From Selaginella moellendorffii (Eukaryota; Plantae; Lycopodiophyta): a DNA stretch of 64,000 nucleotides. Made by a program: the position numbers and the translations under genes. The stretch is from contig NW_003314264.1 in assembly GCF_000143415.4 (NCBI RefSeq), forward strand, positions 2,489,710-2,553,709, in the 5' to 3' direction. The notes beneath the pieces are model-generated. The model made no database searches. It saw nothing but the letters and a program-made list of their open reading frames with translations, and was not told the origin of the DNA. Each line of letters opens with the position of its first letter. The stretch's first letter is position 1. Positions 1 to 64,000 of this stretch are shown here, in pieces.

Positions 1-618
1 AGATTACCATATACCTCATACAACCTCTTGACATGAGTTACTTTCCAAGGTAATTATTTGTGCCAAGTACATGGGTTGATAGCTGCACTCCCACAAAGAT
101 CTTAGTAGAAATAAAAAGACCAAAAGTGTTGAGATATGCAAAACCTTCAAAAACATGTATTATAACTCACTCCCATTCGGGCCACAGGGTGTGGCCGGTG
201 CCAGGGATAGGCAGCTAATGGTATGTTGGAGAAACACCTGGATCAACGTCCTAGCACAATAAAGGACGACATCTCCTTCACTTTGAGGTTGCTAGAGGAC
301 CTGAGTTGTTCAACACTTTTTGGTCAAAAGTATAAATGTGGCAAAAGATATCAGTGTTAAAAGCATTGCATTTGCATCCTCATGCCTCCCAAAAACATGT
401 ATATTACTCCCATTTTTTACAGAAATTTTGCAAGTATCTCCAACCTCCTCAACATACTTGGAGCCCCAGCTATGGCTGGCTCTCATGACTGAAAATAGCT
501 GATTAAAAAAACTACTTCAGCCATGAGCCTTATCGTGAGTTGTATATCAAATTTTCAAGAAACTGCAGTCAGTTCTCCGTTTGACAAAAGAAAATGAAAC
601 AAGAGTTGGATTATCAAT

Positions 619-1569
619 TCACAGAGAAGACCAGAGTTGGATTCCAGGCAAAGTGTGACCACCATCTTCGAGATAGATCTGGCCGGTGATATAAGACGAG
701 TGCTCATCGCTCGCGAGAATGAGCACGAGAGACGTCAAGCCTGGAGATACTAGTCCGAAGCGGCGCAGTGGAACGATCGTGGCCGCTGCGTCGTGGACCC
801 AGGCTTGATCGAGAAGGCCTTCAGTGATCTCCGATCGAAAGATCCCAGCTGCGATGGCGTTTACTCGGATCTTAAACTTGCCAAGCTCCAAGGCCATGAT
901 CTAAAAGAGGTTAGAATCGCGATCACGGAAGAAAGATCTGGGGCTGGTACCTGAGTCAAGCGATTGATCGCAGCCTTGGATGAACCGTATGCCGTCCCGC
1001 CGGGAAGAATGCCCCCGGATGATGCAGAGGAGGAGATATTGATGATCGAGCCGGGTTTCTTGGCAGCCACCATCCTCCTCGCGACAGCCTTGGAAACCAG
1101 CCATGTACCTCTCGTGTTCGTGTTAAAGGTTTTGTTCCAATCCTCTTCGTCCAACTCCAGAGGCGATTTTACAGGCCCTGTGAAGAAAAAAAAAAAACTA
1201 CTATCACAAGAGAGTCAAGGAATCTTCACGGGAAAAAAAAAAAAAAAAAACAAACAAGCGACGGGAGGGAATTTGCAAGCGAGAGAGAGAGAGAGAGTTG
1301 CCTCTAATGCCTGCATTGTTGATGAGCACGTCCACGCCTCCAAAGAAACTCCACGCCCGATCAATGGCGGCATCGATGGATCTCTCACTTGCGCTCACAT
1401 CCAGCTCCACAGCGCGCGCATCGTCGCGCCCGATCTCCTCGCACACCGTCCGCGCAGCGAGCACCACCCGATAAGATCCATGCCGTGCGAACGCGATCGC
1501 GAATTCCTAGCCCAGCCCGGACGATGCTCCCGTGACCAAGACCACTCTCTTCTTCTTCTCGCCCTCCAT
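619..1569 (-). pseudogene. Short-chain dehydrogenase/reductase (SDR) pseudogene, paralog of 13712-14853
   Basis: Three exons give TGASSGLG, NNAG, YGSSK and C-terminal SSL. Codon 21 is TAG (1507-1509; AAG in the paralog), and six codons are deleted (AARTVC vs AARRTHLLESVC). Confidence 0.9.
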
Positions 1570-1889
1570 CCAACCTAGTGTTTTGGCTGTTAAATGCAAA
1601 TTTCTATTTACAACCATTTCCCCCCTCGTTAGAAACAAAGGCATCGCAAATATTTGTGAAGAAACGAATGGTCATTTCTCTGCGAGTTCGCCACCACTTT
1701 GCTTGTTTTTTTCTTTTTTTTTTCTTCGTGCCCCTGTAGATGCCTGAATGATCATACTTACAAGCAGCTATCTATCAGGAAGAATGAAAGAACAAGGCAT
1801 AGGAGGAAGAAGAAGAACATCAAAGTAAAATAGAACAACGAGGAGAAGCGAGAAGAAGATCGGCGACGAGAGAAAGAAGCGAGAGGATA

Positions 1890-3032
1890 TTAGAAGTGGA
1901 TCTGCCGGCAATGGCTGGACGAGGCCTCCATGGGACAGTAGGGGCACTTGAAAGGCCGAGTGTTACCTTTGGCGAGCTTGACGATGGACTGCTTGCACAG
2001 GACATGGCCGCAGGGGAGAAGCATCGGCGGGTTCTCGGCGGAGCTCTGGTCCCGCGACACCGGGCACGCGAAGATGGAGTGGAACTGAAACTCCTTGTCC
2101 AGCTCGATCTCCACCGGGAGCTGCTTCATCGCCTGCCACTCGCCCTTCTTGTTGCTCATCACCGACGAGAGCTTGAGCAGCGTCGGGAGAGCCTGCGACC
2201 CCGCCGAGAGCGTTACGTGCAGCGGGCTCTCGTATCCCTGTCCCAGGAGTCCGCAACACTCTCGAGTAAACTCCAGCGCCACGCTCTCCCAGTGCGACGG
2301 CGCCAGCAGCTCCTTGTAAGGATTGGAGCCGACGTCGCGCGCGAAGTAGACCATGCACGCCATGAGCTTCTTGATCACTCCCAAATGATCCGGGAACTTG
2401 CCGAAGATCCTCCTCCCATACAGCAGCGCCTCCCATCTCCCGGCCTTGAGCAGCGTCTGGACGAACTCCAGCTGGTGGAGCTTAAACTCGAGCGAGGATC
2501 CCTTCTCTTTGAGCTCCTTGTGGTGTGACTTTGCCCACTCGATCGCCGGCTCCAAGTTCTTGTTCCTCATGTGTTCCAGTATCTGATACATCTCGAAGAA
2601 TGGCAGCTTGAGCGCGGCGGCACCCTCGCTCTCCTGGGCCTCGCCGACGAAGCAGTCGCCCAGCTCGAACATCCCCTGCCGGTAGAAGTGGAGGGCGATG
2701 ATCTGGTTGACGAGCCTGTGATCGAAGTCCATGTCCCTGTAAGCCTTGGAGAGATCCGCGCAAAATTGCTTGTCCATCACCTTTCCATACTTGCTGAGAG
2801 CCAAGTTCACCTCCTTCTGTGCCGACGAGAGCTGGTTCACGGCCGCCGTGAGCTTTGCCTGGAGCTCCGACAGCACCGCGCTGTGATCCACCACGTCGCC
2901 TTGATCCAGCTTGGACGCCGCCGCCTGGATCTCGTGCATGAACTTGTCGATCACATCCTCGGTCTTGGCGTACGAGAGCTTCTGCTTCTTCGTTACTCGA
3001 TCGAATGCGTCTTGCATCGACGCGAGATCCAT
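1890..3032 (-). CDS. RMND5: RMND5/GID2-like CTLH-complex RING E3 ligase subunit (LisH-CTLH-CRA-RING)
   Basis: Single-exon 380 aa ORF: LisH-like 'VNQIIALHFYRQGMFELGDCF', CTLH 'SSLEFKLHQLEF', RING 'FHSIFACPVSRDQS..NPPMLLPCGHV...FKCPYCP'. Confidence 0.93.
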   Translation of the reverse strand: MDLASMQDAFDRVTKKQKLSYAKTEDVIDKFMHEIQAAASKLDQGDVVDHSAVLSELQAKLTAAVNQLSSAQKEVNLALSKYGKVMDKQFCADLSKAYRDMDFDHRLVNQIIALHFYRQGMFELGDCFVGEAQESEGAAALKLPFFEMYQILEHMRNKNLEPAIEWAKSHHKELKEKGSSLEFKLHQLEFVQTLLKAGRWEALLYGRRIFGKFPDHLGVIKKLMACMVYFARDVGSNPYKELLAPSHWESVALEFTRECCGLLGQGYESPLHVTLSAGSQALPTLLKLSSVMSNKKGEWQAMKQLPVEIELDKEFQFHSIFACPVSRDQSSAENPPMLLPCGHVLCKQSIVKLAKGNTRPFKCPYCPMEASSSHCRQIHF

Positions 3033-3572
3033 TTTTGCTTCTCTTCTTTCCCTGCCCTGTTCTTCCTTCTATCCAATCCGCGATTCGATAGCGCCGGGGA
3101 GCTAAAGAATCCCTGGAAGCCAATCTTCTTCCCCTACCTAGAGAGAATCGAAATTAGGCTGTGCGGAGGCGCGGCGTCGCAATCCAGGGAAGCGATCCAC
3201 TCACCCGTCCACGCGTCTCGCCGCCACCGCCATCTCGCGTCCCCGCTGCCCTATCGCGCCCACGCCAGGAACCCTAATTGCCCCACAAAACAAAGTCAGC
3301 CGCTCGACGATGGACGGTCCAAAACGCCGCGACACATGGTCATAAATTGGAGATTCGGACAGGCCCAGCCCAGTCCGTACTAAAAGAAGGTTCTTTTCTT
3401 TTCGAGAAGGAACAAAGATTTTAAGCAAAACTTTGATCCTGCTACAAAGATACAATCACTGGAGTCTGCGATGGAACTATACAGTACCACGAGTTCCCTG
3501 ATCGATCGATCGCTGAAAAAAACGAAGCAAAAAAAAAACTTGCATGAGATTGAGAGAAGAACTTAATCTAGA

Positions 3573-3859
3573 ATGTTTTATTTTGTTAAAGTGGAACTTT
3601 TCATTATCCCACTTATGGTGTGTGGCCACATGCCATTTTTATAACAACAATAAAAAATTGAAGTTTTAGCTTTATAATTTATAAATTAAAAACTTTTCAT
3701 ATGATTTTGTGTTATAATATTGTGAAATATAAAAAATAAATTAAAAAACTGATAGAAATATTAATAAATATTAATTAAGTACTAGGAAATGGCATGTGGA
3801 CACATGCTAATTAATGTCCCACTTTACTGAATAAGTTCCACTTTAACAAAATAAAGCAT
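3573..3859. mobile_element. MITE-like element with ~27-bp terminal inverted repeats
   Basis: Left end ATGTTTTATTTTGTTAAAGTGGAACTT vs right end AAGTTCCACTTTAACAAAATAAAGCAT (1 mismatch). Internal IR TGTGGCCACATGCCATTT / AAATGGCATGTGGACACA. AT-rich core. TAGA flanks both sides. Confidence 0.8.
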
Positions 3860-3889
3860 TAGAAGAAAAACTTTGAGAAATGAGTAACG

Positions 3890-4800
3890 TACCTTACTCG
3901 CAGCCTGTACACTATACACAGTGCTCCATTACTCCAAGCTCAGGAGCTTCCTCCAACGTCGCGGCAAAACTCTCTCCCTAGCTCGGCGTCGAGGCAGCCA
4001 TAGCCGGCCCGCCTGCCCGATAGAGGATATGACTGCTAATATCCTCACCACAGCACTGCATTGCGGTCTGTTTGAATGCCACCAAACTGCTCTTGGATTA
4101 CGCTCTCCATCGCTGAGTGGGAGGGGTAGTTCACCCTTCACAGCTGATCTAGCCAAAGTGGGAGAGTTGAGTCTCGATCAGCACACCACACGGCATGTTC
4201 ACGTGGTGAGTCGCATCTAGTGGTGTCCATTGAGTCATGTAAACATTTGAACACAATGACAGCGCTACCAGTGTTTGTGTCCACGTTTCCACACATCACA
4301 TACACCACCCCAAGACTTGAATCGGCCTTCACTCTGCTTGTCACAGTTGACAACCCAGATTTTAAGCAAACTATGGGCCAAGGCCTGTGTGACTTCAACA
4401 CCGAGAGACAGGTCTTGGGAACATTTAGTTACAATGTGGTTTACGTCCAATCCCACTCGCTCCTGGCTAGCGCTGTCCGGTTCAGCTTTCTCTCCAAAAC
4501 GAAGACATTACCCAATGGACTTTGGACAAGATTTGCTTCGAAAGGTGGGAACCGTTGCCCACATCCACAGGGCAGCTGGCACAGTTACTTGCAAGGTACT
4601 AGTGAGACAGTGCCTCCCATTGGTAGTCTACTTCAAACTTAAGCCTGACAAAGTCTGGAATCATCCTCTCGACTTGAACATGCCTTTTGATTGTCTCACG
4701 GAATCATGAGGGAGACTCTGGGATGGCTTAACCGAACGCATCTCACTTCCTCCACTCCCAATTCACACAGCGGCCAGCACACACCAAAGGTGGCAAGCAC
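3890..4800 (+). mobile_element. Highly degenerate LINE-like (non-LTR) RT / post-RT relic
   Basis: Broken frames give, in the expected order, SLYTIHSAPLL, IEDMT...LFECHQTALGLR, MTALPVFVSTF and QILSKLWAK...SWEHLV, weakly resembling L1-type RT motifs 4-6 and the downstream region. Confidence 0.35.
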
Positions 4801-5229
4801 AATCTTTTGGAGGAGGGGTGAATGACACTCCTCCTCACTTCAAACATGGCAATACATGCTGAACAACTGTGTGAAGAAATCAAGGTGAATTGCAAGTCAT
4901 CAAGCTCAACTTTGTGATCACTTCACTCGATGACATTAGAAACCACCCAATGGGATAGCATGAAATTAACTGCTATAAACTCCCAACCAATGGAGCTTCT
5001 GTGTTGAAAATGTGATTCTGTAGTTTATTATGTAGCAGTAGCATCTAATTTGGACTTGATGATGTCTGCAGCTTTGTTTGCTGAGTGTAGCTGCACTTGC
5101 TTCAATTGAAGACATTTCCTAAAAACAAACTTTGCTATAATGTAATGTAATGGCTGAAAAAGTCTCCATTAAAGAGAATATAATAACCATTGCCTTCTAC
5201 TTAGCCCTAATGTGTTGGGCTCTTCTTGT

Positions 5230-5945
5230 TGGAAGCAGAACTTTGGCATGGGGAAGACAATATTTGAGTCTATGTGATCATGTTCTAAAGCAAAATACTA
5301 ACTATTGGAGAGCAGAAGATTTAAATTGGAACTTGATCATGTCTCCAAAAGTATCAATGATTGCCTCAGAAGTTTTGTCCACAATCCCATTCACTGTACA
5401 CTCATCAATTCCAAAGAGCTATGAGAGTGTTATATACATGGCTGCATTTCATAGCTTGTACAAACTACTGTACACAGCTTGAGATCATGGACCCACAGAA
5501 CCTGGCTACCCACAGCATATGTTAATAAACGGCTTTCTACTATCGAGGATTGCTTGCATCATTTCATAAGTATCTCTAACATAAAGAGATCATGCAAACT
5601 CCAATGGGATTAAGATGGCCTAGCCTAGAGCTGGCTCTTGTGTTGCCACCATACCTAAGGCTACCTGTGTTGTTTGTGAATCATGACACCATTTCAACAA
5701 TAGGCACATCTCAATGCAACCAAGCACTTCTGCAACAAAGAGCTCTCAAGAACAAGACAACTTATAGAATGTACATTTGGCTTGCTTAATGATATGTCTA
5801 TTTTAGCTTCATTCTATCTATTTCTTTTTTCACCTTTCTACAAGTAAGTTCTAAAGATTGGAATATAAAGTTGAGAATGTAGCCCAACATTGCTCCAGAT
5901 GTTATTTATGCTTGCTGAATTTTGCATAATTTTCTGATTGACGTT
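5230..5945. mobile_element. PIF/Harbinger transposase relic (fragmented, both strands)
   Basis: +5230-5314 WKQNFGMGKTIFES/CDHVLKQNTNYWRA; -5463-5326 LYKL*NAAMYITLS*LFGIDECTVNGIVDKTSEAIIDTFGDMIKF; -5562-5481 MMQAILDSRKPFINICCG*PGSV; +5883-5945 PNIAPDVIYAC*ILHNFLID. These match Harbinger DDE transposase motifs. Confidence 0.8.
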
Positions 5946-6111
5946 GGTGATGCTAACATTAATAAAGAATGTGAATTCTTGGATAGACACAATAAATGTG
6001 AAGATTATGATGATGTTGAGGGTACCTCTTAACTAAAACTAAATGAAGAGATAATTTGTAATACTGCAAATTTGTGACTAAGAGGGGTTTTAGGGTTTAT
6101 GCGTCTCCGCG

Positions 6112-7850
6112 ATGGCGACGACGCAATGCCGCGGCAAGGCGGCCTCCATCGTCAAGGAGGTGGCGGCGGCTGCGCAAGCCGGGATGGCCACTGCCAGGGA
6201 GAAGCTGCCGCGGCCGATCGCACGCACGGAGCTCAACGGCGTGCTGGCCACGAATTGCGTGATGAAGTTTGGGGAGTACAAGGGGCGGAGCCTCGGATCG
6301 CTGCCGAGCGGCTACCTCGGCTACCTTGCCTCCAATCTCAGGTACCGCGATGGCGCCAAGCAAGAATGCGCGCAGCGAGCCGAGGGCGTCCTCGCGATTA
6401 CCGCGCGCCCCAGGTCCATCTCAAGTACCGCATCATGCACGCCGTGAAGAGGAGCTTGAAGAGATCCAGCGCGGGCAATGCCCTGGCAGAGATTGATCGG
6501 CAGAACGTGAGCGATCCAGCGCTGGTCTATGAATCGCTCCTCCACCGGTGCTGCCGCCACAAATCCCTGGAAGAAGGTAGGAGAGTCCACAAGCACATTG
6601 CCGAGAATAATCTCATGGTGAACAGGTACCTGGGCAACTTGGTGGTACACATGTATGCCCGGTGTGGCAAGTTCCTGGATGCCAAGGCGGTGTTCGACTC
6701 CATCGCCAGCAAGAACGACAGGACTTACGCGATCATGATCGCGGCGTGCGTGAGGGAGGACCGCCCCTTGCAAGCGCTGGAGCTCTGGGAGGAGATGGAG
6801 GACCGAGGCATCGTCGCGGACAAGTTTATAGTGACGAGCTTGGTGGCGGCTTGCACCAAGCTCCAGGCGCTCGAGGAGGGGCGGCGGCTCCACGAGCACC
6901 TGATCATCACGGGCTTCCGGACGGACATCCCGCTTGAGACGGCCTTGCTCCAGATGTATGCTAAGTGTGGCAGCCTCGACGATGCGAAGAGGGTGTTTGA
7001 GGGGATCGAGAAAGGACTTGTTCGCGTGGTCGTCGATCATCTCGGCGTATGCTCGCGCCGGGCGGGGAGAGATGGTGGTGGTGCTGTACAGGAGGATGAT
7101 CGCCGAGGGGATGGAACCCAACGTGGTGACTTTCGCTTGCGCTCTCGGTGGTTGTGCTAGTGTTGCGGGCCTGGCTGATGGACGAGCGATCCACGAGAGG
7201 ATTCTCGCGTCCAAGGTTCCGCAGGACGATGTTCTACAGGACTCGCTGCTCAACATGTATCTTAAGTGTGACGAGATGGTGGAGGCCAGGAAGGTGTTCG
7301 AGGGGATGAAAGCCAGGAACGTCAGGTCCTACACGGCGATGATATCGGCTTACGTCCAGGCTGGGGAGCACGCGGAAGCTCTGGAGCTCTTCTCCAGGAT
7401 GAGCAAGGTGGAGGCTATCGAACCGAACGCTTATACGTTCGCCACCATCCTGGGTGCTGTTGAAGGGCTGGGGAACTTGGAGAAGGGAAGGAAGGTCCAC
7501 AGGCACCTGGCTTCGCGGGGATTCGACACGAACGTTGTCGTCCAGAACGCGCTGGTGACAATGTATGGGAAGTGTGGGAGCCCGGTGGAAGCTCGGAAGG
7601 TCTTCGACTCCATGACGGCTAGGAACGTGATCTCCTGGACTTCGATGATCGCGGCCTACGCTCAGCATGGGAATCCACAGGAGGCTCTCAACCCTTTCAA
7701 GAGGACGGACGTGGAGCCGAGTGGTGTGAGCTTCTCCAGTGCTCTCAATGCCTGTGCATTGCTGGGAGCTTTGGACGAAGGCCGAGAGATTCATCACGGA
7801 GTTGTGGAAGCCAATCTCGCGTCTCCGCAGATGGAGACTTCCTTGCTCAG
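6112..7850 (+). pseudogene. PLS-class PPR pseudogene with an N-terminal FGxYKG-type domain; frameshifted and 3'-truncated
   Basis: PPR P-L-S motifs (e.g. MYAKCGSLDDAKRVF, NVISWTSMIAAYAQHG) are spread over the 6099 and 6934 ORFs, with frameshifts near 6395 and 7010. The array stops mid-motif at ETSLLS (~7850). Confidence 0.88.
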
Positions 7851-10133
7851 TTACAGCGTCACTCAACGCACACAAAGCTGGGGTCTTGGTTGCATTGAAA
7901 AGGAGCCTCCTGGGACTGGGAAACACTTAAGACTGGACTGTGGAAAACTCCGATCGAGCATGCACCGACTGGAAGGGAGTGATTTGCAACAGTGACGATT
8001 CAGAGCTGGTGGAGCTTCATCTGGCAGGAAATGGATTCACAGGTGAGATCTCGTCCCCGGCACTCGGGCAGCTGGCGAGTTTGTGAGTCTTGGACGTGAG
8101 CAAAAACTGGCTGGTCGGATCTCTTCCTGCGGAGCTCGGGCTGCTGTAAAGCTACGTCTCGGGTAACAGACTGACTGGGAGCTTGCCTAGGAATCTCGGC
8201 AATTGCAGCGCTCTTCATTTTCTCAACGCCCAGCAAAACCAGCTTCAAGGTCCGATACCGCCCGAGCTGGGAGCGCTCCAGAGGTTGGAGATACTCGTCC
8301 TGGACAACAACCGCTTGTCAGGTTCTCTTCCTCTGTCCCTTGCGAACTGCTCGACTTGGCTGACGAGCAATGGTGTTGAAGGGGAGATTCCGCAGGAAGT
8401 TGGGTTTATGCAGGAGCTGCGAGTATTCTTCGTGCAGGGAAACCGGCTGGAAGGGCTCATTCCACCAGCTTTTGCAAACTGCTCGTCTCTCGAGCTCTTG
8501 GCGCTCGGGGAGAATTCTCTGGGCGGGACCAGATGAGCTTGGGCGGCTCGAAAACTTGGTGGCGCTCTCGCTGTGTAGCTTGCAGCGGCTGGAGGGGCCA
8601 ATTCCTCCTGAGATCGGCAACAACAGCAAGCTCGAGTGGTTTGATATCAACGGAACCTCGCTCATGCATGGCTCGATTCCAGTGTCGCTGCTTCAGCTGC
8701 CGCGCTTGGCCACCTTGCAACTCTTTGGTTTCAACAACACCTCAGACCGTCCGGCCCCGGAACACCTCTGGAACATGACTCAGCTCGAGTTTCTGGGAAT
8801 CGGGAGGACAAACAGCCGAGGGATCCTGTCACCGATCGTCGGAAACTTGACAAGGCTTCGGTTGCTGAGACTCGACGGGAACGCTTTGAAGGAAGCGTTC
8901 CGGACGAGCTGTCCAAGGATGGAGACGCTGATCCTCTCCAACAACAGTCTCCTGGGAGGCGTTCCTCGATCGCTTGGCACGCTTGAGCGTCTCAGACTTT
9001 TGATGCTCGGTGGAAACCAGCTCTCCGGAGCAATACCAGAGGAGCTCGGGAACTGCACCAACCTGGAAGAGCTGGTCCTCGAGAGGAACTTCTTCCGTGG
9101 AGCAATACCAGAGTCCATCGCCAGGATGGCAAAGCTTCGGAGTTTGCTCCTCTACGGAAACCAGCTCTCCGGAGTGATTCCAGCTCCAGCTTCGCCAGAG
9201 ATAATCGACATGAGGCTGCACGGCAACAGTTTTTCAGGCTCCATCCCTCCCTCCGTTGGCAACCTTTCCAAACTTTCCATACTCTATCTCTCCAACAACA
9301 GGCTGGACGGCTCCATCCCCGCCACTCTCGGACAGCTTCGACGATTGACACAGGTGGACTTGTCCGAGAACCAGCTCACGGGTGGTATTCCTGGCAGCCT
9401 CGCAAGCTGTGACTCCTTGCAGCTACTGGATCTATCCTCCAACCTCCTGAGTGGAGAGATTCCGGCGTCCATCGGTGAATGGACCGGCTTCCAGACCGCG
9501 GACAAGAACCAGGCTCTCAACATATCGCCCATGACACCGGCGGGAGTGTTTCCGGAGAACTCCACCGATGCATACCGAAGAACTGTGTTCGAGGATATGG
9601 CTGCCTCCTTGGATGGACACACGTACCAGAGTTGGAGGTGCCAGGAGTGCTCGACTTGTCGGCGAACCAGCTCACTGGTGAGATTCCCGCAAGCTTGGGA
9701 GAGCTGGCTGGAGTCCGGGAGCTCAACTTGTCAGACAACCGGCTGTCTGGAGGCATTCCATGGACTCTGGGAGAGATCACGTCCATGGCAGTGCTGGATC
9801 TCTCTTTCAACCGGATCAACGGGACGATACCAGGGGGACTGGCGAGGCTTCCCTTGCTCAAGGATCTGTGGGTCGTGTTTAATGACTTGCAAGGCAGGAT
9901 TCCAGAGACTTTGGAGTTTGGCGCGTCGAGCTACGAGGGTGTGCGGGGAGCCTCTCTCGCGGGCGTGCGAAGGAGATGGCCTCGTGGATGTGGGCGATGG
10001 TGTAACTTGGTGGAAGGAGAACGTCTTCAACGCGGCTTTTGTAGTGGGATTTTTGGTGGGTTCTTCACGATGTTGTGAAGCGCCATCTTTTTATTTGTTC
10101 GCCAAAGTGGTGGGCTATAAGATAAGTTTCTAA
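7844..10133 (+). pseudogene. LRR receptor-like protein (RLP, no kinase) pseudogene
   Basis: LRRNT cap 'DW...CTDWKGVIC', many plant LRRs (LSGxIPxELGNxTNLEEL), an island region and a TM-like 'WWKENVFNAAFVVGFLVG'. In-frame stops at ~7928, 8084 and 8147 plus several frameshifts. Signal peptide missing. Confidence 0.9.
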
Positions 10134-10346
10134 TAAAGGTGTAAGAATTGATAATATATAGAATATTCCATCCAGCGCTTAAATTACTTCTTAGTCTATA
10201 GAAACTTTTTAAACTAAAAAAGCCTAATTAAATAACTGTACACCATAACTTTTAATTTGAAAAATTATTTTAGGTTATTTACCTAAACATAATTTATTAT
10301 TTGGATTTACTCAAATTTTAATCAATCAATATTATGGTTCTAGTTT

Positions 10347-11460
10347 TTGGTTTGCTTAAGCAGACTGGGATGGTAGTAAATATACCTAGAATATGCTAGG
10401 ATATTCTAGGATATTGTACCATCTAACGGTTGTTATTCATTTAGATTAATCTTGCCTTTATAATTTATAAATATATTTATAATTTATAAACTTTCTTAAA
10501 GCCTTTTTAGTATATTATTTTTTATTCTATCGGTTGAAATGCAATAAGATTAATCTTGTGTTTATAAATTACAAACATGCTTATAATTATAAAATTTATT
10601 TGATTAATTGGATTAATAAGTACAAATAACACTACTATCTTATCATTATTATTGTATGCAAATTTATAGTTCTTTATTTTGTATATTTTAATGACAATAT
10701 AACTTGTAGCTGATACATTATAAAAAGTATTTGTCAAAACCCTCAGTGCCTCATGTGCATTCCTTAATCCCCAATTTGTCCAATCTTTGAGCAGCATCAA
10801 CTCCACTACTTCACTGATAAAAAGGTATTGTCCATCAAGGCATTGTGCAAGGATTGCTTAGTAGAGCAATTAATTTGAGGCTGCAGTCTTGGAGAATAAA
10901 GTATCAGCATTGTTTATTTATATGTTACTTTTGCCAAACACAATAGACTATAGAAAGTAGTAGTAGTTCAAGCAGCAGGTGAAACAGTGAACTCTTACAT
11001 ACTAAGTTGGACATACCTGAATCTCTAAACCCAAGAGTCCTCCAGCATCAATCCACATCAATATTGAATGGAAGATTTCAAAGACTAGTTACACACCTCA
11101 AGGCTGTGGCAACTCTAAGTACCAACATTATGGATTCAATCTTGGTGCAAACAAACAATAATACTCACTCAAAGCTGTGGTAGAAATCCTGAAAGATCTA
11201 CCTCTTTCCCAATGGAATATGAATCTGGAGCCATGTCAATAGGGAGCCATTACTATTGACAAAAATATTTGAGAATATTCTAGCACAATAAAGAATATTC
11301 TGTTAAGGTTTTAGAGGCAATATTTTTATTAAATAGGTATTTTAGTAAGTTTAATAGTATTTAGATCTGTGTAAACTACCAATATATAATCTTAGTGGCA
11401 AGAATCACACTATTATTAAGCAAACCAAGCATTGCTTTATGCAATGCATAACAATTATTT
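10347..11460 (+). mobile_element. Non-autonomous Helitron2/Helentron-like element (asymmetric TIRs + 3' hairpin)
   Basis: 5' TTGGTTTGCTTAA (10347-10359) within a near-palindrome, its inverse TTAAGCAAACCAA at 11416-11428, then directly a GCATTGC-tttat-GCAATGC hairpin (11429-11447). T-rich flanks, no TSD. A second, internally deleted copy lies at 49372-49648. Confidence 0.7.
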
Positions 11461-13690
11461 TGATAGTTGAGAAATTTTGTTAATATAGTGTAAAAATTAA
11501 TAAACTGTTAAATTTATTGAAAAATATAACACTAAATTTTTTAATAAATATTACAGAGTATTTAACAAGAGAACAAGTTTATGCATAGATAAAGATGAAA
11601 TATTTCTAAATTAAATTCATTATATTTCTAGCTATATAAATTTTATATCAATATACTTAGTGATAAAAGAGCTAAATTGAAATTAGAATATTTTTAATAT
11701 GAAAATAATTTAATTAACAAATATGAAAAATATAATTGTAACTCTAAGGAATGGAAAACAAAGAAGGTAAGAGACTTTTTTAATGAAGAAATAATATTGT
11801 AACATTATATTACAAGTTTAATATATTTATATACAAAATTTTACACAAAATATAAAAAAACATTAATTTTGACATAAAAATATTTTCTATTAAATTTAAA
11901 TGCTATACTAGTGTGTTTAGTAATTTCTATTACACTAATTAGTTTTTACTTGCATCAAAAAACATTTTGTTATTTTGTACTATAAAAAATCTACTACTTT
12001 ATTTGTGATTGTGAGAATATAGAACCTCCATCTCACATGATTTATTTATTTATTTAATGGAAAATGGTAAATTTCTCTATAAATACATTAATAAATGTGG
12101 ATAATATTTCACTCTTAAAATAATATTACAAAATGCTCTTTAATCTCAAAAATACCTCTCTTTTTTCAATTAAAATTATTTCATATAAAGTTTCATTGAA
12201 AATATTAAATAATAAAAATGAAACTAATGTTAATTTCTAGAAAATAAGTTTTTAAAAATAAACTATTTTTAGATTAAGAAAATCTAGATAACAGTATTAT
12301 TTCTTGACTTAAAATAATCTTTTAGTTAGAAAAAAATTTTATTTGGATTACCTTTAATTATGAACTATATGATGATGAGAATATTAAACAGTTATTTTGT
12401 TAAAATAAATGGTAAAATGTTTATTTTTAAAACTTTAATACTGTTATTAGTAAATAGATTAGAAATTCTTAATAATATGCTAGAATAGTAATTTAAAGTT
12501 TACTTTAATATAGAAAAAAATTAAATACTAAAAAATAGAAAAACTTTATGTGAAAAATTTGTAAGTATTCTAGAAAAATGTATAAAGTAAAAATATATAT
12601 TAATTTATTTTATGATTGAATAATACTTAAAAATAATTATTGACGATTAAAAAGTTTATATTTTATCCATATAACCAAGGTGTTTTACTTATGTAACTAT
12701 AGTGGACCAAAATATTTAGAAGTACTATTTTTCTGAATTAAAATCAAAATTTATTTAAAATAGTTATATAAAATAATTTGTACTTTAGAAAAGCCTTAAA
12801 GTTTTATATATATATAGCTAAAACTAATAGTGTCGCAAAATCAATAAATATAATTAACTTCATAGTTTTAATTTTAATATTTTTTTGGCTAAACTTGATA
12901 ACATGGCAAAAATCAATAAACATAATAGCTTATAAAATCTCAATTTCGAAATTTTTTTTTTATAAATAATACTATCTAATGTTAGTTTGAGTAATGTCAG
13001 TTAAGTAAGATGCTTATTCTCTATTGCCACAATAAATTTTAACAACAATACTGTAAAGACCATAAAAATATAATGACTTAATATATTAGATATTAAAAAG
13101 AACTTCTATTATTTAGAATTAAAATTTTATAAGTACTCATACTTATAGGTTTTTTTCAAATCTTTAGCTATATATATGTAATAAATTATGTACAAATATA
13201 TAATAAAAGTTTATTATAGTAAAATGGATTCAAATAACATATGAAATTTTTTAATACTTTTTAGTAAGTGATAGTATCAATTATTTTTTTGACATATAGT
13301 AAAAAAAGTTGTTGAATTTATGGACTAAAATGAAACACTGAGCTACTTTTAGTATAACTTATTGCAAAGAAAATGTAGCATGTTTTTATCTAATCTCGAA
13401 CAATTGAGATAAAATGTCAAATATTAATCTTGTCAATACACACAAATTAGATATAGAAGGTCCTTATTGGCAATAATACCATAGATTAGTTTACTTTTTA
13501 TATTTTGTATAAAACCTTGAATACAATAGAATAGTCAAACTCAAAACGATGCAATACCTAATAATATATGTCCAAACAAAAAGCTTTAGAAAATATCCCA
13601 ACAAAGAGTCTATTATAAACAACACATATGAGTTAGAAGTACATTGGCTTGTTTTGATGTGAGTCTAAAGTTTTTCAAAAATAAAATAAG
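11461..13690. repeat. Very AT-rich non-coding tract, probably decayed TE-derived DNA; includes an imperfect ~70-bp tandem duplication at ~12817-12960
   Basis: Far more AT-rich than the genic regions, with no credible ORFs. The motif GCAAAA(A)TCAATAAA.ATAAT occurs twice ~70 bp apart. Confidence 0.4.
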
Positions 13691-13711
13691 CAACACAGCC
13701 TTTTAGGTTGG

Positions 13712-14853
13712 ATGGAGGGAGAAAAGAAGAAGAGAGTGGTCCTGGTCACGGGAGCGTCGTCCGGGCTGGGCAAGGAATTCGCGATCGCGTTCGCGCAGCA
13801 GGGATCTTACCGGGTGGTGCTCGCGGCGCGCAGGACGCATCTGCTGGAATCGGTGTGCGAGGAGATCGGGCACCACGATGCCCGCTCTGTGGAGCTGGAT
13901 GTGAGCGCAAGCGAGAAATTTATCGATGCCGGCGTTGATCGGGCGTGGAATTGCTTTGGAGGTGTGGATGTGCTCGTCAACAATGCAGGCATTAGAGGCA
14001 AGTCTTCAATCTCTTTCGAAAATATGAAAAGTTCTTGCTGGTTTTTTTTCTTGAAGATTTTCAATCTCTTTTTTTCTCTTGACAACGTTCTTGGTTCCTC
14101 CGAGGAAAAAAAGTGGCATTAGTTTCTCGAAAGTCCTTGCTTGAAGATTTTTTACCAAGTGTTTTTCTTGAAAATTTATGTGCCTCTTGCTTGACAACGT
14201 TCTTGCTTCTTTGGTGATCATCTTTTTCTTAGCCAACTTTGTTCTTATGATAGTATTATTTTTTGTTTTTCTTTTCCTTCAGGACCTGTAAAGTCGCCTC
14301 TGGAGCTGGACGAAGACGATTGGAACAAAACCTTTAACACGAACACGAGAGGTACATGGCTGGTTTCCAAGGCTGTCGCGAGGAGAATGGTGGCCGCCAA
14401 GAAACCCGGCTCGATCATCAACATCTCCTCCACTGCATCATCCGGTGGCCTTCTTCCCGGCGGGATCGCCTACGCGTCATCCAAGGCCGCCATCAATCGC
14501 TTGACTCAGGTACCAGCTCCCTCCTTCCTCCCTGCTCGCGATTCTAAACGCTAGAGCACACACTCTTTCAGAGCATGGCCTTGGAGCTCGGCAAGTTTAA
14601 GATCCGAGTAAACGCCATCGCAGCTGGGATCTTTCCATCCGAGATCACCGACAGCCTTCTCGACAAAGCCTGGGTCCACGACGCCGCGGCCAAGATCGTT
14701 CCACTGCGCCGGTTTGGACAAGTATCTCCCGACTTGACGTCTCTCGTGCTCATGCTTGCGAGCGACGAACACTCGTCTTACATCACCGGCCAGATCTATC
14801 ACGTCGATGGCGGTCACACTTTGCCTGGGATCCAACTCTGGTCATCTCTTTGA
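13712..14853 (+). CDS. Short-chain dehydrogenase/reductase (classical SDR), probably peroxisomal (PTS1 SSL>)
   Basis: Exons 13712-13997, 14283-14509 and ~14572-14853. Motifs TGASSGLG, NNAG, S...YASSK and C-terminal SSL. Intron 1 is GC-AG (AG|GCAAGT). Confidence 0.92.
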
Positions 14854-14892
14854 ATTGATATCTATTAAACGTCTGTGTCTTTCTTCCTTTTG

Positions 14893-16017
14893 TCAACGAG
14901 GTTGACCCACCGGTGGAGTGAGAAAGGCTTGTAGGTGCTTGTTGAATTCCTTGGGCCTTTCCACTTGTGGAACGTGTCCTGTCTTTTCAATCACAACCAG
15001 CATCGCGTTCTCACCTAAATGTCTGAAAAGAAGCGCAAATGAGATCAGCACTGTAAGGAAAGAGACACTCGATTCTCAATCAATCAATCACTCACGCTTT
15101 TAGCTGTTTGGCGAGCTCCAGATCGAAGATCCGGTCGTGCGATCCCACGAGAATCAAGACCTCCTGTTCAAGAGCAATGTAAGTGCTAGAGAAATGATTT
15201 CCAAGAGTGTGTCTTTGCCTGTGAGAGCTTTGGCAGCGGCTGCGCGGCTTCGGTGCCGATGACCAGGCCGTCGAGGAGCTCAATCCTCTCCTTCCTGTTG
15301 CCGCCATACACCTGGATCGAAGCACAGTCAACGCACGGGCAGCAAGAGTCAACGAGGATTCAACACGAAAGCCTTTACCTCCATGAGATCCCGGACGAAG
15401 AAATCTGGGAGCCACAAGCGCTTGTAGAGGCAAAGCTGGATGCTTTTCTTCTGGACCGCGATGGAGCTGGGCATGAGGACCTCATGAATGTGCCTGGCCT
15501 GGAACGCGTCGAGGATCGCATCGTTGCTGTGGGGATCCATGCAAACGCCCGAGCTCGCGATCACTACCCTCTTCACGCGCGCCGGATCCAGCTCCGCCAT
15601 CCGGAATGCCACGAATCCGCCGTAGCTCGTCCCCGCCACCGCCGCCCCGTCGACGCCCTCCGCCTCGAGGATTTCGAGCATACAGCGAGCCTGGAAGAAC
15701 TCGGACCGCGCGCGCTCGTCGCTGGTGGTCGATCCGCCAAAGAAGACGAGATCGGGCACGTAGAGCGCGAAATTTCGGGATAGATCGGGCAGCTGATGCT
15801 CCCACCCAGCGATCCCGTTGGCCGCGAAGCCGTGGATGAGCATGAGCGGCGGCTTGGAGGGATCGTAGCCCGGGCTCGCGCGATCGGGCACCCAGCAGCG
15901 CATTACCGTGACGGAATCGCGCAAGGGGAACGTCTTTTCGATCAATCCCAAGCTCCGGCAGCGCTTCTCCAGCCGGCGTAGCATCGATCGAACGAGCGAG
16001 AAGCCGAAGCACGCCAT
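14893..16017 (-). CDS. Alpha/beta-hydrolase (ABHD6/monoacylglycerol-lipase-like)
   Basis: Four exons: IHGF oxyanion motif, GTSYGG nucleophile elbow, GSHDRIF acid, TGHVPQVERP histidine. Stop at 14893. Confidence 0.9.
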
Positions 16018-16108
16018 TACCCTATAATCCTTCTCTTCTGACCTTTAAATACATTGTGAAGCATAGAATATGCTTATTTCGAGCAAGGAATATGCTTCTA
16101 GGATTAGG

Positions 16109-18076
16109 TTAAGATCGCGCCCACGCGCCAAGCAGGGCAGTGCGCGCGGCGTCGCCCGGGACGAAGGGCATGGCGAGGAGGAGCTCGCGGGCCTCGTCCA
16201 GGCGGCCGCAGCGAGCTAGGATATCCACCGCGCACGCCCATTGATCCTCGCGCGGCACCACGCCGAAGTCGCCGGTGATGAGCTTCCAGCAGTGGAATCC
16301 CCGGTGGAGATCGCCGGTGTGGCTGCACGAGAGGAGGAGGAGGCTGAAGACGATGGGATCGAGCGAGAGTCCCTCCACCGCCAGGGAATGCAGCGCTGCC
16401 GGGTCGAGGGCGGCGCCACTGCGAGAGCGCGCGTCCAAGGCGCAGCTCCACGCGACTGGATCGGGCGAGATCTTCTGGGAGAGCTCTAGGGCTTGGGCGA
16501 TTCCGCCGCAGCGGCCATAGGCGCTGATGAGCGAGGCAAGCACGGCGGGCAGGGAGTCTAGGCCGGTACCCTGGATGCTCGAGTGGATCGTCTTGGCGAT
16601 GGCGAGCGAGGAGATTTGGGCGCAAGCGTCGAGGGCTGCGAGCACCGTTGCTTCGTTTGGTGTCACTCCCTCGATCGCCATTCCCCGCAAGAGGCCAAGC
16701 GCGCGGCAGGGATCTCCGCTGGAAGTGAATGCTGCGATCATCGTGTTCCAGGAGATCGTGTCTCTTTGATCCATGCTGTGAAAGAGGGCTATGGCGGTAT
16801 CGAGCGATCCGTGCTGGGCATACGCCGCGATCATCGTGTTTCGCGACGCACTGTCCTCTACCGGTCGATCCTGGAGGAGAGATTGGGCAGCGAGGAGATA
16901 CCCTCTCTGAGCATACGCGGCGATCATTGCATTCCAGGAGATCGCGCTGCGCTCCGGCATCTGATCGAAGAGCGATCTGGCGTCGTGCAATCGATTGCCG
17001 TGCGCGAGGGCGGAGATCATGAGCGTGTAGGCGACGATGTTTCTGTGTGGCATTCGATCGAAGAAAACCTCGGCGGTGGCTAGATCTCCCTCGCGGGCGT
17101 GCGCGGACGCCATGGCCGTCCACGAGATCACGTTCTTGTGCTGGATCGCGTGGAAAATCTCGCGCGCGGAGTCGAGAGCGCTGAGATTTCCGTACGCGGT
17201 GAGCGTGATGTTGGAGGAGGTCGCGTCCCAGCAAGGCATTCGCAGGTAGCACTGGATCGCGAGGTGGAGCTCGCCCCTCTGGGCGATGGCTTCGAGCAGC
17301 GAGATCCATGACCAGGAGCTTCGATCTGGAACAAGGGAATCGAATGCTTCTGTGATTTCATGCCTTGTTCTTTCGGGATCTCGAGCTAGAGCAGAGACGA
17401 TTGCTGTGCTTGACATCGTGTCCCAGATCGGCATCAAATCAAAGACAGGCTTCGCGCCCGCGAATTTCTCCCCGGCCTGGATCATCTGGCTCCAGGACGC
17501 GATGTTACGCTGCGGGCAAGATTCGAAGAGAAATCTCGCGTCCTGGCAGCGATCGTCCCGAATTGCAGCCGCGATCATCGAATTCCAAGTGAGAGTGGTG
17601 TGCTGGGGCATGCGATCGAAGAGATCTTGGCACTCCTTGCGATGCCCTTGCTGGGCAAATGCGGTCGCCATAGCGTTCCAAGAAACCATACCCCTAGAGG
17701 GCATACAATCGAATATCCGCTTGGCGGTATGTATATTCCCGGCTTGGGCATATGCCGTGCACATTGTGGTCCACGTCACCTCGTCCCACCCAGGCATCTT
17801 GTCCACCACGCGCTCGGCATCTTCCAGATCCCTATTCCCGGCATATGCCTGTAGGAGGGAGTTCCAGGTTCGAATATCTCGAGCGCCGGCGCGGTCGAAA
17901 GCCATTGCGGCCTCATCCAACCGTCCGTGCTGGCCAAGTGCCATGATAATGGCCGTCGATGCCACTGCATCCCTCTCGGGCATTTTCTCGTAGAGCGCTA
18001 GTGCGGTGGGGAGGTCTCTGTTCCTGACGAGCAAAGCGATGGAAATATTCCAAGAGATTATATTCCTTGGGCGCAT
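16109..18076 (-). CDS. PLS-class PPR protein dominated by short S/SS motifs, ending early in the E region
   Basis: Single long ORF of ~31-aa repeats (FDRMPxRxxxSWNAMIAAYAQxG). C-terminal 'ILARCGRLDEARELLLAMPFVP...ALLGAW' then stop. First ATG at 18076. Confidence 0.85.
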   Translation of the reverse strand: MRPRNIISWNISIALLVRNRDLPTALALYEKMPERDAVASTAIIMALGQHGRLDEAAMAFDRAGARDIRTWNSLLQAYAGNRDLEDAERVVDKMPGWDEVTWTTMCTAYAQAGNIHTAKRIFDCMPSRGMVSWNAMATAFAQQGHRKECQDLFDRMPQHTTLTWNSMIAAAIRDDRCQDARFLFESCPQRNIASWSQMIQAGEKFAGAKPVFDLMPIWDTMSSTAIVSALARDPERTRHEITEAFDSLVPDRSSWSWISLLEAIAQRGELHLAIQCYLRMPCWDATSSNITLTAYGNLSALDSAREIFHAIQHKNVISWTAMASAHAREGDLATAEVFFDRMPHRNIVAYTLMISALAHGNRLHDARSLFDQMPERSAISWNAMIAAYAQRGYLLAAQSLLQDRPVEDSASRNTMIAAYAQHGSLDTAIALFHSMDQRDTISWNTMIAAFTSSGDPCRALGLLRGMAIEGVTPNEATVLAALDACAQISSLAIAKTIHSSIQGTGLDSLPAVLASLISAYGRCGGIAQALELSQKISPDPVAWSCALDARSRSGAALDPAALHSLAVEGLSLDPIVFSLLLLSCSHTGDLHRGFHCWKLITGDFGVVPREDQWACAVDILARCGRLDEARELLLAMPFVPGDAARTALLGAWARS

Positions 18077-18207
18077 AAATGGATCAATGATCTCTGGGTG
18101 GATGATCTCGATATGTGTGAGCGGGATTTTCAAAATGTGGAGCTAGGGTTTAATGCTCTGACACGGGCGGCGGTGTGTGAGAGAGTGGCTGCAATCCAGA
18201 AGAAGCA

Positions 18208-20650
18208 ATGCCTCGGACTAGCAAGAATGTGGATCACAAGCGCAGGGCAGAGGTGTTGGTAGGAAATCGCCGGGCGATGAGGCTCAAGACTACTGGAATG
18301 AGCGCCGATCTTGCCGATCTTGCGAAGGTAGGGGCAGAGGGCGAGGTGGATGTGGAGAATGGCCAAGCTCTCTCGAAATCTGGGAACTTTGTGCTCGGCG
18401 ATGCCGCGAAAGTGAAGAACAATCTCCGGATCTTCAATATGTGCTACTTGCAAGCGATCAAGGTGTGACATTCTTCCATTCTTTGGTTGTGTCTTAGATG
18501 TTTTCCTTCTCTTTTCTTTTTTCTCTTTCCACAGGAAGAGCAGGAGCGTTGCAAGAAGATGAGGAACGCTTCCCAGCGTCCCGACTTGAAAGCGATCTCC
18601 AAGGTGATCATCTATGCCAAAACGAAGAACCTCTAACATGTTTCTTCTTCACAGATGCTGCGCATGAACGCGATTCTTTTTCCGGAGAAGCGCATTGGCG
18701 ACTTACCTGGTATGCTTTTTATGATCTTCGCGTCGAAGTATACAATGCTTCTTTCTAGGAGTAAAAGTCGGAGACACTTTCTTCTCTCGAGCTGAGCTTG
18801 TCAGCGTGGGGATCCACAAACACTGGATAAACGGAATAGATTACATTGGAAAGGTACTTGCTAGTAGCACGATGATTTATCTCTCACGCTTTGCTTAGGG
18901 AGACAACGATCACAAGACATATAACTTGCCTCTGGCCATTTCTATCGTCATGTCGGGAGGCTACGAGGACGACGTTGACAACTCCGATGATGTGATTTAC
19001 ACAGGACAAGGTGGAAACAATCTCGCTGGTGACCGGCGCCAAATGAAACATCAAGAGATGAAGCGTGGTAATCTGGCCTTGAAGGTTTGTGCTTGCTTTA
19101 CGTTCCATTGGCTTACGTGCTGAGTTTGCAGAACTCTATTGAAGAAGGGAACCCTGTCAGAGTCTTCCGTGGCCATGACTTGAGGCACAGCTACACTAAA
19201 AGGGTGTACACGTACGATGGCCTCTACAAGGTATTCACGATCGATTTCCTAGTCTGCGTTGTTTTAACTGTGTTTGTAGGTAGTGGACTATTGGGCTGAG
19301 AGAGGGATATCCGGTTTCAAGGTTTATAAATTCAAGCTAAGGCGCTGTGAAGGCCAGCCAGCGCTTACCACTGAGCAAGTCCGCTTCTGTAGAGGAAAGC
19401 TTCCTGTGGCGCCATCTGAGCGCGGGTGAGTACGCAGTGAACTTGGTTTGGAAAACTAAAGTTTGATCCTCTCTTTTGCAGACTGGTTTGCAAAGATATT
19501 TCCAATGGACTGGAAGTTTTGCCAGTTCCCGTGTCGAATCTCGTGGACAATCCGCCTTGTGCACCCGATGGTATTTCACAAGTTTCATGCATTCTTTGTG
19601 TGACAAATGACTTTCGTAGGCTACAGATACATCAACAAAATCGAAATTGATGACGGGATTGTACTTCCGCCTCCAGCGCTGGGATGCAGTTGCAAGGGGC
19701 TCTGCGTTGATCCTAAAACATGCAGCTGTGCAAAACGAAATGGACACACGTTTCCATACGTTGACAGCCATGGTGGCAGGTTCTCGACTCGATTTTTCGT
19801 GCAAGACTGATTTTCTTTTGTGTTTTTTAGACTGGCTGTGCCTCTTGACGCCGTGTATGAGTGTGGCCCAAACTGCGGGTGCGGTCCGGCATGTATAAAC
19901 CGAGTGACGCAGCGTGGCCTACGTTACCGCCTTGAGGTGAGCATTGTCAAGTGTTGGCGGCAATTTTGATATGTTGTTGCTACGATTTCAGGTGTACAAA
20001 ACCCAGCACAAAGGATGGGCTGTTAGATCATGGGATTCCATCCCTGCTGGAGCGCCCGTCTGTGAATACTTTGGCAAAGTTATAAAGTCTGACAGTCTCG
20101 ACGTAAAGAGCGACGTCTATTTGTTTGATCTGGATTGCATTCAAACCATGCGAGGAGTTGACGGCAGACAGGTATACCATTTACATTTGGATTCGAGAAT
20201 TTCTAAAACTTCTTCTCCAGAGACGGTGGGGAGACTTGAACAAGTTTTTGGACTACCAGAATGGGAAAGTTAGCTGCGAGTCCAGGGACGCTGAGGATGC
20301 GGAACACCATGGACAAGCGGAGTTTTGCCTGGACGGAGGCGAGTGTGGAGCAGTAGCGCGTTTTATCAATCACAGCTGCGAGCCAAACCTCTTCATCCAG
20401 TGCGTTTTATCGACTCATCACGACATGCGAATCCCTCGGATTGTACTGTTTGCAGCTGACAACATAGCACCACTTCAGGTAAAACTTTTCGCAAATCTAA
20501 TAGACATCCAGATGATCTTTGTTGTGAAAATGGCAGGAGCTAAGCTACGACTATGGCTATGCACTCAACAGTGTGGTCGATTCTGATGGTCTAGTGAAAA
20601 AATTGCCGTGTTACTGTGGAGCACTCTCGTGTAGGAAGCGACTTTATTAA
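18208..20650 (+). CDS. SUVH4: Histone H3K9 methyltransferase SUVH4/KRYPTONITE (SRA + pre-SET + SET + post-SET)
   Basis: About 13 exons. SRA motifs SIVMSGGYEDD, YTGQGG, GNLALKNS, YTYDGLYKV. SET motifs KGWAVRSWD, ARFINHSCEPN, ELSYDYGY. Post-SET CYCGALSCRKRLY*. Confidence 0.95.
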
Positions 20651-21305
20651 CAGCGGAAACGGATGTAAGGAAGTTCTTGACAGATTGATGATGGCAAGTT
20701 CTTATGATATTTGTTTCGCAGGAACAGTATCATGTTTGTATTTGATTGTAAAAGGTTGCGGCTTCGGAGGTTTATATTATCGTCAGGTTCACAACCTTTT
20801 CACGAAGAGTTAGACTGGATATTGATGAAATTTTGGCCAAGCGAACCTTATGTAACAGGAACAAAATCTTAGACCGCGATTAATATTATATGGAGCCAAC
20901 CCAGGCCCAAGAACTGTCTCGTTTTTAAGAGATTGCTTGAGTCTCAGAGGATTGGAAAAAGTATGAGCTTGTCACTAGGTGATACTACGATGGAGCTCGA
21001 GGTTTGGATCATTGGCCTTGGGAAGTCTGATGATGGAAGATCACCTGGATTTTAAGAAGAGTGAAAAATTGTAAGATAAAATGGCGGGATCGTGCTAAAG
21101 AAGAAAAGCTCAACGGCTATATCACTCTCAAATTTTTCTTTTGGGCGGCTTGGTCAGTAAAGAGACGGAAATGTGCCTGGGCGCGATCACGGTGGAATAG
21201 GGTCCGACGATCTTCTCGCCCGCCCTACTCTAGGTACGCGATCTTTCTTTTCGCGCCTGTTCTTTGCTGGATCGTCTCCAATTCTGGATGCTAGGGTTGC
21301 GCGAC

Positions 21306-23509
21306 ATGGCAAGAGGAGGGATCCGGAGGTCGCGCTGCGACGAGAATGCGAGGAGGGCCGAGGAAGAGGAGGCAGAGGCCGTGAAGCGGGCGAAAGGCGC
21401 GGATTATGGCAGCGCCAGGGAGAAAGAGGGCACTGGATCGAGTAAAGAGCAGCAGCAGAGTAGGAAGGGCAAGAAATCTGGGCGTAGGAGAGGCCGCGCG
21501 AAGAAAGACGGGAGCTCCATGGCGACGGCGTTGCTCCCGATCAACGAGAATGCATCTGGATCGTCTCTGGAAGGGGGAATCGCCAAGAAAGACGAGGATT
21601 TGCTCGTGGACAAGGCCAAAAATGTTGAAGTGGAGGCTGTGGCATGTAAGTACCTTGTTTCCTTCTTTTGAGAACTTTGTTCGAAGGGGAGTTTTTTTGC
21701 AGTCGTGGAAAGCACGAAGCCTGCGAGTTTGAGTGAGGATGGAGAAGGTAACTCCACCTTTTGTTTGAACTTTTCTGACGACGTGTTTCCACAGTCGAGC
21801 TCTCGTCATCTTCCTGCATGCACAGCCCCGAATCGCCCAAGGAGAGGACTGTCATCTGGAGCAATGCCGCTTTCTGCTCAGAGCAGCAAACTCAGACGCC
21901 GACTGCGACGATGTCTGTGGAGAAAAGCGTCCTCGTATGCAACGATGATACGGTGGCTGGTATGGAACTGATGACAGCTGAAGATGGTCTGAAGGATACC
22001 AAAGGTAGCGATGGATCTTCAGCAGTGAAACTTTCCTTGGCTGTTGAGGCCAACGAAGTACATGAAGTCAAGGTGCCAGAGAAAAATGAAATGACAGCGA
22101 TCGTCGAAGAGGACGAAGTAGACCACCTGGAGAAAGAGATAGAGAACGAGATCGCACTTCTGACTAAGAGGTTGGCGGAGCTTCGTGCAAAACGGGAGGC
22201 GAAACACAAGACGCAGGAACGAGCAAAGCGTGCACTCAGCTGTCCCCCGACTCCGCTTTCGTCCGGACTACAGGAACAGACGAACGATGGAGACAAGAGT
22301 AAGAGCCGGGGGAAAGGAAGGATGGTGTCGGCCAAGTTTCTGCAGTGGCCAACAAAAAGTCCTGACCTTGAACCAAAGACGTCGGAGAAGCAGGCGTCCT
22401 TTAGAAGAAACGAGGCTACTACGATTTCCTTTCAAGCTACTCCGACGAATGCCGTGACTCCTTTCTCCAAAGGTACTTCGACGGGTGCTGTGACTTCTTT
22501 TTCGAAGGCTACGACTCCTCATCACGGCCGTGCTCCTGTTCCGGACGCTGAGCAAAAGGAAACTTTTCTCAAGTCGGCTCCAAGAGTTTCTGTTCCGGAC
22601 GCTGAGCAAAAAGAATCTTCTCTCAAGTCGGCTCCAAGAGTTCCTGTTCCGGACGCTGAGCAAAAAGAAAGTTCTCTCAAGTCGGCTCCAAGAGTTCTTC
22701 TTCGAAGCAAAGCCATTGAGAAACTCCAGGCAGGCGCAGGTCTCAAGTGTCTAGCTCGGCCAGCGAGCTCCCTGAAGAGTAGCTACCGTTGCAGCCTCGA
22801 TGGCAACTTCATCGAGCAGATCCGAAACCTCAGCTTAAGCCCCGCCACCAGCAACGTTTCGGAGGCATCCAAGAAGTTCGACTGGACCAAGTCGCTTAGA
22901 TCTGGAGCTACCGTGGAGAAGAGGCCCCAGGTTGACGAGAGCCACAAGAAGGCAAAGGGGACTCCGGAAGCACAGCTTCTAGTCGATCTCAAGGAGAGCA
23001 ACAAGGCGTCCAAAGTTTCTCCGTCCGTGACACGAAAGGTGAGGAACGTCGCAAGCCGGTACAACGAGTCTCCTGCTCAACACCAGCCTACGAGGAAGCG
23101 ATCTCTGGACATCCCGTCTCAAGCATCGCCAGACACGGGAGGAGCGGCACCAGCAGCTTCGAGCCACAGGAAAAGAGTGTCACTCGATCAGCAGCAGCAG
23201 CAGGAGCAGGCAGTCGACGCAGCAAATCCTCCAGCTCGAAAGTCTGGCATTGGAGCAGCGGCAAGATCCGGATTGAGTCGTCTCCGGCCGAGGAATCCAG
23301 CGAGCAGGGAGGCGATGAAAACGCCACCGATGAGAAGAGATGGATTGGAGAGCGAGCTCAAAAAGCTGCCGGGTCTGGTGATCAACCGGGAGGTGGAGTA
23401 TAGTCCCAGAGACTCGGGCTGCGTGAAGCGCGCGAGCCAACAAGGAGGAAAGAAGAGCTTCTTCCTAAGCACCGAGAGCTGGGACGCTGGCCATCGAGAA
23501 GAAAAGTAG
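21306..23509 (+). CDS. Uncharacterised low-complexity/coiled-coil plant protein
   Basis: Exon from ATG 21306, small exon ~21703-21747, long last exon to 23509. Coiled coil EIENEIALLTKRLAELR and conserved-looking motifs GRMVSAKF, ASRYN, SPRDSGCVKR. Confidence 0.75.
22535..22697 (+). repeat. 3 x 54-bp coding tandem repeat (VPDAEQKExxLKSAPRVx)
   Basis: GTTCCGGACGCTGAGCAAAA begins at 22538, 22592 and 22646. Confidence 0.95.
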
Positions 23510-23692
23510 AGAAAATCTAAGCGAGGTAACGTTTGTTTCTTCTTTTTTTTTTTCCTCCCATGGTTTGATCGCTCAACTTCTGGCTGGGTCATCCTTTTCA
23601 AATAAGGGGAATATGCTTGTTGTTAAATACTATGCGAATATACTCGTTGTTCTAAGAATATTTAGGGTTCTAGGGAAGAAGGTCAGGAGATT

Positions 23693-25147
23693 ATGGCTGG
23701 CGCCCCGCCTCCAGGTTTGGCGATCGCGCCGATCGATCGATCAATCACTGACGCTTCTCTCTTGTAGACGATAGCAGCCTGGTGGTGGTGTTGCTGGATA
23801 CTAGCCTGCATTTCTGGAATGCAGTGGTGAGGTCCTCTTCAGGGCTCCAACAGGTGAGAATATTTTGCATTTCCTTGAAAGGGGCCAGTTTGATCTCTTC
23901 GTTTCTCACAGGTTTTGTCATTCCTCAATTCCCTGGCGCTCATGAATCACATGAACCATCTGGTGATTATTGCGAGTGGATGCAATTCTTGGTGAGTGAC
24001 AAGAACTTCTTTTTGCCGTTGCTAAGAATTTTCCCTGCCTGTAAATTGCAGCGAATTCTTATATGATTCTTTGGACTCAGATGAAAGAGCTGGTGCAAAT
24101 CACCAGACGGCCTCGGAGAAGATTGTACACAAATTAAATGATTTCGTTTCCAGGGATGCTACTCAGCCTCCGAAATTCCAGCCTTCGCTACTCTCGGCGT
24201 CCTTGTCAATGGCTCTTTGTTGTGAGTATCTCATTTCTATCCTTTTAGTCTTTCCTTTTTCCCTTCGCAGATATCCAAAGGGCACTCAAAGAAAAGATAG
24301 GTCCTTCCAAGCCCAGGGTGAGTAGCGTGGTTTGACCCGCTTGTCTTACATTTGCTTACTACAGATGCTTTGCTTGCAAGCCTCGCCTGACGCTCCTCAT
24401 CAGTAGGATTTTTTGTTTTTTTGTTTTCTTTTTTCCGAGTAATACGTGGTTTCATACGATGGTTTGGGTTTTGAAGGTACATTGCTATCATGAATGCCAT
24501 CTTCTCAGCACAGCGTTCCATGGTTATCAAGTTTCACGAGCTTTATCAAGAAACGTATATTAACCATCTCTTGCTGCCTTTTAGGTGCCAATCGATGCGT
24601 GCATGGTCGGTGCTCAACATTCGGCCTTTCTTCAACAGGTTTGGAGTGAGACTCTTTTGTTTCCTTTTGTTCTATCGTAACATTCCAGGCCGCGGACATT
24701 ACCGGTGGAACTTACTTAATGCCGCAACAAGCGGATTCGCTGTTAGAGTACTTGATGGTAGAAAACTTGGAACTTCTTTTTCATTCTTAAGAGATTTTCC
24801 TGGCAGACAATTTTCACAGTGGATTTACACTCTAGGCAATTCATCCAGCTCCCCCGCTCGGCAGGAGTGGATTTTCGGGCCTCGTAAGGAGAAGAGAAAA
24901 AAGCTTCAATCAAATTATAACAGACATTCTTTGCAGCTGTTTCTGCCACAAACGCACAATTGACATGGGCTATATATGCTCGGTTTGTTTATCAATCTTC
25001 TGCAAGCAACATAAGGAGTGCTCAACTTGCGGGTAAGTCAAGACTTTTGTCTACTTTCCTCTTTTCCATCTTCTGACGTGAGGGAAAAAAAATTACAGCT
25101 CAAGCTTTGCTAGCAGCGGCACGAAGCGCAAGACGCCCGCCTCGTGA
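23693..25147 (+). CDS. TFB4: TFIIH subunit TFB4 / p34 (GTF2H3)
   Basis: About 12 exons: [68 protein letters not shown]..CSTCG zinc finger. Confidence 0.93.
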
Positions 25148-25224
25148 CTCTTACACAGAATACAACACTGGTGGTGGCCGACCTCCTGCTGCGGTTTTGG
25201 TGGTATTAGTTCCAACTCCCAGGA

Positions 25225-25936
25225 TCAACTCCCTTCGAGGTTGCTCTTCTCGGTCGATGCTTGGCTCATGTCGTGCCGCCGCACGGCCTCCTTGAGCTTT
25301 CTCTGATGCTCTTGGAGTAGTAGCGAGCCGGGACGAAGCGAGTGCTACATGACAAGTGCCACGACCTTTCCAGCCTTGTATACGTTACTGTAAGTTCCTT
25401 GTCCAATCTGCAAAGATAAGAAACGTTCCCATCAAATCTTTGCTGCCCTTACCTTGTCAAGCTTTTCGAAAGAATCAGCATCCAGCCTTGGATCGCCTCG
25501 CCAGCCACCGCCATCCGCGGCGACCTTGGGGATGACGCTTTGACGAGGATTTGGATCCTGTGCATGGAGCCTCGCCCGGCGCTTGTCCATGCTCCTGGAT
25601 CTCTCGCCCACTATCCAACTCGATCCTCGTAGATAAATGCGCAGCTGTGGCCGCGAGTAGGATTTGTCCTTGGGACTTCCCTGCGATCTCGAGTTGGAGG
25701 ACGACTTTGCGCAGATACAGCCCATTGGTGTGGAGACTCAGCAGCAGCTCTTCCTTGATTGCACTTCCTTCCAGCTCTCCCTTCCAGCTGCGGCAGCTCA
25801 TTCCCATCCACTGGAATCCGACGCAGCTCCTCGGATTCTCGAGCAGGCAAGCGCTTCTCCCAGCTCCCGGGGCGCCGTAAAGAGTGACATCTAGACTGCG
25901 AGACAGCATTCGCAACACCGCCGCCACCTCCTACCT
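25225..25936 (-). pseudogene. Deleted duplicate of the CDK-like kinase gene at 29826-32431
   Basis: MGCICAKSSSNSRSQ start (25725) and ADSFEKLDK/IGQGTYS fragments are joined almost directly to the last-exon sequence. The whole kinase core is missing and there are many small deletions. Confidence 0.9.
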
Positions 25937-25971
25937 GTGATGGCACACGCGTAGGCAACAGGAATTCACGC

Positions 25972-28392
25972 TTAATTTAGATAATGCTTCAACCGTTTGC
26001 GCCCGGCTTTCTGCTTGGCTTTCATTTTAGCAACTTCAGCTTCCATTAAACCGTTGAGTGGAATCGCTAGAATCAGGTCGGGTGTGCTGGGGAACTTCTT
26101 CCTTGAGGACGCATCTGGGATTCCGTACTTCTCAGCAATGTCCTGCAATTCCGCTCTGAGAAACATCCCACGGTATTTCTGTTTGTCGGCCAGCTGCTCA
26201 TCCTCTTCGTTCTCTCTCTGCTTCTTCTTGGCCTTCTTTTCGTTTGCAAGCCTCTCCCTCAATTTGCCCAACTCCTTTAGCAGCGCAATTTCCTCCTCTG
26301 TCAACCGCAAACACCTGTCAAAAGAAATCTCTGCTTTTGTGTATGCAACTGTGCCGTCGTCCTGCTCATAATGCGTCACCAGTTCCTTCGCTTCCTTGTT
26401 CTTAGTGCCCTTAGTCTTCTCCGGAGTTCCTGAAACATAGCAAGTTAAGAAAAGCCAAGAAAGATTCCTAGGCTACCTTTCTTCCTGGATGTCGGCTTGT
26501 TAGTCTTCTCCGGAGTTCCTGAAACATGCGGGGTCATTAGACAAGAGAAGCCATAATTAAACTACGTTACCTTGTTCTAACGTCCTGTTTTCCTCGTGCT
26601 CCTCCGACGGAAGAGAAGTCGGCCTCGGGCAGACGTACACATAATATAGCTTGAAAGGATCAGTAAGGATTGTCCACTGTATAAATTCTTCTCGACGCAC
26701 GAACTTAAACTCTGTACCCCTGTGAGCTCCGGGGTTAAGGCACACCTGAACGAACCAGAAGTGCAGCATTCCGTGCCCGTCCTTCCAGACAAGCAATCCG
26801 TCAACGTACTTGAAATTAAACGATCCTGTCATGTAGAAAACCTTCTCGTTCGTGTTCAAGTCGCTGGCGGTTATCAGCTTCGGCTTGCCAGATAAACTTT
26901 CAACCCGATCCGCCTGGTAGTTGGTGCCTCGAAAACAGAAGCCCTCGTCCAATACAGCCTCTGCTACAATCCCCTCGCATATGTATCCTACTTGGGGCCA
27001 AACGGTGTTCCTTTCCTTCAGTAGCTGTTGAAGGAGCGCACGCATCTGCGGAGTTCGGTACGCATGCCTCTCCCTCCTTAACAAACGCATCTGGAGATCG
27101 AGTTCTCGGATAAACGGAGTGCACGGAATTGAAGACTCCTGGCCGGCAATAGGGAGAAGAAATCCGTCCACAAGTTCGGGCTGCTTCCGCATTGACTGGA
27201 AATTTTCATCCTCCCTGAATAACCAGACAACCTCACTCCAGTCGCAAGCATCAGCAAGGAATTTATGGCCGGGTGGCGAACAATAAGCAGACGAAACTAT
27301 CTCAGTCGTAAACCTAGCGGGCACCTGCCAACGAACAAACAATTAGCTGAAACATAGTTGATGACCACATACCGGCCCGGTTTCAGTCTTCCGCTTCAAT
27401 ACGGCCATCGCGAGCGGATTCTCAACTTTCCGCTTGTTGAAAGCATTACCAGTTATTGTGTTCACGTACTGCGCACATTTTTCCTCGAGCAGGTACAAGG
27501 ACATAGGATGTCTCCCAGCAAGATGGTCCACCACAGCGACACGGTCAGGATTCTCTCGGAGCATCGGGCCGAGAATTTTACAAGTCGTGAGAAATGTATT
27601 GTACTCCTCCTGCAGTAAGCAAGATAATGACGATACGGGAAGAAGAATCTATTTTACCGTGGTGAAAAGACAGTTGAAATGCTCGTTGATATGTGTTACG
27701 TCCACCCGAGTTACGTTGTGGGAAAATGTCTGGAACCTGTGAGTAGACCACTTGTAAAAGACATCTAGCCAGCGTCTGGCTGCCTGTGCATCTTCTGTAT
27801 CCTCCAAACGCCTAGGTGAACCGTTCTTGTGTGACTTATCGTAGCGTTCTGCGCCATCAACCAAGAGAAAGAACTTCTCATTCTGAACTCTGATTTTCAG
27901 AAAAGCATCCAGGCTGTCAGGGGAGTCAATAAACCCAATCTTCTCGACAGCTTCGGCGTCATCGCTGAAGGCGAAGTAGAGTGCGGCCGTAATCTGTGGG
28001 ACGAGAGGGGCCGTCGCATCTAAGTACCAGATGCATATGATCCTGACTTTCGGAATCTGGGCCGAGATAAGCAAGATGGCCAAGGCCCGCAAAAAACATG
28101 ATTTCCCTGAACCCTTTACGCCACTCAAGGAAACTACGCATGAGACATCCAAGGATGGGTTCTCCCCAATCTTTTCAACAAGACGCGAAAGTATCTTCCC
28201 GTATTCCTGCCGAGTTACAAAATCGAAGACCTTAGGCGGCCTCGTGCCTGTTCTAGACCAGGGCAAACCGGGGAATGGCAGAGACGCAACGATCTCACCT
28301 GGCCTTGGATCGACTAGTTTCCTGAAGTTCTCGTCCCCAAGGGCAATGATCGTCTGCTTGATTTGCTCCGCTCGCACCGCATCCGCCGCCAT
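25972..28392 (-). CDS. Crinkler/RHS (CR)-type protein: P-loop NTPase + PD-(D/E)xK restriction-endonuclease-fold domain + coiled coil + Rho_N/HeH-like tail (~741 aa)
   Basis: Exons 28392-27658, 27609-27373, 27324-26571, 26518-26477 and 26429-25972 (GT-AG introns of 48, 48, 52 and 47 nt) give an open 2226-nt frame. Walker A GVKGSGKS, Walker B FFLLVDG, REase-like GYICE...FNFKYVDG...VQV...H. Confidence 0.75.
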
Positions 28393-28518
28393 TCGGTTGA
28401 AACCTTAAACCCTATGATATATACTGGCAAATTCTCTTAAATCCACACCTGGAAGAGAAAGAAAATCGCTTTCTGATTAAGCTGGAGCTAAGTGAATTTC
28501 TGGCACTCCTTACATTGT

Positions 28519-28734
28519 GAGCCAACAAGGAGGAAAGAAGAGCTTTTTCCTAAGCACCGAGAGCCCATCGGGAAGAGTAGAGAAATGTCGTCGTTTTAAG
28601 AATATTTAGGGTTCTCGGGAAGAGCTAAGCGCGGTACGTTTGTTTCTTCACCATCTTTTTATAATAAGTCGTCGTTTTAAGAACATTAAGGGTTCTAGGG
28701 ACGATCGAGCGATCACACTGACGCTCTCTTGTAG
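28519..28734 (+). repeat. Start of tandem segmental duplicate (copy of the 3' end of the 21306-23509 gene and the TFB4 upstream region)
   Basis: GAGCCAACAAGGAGGAAAGAAGAGCTT at 28519 matches 23434, followed by deleted/rearranged copies of 23510-23770. Confidence 0.88.
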
Positions 28735-29725
28735 ATGATAGCAGCCTGGTGGTGGGGCAGCATTTCTAGTGGTGCGGTCCTCTTCAGGGCTCCAACAGGA
28801 GATTATTTTGGATTTTCGTGGGAGGGACCAGTTTGATCCTACTTTCTCACACAATCCTCTGGCCCTCTGGTGATTATTGCGGATAAGAAGTTCATTTTGC
28901 TTTTTCCTCCCTGCAGATTGCAGCGAATTCTAATACCATTCTTTGTACTCCGATGAAAGAGCTGGTGCAAATCACCGGAGAAGATTGTACAGAAGTTAAA
29001 TGATTTCGTTTCCAGGGATGCTACTCAGCCTCCGAGAGTCCAGCCTTCGCTACTCTCGGCACTCCTTTCAAGCCTCCTCATCAGTAGGATCTTTGAATTT
29101 TTTTTCCAATTCAATGGTTTGCGTTTTGAAGGTATATTGCTAATGCGATCTTCTCAGCACAGCGTTCCATGGTTATCAAGTTTCACGAGCTTTAGCGTAT
29201 CTCTTACTGCCTTTTAGGCGCCAATCGATGCGTGCATGGTCGCTGCTCTACATTCGGCCTTTCTTCGACTGATACTCTTTTCTTTCTTTCCTTTTAGTGT
29301 AAAATTCCAGGCCGCGGACGTTACCGGTGGAACTTCTTTGATGCCGCAACAAGCGGATTCGCTGTTAAGAGAGTATCTGAGAGAGTTGGAACTTGTTCTT
29401 TCTTAGGCACGGTGGATTCACAGTGGATTTACAATCAAGGCAATTCATCCAGTTCCCCCGCTCGGCAGGAGTGGACTTTCGGGCCTCGTAAGTAGAAGAG
29501 AAAAAAAGTTTCAATCTCAACTTATAACAAACATTCTTTGCAGCTGCTTCTGCCACAAACGCACGATTATCAATCTTCTGCAAGCAACATAGGGAGTGCT
29601 CAACTTGCGGGTAAGTCAAGACTTTTGTGTACTTTCTCTTTTCCATCTCCTGACGCGAGGGGAAAAAAATTACAGCTCAAGCTTTTGCTAGCAGCGGCAC
29701 GAAGCGCAAGACGCCCGCCTCGTGA
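28735..29725 (+). pseudogene. TFB4: TFB4 pseudogene (duplicate)
   Basis: Colinear with 23768-25147 but lacks exon 1/ATG, has lost donor sites and internal exon pieces, and is frameshifted by small deletions. Confidence 0.9.
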
Positions 29726-29825
29726 CTCTTACACAGAATACAAACACTGGTGGTGGCCGACCTCCTGCTGCGGTTTTGGTGGTATTAGTTCCGACTCCCA
29801 GGAAAGGAAAGACAAGTACCTGGAA

Positions 29826-32431
29826 TCAACTCCCTTCGAGGTTGCTCTTCTCGGCCGATGCTTGATTCATGTCGTGCCGCCGCACCGCCTCCTTGAGCTT
29901 TCTCTGGTGCTCTTCAAGTAGCTCTTCGATGTCTACTGGGGCAGAGAAGCCGGGACGAAGCAGCGGGCCAGAGTGATACATGCGCTCCTGAGGATCATAG
30001 CCCTGCAAAGCAAAAGTATTTAAGTACATTCACAAGCAGCCGATATGACAATGTTACCGCTGGAGTCGGCTGAGAATCTCTCGCTCCGTCCCTGGCCGGG
30101 GCCTCGGGAAGATTTGGGGGCCCACGGAACACGTCCGAGCGCCGGGAGTCGAGCTCGTGTTTCCTGTCGGCGGCCTTGAGCACGCTCCGCAAGTTGTGCT
30201 TGGAGAAGTCGCCATCCTTCCCTTGGCCTTGCTCGGCAAAAGACCCGTGCCGTGACGAACTGCTTGTGATCCTGTCAACTTCCACTTGTCCGGTGGATGA
30301 TCGCATTGCCCTGCTCGTCGACCGTTGCGGGGCCATTCTCACGTCCTCGTCTCGTTGCTTCCGGGACCAGTTGGCAGTCGCTGCTGTCGGGTTCCCAATT
30401 GGGCCAGAGCGCGATGATGCTGGAGGCACAAACTGGCGTGGTGGAACCGGTGACGTGCCCCGGACATCCGTGGGTTGCTGCCCGTATCGCGGAGCTGGAG
30501 GCTCCATGGGAAATCCAGATGCTGACTTTTCGGAAAGATACGTGAACTTTTCGCTCTTGCTCTTCGAGGAATGAGAAGACAAACGCCGTTTCTACGGAAA
30601 AAATAAAAAGTAAAAAATAGAAAAATAAAACGTGAGAAAAAAAAGAAAGAAATGCAGCCATTTATTACGAGCAGAAGTTACCTGTACGGAAGCGTGAAGC
30701 TCTGCATTGGCGTCGGGCGCAGGCACGGCCCTGCTACGTTCCCTGGAGCCATGCCTCCGGCCTTCTGCAACACCATGCTTGGCTGCTCTCTGTCTGGAAT
30801 GGTAAAAACAAGCACCGCTTTAGTATAATTGGACAAAAGCACGAGGATATAATTACCTCCTGGACTCTTCATCTCTCGTCTTGGCGTCAAATTCCTTGCT
30901 CGGAGGATATTTTGGTAGAACAGATGGATCGCATGGAAACGGCTTAGTGTTAAAAAACTGCATGGAAGCACTCAAGTTAGAATGTTACAAGTGCATGCAT
31001 GAGCCACTTACATCTGCTTTCAGTGCTCCAGCTGCAGTTCCTCTATCAGCCGGCTCAATCGCAAGAAGAATCTCGAGAAGGGCCAGTGCGGTCGAAGGGA
31101 AGTCTTTGTAAGTATCAGCGATGCAGCGTTTGTAAGGCTGCTGCGGCTTAAAAATCGTAGCGTGAGGAAGTTTGGATTTTTTCCAATACTCTTCCGATGG
31201 CGAGCCACATAGCTTAAAAATCTTGTGTAATTGCTCCACCTGTTCGATCAATAAGAAGAAAGGCAGGCGTTACTAAACATCGTAAAACAAAAACCAACGA
31301 GCATACTTCCGTTCGCCCAGGCATGATGGGCTTGCCAGCCAGTAATTCAGCTAGTATACAGCCAGTGCTCCAGAGATCCACCCCAACACTGTATTCTGTA
31401 GCACCGAGTAGTAGCTCCGGCGGCCTGTACCAGAGCGTCACAACCCGGCTAGTTAAAGCAAGGTTCTGGTAGGGGTGATAAAACGTCGCCAATCCAAAGT
31501 CGGCAATCTTAAGAATCCCGCTGTTATCTATCAAGAGGTTGGACCCTTTGATGTCGCGATGCAGAACGCCTCTGGTATGGCAATGATCGAGTCCTCGTAT
31601 TAATTGTTGTAAGTAGCATTTAACCTGAAATCGCAAAAAACATGTAACTGAAGGAAAAAAAAAAGAGAGTAGCTTTTGCAAACCTGTGGTTCTGTGAACA
31701 TGATGCCCGGACAAGCTGCGAGCCCGGCAAGATCGTGCTCCATGTACTCGAACACAAGGTAGAGGCTGGACGACATGCGGGAGGTAACCAGGCCTTCCAG
31801 CTTCACCACGTTTGGATGGTCGAGCCTCCTGAGTATCTGGATTTCCCGGGCCATGAACTTGACGCTCTCGGGCTCGAGGCTGTCAAAGCGGACCTTTTTG
31901 AGTGCCACGACCTTTCCAGAGTCGAGATCACGAGCCTTGTATACGTTACTGTAAGTTCCTTGTCCAATCTGCAAAGATAAGAAACGTTCCCTCAGGCAAC
32001 CATATCAAAGAAAACCAAAGGCAAAGAAATCCACTTGCGAGCCTTCGTACCTTGTCAAGCTTTTCGAAAGAATCAGCGCGTCGAGGAATCCAGCCTTTGA
32101 TCGCCTCGCCAGCCACGGCGGAGAGCCAACCGGGCCACCCCGCGGCAACTTGCTCGCCCTCGGCCTGCTTGGGGATGACGCTTTGACGAGGATTTGGATC
32201 CTGTGCATGGAGCCTCGCCCGGCGCTTGTCCATGCTATCCTCGCGACCATTTTGTCTCGTCCTGGCTTTGGATCTCTCCCTGTCCTTTTCCACGATCCCG
32301 TTGAGCCCCTCGAGCGTCTCGATCCTCGCAGATCCATTGAAATGCCGCAGCTGTGGCCGCGAGTAGGATTTGGCCTTGGGACTCTCCTGCGATCTCGAGG
32401 TGGAGGACGACTTTGCGCAGATACACCCCAT
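29826..32431 (-). CDS. Plant CDK-like (CKL/CDKC-related) Ser/Thr kinase with N-terminal MGC acylation motif
   Basis: MGCICAK, QVAAGWPGWL..IKGWIPRRADSFEKLDKIGQGTYS, EPESVKFMAREI, HRDIKGSN, DFGLA, TSRVVTLWYRPPELLLG, C-terminal YHSGPLL. About 7 exons. Confidence 0.93.
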
Positions 32432-32938
32432 TGGTGCGCTGTGGAGGAGACTCTAGCAAACAATCCCTTCTAGCCCTCTTCCAGTAGCTCTTCCTTGCTT
32501 GCAGCTCTTAGCTGCGGATGAAACCCCAGCTCATTCCCATCCATTGGAATCCGACTCCAGTGGCACCATAATCGCAGCTCCTAGGGTCGAAAAACCTAAA
32601 CCCCGGGATCCTCGAGCGAAATTCCAGCAGCGGATGCTTCTCCCAGCTCCCGGAGCGCCGTCGAGAGCAAGATCTAGACTCCGAGACAGCATTCACGACC
32701 GCGCCATGGCTGCGCAACACCGCCGCTTCTCCAGCGCCACATCCTACCTTGGATTCTCTTTCGAGCTCTCTCACAGCGCCTTCTTTCTCATCCCTCGCCC
32801 TCGTCGATGATCGCACTGATCGATCGAAAGTTTTGCCACTGCGCAGGAAAAATAGATTTTTAAGTGTCCCCCAAATTAGGTTATAAGAGTTACTATGACG
32901 GGCGCGACGCGTCACTGACGTGTGGCCGTCGCAAGAAA

Positions 32939-35022
32939 ATGGAAGCCATGGATATTTCCATGGCCTTGGCGCCCGAGTGCCTGCGCAATGTCGGTGGCGC
33001 TGGAGCGATCGCTGCCGCGGCGAGGGAATTCTCGGCGAGATCGTCTTGCCGGGCGATCGGGATCCAGGTATGTGATCGATTGCGCGGTCGTTTTAGCAGC
33101 AGGATTGTGATGACCTGATTCCAGCGGGATTCTAGACGAGGCAGCGAAGGCTGCGTTTGATTGCTAATGCTACGATCGATAGGAGCGCTGGAGACATTGC
33201 GCGAGAAGCACCAGCGCCAGGTTCTCGATTCTTTTTGTATGAATTCTTTTTCTTTTCGTGGTTTTCACGATCAAAACGGTTGCCAGGGAAGATTAAGATT
33301 GATCCGCAGATCTTGCAACCCGTGGATGGATTTCCAGCGCTTCCGCGGACATTTTCTATCACGTATGATTTTTCTTGCGACTGCTAGCATCGATTTTCTT
33401 ATACTTTTGGAACTATGGACAGGATTCATGGAGTTACTTTGGAGGAAGAGTTGGAAAGGTAAAATATTTCTTTGTGTTCAACTTAACTTGGATGAGTTCT
33501 TCTTTCTCAGACTGAAGCAAGACATCAAGGGTGTGGCTGGAGTGATTGATGTTTGCTGGATTGGAGAGCTGGTCCAGGGAGGACCAAGAGGAGGCTATGT
33601 CACAGTCCAGCTTGAGCTTCAAAGCGATGCTACACTAAGGAGTGTTACGAGCGCCATTCAAGCGCTTGACAGCTCCAAGTTGCTGGTTTTGCCATATAAG
33701 AACAACTCCTGGAAATGGAGGTAAGCAACAAGCCTTGTGTTTTCGTTCGCTGTATGACGAAAGTTTTTTTTTCATATCAAGGGATTACAAGATCAACTTT
33801 GGAGTGGCTGGGTGTGGAAATCCGATCATTCTGGTTCATGGATTCGGTAAGCGCCAGAATCAATGTGTTGTAAGTTTGATTTGCTTGTGTCTTTACGTTT
33901 CTCTAAAGGTGGAAATGCCGGGCACTTTGGAAATCTGCTATCGTATCTAGCGGAAAACAATAAAGTCTACGCGATCGACCTCTTAGGCTTTGGTGACTCA
34001 GAAAAGCCAAAGCAGGCTGACTACAGCCCGGATTTGTGGGCGGAACTGGTCTGCGGTGAGTTTCTTCCAGTTTTGTTAAGGCCTCCCGACATTGTCTTGG
34101 ATAGACTTTGCGCAGGAGTTCACGGAAAACGGAGCTGTGCTGGTTGGAAACTCCATTGGCTCGCTCTCAGCACTCACAGCTGCCGTTAAAGGTGGAAAGA
34201 ATACTGTTCGGTAAGAAAGCCGATTCCCACTAATGTCGCTTTTAAGAATGGACTTTTCGTTGTCGTAGTGGACTGGTGCTGCTGAATTGTGCCGGGGCAA
34301 TGAACAGGAAAGGCTTAACTCAAGATGGTTTTTTATTGCAGCTGCTGTCACCCGTGTTCGTAGGTGTTGAATACATACTCGCACAACCGCGCTTCGCAAA
34401 CCTTCTATTCAACAGGTCAGTGCTTTTCTCGGACATATAGTTTCATTAGTCAAGCGCTTATAGATTTCGAAGCAAGGACAACATCAGAAAGATACTCACT
34501 CAACAAGCTTATTGCAACAAGGAGTCTGTCACAGATCAGCTGGTATTTCCATCCATGTTGCTCTTTCTTCCACAAAGCTTTTGCTTTACAGGTCGATATT
34601 CTCTATCATCCGTCAACCGACGAAGGGGCCGTGGACGTCTTTGTCAAAGTCTTCACTGGAAACAATCCAGGTAACTAAACAAATCTCGGTTTAGTTATTT
34701 GATTTTTTTTTTCCAGGGTCGAGGCCAGAGAAACTTATGTCCGAAGTGGAGATCCCCGTTCTTGTCCTGTGGGGTGATCGAGATGCTTGGACCCCAGCGA
34801 ACGGGCCCGTAAGTCAGATTTTTTGAGCTCTTGGTCGCCAAAATCCTCATAGTTTTTTTCTCTGGATCGATTCAGGTGGCAAAGTTCTTTGTGGATTTGG
34901 AGAAGAAGAGAAACGACGTGAAATTCTACGCGCTCGAAGGTGTCGGTCACTGCCCTCACGACGATCGACCCGAGATCGCTGCCGAATACATTCGCTCTTT
35001 CCTAGCATCACTTAACTGGTAG
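32939..35022 (+). CDS. Plastid-type alpha/beta-hydrolase (pheophytinase-like family) with an extra N-terminal domain
   Basis: Multi-exon: LVHGFGG, YAIDLLGFGDSEKP, VGNSIGS nucleophile, LVLWGDRDAWTP, GVGHCPHDDRPE. N-terminus resembles a transit peptide. Confidence 0.88.
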
Positions 35023-35117
35023 CAACGTTTAAGATTAATTAACACACATTTAAACACTAAGCTAATCTTTAAGAATATACCTCGTATCTGGCAAGAACCC
35101 TAGATCTTACTCACTCC

Positions 35118-36372
35118 ATGGCGCTCTTCTTCGTCAAGAACAATTTCTTCCTGGGCGCGTACCAGGAGGCGATCAATGCCGCCGGCAAGCTCAAGGGATT
35201 GTCCGATCAGGAGGCTGCCGAGCGCGACTACTTCGTCTACAGATCGTACATTTCCTGCGGGCTCTACCAGGTACCGAATCTCTCTCTTCTCGCACTAGAA
35301 GATCACACAATTCGAGTGGATTGCAGATTGTTATCGATGAGATCAAGAGCTCGACCAGCGCCCTGGAAGCTGTGAGGCTGCTTGCTACATACTTCCTGGG
35401 AGAAAAGGTAAACAAGGGATTTCGAAAGAAACAAAGTAGCAGTGTTGTTGTTCCAGGAGTCGGCAAAATCGTCTCTCAAGGACTTGTTAGCGGATCCACT
35501 GGTTGCTTCCAACAACGACGTGCTTCTGATAGCGGGCATCATCCATGCTCACGAACAAGACTACAATGAAGCGCTCAAGTATACTCATGCTGGAGAGACG
35601 CTCGAGCTGTAAGTTAAATTTTTTCTTTTTCTTTTTCTCTTCTTTCGTTGGAGAAAACTTTTGTCTTTGCTTTGTTTCTCTTTTCATTTTCTTCTCTTCT
35701 GATCGAGAGACCCTTTTTTCCAGATGTGCGCTAAACATTCACATGTACTTAAAGCTGAATAGACCCGAGCGAGCCGAGCAGCAGCTAAAAGTCATGCAGC
35801 GAATCGACGAGGACCACACTCTCACGCAGCTGGCCAATGCGTGGGTCAATCTAGCGCTCGTGAGTTTTCTCCTGTCAAGATCTTCGTATAGTTTCTATAA
35901 CAATCGTGTTTTTGGCCTGGACAGGGAGGCTCCAAGATTCAAGAAGCCTCTTACATATTCCAGGAGCTCTCCGAGAAGTACTCGTGGACGGTACCGCTCA
36001 TGAATGGAAGGGCCGTTTGCCACATGCATATGGGCCAGTTTGATGACGCCGAGCAGCTCCTTCTAGACGCTCTCCTCAAGGTACAAAGTTTTCAAAGCTT
36101 TGTTTTTATTATCGATTGATCAAACACCCTTGCTCCAGGATAACAAGGACGCTGACACTCTCGCCAACCTTATTGTCTGCTGCCTCCATCTCGGAAAATC
36201 CACCACTCGCCATATGAGGTAACTTTGACACTCCGTTTGCTCCAACGTTTTGCTAAGTTTTGTTTTGTTGTTTGGTAGCCAACTCAAGTCATTGCAGCCG
36301 GATCACCCGACGATCCAGCGTCAAGTCGCGGCCGAGACGATGTTCCAGCAGGCACTCCAGGCCATGGGCTAG
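35118..36372 (+). CDS. COPE: Coatomer subunit epsilon
   Basis: LFFVKNNFFLGAYQEAIN, IDEDHTLTQLANAWVNLA, KIQEASYIFQELSEK, DTLANLIVC, QLK...HP. Seven exons. Confidence 0.93.
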
Positions 36373-36434
36373 GCGGAGATACTCTCCTTTTTGTATTCCT
36401 GACATGAGATAAATCGCCAGAATCTTCTTTCCTT

Positions 36435-39400
36435 TCAAGGCTGCTGCTGTGGTGGAGTAACAGTGAGCTTGACTGGTATGCTTGACGAGTTTTCGGTGCC
36501 ACCGTTGCTTTCCTCGAGTGGAACCTCCACTACAATCCCTTTGTACAGGCAAACTTTCTCCTCTTCGCAATAGTACACCTATGGGAAGGAACGAGCAAAA
36601 GTGAGAGTTCGGAAGGCCGCATTGCTGCCATAGAAAAGAGCAAACCTTGGAGATTATTCGTAATAAGGAACTCGTCGGTTTGCTTCTCTCGAAACTTAAG
36701 CTCGCCCGACCATCCTGAAAAGTGCCTTTATCTGGCTTTACGTCCACGGAGTCATCAGGTTCCACATCAACTTCGTACTTGCTGGTTGCTTCCTGTTTGT
36801 AACAAACATAATAAGTATTACAATGCTTTAGCTTGGAACACGAACCTTGCTGAAGTGATATTCAGGAGGCAAATCTATTTGCAGTTGCAAGTCTCCTCTG
36901 AGACCGGGAACAGCCTGGAGACGAACGACTTCCATGTCAGAGGAAGGCCGTCTTCTCAGCCGACGAGGAGACTTCTCCAATGGTCTTGGAGGCTCGACTC
37001 CTTTCAGCTCCAACGTAGTGACTTGTATAGCGTTGTCGTCCGCCCCGGGCTTGAGTAGACGAATCAAGTTGTTGTTTGTATCGGCTACAAATAAGCTGCC
37101 TGTTCAAGCAGACTTTGTGAGTACTAAGGGGATGTAACGTGCTTTAAGTTCTTACCATTGGGGCCCAAGGCGAGACCGGCTGGCTCTGAAAACTGAGAAC
37201 GAGAAGGAAATAACTATCAGCGAATTGGAACAGCAGCTGTGGTACCTGAGCTTTGACGCTTTTCCCATCTTCGTAGCCAGCGACACCAGTCCCTGCTACT
37301 GTACGCACTGTTTTGCTGGCTAAATCCATCAGTTTAATCTGCAATATCAAAAGCATGTTAACGTTGTCGTTTTGGAAATGACTCTGACCTTGTGATTGTA
37401 AGAATCCGCCACGTAAATTGCACCGTTTGCGCTCGAGAGTATGCCCAGAGGGTGTTGGAATAGTGCTTGAGACGCTGGGCCATCCTTATCTCCGAACTAA
37501 CGTCGACGGCTGAAACGATGCAGCTCTGGCGATGCATAAAACAAAACATACCTGAAACAAGTTCTCTGGAAATGTGGGATCGCCTCCCGAAAGCCATTGC
37601 GAGCCTCCCGTCTTCAAGTTTACGGATCTCACAGAACTACTTTCGCTGTCGGCAATATATAAGTGGTCCATATCTGCCCCAACCAGCTCAGAAAAGCTGA
37701 AGCCACGTTACAACTTGAGACGAGATTGCTGGGCGAGAAAAGAAACCCACCAGGAGATAAGGACAGGCCCGACGGCTGCGCGTACGACGAGTTTGACCCC
37801 CTGACACATAGAAATCATATAGAAATCATACTAACATGTTGAAAACTACTTACTTTGAGCCATTGAGGTTACGCTCGTATCCATCCCCGCTAAACACTTT
37901 CGCAACACCATTGCTCCTATTAAATTCCCATATTTGATGCTCCCCCGCCATTGCTATGTAAAGCATCCCATCAGGATGCAAGCAAAGGTCCCATGGTGAA
38001 TTGAGCGGCTAAATGAAAGAGAGAGAAATGGTAACTGAATCCATATGATGTATGAATGTACCTGAGACTGGCCTGCTTTTCCACCCCTGTAGTCAAAGCC
38101 TCTTTCTCCAGTACCAGCCAAAGTTCTTACTGTCTCTTTCACAAAATCAACTTCCCTGTAATTGCATAAGAAATGTTACTGAAGTCAGATATCAAACTAT
38201 ATTACCTGAGAGCATGATTTTCGGTATCTGCCACGTACAGGATGTTCTTTTCAGTATCATACGCTACACCCTGTAGAACGGCCATAAGAAAGATCCAACA
38301 GTCTTAAAACTACTGCACCTGTGGTCGATTAAATGATGCTAAGGAGAATGATCCATCGGTTAAGCCTTCTGATCCAGAGCCAACTTGTAGAATATAATTT
38401 CCATTCAAATCGGTGACAACCTTCAAAAAAACATTGTCATTCGTGTAGATACAAATAAAAAGCACTTACTATCCGATTGTGATTGCTATCAGAAATGAAA
38501 AGACGACCATTTGCCAGGTCCGTGGCCAGCTTTCCAGGAAAGCTCAATGGAGTAGTCAGAATTCGCGCACTTTTGCTTTTCTCGAGCTGTAATGGAATAG
38601 GTTGAGCGTTCAAAAGTTTCTTCTCTCCATAATATTGCAGTGCAGCATCCACTAGATTGTCCAAGTCCTATGGCAGACGTAAGAAAATCTTGGAAAGCGA
38701 AGACGAAATAATACCTTTCGATGACCTTCTCCAGCAAGCCTCGCTATCACTTTCCCATTGGGACTGACAACCACGAAGGTTGGCCAAGAGCTAACTCCGA
38801 GTTTGCGCCATAGATTCATATCACCGTCGTTCACTACCTGTGACTTTGTGAGTCAACTCCGCTATCCCGAATAGAATGGGCTTACCGGATGCGTCACATT
38901 GTACCGAAGCACTGCATTTCGAATCGCCTCTGTGTCTTTCTCATTGTCGAATTTGGCAGAGTGTACACCAACAACTGTGAGCTGCAAAAGATTTTCATAT
39001 AACAAGAAAAAAAAACGTAAGTACTCACCGGTTGATCTTTATACTTTTGTTCAAGGTATGCCAGATCGGGGAGTACATGCATACAGTTAATACAACAGTA
39101 TGTCCAGAAGTCCAGAATAACCACCTTTCCGTGCAAGGCCTGTCAAACTAACAAGCTTAGCCATTTTAAACACACATCCAGTCATGCATACCCCTTTAAA
39201 ACGAAGAGGTGCTGCTGTGTTCAACCACTGAAGACCTGGGGGAAATTCCATGACTTTCTGTCCGCCACTTCTGTAAGCACCAAAACTGTTTCGAAACGAC
39301 ATCTAGCATAAGTAAACACGTCACTTTCTTTGCTTCAAGATTCGATATGTAGCTCTTGAACGAGTCGATACGGTTCCCAGAGTCCAGTTCTAGTGAAACA

Positions 39401-41121
39401 AAAACAACCATAAGCAGGAGACTACCAAATAAAACTGGCAGCAACCTTTACCAGAGCCAATAGCGAGTGGTATATCATCAGCACCCAGAAAAGCATTCAA
39501 AAGTGCCATAGGAGAACCATATGTCATGGCCTGTTGGTATCTTAGTTAGTATAAAGAACGAGAAATGGAGTGTATACCTTCCAACGTGTTGCAGCAAAAG
39601 CCAAACAGGATGTTCCTAGACTAAAGCTTCCAAGCCTGATAATGTCTCGCCTAGTGATGCTAGTGCTGTAAAACAGCATGCAAAGCAACAGTTTTTTGCC
39701 AAATCTTAACAAAGAGAGAAATACCCGAAAGGAAGAGATACTTCAGTATCTAAAATAGAGTAGATCCAGTCCATGCCGGTTACACCAGGCGCCGCTTCTT
39801 TAACATCTGCATCAACAACACAGATCCTGGACACTTTCTTAAAAGAGCCATTGAATTTATTGAAGGAAAAACAAGAACAAGAGCTTTGCTCACCAAGAAA
39901 AAAAAATGGAAAGAAAAAATTATCTAAGCCATCGTACCTTTGTCTTGTAAGTTCAGTATATCAGAAAGTGTGATATTGGCAATATTCATTCTGGTAAGTG
40001 TTGGATTCGCCTTGGCCAAACTTTCTTCGGAGAGAGTTGTGGATACAGCAATGCACCTCATTCCGGCTGCTCGAGCAGCTTGCACGCCAGCAAGTGCGTC
40101 TTCTACAACAACACACTGGACGACACACAGTTAAAAAGGACCCGGAATTTAATCATGCCTTACCTCTGATGGAGGAAGGCCAAGTGCTTTCGCTGCGGCC
40201 AGAAAAATGTCCGGCGCAGGCTTTAGCCTCTCGAAAACGTCCGCTGAGACAATGGCATCAAAACTGCCAGGAAAAACACGTTGCTGAAACACCAGCACAT
40301 TAAAAAAAAAAACAGTAAATACTTGGTTTGTGGTAAGCCTGCTGCCGAAAGATTTGCGTCAACTTTGATTCGATCCGCACTAGATGCAACGGCGACTTTG
40401 AGACCAGCACGTTTGCACTGAGTGTTGAGGTGATTAGAAGACAAACTTTTAATATCCATGAGCTTACTTCCATGATGAGCTCTAGTGCTCCGGGATATCC
40501 CAAGCCAGAGTCCGGCTTTGCGTACTGTCGTAAAGATCATTCACTCGTTACTCTTTTTTTTTTCGCTTTCCTGTAGAGCACGATTTTCACCTTTTGGATG
40601 TAGACTTCAAAGAACTTTTCTTTGGCTTGAATGGGATCAAAACCTGGGACCTGGTACAATCCAGCAACACCTCCCAAAAAATTTGCTTCGCCTGGAAAGG
40701 ATGGAAACCAAGAAAGATTTCTTTCGATCAAAAGCAAGCCGGGGGAAAACTTACCAGTTCCCATGAATGGAATGAAATCCTCCGGCCTGACAGTCACGCC
40801 CATTCCAGCGAAAACATCCACAGCTGCGTCACGCGATCTCTCCTCGCTATCGCACAGCACTCCATCCATATCGAACAGCACACCACGAACTGGCGGCGCT
40901 TCTTCTTGCAGCACAGCGCCTTGCCGAGATTTCTCCACCGCCCTAGCGCAAGAACACGATCGATTACCTCCATTGCTTCCACGCCATCGCCTCGATGCAT
41001 CGCGCCGCCCGCGGATTTCCGGTGCGAACGCCAATGCTGGGCGAAAATCACCCGCGCCGCAGTGGCGCCGCGGCCATGGCACGAGATAGGGTGTGAGCGC
41101 CACGGAAGGCGCCATCGCCAT
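36435..41121 (-). CDS. SOQ1: SUPPRESSOR OF QUENCHING 1 (HAD + thioredoxin-like + NHL beta-propeller)
   Basis: Transit peptide, HAD motif FDMDGVL, Trx-like [20 protein letters not shown] repeats ([35 protein letters not shown]). Many short introns. Confidence 0.95.
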
Positions 41122-41233
41122 TGCGCATGTATGGAGCTCCAAACTATAAATCTCGGATATTCCCAAGCAAGTGAAGAATATTCTCATTTTTGAACGTGGA
41201 GAAACGCGATCCACAAAGGAAAGAGATATCCAT

Positions 41234-42790
41234 TCACGAAGCCATGAGGCGTTCCTTTAGTAAAACTACGAGCTTATCGGCGTCCACAGTCACTGCTACT
41301 TTCACCGGCGGCTTGTTACACCACGCTGTAGGTACTGCCCATCTACAAATCACGAAAGAAAATTTCTATAGTTCCATCCAGGAACACGAAGGAAAAAAAA
41401 ATGGCGAGAACTTACTTCTTCCTTGTGTTGTTAAACAAGGTAAGCCCACGGCAAATTCCCTCCTGCTGGACTCTTACGACACCTTCTGCGTAAGTAAAGA
41501 GCGATGGATCGATTGCCGCGATTACTGTTGCGGGATCGTGAAGATAAATCGCTGCCAATAGAGAGAAAACTCATCAAAAGCTCGGCACAGAGAAAGAAAG
41601 CTTCTCTTCTTTTTTTCTCACCGTCAATGTTGTAGTAATCCCTGTGATAGTTAAGGTAGCACATAATTACATCGCATAGATATCGACCATACTTGCTGTC
41701 GCTTCTCCTGAGCTCCTCTATTTGTGGGCCTAGAACTTGCGAAGTTAGAGCAAAGACAAAAACGAGAATAAAAGACCAAGGTACCTGTCATTGTGACTTG
41801 ATGCGTTATGTTGATGCCGATTATTTTCGTGTTGGCTCCGCATGTAAGGACTATATCCGCGGCCAGTGGATCTCCTAAAACCTTCATCCAAAATCACTTT
41901 TTTTAACAAGAACCGGAAACCGGGGACAGCAAAACTTACATTTGCCTCTGCAGCGGGGTTAACGTTCCCGTTCACAGCAAAAGCACCACCAAGGATCACG
42001 ATCTCGCCTACAAGTTTAGCAAATGATGGATCCATCTCCACAGCCTATGTTTTGGACACAAGTAGTGTCAAAAGCACAAACGAAAATCCAAAACTTCGTA
42101 CTTTGCCGAGATTTGTCAGAGGGCCAAGAGCTATGATTGTCACTTCTCCAGGGAACTCTTTCACTTTAGAAATGAAAAACTCGGAAGCAGTCATATCAAT
42201 TGGTTTCCCCTTTGGAGCCGGGGGATTTGTGTTCCCCAATCCATCTTTTCCATGAATAAAATCAACAGCGTGCTCTTTCGTATCACCCTGTCAAATTGAA
42301 GGAAATAAAAACCAGATGGAGCCCGAAACTTAAAAACACACACACAAAAGAAAAAACGAACCTTGAGAGATTTGTGTAGCCCTTGAGCAACAGGAATGTC
42401 CTCCCTACCTGCAAGTTCGCACTAGAACAAGAACCTCAGCTCCCGAAACCTTTGCGAGGCAGAAAAGGAAAACGAAAAGGAAGAATTTTTTTACCAGATG
42501 CAAAGCGTTTTGAGTTGCCATTGACGTTGATACATTCCCAAACGTCGTCGTGAGGCCAATGACATCGAGCTCTGGCGACTGAAAGGCCAGCAAAATCGCC
42601 ATTGCATCGTCTGCAAGAAGCAAAGGAAGAATCGATTAGAAAGGATCAAGAAGAAAAGAGGGAGAATCGACCCCCAAGCAATGCAAATCCAAAGAGAAAA
42701 GCCCCGGCAGCAAGAACTACGCCTACCTATGCCCGGATCTGTATCGATGATCACCTTCTTTTGGAACGCGTGGGCGCTGGCGGGCGCCAT
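41234..42790 (-). CDS. Inosine/uridine-preferring nucleoside hydrolase (URH/NSH family)
   Basis: KKVIIDTDPGIDDAMA, IALGPLTN, GNVNPAAEAN, YLHDP, PPVKVAVTVD. Confidence 0.93.
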
Positions 42791-43097
42791 CGAGCGCTCT
42801 GCTTGGCTCCCACAAGCAAACAAACGTCACGTGAAATTTAATCTCCCCTAGGTTAACAAAAAATATAAAGGAAAGGATATGCTCCATCAAAAAAAAGAGG
42901 AGGATCGCATATTCGCATTTTGAGATATATCAGTAAAAAAGTCGTGTAGTGGTCCAATGAGAATTTCATTTCTCATATAATCGTCAAGCCTGGAAAGAAC
43001 GAAGATTAAAACCAAGATGCCAAAATCGACAGCTTACCAATCGAGTATACAGTTTAAGCGGCGAAGATCTCGTCCCAGGAGCTCATATAAATAATCT

Positions 43098-46223
<3,126 letters not shown>

Positions 46224-46764
46224 CGCCCGAAATATTTCCTCACACGGAGAGAAATGCCGCCAGCAGCGCCAGATTTCCCACCGCATCCGCGCGCCTCGCC
46301 TGGAGCGCGAAGAAATTCGCCGATTCAACGCCGCGCAGCTTATGAATCGCCAGTGCGCTGGAATCTCCGCCACATTCCCCCTGCTCCATCCTTGTCTTCA
46401 TCGTCACGGATTGCTAAAGCGCAAGTGGCGTCGCGGCATCTAGCACGGGACGATCAAAAACCCTATCTTGCTCTCGCATTTCTCTTTATTCCCTTTCTTT
46501 TCCTTTTCTCCCTTACGTCACTCAAGATACGAATATCCTGTTAGGGCTCCTTTGTGTCCGAATCTCTTGTAACTGACGCATAAAACGTGACAAAAGGACG
46601 GAGTAGATTGATTTGACCCCAGCGGTCACAAGCTATCCCTGGTTACTAATGTGAGACGAAACGCCCAAGAACAACATCATTGACGCGACGTAGACTTGCA
46701 TACTATGATAGAAATCTCCTGGAATCGATTAGACAAAAAAAATTTAAGCCCAGGAGTTTAGAGA

Positions 46765-47917
46765 TCACTTCGCTGCTTGCAAAAGCTTCTGGACAAGTAT
46801 GTGTTGTTGCGCTGCGCTCAAGCACTCGGAGTTGATGATCGCATTGGAGACGAGTACGGTGGTGGCTGGAGCATCGGATTTCACCTACAAAATCTCACAC
46901 TCGCTCACGAATCCAAGACAAACAAGTTCCCGACGTACCCAAACGCGACCATTTACACCAACGGCGATCTCAAAAGCCAAGCTTTTGCCAAGAGCTTCGA
47001 GCACCGGATAAGTCGGCGTACCCAAGAGCCTGAAAGAGAGAGAATCAGGATCGCCTGAAAACTATCGAGGAAAAACTTACGATCTTGCGAGTCCGGTCGA
47101 GCACTCAAACAGGTATCCTTCTTTCAGTGGGCCGTAACCAGAGCCTTTTCCAGAAGCTGCAAAAGATCAAGCATGTTTACTAAAAGACCAATGCTGGAAG
47201 AAGCATACCATCCAAACACGAGAGCGCGGGACTGATATCGCGATGGGCTTTCACCACTCTTCCATAGACCACAGCCCCTTCCTGTGAGTATAGAGTTCTC
47301 GTCACCGCACCACAAATCCAAAAAACTTGCCTTGAGGTTTGGAATGTTCTTCCGCGTAGCACCCTCGAAAGAGAGTATAGGAAGAAGCCCAAGAACTGGA
47401 GCATTCAAATCCACCAAAAACTCCTGTATGTGACGAATGAAAATCACTTGAGCAATCACTTGAGCAATCATCAAACCTCGGCGCGACGATCGATAACAAT
47501 TCCAATCACAGAATCCTCGGCACTGGGAATGTACTATACAAACCAAGAGAAAGAAAAAGATAAAGATCAAGCTTTGCTCAAACAAAAAATGCAAAAAGAG
47601 CGAAATTTACTCGCTTCTGTGATCCCTCCACCCAAAGTTTGGATTTTGCGTGATTCAATCTCCCGGCCTTGATAGCTACAACGCGATCAGCATCCTAGAC
47701 AAGAAATGCTCGCTCTTTCAAACAAGGACAAAGAGAGATAAAAGAAAGAAACCTGAGAAAGGCCGCTTCCCAATCGCAGCACCTTGTTTTGCGCCTGAGC
47801 TGCGAGACCAAACACCACATCGCCTGGCAGCTAACAAGATCAATCGCGAAAAATTTCCAGCAAAGGCGCCACAAAATCACTCACAACGATCCGGGACGCG
47901 CCCTCCTCTCCCCCCAT
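46765..47917 (-). CDS. RRP40: Exosome complex component RRP40 (EXOSC3)
   Basis: Reconstructed from short exons and not visible as one ORF: LPGDVV, LRLGSGL, SQKRYIP..EDSVIGIV, LSFEGATRKNIP, FECSTGLAR, FEIAVGVNGRVWV. One GC-AG intron (donor 47330). Confidence 0.9.
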
Positions 47918-47978
47918 TTACAAATTTCTAGGTTAAATCTCTTTTAGGTTTGAGATGGTCTAGGGCGCGGCGGCCGCC

Positions 47979-49213
<1,235 letters not shown>

Positions 49214-49371
49214 GAATGTAAAACATATGTATTGCTCACGTATTTAAGTTAAAATTGTACAGTTTTATTGTCATTCCAAAAATAATAGTATAAATTTTGG
49301 TAGTAGCTTAATAATTATTGTTCGGCTGTTTAAGGTTTGACACTTTTTTCTATTAATTTATTAATTTATTT

Positions 49372-49648
49372 TTGGTTTGCTTAAGCAAACCTGTAAGAGT
49401 AAATATACCTAAAATATACTTAAATGTTCTAGGATATTTTACCATTTAACAGTCATTATTCATTTAAATTAATTTTGTATTCATAATTTATAAACTTACT
49501 TAAACACTTTCTAATATATTCTTTTTTATTCTACCATCTAATAGTTGATATACAATAAGATTAATATTGTATTTATAAATTTATTTATAATTATAAATTT
49601 TTATTTAATCAATTACAATTGCTACATGCAATGCGTAGCAAATTATTT
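49372..49648 (+). mobile_element. Internally deleted second copy of the Helitron2-like element
   Basis: Perfect palindrome GGTTTGCTTAAGCAAACC (49374-49391), ~240 bp similar to 10347-10610, then TTGCTACATGCAATGCGTAGCAAATTATTT matching the 3' end at 11432-11460. Confidence 0.72.
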
Positions 49649-49739
49649 GTATGTTGATCATTTTTAACATATAAAGGTGAATGATATCCAATGCTGACAA
49701 TATTCATGCTTTTATTTGTATTAGTTTACATATTCTCTT

Positions 49740-51633
49740 TTAAGAATTGTGTGTAAGGGCCATTCCTGTTGCCTCTTCAGGTATTAAACCCAAGAGTAAA
49801 ACGGGAAGAAGTGTGCATGCAGCCTGAATAACAATCCCAAGGGACAAATTGCCAAATTCTTGCGACGAGATTTGCAATGCAGACGCCAAAGCTGCACCTG
49901 CAAAAGAACTTATGGTACCTCCCAAGTTACTGATTGACATGAACAGTGCAAACAAAGTTCCCTCGATTCCGGGAGGACATATCTGACCGGAGAACACCAG
50001 AAATGGCATAAACCTGTTGTGTTTAGTCCAAAGTGAGTTCTGGAAGCAGTAGAAAAGGAAGTAAGAGCTCACTTGAACTGATTGACAGCATCTCCAACAG
50101 CGGATGCCCCCAGAACGAAAACTTTGTCGGGAATTCCCATGCGTGTGTTGAGGCGAGATACAAAAACCACATCGCTCAACGTAAGAATGGCAAGACCAAT
50201 ATGAACCAGCCTGAAGAAAAAACTATAAGCGAAAGAAGATTATCACGTAGCATTACCTGAAAATTTTCCTGAGTGATACTCTCTTTAAGTAATGGTTGTA
50301 AAGAAAAGTGCCTAGCATGAGTCCTCCCCAGCCAACTACACGGCTGGTTCCCAAAAAAGACGCGTCCAGCTTCACAGAATTGGTCTGGAAGTAGAACATA
50401 ATCGTTGACAAATTTGGAACCGCTGACTGCGATATCAAAAACCACAGCATTGGCCTGTAAAAGGTTGATCAACGGAAAGTGTATGATAGAAGTGGAAGAC
50501 TTACCGGAAAACCGAAGGCTGCTTCACTGCTTGATACAAAGAGCGACAAGCGCCTCTTATTGTAGGACTTGTCTTGTTTTGCTCCTCGCGCATTTCCTCC
50601 TCAGTTTCAACTTCTTTCCTGTCTAAGCTCCCTCTTCTTCTGCGAAGACTTTTGGATTCTGGATCATCTAATGCTTCGTTCACATCGTTTGGCGAACTGC
50701 TTTTTGTGTCCTGGATCCCCTGTTCTTCTACACTTTCTGTTTTTCCATCGATGGCCTCGAGCTTTTCCTCGGGGCTCTCGACTATTGCTATCTCTCCAAC
50801 ACTATTTCCCAGCTTCCTGTCGTCCAGAAACGCGCAGGAGAGAAGCTGGACGAGCGGGAACGTCGCAAACATCATGAAGATCCCACTTACTTGAAGTCTG
50901 TCCAACGCCACCCCGCCGGCAATACTCCCCAAAATCCCACCGAAAGCCATCGCTAGCCACGACATGGACTGGAGCTCTCCTGCGAACTCAGCCCTGAGCA
51001 ACACACAAGTTCCACAGTAAGCCAAAGAGAAAGAACAAGAAAGATAAAAAATTTAGTTTTTTTACTATGAACGAGAGAAGACCTTTCTTTCCTGGCCATC
51101 TCCGCAACCATGGCATCCACCACCACGTCCGCCATAGCTGCTCCAAAATTCTGGATCGTCAGGAGAACGGTCAAGTAAATGTAAGAGGACCTGGACCACT
51201 CCACGGCGCCGAGGACAAGCCATGGAACAAAGCACAGGACGCTGGAGATGACCAGGTATGGGATGCGTCGTCGACCAAAGATGGGAACGCAATCGGAAAA
51301 AATCCTGGCACAAAGCAAAGCAAAGCGAGAGATTAGCATTTCTTTGTTGACTATTTCTCACTTTCTTACCCATACAGAGGCTTGATGCTCCACGGAAGAA
51401 ACGAAGTGGACATGACAAACTGCGACGCAGAAGGGCTGAGCTTGAGCTGATCCTTCATCTGATAAGAGACTCCCATCCATGCCAGCGATCTAAAGCCCTG
51501 CGGTAGAAATCTCTAAGAAAAACGAAGTTCCTACGCTCGCAACAGCGATCCAAACCTGCGTCCAGTAGATCGAAGTCACCAGGAGCAAGAATGGCGCCCC
51601 AAATGTCCTCCCCAGCCTCCCGATCCACTTCAT
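49740..51633 (-). CDS. Folate/biopterin transporter (BT1 family, MFS)
   Basis: [75 protein letters not shown]. Confidence 0.92.
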
Positions 51634-53042
51634 CTTCTTCTTCTTCGTCCCGCCGCCCTAACGAATTAGGTCAAATGAGGAGGCCCTAAAACAGAGAGCG
51701 CGTAATCCCTGGAAACGCGGCGATTTGGAGAAATTAATGACCTCCGGAAGCGAGCTCGCTTTCAAAAAGGATGAGCTGCGGCAAAGGTTCAAAGAAAAGC
51801 TTGTGTGTGTCTTTGCCTAGCTAGCGAGCATTCCATCCAAATTAGTAGTTTCTCTTTTGTTTGTCAAGTCGTCGGTCATGGCATCCTCCCTACACAATCA
51901 ATTGAAATCCAGAGAGGATTAGGGGGGAGTGAGAGACCTGCAGGTTTGACGTCGCCGCACACGCACGCACGGAATAGATTTGTCAACGTTTACGCGTTTG
52001 CGGCAAATAAAAAGAATTGATTGCTGGCTGAGGTCCTCGGGTAGGATGGGAATCAATCGAAGCAACAAACAAATCAGTCGTCCAGCCCGCGACGCATTAC
52101 CCACCTCCGCCATCACCACCGCATTGAATTCAAGATTCATGCATGCACATCTCGATCCCTCATCTCGCAGTGCAGCACCTGACGAAGATAAAAAGAAAGA
52201 AATACGTGCAGCAAGGAGCTGAGTTGATGGAGTTGATGGAGTTGATGGGTGGGAGGGATTTTGATTTTTGAGAGATGGCCAACCGGACCGCCAGCCCATT
52301 TCGGGTTGGCGTCTGTGGTTGACCTTGCACTGCCCGCTGCTGCTGCATTGCATGGCTTGTTGTACCCGCCAGAAAAGAAACGGGTGTCGTGTCAACACGC
52401 TTATGTGATAAACCTGCATGTCAACCCCCGTAGTAAAACAAATCAATTAAAATACTGCCCAAAAGGTTGCAAACATTTTCTTCATCATCATCATCGCGCT
52501 TTCCGCTTCTTTGCGAGACAAAAGTGCCCCGACCCCAGGATTCCCGAGAGCGCAAACAGTGTCTTAAAGCTATTCAACACCAAAGCCCACTAGTTTACTA
52601 GACAAAAGCGCGGGATCTTTCCAGGCTTGTCTGCTAAAATATTTGCTCGCCGGTGGTTCCTCCCAAACCCTAAATCTCCTGCAGTGGCTTTTCGGGGCTC
52701 ATCACCAGACCAGCTCGCCACCCATGCGGAAAGATTTACACAGCATGTTGACTATGCCTTGCGTTTGTCAGGGCAGGGTAACCTAAAAGGCTGGCAGCCA
52801 GCTCGATGGAAAATGCCCATCATTGTCTTGTAGCTACCACCACCGCCAGGGCGTGAGAATCATACGGTGCTCTGCTCGTACTTCTACGGGTACATTCGTA
52901 TATGAAGTCGCATTAAAGTCGTAAGTACAAAATGCCTGGTTGTGGTATATCAAGCGCCGCGCCGCAAAGCGGATAATTTCTCTTTTGTCCGTGATCATCT
53001 CTGCCAGACGCGCTTAGAGCCCTACTATACCCCTCCCGCCAA

Positions 53043-53151
53043 GCCGACACGTGGAAACGAGAAACTTTCAAAGTTTTAAAAGGGTGGCATATCCCCCGGG
53101 TAATCTCCCGCCCGCCGCGACTGTACGGAGTGGCCAGGGTGGCCCACGTGG
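53043..53151 (+). promoter_or_regulatory. Candidate DRE/CRT + G-box/ABRE cluster upstream of the IQM-like gene
   Basis: GCCGAC overlapping ACACGTGG at 53043-53054, and CCACGTGGC at 53144-53152. Motif match only. Confidence 0.35.
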
Positions 53152-53584
53152 CGGCTGACCAGGGCACGGAAATTTGGGGAAGCTTGGTGTTGGCTAGGTC
53201 GCGTAGCTGGGGCGAAGAAGGGGGCGAATGGCTATGGTGGATGTACCATCGCAGGGGGTCCATCTCCACCGTCGCCTGGTGTGGCCGCGCGACATCGCTG
53301 TGTGGGCGCTGACCGTATGCCCCCTTTGGTCGCGGCCTTTAAATGCTGCCTGGCAGCGCATTCTTTCCCCGCATTCTTTCTTCGCGATTTTGCCTCTCTG
53401 CTGCGTGCACCCTCGTTCTCGATCGGGCGCTCTCACTCCCCCCTTCGATTGAGTCGCGAGTTGGGTCGTTTCAAACTACACAAATCCGCAGTCATTGTGG
53501 ATTCCGCGTCTCTGCTGCTTGCTTCTGGTAACTCCGAAGATCTTATTCTCTCCGCTTTCTATCAATTGTCTCACTCGCGCGCTC

Positions 53585-55149
53585 ATGTATCAAATTAAGG
53601 TGGACATGACACGAGCTCCTGTGGAAGCGCTATCGATTTCCAGCACTGTCAGGACGAGCTTTCTCACTGATTTCAACCCCTCGCCTTGCCCAGCCGAGAC
53701 GCTCACGGCAGAATGGTAAGCAATTCCCTCTTGAGTTTTACTTTGATTCTTCACTTCCCTTCTCTAAAGTTGCTCTAAAGTTGCTCGCCTTGGAAAAATT
53801 CTCTATGTAACTAACGGCAATGCGTTTGCTTCGAATGGATCCAGGTGGAAAGTCTTAGAAGGAGCAGATCTTATGGAATTCAGCTCCAACGAGAAGCAAA
53901 AGAGTGTCTCCGCTAGGTGGGCGCAGCTAAAGAAGAAAGTCGGCAAGGTGAGAATTTGGAGCCTTCTTATCAAGTAGCAAGAAAAGTTCTCGTTTTGACT
54001 GGAAGGTTCCTTGGTTTTAGATTACGCGAGGTCGTTCCGAGGACGATGACAATGCAACCAACCTTGCAATCCAACACTGGCTCGAAGCTGTAAGCACCGG
54101 AGGCTCGAAAGAGAATGTTTTTTGGTGCTAAAGTTTCGTTTGCGCAATGCAGATCGATGCAACACATCGTTACGGCCACAATTTGCACGTTTATTTCAAG
54201 TTCTGGGAGAAGAGTGACACAAAGGAGCCATTCTTTTACTGGCTGGATTACGGAGAAGGGAGAGGCGTGGATCTGCCGGACAAATGTCGCAGGTTCAAAC
54301 TCATGGAGGAGAAAATTATCTATCTAGGACCTGTAAGATTGGAACTCTTTTCCTCTCTCTCTCTCTCTCTTTTCGTTATTTTTTATTGCTTTCGTATGGG
54401 TTTGAACTGGTCCATTTGTGCAGAAGGAGCGAAAGCCATACGAAGTTGTGTTCGTCGACGGGAAGTTTTGCTACAGGCAGACCAAGAAAAACTTGGATGG
54501 CGACCAGATGATCTTCGTCTTGAGCACAAAAAGGAAGCTGTACGTGGGAAAGGTACTAACAAAAACTTCGCCAATTCCAGTCTACCAAGCTTAAACTTTT
54601 GTGTCTTTCTTCCTTTTCCAGAAGGAGAAAGGTAGATTTCAGCACTCCAGTTTCCTAGCGGGAGGCCCTGCATTAGCTGCTGGTCGTTTGACTGTGAAGG
54701 ATGGGGATTTGAAGGTAAACTTGTGCACAAGGTCGCCTTCTTTTGGACTGACCATAACATTTCTTGCTGTCTCTGTAGTGTCTTGAAGCACACAGCGGTC
54801 ATTACCGGCCGAGCGAGATGAATTTCAAAAACTTTGTCGACTTGTTGTCCTCCACTGGTGTGGACGTCACTACAATGGTGCGTATGATTCTATCCTTCAA
54901 ATTGGCTTTCGTATCTCCGAGTCGTGGCCTTTGACAATTAACAAAGTCTTGCTCTGGTTGCAGATCCTCGCCGGTTCTCACGACGAATCCAAAGGTCGAC
55001 AGAGATCTCTCAAGCGGCGGCAGAGCAGCCACGGGCATGAAATGCAAGACGCCCAGGAACAATATCAGGCACTCGTTCTGAATGCCGACGCTGACAACGA
55101 GACTTCCGGTACATTTTTTGATCCCACAATCTACACTCCTTTCGTGTAG
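53585..55149 (+). CDS. IQM-family protein (IQ-motif-containing family), apparently lacking the IQ motif
   Basis: [69 protein letters not shown]. Eight exons. Confidence 0.88.
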
Positions 55150-55895
55150 AGGCAAGCTGGAGGAAGGCAACAAAGTGGAGCAAGCAAGCAAGCATGCACC
55201 AGAGATGACTCTACGCTCGTCTTCCTCGCGCTGTACAGATTGTCCGAGAAGAAAGAAAAAGAAACAAGCGGACAAAGTCTCGCGAGAAATGTACAAAATG
55301 ACTCATTTTGTGAGAGATTCTTTTGCAAATTCTCATCTAATTCAACTCGAAGGAAAACAAAGTTTCGGATCTTGTGTTCTTGGGACTCTAGAGTTTGTAG
55401 AGACTAAACTTCCTCGTCTTTTTAGCGGCGAAAAAGCGCTCCTTGGCATGGAATTTCGTGTTGGGTGGTGGATGCCTTGGAGCCCAAGGCAAGTACTAGA
55501 GACAAACACATACACACAAAGACCGCCAGTTTTATCTCTAGGAAGAAAGACCGAGCTACCAGAGAACCAAAAATAAAATATGGTCTCTCCCAGAGATTGA
55601 TTGGGACCCTCCGAGAGATACTACAATTTTCTGTCCAAAGTCAATCTCCCCTATTGCGCTCTACGTCTGGAAGAGTGTAAGAGATTCCTATCACTGTGGC
55701 GAAGTCAAGCGAGTTCTCAAAAGGTCGCTTTTGGAAGTCTGTTTTATCTTTCTTTCGCAAGAGCATGGAAGGCAGCTAAACCGCGTTGCTTTGCTGGTAA
55801 CAAAGTAGAGAGAGTTATATAGAAGAGCAGTGGACGACCAGTTCCTCACGATTAAACATGGCAAGGACCGAAGCACAGAGGAAGAAGAAGGGCGC

Positions 55896-57873
55896 TTAAG
55901 TCGCGGCCGCGGTGGCGTTCGTGGGGTTTCCTCCGGGTCTTTTGTACGTTAAAGTCATGAGGAGCTCCAAAGATGTGTCGAGCTTGGATGGAGTTTGATC
56001 GTCCCGAGGCTTTGCAAGCCAAATGCGCTGGACGTTCTCGACTGGCAGGCTGGAGACGATGGGTTGGCCCCGGCAATTCAGTTCAACCTGGAGAAAGTCT
56101 CAAAAACGAGAAAGTAAAACACGAGAAAGGATGGAAGAAAGTTTGCGCTGGTTTTTGCGACGAGTCAGGAGGAGCAAGGGGGCTTACGTCGGTTTCGTTG
56201 CCGAGGTTTAGCTTCGTCGCAATATACTTCTTGACCAGCGATACGGGAAGTCGTCCGTCTCTGCGCGTTTTAGAGAAGTCAGTGGAGCTGAAAAAAACAC
56301 AAGTCGTCTTACGTTATTCTCACGTAGGGTGTTGTGATCGCGGGAAGCACCGAGTCGTCGCTCCTGTGGATCCGACAAGTCAGACGCGAAAGAGAAAAAA
56401 TAAAACAGAGAGAGATCGAGAGAAAGATGGCCTAGACTGAGACAAAAGCTAGCGAAGCCAGAGAAGTTTCTAAGGAAAAACGACTTAACTGGTTGGCCGC
56501 GGGCTTGAGAGCAAACCACACTCCATTGTCCGCTGTGACGACCTGGAAGCGAGGAGGAAGAGTAGCCTTGTAAAGTTCTCCGCCATTGTTGGCGCTGGTT
56601 CCACCGCGACGTCGAGGTACGCCTTTCGTCGGCCGGGAGAGCTTGGAGAAGCGTCCGGTGGTGGCCTGCCTTTTGATATCTCGGCCCACCGAGGAGGATG
56701 GCTGGTTTTGCTGCCTGGACGATCCTCCGGCGTGGTCCGAGTCCGCCAGCTCGGCCAAGTATGCGAGCGGAGAGTGATAGCCTGCTGCCACGGACTTGCC
56801 TTTATCTTCGCGAGTTGGTTTCTTCGCGTGGTTACCTGGAGGAAAATCAAAGAAAAACGAAGTAAGAGTTTACAAGATCATTATAAATGTGATGTCAGGA
56901 GACAAAGCGAAATGACCAGCGTACTTATCCATAGTTTACCAGTCAGGCATTCCCAATGAACAAAGCGAGTGCAGAGTGAAAACTTATCTCGAGTTACCAG
57001 GCAAATGCACGAAACTAAGAAACCGAAGGACTACTGTGCAATCAAGCAACTTCTAAGATTAAAACTTAGCATGCATGGAAAACGAAAGTGATAAAAGCAA
57101 CTTACCTGAATCACTGCTCTCGGATTTGTGTTCTTCGTCCTCTTCGCTCGAGCTTGTTATTTCTCGCTTAACTCTCGTGTAATGCTGCTGCTGCGGCCGG
57201 CTCGGCTTTCTCCGCCTGGATGACGATGGTGCCGAGAATACACCAAGAGAAGATAAGGACCGCTCTTTTCGTTTGAGACGTGGCAGCGGACTTGCATCGC
57301 CTGGAACTCGTACTCTTGGAGCTCCAGGAGAGAATAGCTTGTTACGAAGCTCATCGAGTTGAGGGTCAGGCCTGCGTGGTGAAAACGAAACAGTAAAAGG
57401 TAAGCCTCGAAGTACATCAAAACAGTCTTAAGAAACCCATGAAGATCACGAGACAACATGCTTGTTTCGCGGTCCAGTCTAAACACCAAAAAAACTCAAC
57501 ACGGCATCCAAACCCACTCGATCTCAAGGAACTCTGAAACCGATATTCTCAAAGCAAACCTGAGTTTCTCGAGAGGCGCGACACCGAGGTAGACATCACA
57601 GATCGGGCACGACTGTGTATCATCCTCGCTGAGCTTGAGATGTATACACTCCCTGCAAACTGCGTAACATCACCCACAAGTTTAGAGAGCTCGTAGAGCT
57701 CGTCAAGAATCTTTGATGCTTGTTAAAGAAGAAAAGATCTGGAGTGAGAGAAAGAAGAACTTACAAGAATGGAGGCACTCGCAGATGGTGGTCGCCTCGT
57801 CCAAGAGGCTGCTGCAAAGAGGGCATGTAAGGCATGCCACTAGAGGCGCCCTGGCAACCTTGACGACCTCCAT
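55896..57873 (-). CDS. BMI1: BMI1/DRIP-like RING E3 ligase (C3HC4 RING + C-terminal RAWUL), PRC1-type
   Basis: CLTCPLCSSLLDEATTICECLHSFCRECI...CPIC..LG..PLEKLRPD, KRKERSLSSL, VWFAL...LPAITTPYVRI.DGRLPVSLVKKYIATKL..VELNCRGQP. Confidence 0.9.
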
Positions 57874-58605
57874 TTGACGCTACAGCATCTCTACGCCCAT
57901 GGCACCGCAAAACCAAAGAAACGTTCAATAGGGTCAGGAAGAAACGCGACGGAAAGATACTTGCAGGCAAGAACTCGTGATGAATCGAGAGCTAGCTCGG
58001 TTGCATGGAGGAGGAATCCAGATCACTGGACATATAAACCCCCACAAGCGCTGCTAGATGCAAAAGTTTCTACGTTGAATCACGCGAGATGGCTGAAAGT
58101 TTGAGGAGACTTACATGTATATCGCTCGGATTCGAGAGCTCCGCGCTGGATTTCCAGCCCTATGGAAGTGAGCGGCTGTGTAAGCTAGACTCACGATCGT
58201 CGTCAAAAACAAACACCAAAGAATAAATCAAAGAGAGAAAAATAACCAAGAGTCGCGAGAGAAGAGAGATCTAAATCTTTCTCCTTGGCGAATGCGTGCT
58301 CGATTTCTAGGCAAGCCCACGAGGAAGAACTACCTTGTACGGGGATCAAACGAAAGACGCCACCACCAACACGAAGAATAGCGCCATGGCGGCCGCGTTT
58401 CACAAGCTCCTTGGAGGACTTCTTCGTCTCACACTCTTTCTACCTTATAGAAATACAAACTATAGAGCACCAAAGACTATAAAGGAAGAGAATTGGGGAG
58501 ATGGAGGACATGATATATATTCGAGCTGCCATTGGGAGCTAGTTTTAGGGATTGCTCCATGTCTCCGAGAGAAATCCGTCCGCGCCACCACGATCGTCGA
58601 GGTAA

Positions 58606-61185
58606 ATGCATTCCTCTAGCTTGGATGGCAGCCGCTCAAGGAATCCTGCCGCATTGCCGTCGAAATATCGGGATTTCTCGGGTGGAGCACGCTGGAAATC
58701 CTCGGTAGCTATGTGTTCTTCGCTAGGGCTAGAGATTGTGGAGGCGGGAGGCGTGGATTCTGGGAAGAGCGGTGCCGGGAATCGCAAGGTGGACAGGGCT
58801 ACGTCGATTGTTCTTGCGGCATTGAAGTCCTGCCGGGATTTGAGAAAGGGGAGGAAGATCCACGCGGAAATGGCCCGCGATCGCGAATCCAACATCTACG
58901 TCGCCACTGCGCTCGTCAACATGTACTCCAAGTGTGGCAGCCTCGCGGAAGCGAAGAGAGTCTTCGATCAGATGGAGGCTCGCGACGTTGTCTCGTGGAC
59001 GGCGATGATACTGGGCTATGCCGAGAGTGGCAAAGGTGACGAAGCGCTCAAGCTCTTCGAAAGCATGGAAGCTCTGCCGAATTCTCGGGCTTTCGTCGCG
59101 GCTCTCAAGGCCTGCTCGGCTCTTGCGACGAGAGAAGCTGTGCTCGATGGGAAGATCGTCAAGGTTGCGACGCTCGCGAAGGCGAAGGATTTGCACGCTC
59201 GAGCCGCGAGCGCTGGCTTCGACACGGACATCTTCGTCGCCAACACGCTGGTGGATTTGTACGCGAAGTGTGGAGCCATGGAACTCGCGAGAGAGGTATT
59301 CGATAGAGCCGCGCTTCGTCGCACCGTGGTCTCTTGGAACGCGCTGATGCTTGGCTATGCAGGAAACGGCGAGGAGAACGTAGCGCTGGAGCTTTTCGCT
59401 GCCATGCTACGTGAAGATGGCTTCCCTCCGGACTCACGGAGCTTCATCGCCGCGCTCAAGGCCTGCAGTGGCCTGGCGGCGAGAGAGGAAGCGAGGCGAG
59501 TGGATGGCAGGCTCGTCAAGCTCGAGAGCTTGAAGAGAGGGATGGAAATTTACGCACAGGCTGTGAGCAGCGGCTTCGACACCGACTTATACGTTGCCAG
59601 CACGATGGTGGACATGTTTGCGAAATGTGGCAACTTAGTCCAGGCTCGGAGGGTGTTTGACAGAATGGAGTACCGGAACTCTGTTGCGTGGAACGCACTG
59701 ATTCTCGGCTATGCCGAGAACGATGAGGAAGAGGTGGCTGTGGATCTGTTTCGGCGCATGGGAACAGGAGAAGCTTGCGCACCAGATGGCTCGACTTTCA
59801 TTGCGGTGCTCAAGGCATGCATTGGTTTTGCCGAGAAGGAAAGCCCGACGCAAATCGATGGGAAGGTGGTGAAGTTCCAGGCACTAAGAACAGGTATGGG
59901 AGTTCACTCTCAAGCTCTAAACCGTGGTTGTCATCGTGACAGTTTCGTGGAGAACGTTCTAGTGGACATGTACGCTACCTGTGCGAGCTTAGTGGATGCG
60001 CACAGGGTCTTCGACAGCATAGTTGCGAGGGATGTAGTTTCGTGGACAGCACTAATGCGGGGATATACTGAAACCGGGGAGCCAGAGGTGGCTTTGGATT
60101 TGTTCCAAGAGATGTTTGGAGCTGAAGCGTGCTGGCCGAACGCTCGGAGCTACCTTGTTGCAATCAAGGCATGCACTTGCCTCGCCGAGAAGGAGCCAGC
60201 CAGTGGAAACGAAGAACTTGAACAGGAACCGGAACTTGCGAAAGTCGGAGCTCTAGAGAAGGGGATGGCGATTCACTCTCGAGCTGCACAGGATGGATTA
60301 GTGGCTTCGAATGTGTTCGTCCCGAGCAGCTTGGTGGATATGTACACGAAGTGTGGCAGCATGGTGGACGCACGCAGAGTCTTCGACGAGATGTCCAAGC
60401 ACGACGTTGTTTCGTGGACAGCTTTGATTCTCGGCTACGCTGAAAACGGTCAGGGGGACTTAGCGCTGGAAAGTTTCTCGCGGATGCAAAGAGAAGGTTG
60501 TCTGGCGGACTCGAGAACTTATGCTGCTCTTGTCAAAGCCTGTGCAAGCGCCGCCACCTTGGGAGCTGTGAAAGCTGCCTATGGAGAGATTTGCCGCCGG
60601 GGACTTGAGGACGATGCGAGCTTGGCAACTTCTCTCATCGACTGCTTCGGCAAATGTGGGACCTTGGTCGATGCTCAGCTCGTCTTCGACTCTATTTCGA
60701 CTATAAAAGACCCGGTCTGCTGGAGCACGATCATCTCGGCTTACGGTCGCCAGGGTGACACTCAACGCGTTTTCTCTCTTTTCAACGAGCTCGTCGAGGC
60801 AGGCAAACAGGCAGACGGTGTGACTTATCTCTGTCTGCTCACGGCCTGTGGCCACTCGGGGCTTGTGGAGACCGGAAAGAAGTACTTCGAGACCATGCTG
60901 TCGTCGGGAGGAATAGCTCCTGCCATCGAGCACTACCACAGCATGATCGATCTGCTGGGACGGGCCAACAAGCTCAACGAGGCTGTAGACATGGCGAGAA
61001 GCATGCCGTATGAAGCGACCGACGTTACTTGGAGGACGCTCCTGGGTGCCTGTCACAAATGGAAAAATTTGGAGCTGGGAAGGATCGCGTTCCGGGAGCT
61101 AATTAGAGTGGATGCAAAGGATTCGTCTGCTTACGCGATGATGGCCAACTTAAGTCCAGCTTCAGAGGAGTTTGAAGGTGGCTGA
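58606..61185 (+). CDS. PLS-class PPR protein with E domain (no DYW), with elongated L motifs
   Basis: 859-aa single-exon ORF with P-L-S triplets and C-terminal 'HYHSMIDLLGRA...WRTLLGAC...SSAYAMMAN'. Confidence 0.93.
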   Translation: MHSSSLDGSRSRNPAALPSKYRDFSGGARWKSSVAMCSSLGLEIVEAGGVDSGKSGAGNRKVDRATSIVLAALKSCRDLRKGRKIHAEMARDRESNIYVATALVNMYSKCGSLAEAKRVFDQMEARDVVSWTAMILGYAESGKGDEALKLFESMEALPNSRAFVAALKACSALATREAVLDGKIVKVATLAKAKDLHARAASAGFDTDIFVANTLVDLYAKCGAMELAREVFDRAALRRTVVSWNALMLGYAGNGEENVALELFAAMLREDGFPPDSRSFIAALKACSGLAAREEARRVDGRLVKLESLKRGMEIYAQAVSSGFDTDLYVASTMVDMFAKCGNLVQARRVFDRMEYRNSVAWNALILGYAENDEEEVAVDLFRRMGTGEACAPDGSTFIAVLKACIGFAEKESPTQIDGKVVKFQALRTGMGVHSQALNRGCHRDSFVENVLVDMYATCASLVDAHRVFDSIVARDVVSWTALMRGYTETGEPEVALDLFQEMFGAEACWPNARSYLVAIKACTCLAEKEPASGNEELEQEPELAKVGALEKGMAIHSRAAQDGLVASNVFVPSSLVDMYTKCGSMVDARRVFDEMSKHDVVSWTALILGYAENGQGDLALESFSRMQREGCLADSRTYAALVKACASAATLGAVKAAYGEICRRGLEDDASLATSLIDCFGKCGTLVDAQLVFDSISTIKDPVCWSTIISAYGRQGDTQRVFSLFNELVEAGKQADGVTYLCLLTACGHSGLVETGKKYFETMLSSGGIAPAIEHYHSMIDLLGRANKLNEAVDMARSMPYEATDVTWRTLLGACHKWKNLELGRIAFRELIRVDAKDSSAYAMMANLSPASEEFEGG

Positions 61186-61360
61186 GAGAAAGCTCGGGGT
61201 ACTGATACTACACTTTGGTATGCACTTTTTCTGCCACTGGCTTGTTCTTGCTGGAAGAGGTATCTTTGATTCGAAAGGAGAAGCAAACGCTCTGCCACAT
61301 TTGAGTCCAAAACATCCCGTTGCTCGATCCGACTGTGATAAGTTCTAGTGGTGATAGGAC

Positions 61361-61630
61361 TGGTTCTTGTCAAGAGCACTGATTTGAAGTCTTTGGCCAT
61401 TCCACTATGTTCTTCGTTTTCTTAATTTTTTCTTGCAGTGATAGAGATTCTTGTACAATATGTTTGGTTCTTGTCAAAAGCGCTGATTTTAATTCCTCTC
61501 GACGTACTATGTTCTTTTTTTCTTGCACGATATGTTTGGTTCTTGTCAAATGCACGTCTTTGGCCATTCCTCTCGACGGACTATGTTCTTCATTTTTTCT
61601 TCTTCAGCAATAGAAATTCTCGTGTAATTG
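61361..61630. repeat. Three imperfect tandem repeats in the PPR-ABC1K intergenic region
   Basis: GGTTCTTGTCAA...ATTCC...ACTATGTTCTT...TTTTTTCTT recurs three times with variable spacing. Confidence 0.75.
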
Positions 61631-61760
61631 GACGCGGACCGACGAAATAGGAAGTTTCGTCAGCTAAGTCAAATGGAGCGAGTCAACTTTAGTAAAAGAC
61701 TCTAATGTATGTATGTAAAGAATGGGATTTTTCATGAATGTGTGTATGGCTTTTCACTTG

Positions 61761-64000
61761 TTACTTGATCATATCTTCAAACTTATCGAGACTCTTGACG
61801 CGTTTCATCCCCCAGAAGATGAACATCGAGAATGCTCCTGTGAACGCAATAGGAGATATTGAGTTACTGCGATTTTCCATAACGAAGATCACTTACCAGC
61901 GCCAAGGAAAGAGGCTATAGCAAAGTCTTGCAGTCCTTGGGTGCTCAAAGTCACACCCACGTTTACCAGCGTCGCAGCCGCCACCAGATTCATGGTCGTG
62001 GTTTGCAAAACCGAGGATTTCCTTGCTGCTCGCTCGGCCTGTATCGCGATCATTCCTGTGTTATAATCTTCTAAACTTTGTGGAGCGACGATCGCTTACC
62101 TCGAGAACCCTCACCCGGAGCTTGATATCGCCGTCCTCCAGCTGCTGCATAAATTTCTCTATGTGCTGGACTCTCATTGGCATCGCGACTGTTGCATCCC
62201 GTGTCTGGACGAGCACAAGGTATTTGGCACGAGGACAAAGAAACGGTCAAATGGTTTTTTGCTTACTTCCATAGCTTGGCGCTGGAGCTCCTGGACGAAA
62301 TCCCTTCTAGAGTCTCGGATGTTCAAAAGCTCCTGTAAATAAAAAAGAATGTTAAGATCCACATTTCACTGTAGAAACAGGTTGCTTACCTGAGCGTATG
62401 GAGCAGCAATCTTCGCAAATGAGAACTTTGGATCAAGAATATAGCCTATGCCTGAACAAAAAGAAAACTATTTAAGCATGATCATTTAAAGTTTGTGAAA
62501 GAAAACCTTCCAGAGTCGAGAAAGCACGTAACACGAATGTGAAAGTCGATGGGAAACGAAATGGTTGGTCCACAGCAATGGCAAATAAATCCTAGCATTC
62601 GTGAGAGACATGTTAGATTGGCTTCTATACGCTTGACATGCGCGTACCTCTCCTATAGCCGTGAACGTTGTGGCTTGATCGGGTCTTTGGCTCGTCAAGT
62701 TTTTCAGGAAGAATTGTATTGTCTTTTTCACCTGTTTTTGGCATGGAAGTTAACTCTCTGCTTGAAAATCTAGAATTTCTAGAAAGAAAACTTACAGGTC
62801 CCATGTCTCCTGTTGGAACCAAAGCACCCAAGTCTACCAATCCTTGAATAACCTGAGAAATGCTACTATTACCTTTGACGTGAAAGTGCTCTAGTTACCT
62901 TTGAAGCATCTTCCTCATACACCGCATAGAAGAGCTCCAGAAGCTTTTCCTTTGTGAAAGACTTGATTTCGCCCATCATCCCAAAGTCGTAGTAAATAAG
63001 TGATCCATCAACGTCCACTGCTAAGTTTCCCGGGTGTGGATCAGCATGGAAAAATCCAGTTTTTAAGATCTAGAAACATAACAGAAAACAATAGTGAAAA
63101 AACGTAAACAGGAATGTTTCGAGTTCGCTAACCTGAATGAGGTAAGCTTCAATCGCCCGAGATGCTATAAGAGAGCGCTTGTAGGAACCGGCGTCTAGAG
63201 CTGCCAAGTCATTGATTTTAATGCCTGCAAGACCGAGATGATAGAAATAAGGCTCGGACGGCTACCAATCGATTGTACCTGGGAGATACTCTAGTGTTAT
63301 GACCTTTCGCGACGTAAAATCCCAGTAAACTTTCTGCAGAGAAAACCCTTTTCGCGTTAGAAATGCACACTGGAGCAAGATTTCCTACTTACAGGGACTT
63401 TCACCCATTTGATATTCCTGAAATCACGTCGAAACTTATCAGCATTTCGTCCTTCATTTATGTAGTCGATTTCCCGATACAAAACTCTGCAAGAGTGATT
63501 GTAAGGACTCATAACAAAAACCATGGAATTTACGTAGCACATTCGTCGTAGATTCCCACCCAGTCTCTCAAAGGACCGCCAAGCATCTCGTCCTTTTGGA
63601 AGTATTCTGCTATAAACTTAAGATTGCCTGAAACAAACTTGTCAGACAAGAGAACGAGAAAACAAAATCTTACTTAAGTCGATATCGAACAGCTCTTTCA
63701 AGCCAGGCCTTTGGATCTTCACCACGACTTGCTCACCATTTCTAAGCACCGCTCTATGCACCTGTTAAAATAAAACAGTTCTTAGAACGTTGATCAACAC
63801 GCTGAAAGCAAAACTTCGATTTACTTGTCCAAGACTCGCAGCTGCCAAAGGCTGCCTTTCAAACTCCGAGAAGAGCACCTGCATCGGAGTATCCAGCTCG
63901 TTTTCAATCATGAGCTCTGCTTTTTCTGGAGAAAAAGCTGGAACTCGATCCTACACAGCACACATAAGCATAACATTCTCCACAAACACCGAGACTGTCA
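61761..64000 (-). CDS. ABC1K7: ABC1-like atypical plastid kinase (ABC1K7/SIA1-like), 5' part outside the window
   Basis: DRVPAF, PLAAASLGQVHRA, VVVKIQRPGL, EIDYINEG.NAD, GFFHADPHPGN, YYDFGMMG, QPFRFPSTF, and two C-terminal TM helices. Confidence 0.88.

Follow-up and report, generated by a model that had tools for sequence, protein, structure and literature searches.

A spliced, transcribed gene of Selaginella moellendorffii for a probable Crinkler/RHS-type protein with a P-loop ATPase half and a predicted restriction-endonuclease fold

Crinkler/RHS (CR) proteins are known mainly as effectors by which oomycetes and fungi bring about cell death, and their role in free-living hosts such as plants has been raised as a question (PMC12957317, PMC5289972). 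As cited in PMC5289972, Zhang et al. (2016; Nucleic Acids Res 44:3513) described an NTPase + REase module in the C-terminal part of CR proteins and tied this module to prokaryotic transposons. RHSPs are counted as CR proteins (PMC5289972), and CR homologues in land plants have already been reported (PMC5289972, PMC12957317).

In the window, i.e., the whole 64,000-nucleotide stretch of Selaginella moellendorffii DNA that was analysed, one minus-strand gene encodes a protein that was compared with these systems. As in the CR proteins of Mucoromycota that carry a Crinkler N domain, an NTPase precedes a predicted restriction-endonuclease fold in one polypeptide of ~700 aa. However, CR proteins start with a header domain, either the Crinkler ubiquitin-like fold with LxLFLAK or an alternative helical or HTH header, whereas the Selaginella protein lacks the Crinkler header and has a helical N-terminus with an LPFPG...RP motif. 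It further differs from CR proteins in its putative lysine-less site and its C-terminal SAP-like tail; its gene belongs to the host and contains introns, and nothing suggests a secreted effector. The likeness to the retrotransposon hot spot proteins (RHSP) of trypanosomatids (PF07999) lies in the language-model features of exon 3, with no PF07999 match; moreover, the RHSP context is subtelomeric and retrotransposon-rich, whereas the Selaginella gene sits among PPR, SET, Tfb4, and kinase genes. The same pairing of an ATPase with a restriction-endonuclease fold is found in prokaryotic defence systems and transposons with PD-(D/E)xK nucleases (McrBC, Hachiman HamA, Shedu SduA, Card1/Can2, and Tn7 TnsC). 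Many such prokaryotic ATPase-nuclease proteins were among the structural matches, all of them weak (Z ≤4.9; TnsC, E 5e-3); compared with these systems, the Selaginella protein is a eukaryotic single chain, with introns in its gene and a nuclear-type tail. Among plant NLR/STAND proteins, the NB-ARC structures of Sr35 and NRC3 were matched by the NTPase half (E 5e-4 to 5e-3). In contrast to plant NLRs, the protein has no LRR/sensor repeats, TIR, or CC, and a nuclease-fold domain is predicted instead.

Gene structure and transcripts

A sequence-only reading of this DNA had proposed a hidden gene of about 741 aa, broken into four open reading frames, with the stops of the first two lying inside 48-nt GT-AG introns and two further introns behind them. 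The ORF pieces at 27649-28392, 27343-27564, 26557-27342, and 25972-26379 on the minus strand were indeed found to fuse in frame across four introns, all GT-AG, with lengths of 48, 48, 52, and 47 nt. The spliced CDS consists of five minus-strand exons (28392-25975) with a total of 2223 nt, or 741 codons. Contigs from four runs in four studies omit exactly these four introns, and the omitted stretches carry CT..AC ends on the plus strand; the RNA status of the four runs is a presumed label, and intron-free contigs in transcriptome-sized sets fit cDNA. One 2188-nt contig covers 26066-28448 with the four introns gone and zero mismatches. The public protein XP_002963723.1 / EFJ35594.1 (741 aa; LOC9643527 / SELMODRAFT_405102), which carries the label "uncharacterized protein", matched the window exon for exon without any mismatch. 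The proposed frame, both intronic stops, the two additional introns, and the splice-junction check thus held, but the gene is not hidden, since exactly the same model is already annotated (XP_002963723.1 / SELMODRAFT_405102). It was named in no paper found by the literature search. The locus is one intact, spliced, and transcribed nuclear gene of Selaginella moellendorffii.

All features of the gene lie on the minus strand. The 5' UTR occupies at least 28393..28558, as contigs extend to 28448 and 28558, upstream of the ATG at 28392. Exon 1 (27658..28392; aa 1-245), whose junction is present in the contigs of the four runs, encodes the helical N-terminus, the LPFPG...RP motif, and the Walker A and B motifs. 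It is followed by intron 1 (27610..27657; 48 nt, GT..AG, phase 0), which holds the stop of the ORF 27649-28392. By the gene model and the predicted structure, exon 2 (27373..27609; aa 246-324) encodes the NTPase's helical lid together with linker sequence. Intron 2 (27325..27372; 48 nt, GT..AG, phase 0) holds the stop of the ORF 27343-27564. Exon 3 (26571..27324; aa 325-575 and one base), as given by the gene model and the public protein, contains a linker and the predicted restriction-endonuclease-fold domain. The 42-nt exon 4 (26477..26518), encoding (G)TPEKTNKPTSRKK, was present in the contigs of all four runs and is flanked by intron 3 (26519..26570; 52 nt, GT..AG, phase 1) and intron 4 (26430..26476; 47 nt, GT..AG, phase 1); all four introns were defined by contigs. 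Exon 5 (25972..26429; aa 590-741 and the stop), supported by the gene model and the public protein, encodes a Lys/Glu-rich tail. The 3' UTR occupies at least 25954..25971, as a contig extends to 25954.

The ATPase half, the nuclease-fold half, and the tail

The motifs quoted in the sequence-only reading were all found in the 741-aa protein. LPFPG starts at aa 38, GVKGSGKS at aa 91, ALYFAFSDD at aa 137, and FFLLVDG at aa 174; in the nuclease-fold region, GYICEG starts at aa 437, YVDGLLV at aa 497, FVQVC at aa 515, and GAHRGTE at aa 523. Both sequence hallmarks of an NTPase, a Walker A GxxxxGK[ST] and a Walker B hhhhD (FFLLVD, aa 174-179), are present. In the Walker A motif GVKGSGKS (aa 91-98; 28099..28122), G91, G96, K97, and S98 were invariant in a six-sequence alignment. 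The same four residues were invariant or nearly so in a second alignment that included a motif-less paralog, K97 being missing there only in the short paralog. The Walker B motif FFLLVDG (aa 174-180; 27853..27873) has a D179 that was invariant in the alignments and is followed by a nearly invariant E182; a strand at model residues 173-178 in the predicted structure is consistent with a Walker B strand.

The best Pfam matches stayed below the gathering cut-offs (NACHT, 19.3 bits versus 26.7; AAA_16, 18.8 versus 32.6). Such sub-threshold matches to NACHT, AAA_16, and nSTAND recurred in several family members, and no family member, paralogs included, exceeded the gathering threshold for any of the three. 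When the NTPase half was submitted to Foldseek, AAA+/STAND proteins were retrieved, including Trip13 (E 3e-4), Sr35, ORC/Cdc6, mS29, and TnsC. The PDB-sequence profile search with the whole family returned generic P-loop matches only. The N-terminal half, which was folded separately, looks like an AAA+/STAND-type P-loop ATPase in its model; the pLDDT values of the two half-protein models were 63 and 66, a middling confidence only. The N-terminus is helical and carries a conserved LP(F/Y)PG...RP motif, and the long helix predicted at aa 2-27 could be an alternative helical CR header. In a sequence scan of the protein, a hydrophobic N-terminus or secretion signal was not found.

A poorly conserved linker separates the ATPase from the nuclease-fold domain. 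The C-terminal half looks like a restriction-endonuclease fold, with a predicted core at aa 433-560 (26617..27000; pLDDT 63). The topology of the nuclease-half model was alpha-beta-beta-beta-alpha-beta, as in the PD-(D/E)xK core (helix 49-66; strands 101-105, 116-121, and 127-134; helix 151-157; strand 164-174; model residues). In VIA-align, PD-(D/E)xK nucleases took approximately 37 of the best 50 rows, with a best Z of 4.9, which is under the level counting on its own. In Foldseek versus PDB, the nuclease model matched nothing at E 1e-3, the best match being the Cas4-family ACE1 (E 0.024). The PDB-sequence profile search with the nuclease part gave a chance HscB match only. The ESM Atlas match list for this half runs on into PDDEXK families. 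Since the Z was weak and no Foldseek match was obtained at E 1e-3, the fold call draws on the hit-list enrichment and the Atlas match. The segment at approximately 26600-27000 that had been proposed as an REase fold is thus supported by the topology, the VIA-align enrichment, and the Atlas match.

In the PD-(D/E)xK signature, strand 2 opens with a D and strand 3 contains (D/E)xK. This signature is absent from the family: D499 precedes strand 2, but strand 3 reads Q517-x-C/T in all relatives, with Gln in place of the acidic residue and Cys or Thr at the lysine position in every relative. In the family alignments, no invariant lysine was found anywhere in the nuclease-fold domain. The residues invariant in the alignments are E441 (26974-26976), which sits in the first helix of the domain, D499 (26800-26802), Q517 (26746-26748), and H525 (26722-26724); H512 in the nuclease-fold core is likewise invariant. 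The conserved site set therefore takes the form E...D...Qx(C/T) with two histidines, and catalysis by such a lysine-less site is uncertain. The canonical (D/E)xK that had been read into "TE.KF" was not borne out, and "TEFKF" was dropped as a candidate ExK because its K varies across the alignment.

In the tail, the basic patch KKAKKKQ (aa 654-660; 26218..26238), found by pattern match only, may resemble a nuclear localisation signal. Family conservation outlines a putative helix-extended-helix (SAP/Rho_N-like) motif at aa 681-712 (26062..26157), in which R681, L684, A688, G692, K700, and A711 are invariant across the lycophyte and fern relatives. Pfam Rho_N matched aa 682-701 of the protein and its allele only (E 9e-4; 19.6 bits, below the cut-off of 24.9). 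No usable match came from the Atlas feature search with the tail (aa 595-741).

Relation to Crinkler/RHS proteins

When the two separately folded halves were compared with the ESM Atlas, the best match of both was the same Mucoromycota cluster with a Crinkler N domain (725 aa), with a TM by query of 0.56 for the nuclease half (144 residues) and 0.60 for the NTPase half (255 residues). One 547-aa fungal cluster likewise recurred in the Atlas matches of both halves. Since both halves share the best Atlas match, what backs the CR architecture is structural similarity rather than any sequence statistic. With exon 3, the language-model features led to Euglenozoa RHSP (PF07999) clusters, with a score of 0.96 and 201 of 256 features in common, and the feature search also reached NTPase clusters of Mucoromycota and Basidiomycota. 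The order that marks the CR class, in which a single polypeptide carries a P-loop NTPase with a restriction-endonuclease-fold domain directly behind it, was found in the models (pLDDT 63-66).

In the Pfam searches, the four exon pieces and six family members had no match to RHSP at E up to 5, and none to the Crinkler and PD-(D/E)xK families. Crinkler PF20147 was matched neither by the whole protein nor by aa 1-70, and the LxLFLAK motif is absent from the sequence. With exon 3 as the query, a phmmer search of 1.84 billion representatives retrieved paralogs from Selaginella and a single fern protein, and nothing else. The proposed resemblance to CR-type NTPase-REase proteins is thus supported by shape, features, and domain order, but no sequence-level link outside plants was obtained. 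As to identity and architecture, we consider it highly probable that the protein represents a CR effector module of the NTPase + REase type, without the Crinkler ubiquitin-like header or a secretion signal. A protein without any Pfam domain would thereby gain a functional label, and the locus would provide a clean, expressed, and single-copy CR example in a model lycophyte.

Proposed function, alternative readings, and the age of the family

In the most likely mode of action, the protein would work in the nucleus of the plant itself, where the tail may anchor it to DNA or chromatin. The binding and hydrolysis of ATP by the NTPase would gate the nuclease-fold domain, which would bind, and probably cut, nucleic acid through a non-canonical site that has no lysine. 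Such a protein would most plausibly serve in a genome conflict, for example with foreign or selfish DNA, or have been domesticated for a role in chromatin. This mechanism as a whole, a nuclear, tail-tethered, ATP-gated nuclease-fold protein, is tentative and falls somewhat short of an even chance; for the best explanation in which identity, architecture, and mechanism are blended, we put the probability at roughly 0.6. A wider proposal would be that an ancient, diversifying lycophyte and fern family of nuclear Crinkler-type ATPase-nucleases, whose members have an E/D/Q/H site lacking the lysine as well as a SAP-like DNA tether, carries out cell-autonomous restriction of viral, transposon, and other foreign DNA. 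This proposal is speculative and rather improbable as it stands; if true, it would represent a non-NLR arm of plant immunity, mechanistically akin to prokaryotic ATPase-nuclease defence. With its domains mapped, candidate catalytic residues named, and a tail that is conserved, the locus lends itself directly to mutational tests.

The loss of the canonical Lys and the replacement of the acidic residue of (D/E)xK by Gln in every family member, together with the SAP-like C-terminal motif and the basic patches, would also suit a dead nuclease-fold domain, the protein having been domesticated to bind DNA or chromatin in an ATP-dependent manner, for example as a remodeller-like protein or a tethering factor. 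However, E441, D499, Q517, H512, and H525 are invariant from lycophyte to fern despite an overall identity of only 23-35%, which is the pattern of a working metal/active site and not of decay, and we regard a dead domain as possible but somewhat unlikely. The invariance of H512 and H525 while the Lys is missing could point instead to a metal-independent, RNA-cutting domain that works through two histidines, like the tRNA-splicing endonucleases of the same fold, and a tRNA-splicing endonuclease (3iey) and Prp8 endonuclease-like domains were among the structural matches. Nevertheless, these matches ranked low (Z 3.3-3.6) amid many DNA nucleases, the conserved acidic pair E441/D499 suits metal-dependent chemistry, and the tail motif is like those of DNA-binding SAP domains; RNA cutting is accordingly judged decidedly unlikely.

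The sequence-only reading had also offered a defence/toxin or mobile gene, possibly acquired horizontally. A mobile-element cargo or transposase-like gene, or a recent acquisition from a fungus or oomycete, would be in keeping with the fungal CR proteins as the nearest structural neighbours, with the scarcity and patchy spread of sequence relatives (Selaginella and one fern), with the position of the gene, which has one copy of a local tandem duplication on either side, and with the link that Zhang et al. (2016, as cited in PMC5289972) drew between NTPase + REase modules and prokaryotic transposons. However, the gene is single copy in the window and syntenic in both haplotypes, between the Tfb4 and kinase genes and with the same flanks. 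It is flanked by neither terminal inverted repeats nor long terminal repeats, and its GC3 (0.59) is host-like, inside the 0.43-0.72 of its neighbours. The Selaginella paralogs are only 23-35% identical, so they form no young repeat family; in four Selaginella paralog lineages the phase-0 intron 1 occupies a common alignment column, and a full-length homolog that shares the tail is present in a fern. No relative was detected when metagenome contigs and 185,579 prokaryote genomes were scanned by pattern; these are weak negatives, since each scan relied on only one peptide pattern. Neither mobility nor horizontal acquisition is therefore supported. The transposon-cargo reading was rejected because terminal repeats are missing and the haplotypes are syntenic, and the mobile or recently acquired origin taken as a whole is very improbable. 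The gene has long resided in the plant lineage and shows no sign of being mobile or of having been transferred recently, and an ancient transfer may have occurred.

The family is old, divergent, and present in a lycophyte and a fern. The intron common to paralogs of 23-35% identity, together with the fern homolog, argues against the view that every plant CR gene is a recent transfer. The homolog searches with exon 1, the whole protein, and the family alignment returned only the protein itself; these blanks say little, since no more than 8000 candidates were weighed in two of the three runs. Rfam gave no match in 20000-36000. The dN/dS between the two haplotype alleles was 0.39, indicating moderate constraint only. 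Within the gene, an exact 28-nt repeat is present at 26411-26438 and 26500-26527, in the exon 4/exon 5 region, and exon 4 arose when an 89-nt segment with the intron acceptor and the start of exon 5 was duplicated in tandem.

Gene structure and transcripts

The sequence-only reading had proposed that four ORF pieces belong to one spliced gene of about 741 aa. All four pieces were found in the ORF list of the window, and, read from the sequence, they join in frame on the minus strand via four GT..AG introns, namely intron 1 (27657-27610, 48 nt), intron 2 (27372-27325, 48 nt), intron 3 (26570-26519, 52 nt), and intron 4 (26476-26430, 47 nt). As had been claimed, the stops closing the first two ORFs fall within introns 1 and 2. 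The five exons of this Crinkler/RHS-type (CR) gene (28392-25975) sum to 2223 nt, or 741 codons. When exon 3 was searched by phmmer against 1.84 billion representative proteins, it matched a 741-aa protein with 100% identity at residues 325-575, which is the position predicted by the five-exon model. This protein is EFJ35594.1 / XP_002963723.1 of Selaginella moellendorffii, and the exact spliced mapping of XP_002963723.1 onto the window returned the identical five exons. The in-frame joining and the exon-for-exon agreement with a public protein thus confirm a single spliced gene. Contrary to what had been supposed, the gene is not hidden, since the same model is already public; the "broken ORFs" are the product of a prokaryote-style ORF track applied to an intron-bearing gene.

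The CR gene stretch was present, in whole or in part, in 20 public runs. Contigs from four runs of four studies were placed on 25700-28700, and the identical four joints were observed in all four runs, with skips of 47, 52, 48, and 48 nt and CT..AC ends on the plus strand; the four proposed junctions are therefore all seen in contigs. Moreover, a single 2188-nt contig covered 26066-28448 with no mismatches and with all introns removed. The RNA label of these runs is only the tool's guess; intron-free copies in contig sets of 24-57 million letters fit cDNA. The contigs extended the untranslated regions at least to 28558 and 25954, and second-allele variants were present in some of them. At 25700-25877, high-depth contigs (130-680) were placed in pieces only, with a 63-nt skip and 90 other letters instead; they probably derive from the paralogous kinase copy B rather than from that spot.

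Exon 4 (42 nt) and intron 4 (47 nt) constitute an 89-nt tandem duplicate within 26411-26527. Its template is the acceptor side of intron 3 together with the first part of exon 5, and 28 nt are repeated exactly. Both copies are retained by splicing, giving a second TPEKT peptide, and the duplication is also present in the other haplotype.

The sequence-only reading had correctly recognised a real gene, one of an already known kind. None of the papers searched names the gene. Its function in a plant is testable, and the specifics added here are a lysine-less conserved site, a SAP-like tail, a shared ancient intron, and a fern homolog.

NTPase half, nuclease-fold half and tail

The N- and C-terminal halves were modelled separately, each with the family alignment supplied. 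For residues 67-209, Pfam gave sub-threshold P-loop matches only (NACHT, AAA_16, and nSTAND5), in the CR protein and its relatives alike. In the six-sequence family alignment, the Walker A residues G91, G96, K97, and S98 were invariant, being missing only in one short paralog of a further alignment. The Walker B aspartate D179 was also invariant, and an LP(F/Y)PG...RP motif was conserved upstream of Walker A. In its order of strands and helices, the model of aa 1-335 (pLDDT 66) corresponds to a P-loop NTPase with a helical lid after it, and its PDB matches were of the AAA+/STAND type: Trip13 (E 3e-4), Sr35 NB-ARC, ORC/Cdc6, mS29, and TnsC. Two paralog models, P0002 and P0005 (385 aa and 739 aa), are truncated or have no Walker A stretch; their N-terminal halves are scrambled, and they may be pseudogenes or mis-annotated.

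The model of aa 385-575 (pLDDT 63, pTM 0.66) displayed the helix/strand order of a restriction-endonuclease (REase) core: E441 falls within the first helix, D499 immediately precedes the second core strand, and Q517 closes the third. Foldseek against the PDB gave no significant match, the best being the Cas4-family ACE1 (E 0.024). Exhaustive VIA-align reached a top Z of 4.9, which is insufficient alone; by our count, PD-(D/E)xK nucleases occupied about 37 of its top 50 rows. Among these nucleases were FAN1, N.BspD6I, Card1, SwaI, MspI, McrC, and NgoMIV, together with bunyavirus cap-snatching endonucleases, Can2, HsdR, SduA, NucC, and HamA. This enrichment supports the REase fold, and the outcome that would have counted against the earlier reading, a 26600-27000 segment without any REase-fold match, did not occur.

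Residues W433, G437, C440, E441, D499, G500, H512, Q517, and H525 were invariant in the C-terminal half. The "TE.KF" site proposed earlier is not conserved across the family; the family site is instead E441, D499, and Q517-x-(C/T) with H512 and H525. No invariant lysine or arginine was found in this domain in the family alignment, and a histidine possibly takes the lysine's role. The domain may alternatively only bind without cutting, or it may cut RNA. The site residues are invariant among lycophyte and fern proteins only 23-35% identical, which argues for a functioning site.

Residues 595-741 are Lys/Glu-rich, with the patches KKAKKKQ and RKRLK, and the tail ends in R..L..IA...G........K.......L..A, whose key positions are invariant family-wide. 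In the CR protein this motif was a just sub-threshold Rho_N / SAP-like match (E 9e-4), and no hydrophobic N-terminus was seen. From the basic patches, the SAP-like motif, and this N-terminus, we infer a nuclear, DNA-tethered location.

Relation to Crinkler/RHS proteins

The best ESM Atlas match of the REase-fold model was a 725-aa Mucoromycota cluster, 88% of whose members carry Crinkler N PF20147 (TM by query 0.56, 144 residues aligned, rmsd 3.6), followed by a 547-aa Mucoromycota cluster and then by bacterial and viral PDDEXK families. The independently modelled NTPase half had the same 725-aa cluster as its best match (255 residues aligned at a TM by query of 0.60), with the 547-aa cluster recurring as well. 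By language-model features, exon 3 adjoins Euglenozoa clusters with RHSP PF07999 (0.96), and the NTPase half adjoins Mucoromycota and Basidiomycota clusters. Unlike Crinklers, the CR protein lacks the Crinkler ubiquitin-like header in Pfam, and phmmer, Pfam, and PDB profile searches gave no sequence statistics tying it to non-plant CR proteins. Formal sequence-level proof of membership is therefore absent, and the protein is a candidate CR member by its structure models. In two reviews summarising Zhang et al. 2016 (PMC5289972, PMC12957317), NTPase + REase is described as the commonest C-terminal module of CR proteins, and plant forms bearing different headers are said to act possibly within the cell, on invasive DNA.

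Residence and origin

Few sequence relatives were found: paralogs within Selaginella, spread over several loci (P0002-P0005, P0007, P0008, and their fellow cluster members), and a single fern protein from Adiantum capillus-veneris, KAI5057838.1, full length with the tail included. The fern homolog (CM043968.1, 6001-8073 of the locus examined) encodes 690 aa and is intronless, with no further gene called in the 6 kb to each side of it. P0009, 96% identical to the CR protein, sits on scaffold GL377590.1, which over 18 kb runs collinear to the window with 95-97% identity and thus represents the other haplotype. Both haplotypes share the gene order PPR, SET, 702-aa unknown, Tfb4, CR gene, and protein kinase, and the two CR alleles have a dS of 0.05 and a dN/dS of 0.39.

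A mobile nature and a horizontal origin had been suggested for the gene, and both were overstated. No terminal repeats flank it and no second copy was found within the window, and the haplotype order is the same. Four paralog lineages have intron 1 (phase 0, immediately before the EEY motif) at one common alignment column, introns 2-4 being private to the CR gene; a fern homolog exists, and the GC3 of 0.59 falls among the values of the genes nearby. Given shared synteny, host-like GC3, lack of terminal repeats, and the shared intron 1, neither a recent transfer nor an active mobile element is supported as the source. The CR gene is a long-resident host gene, and it may stem from a transfer that reached early vascular plants long ago.

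Elsewhere in the window, about 4 kb at 10001-14000 has a GC of 0.26 amid 0.53-0.58; neither a long ORF nor more than one short tandem repeat was found there. The CR gene lies between the two copies of a diverged tandem duplication (23434-25922 / 28519-32705), which match in pieces at 65-98% identity. Copy A retains a Tfb4-family gene and, of the kinase, only a fragment, and copy B retains the protein kinase in full plus a Tfb4-like stretch uncalled as a gene. The same arrangement is present in the other haplotype.
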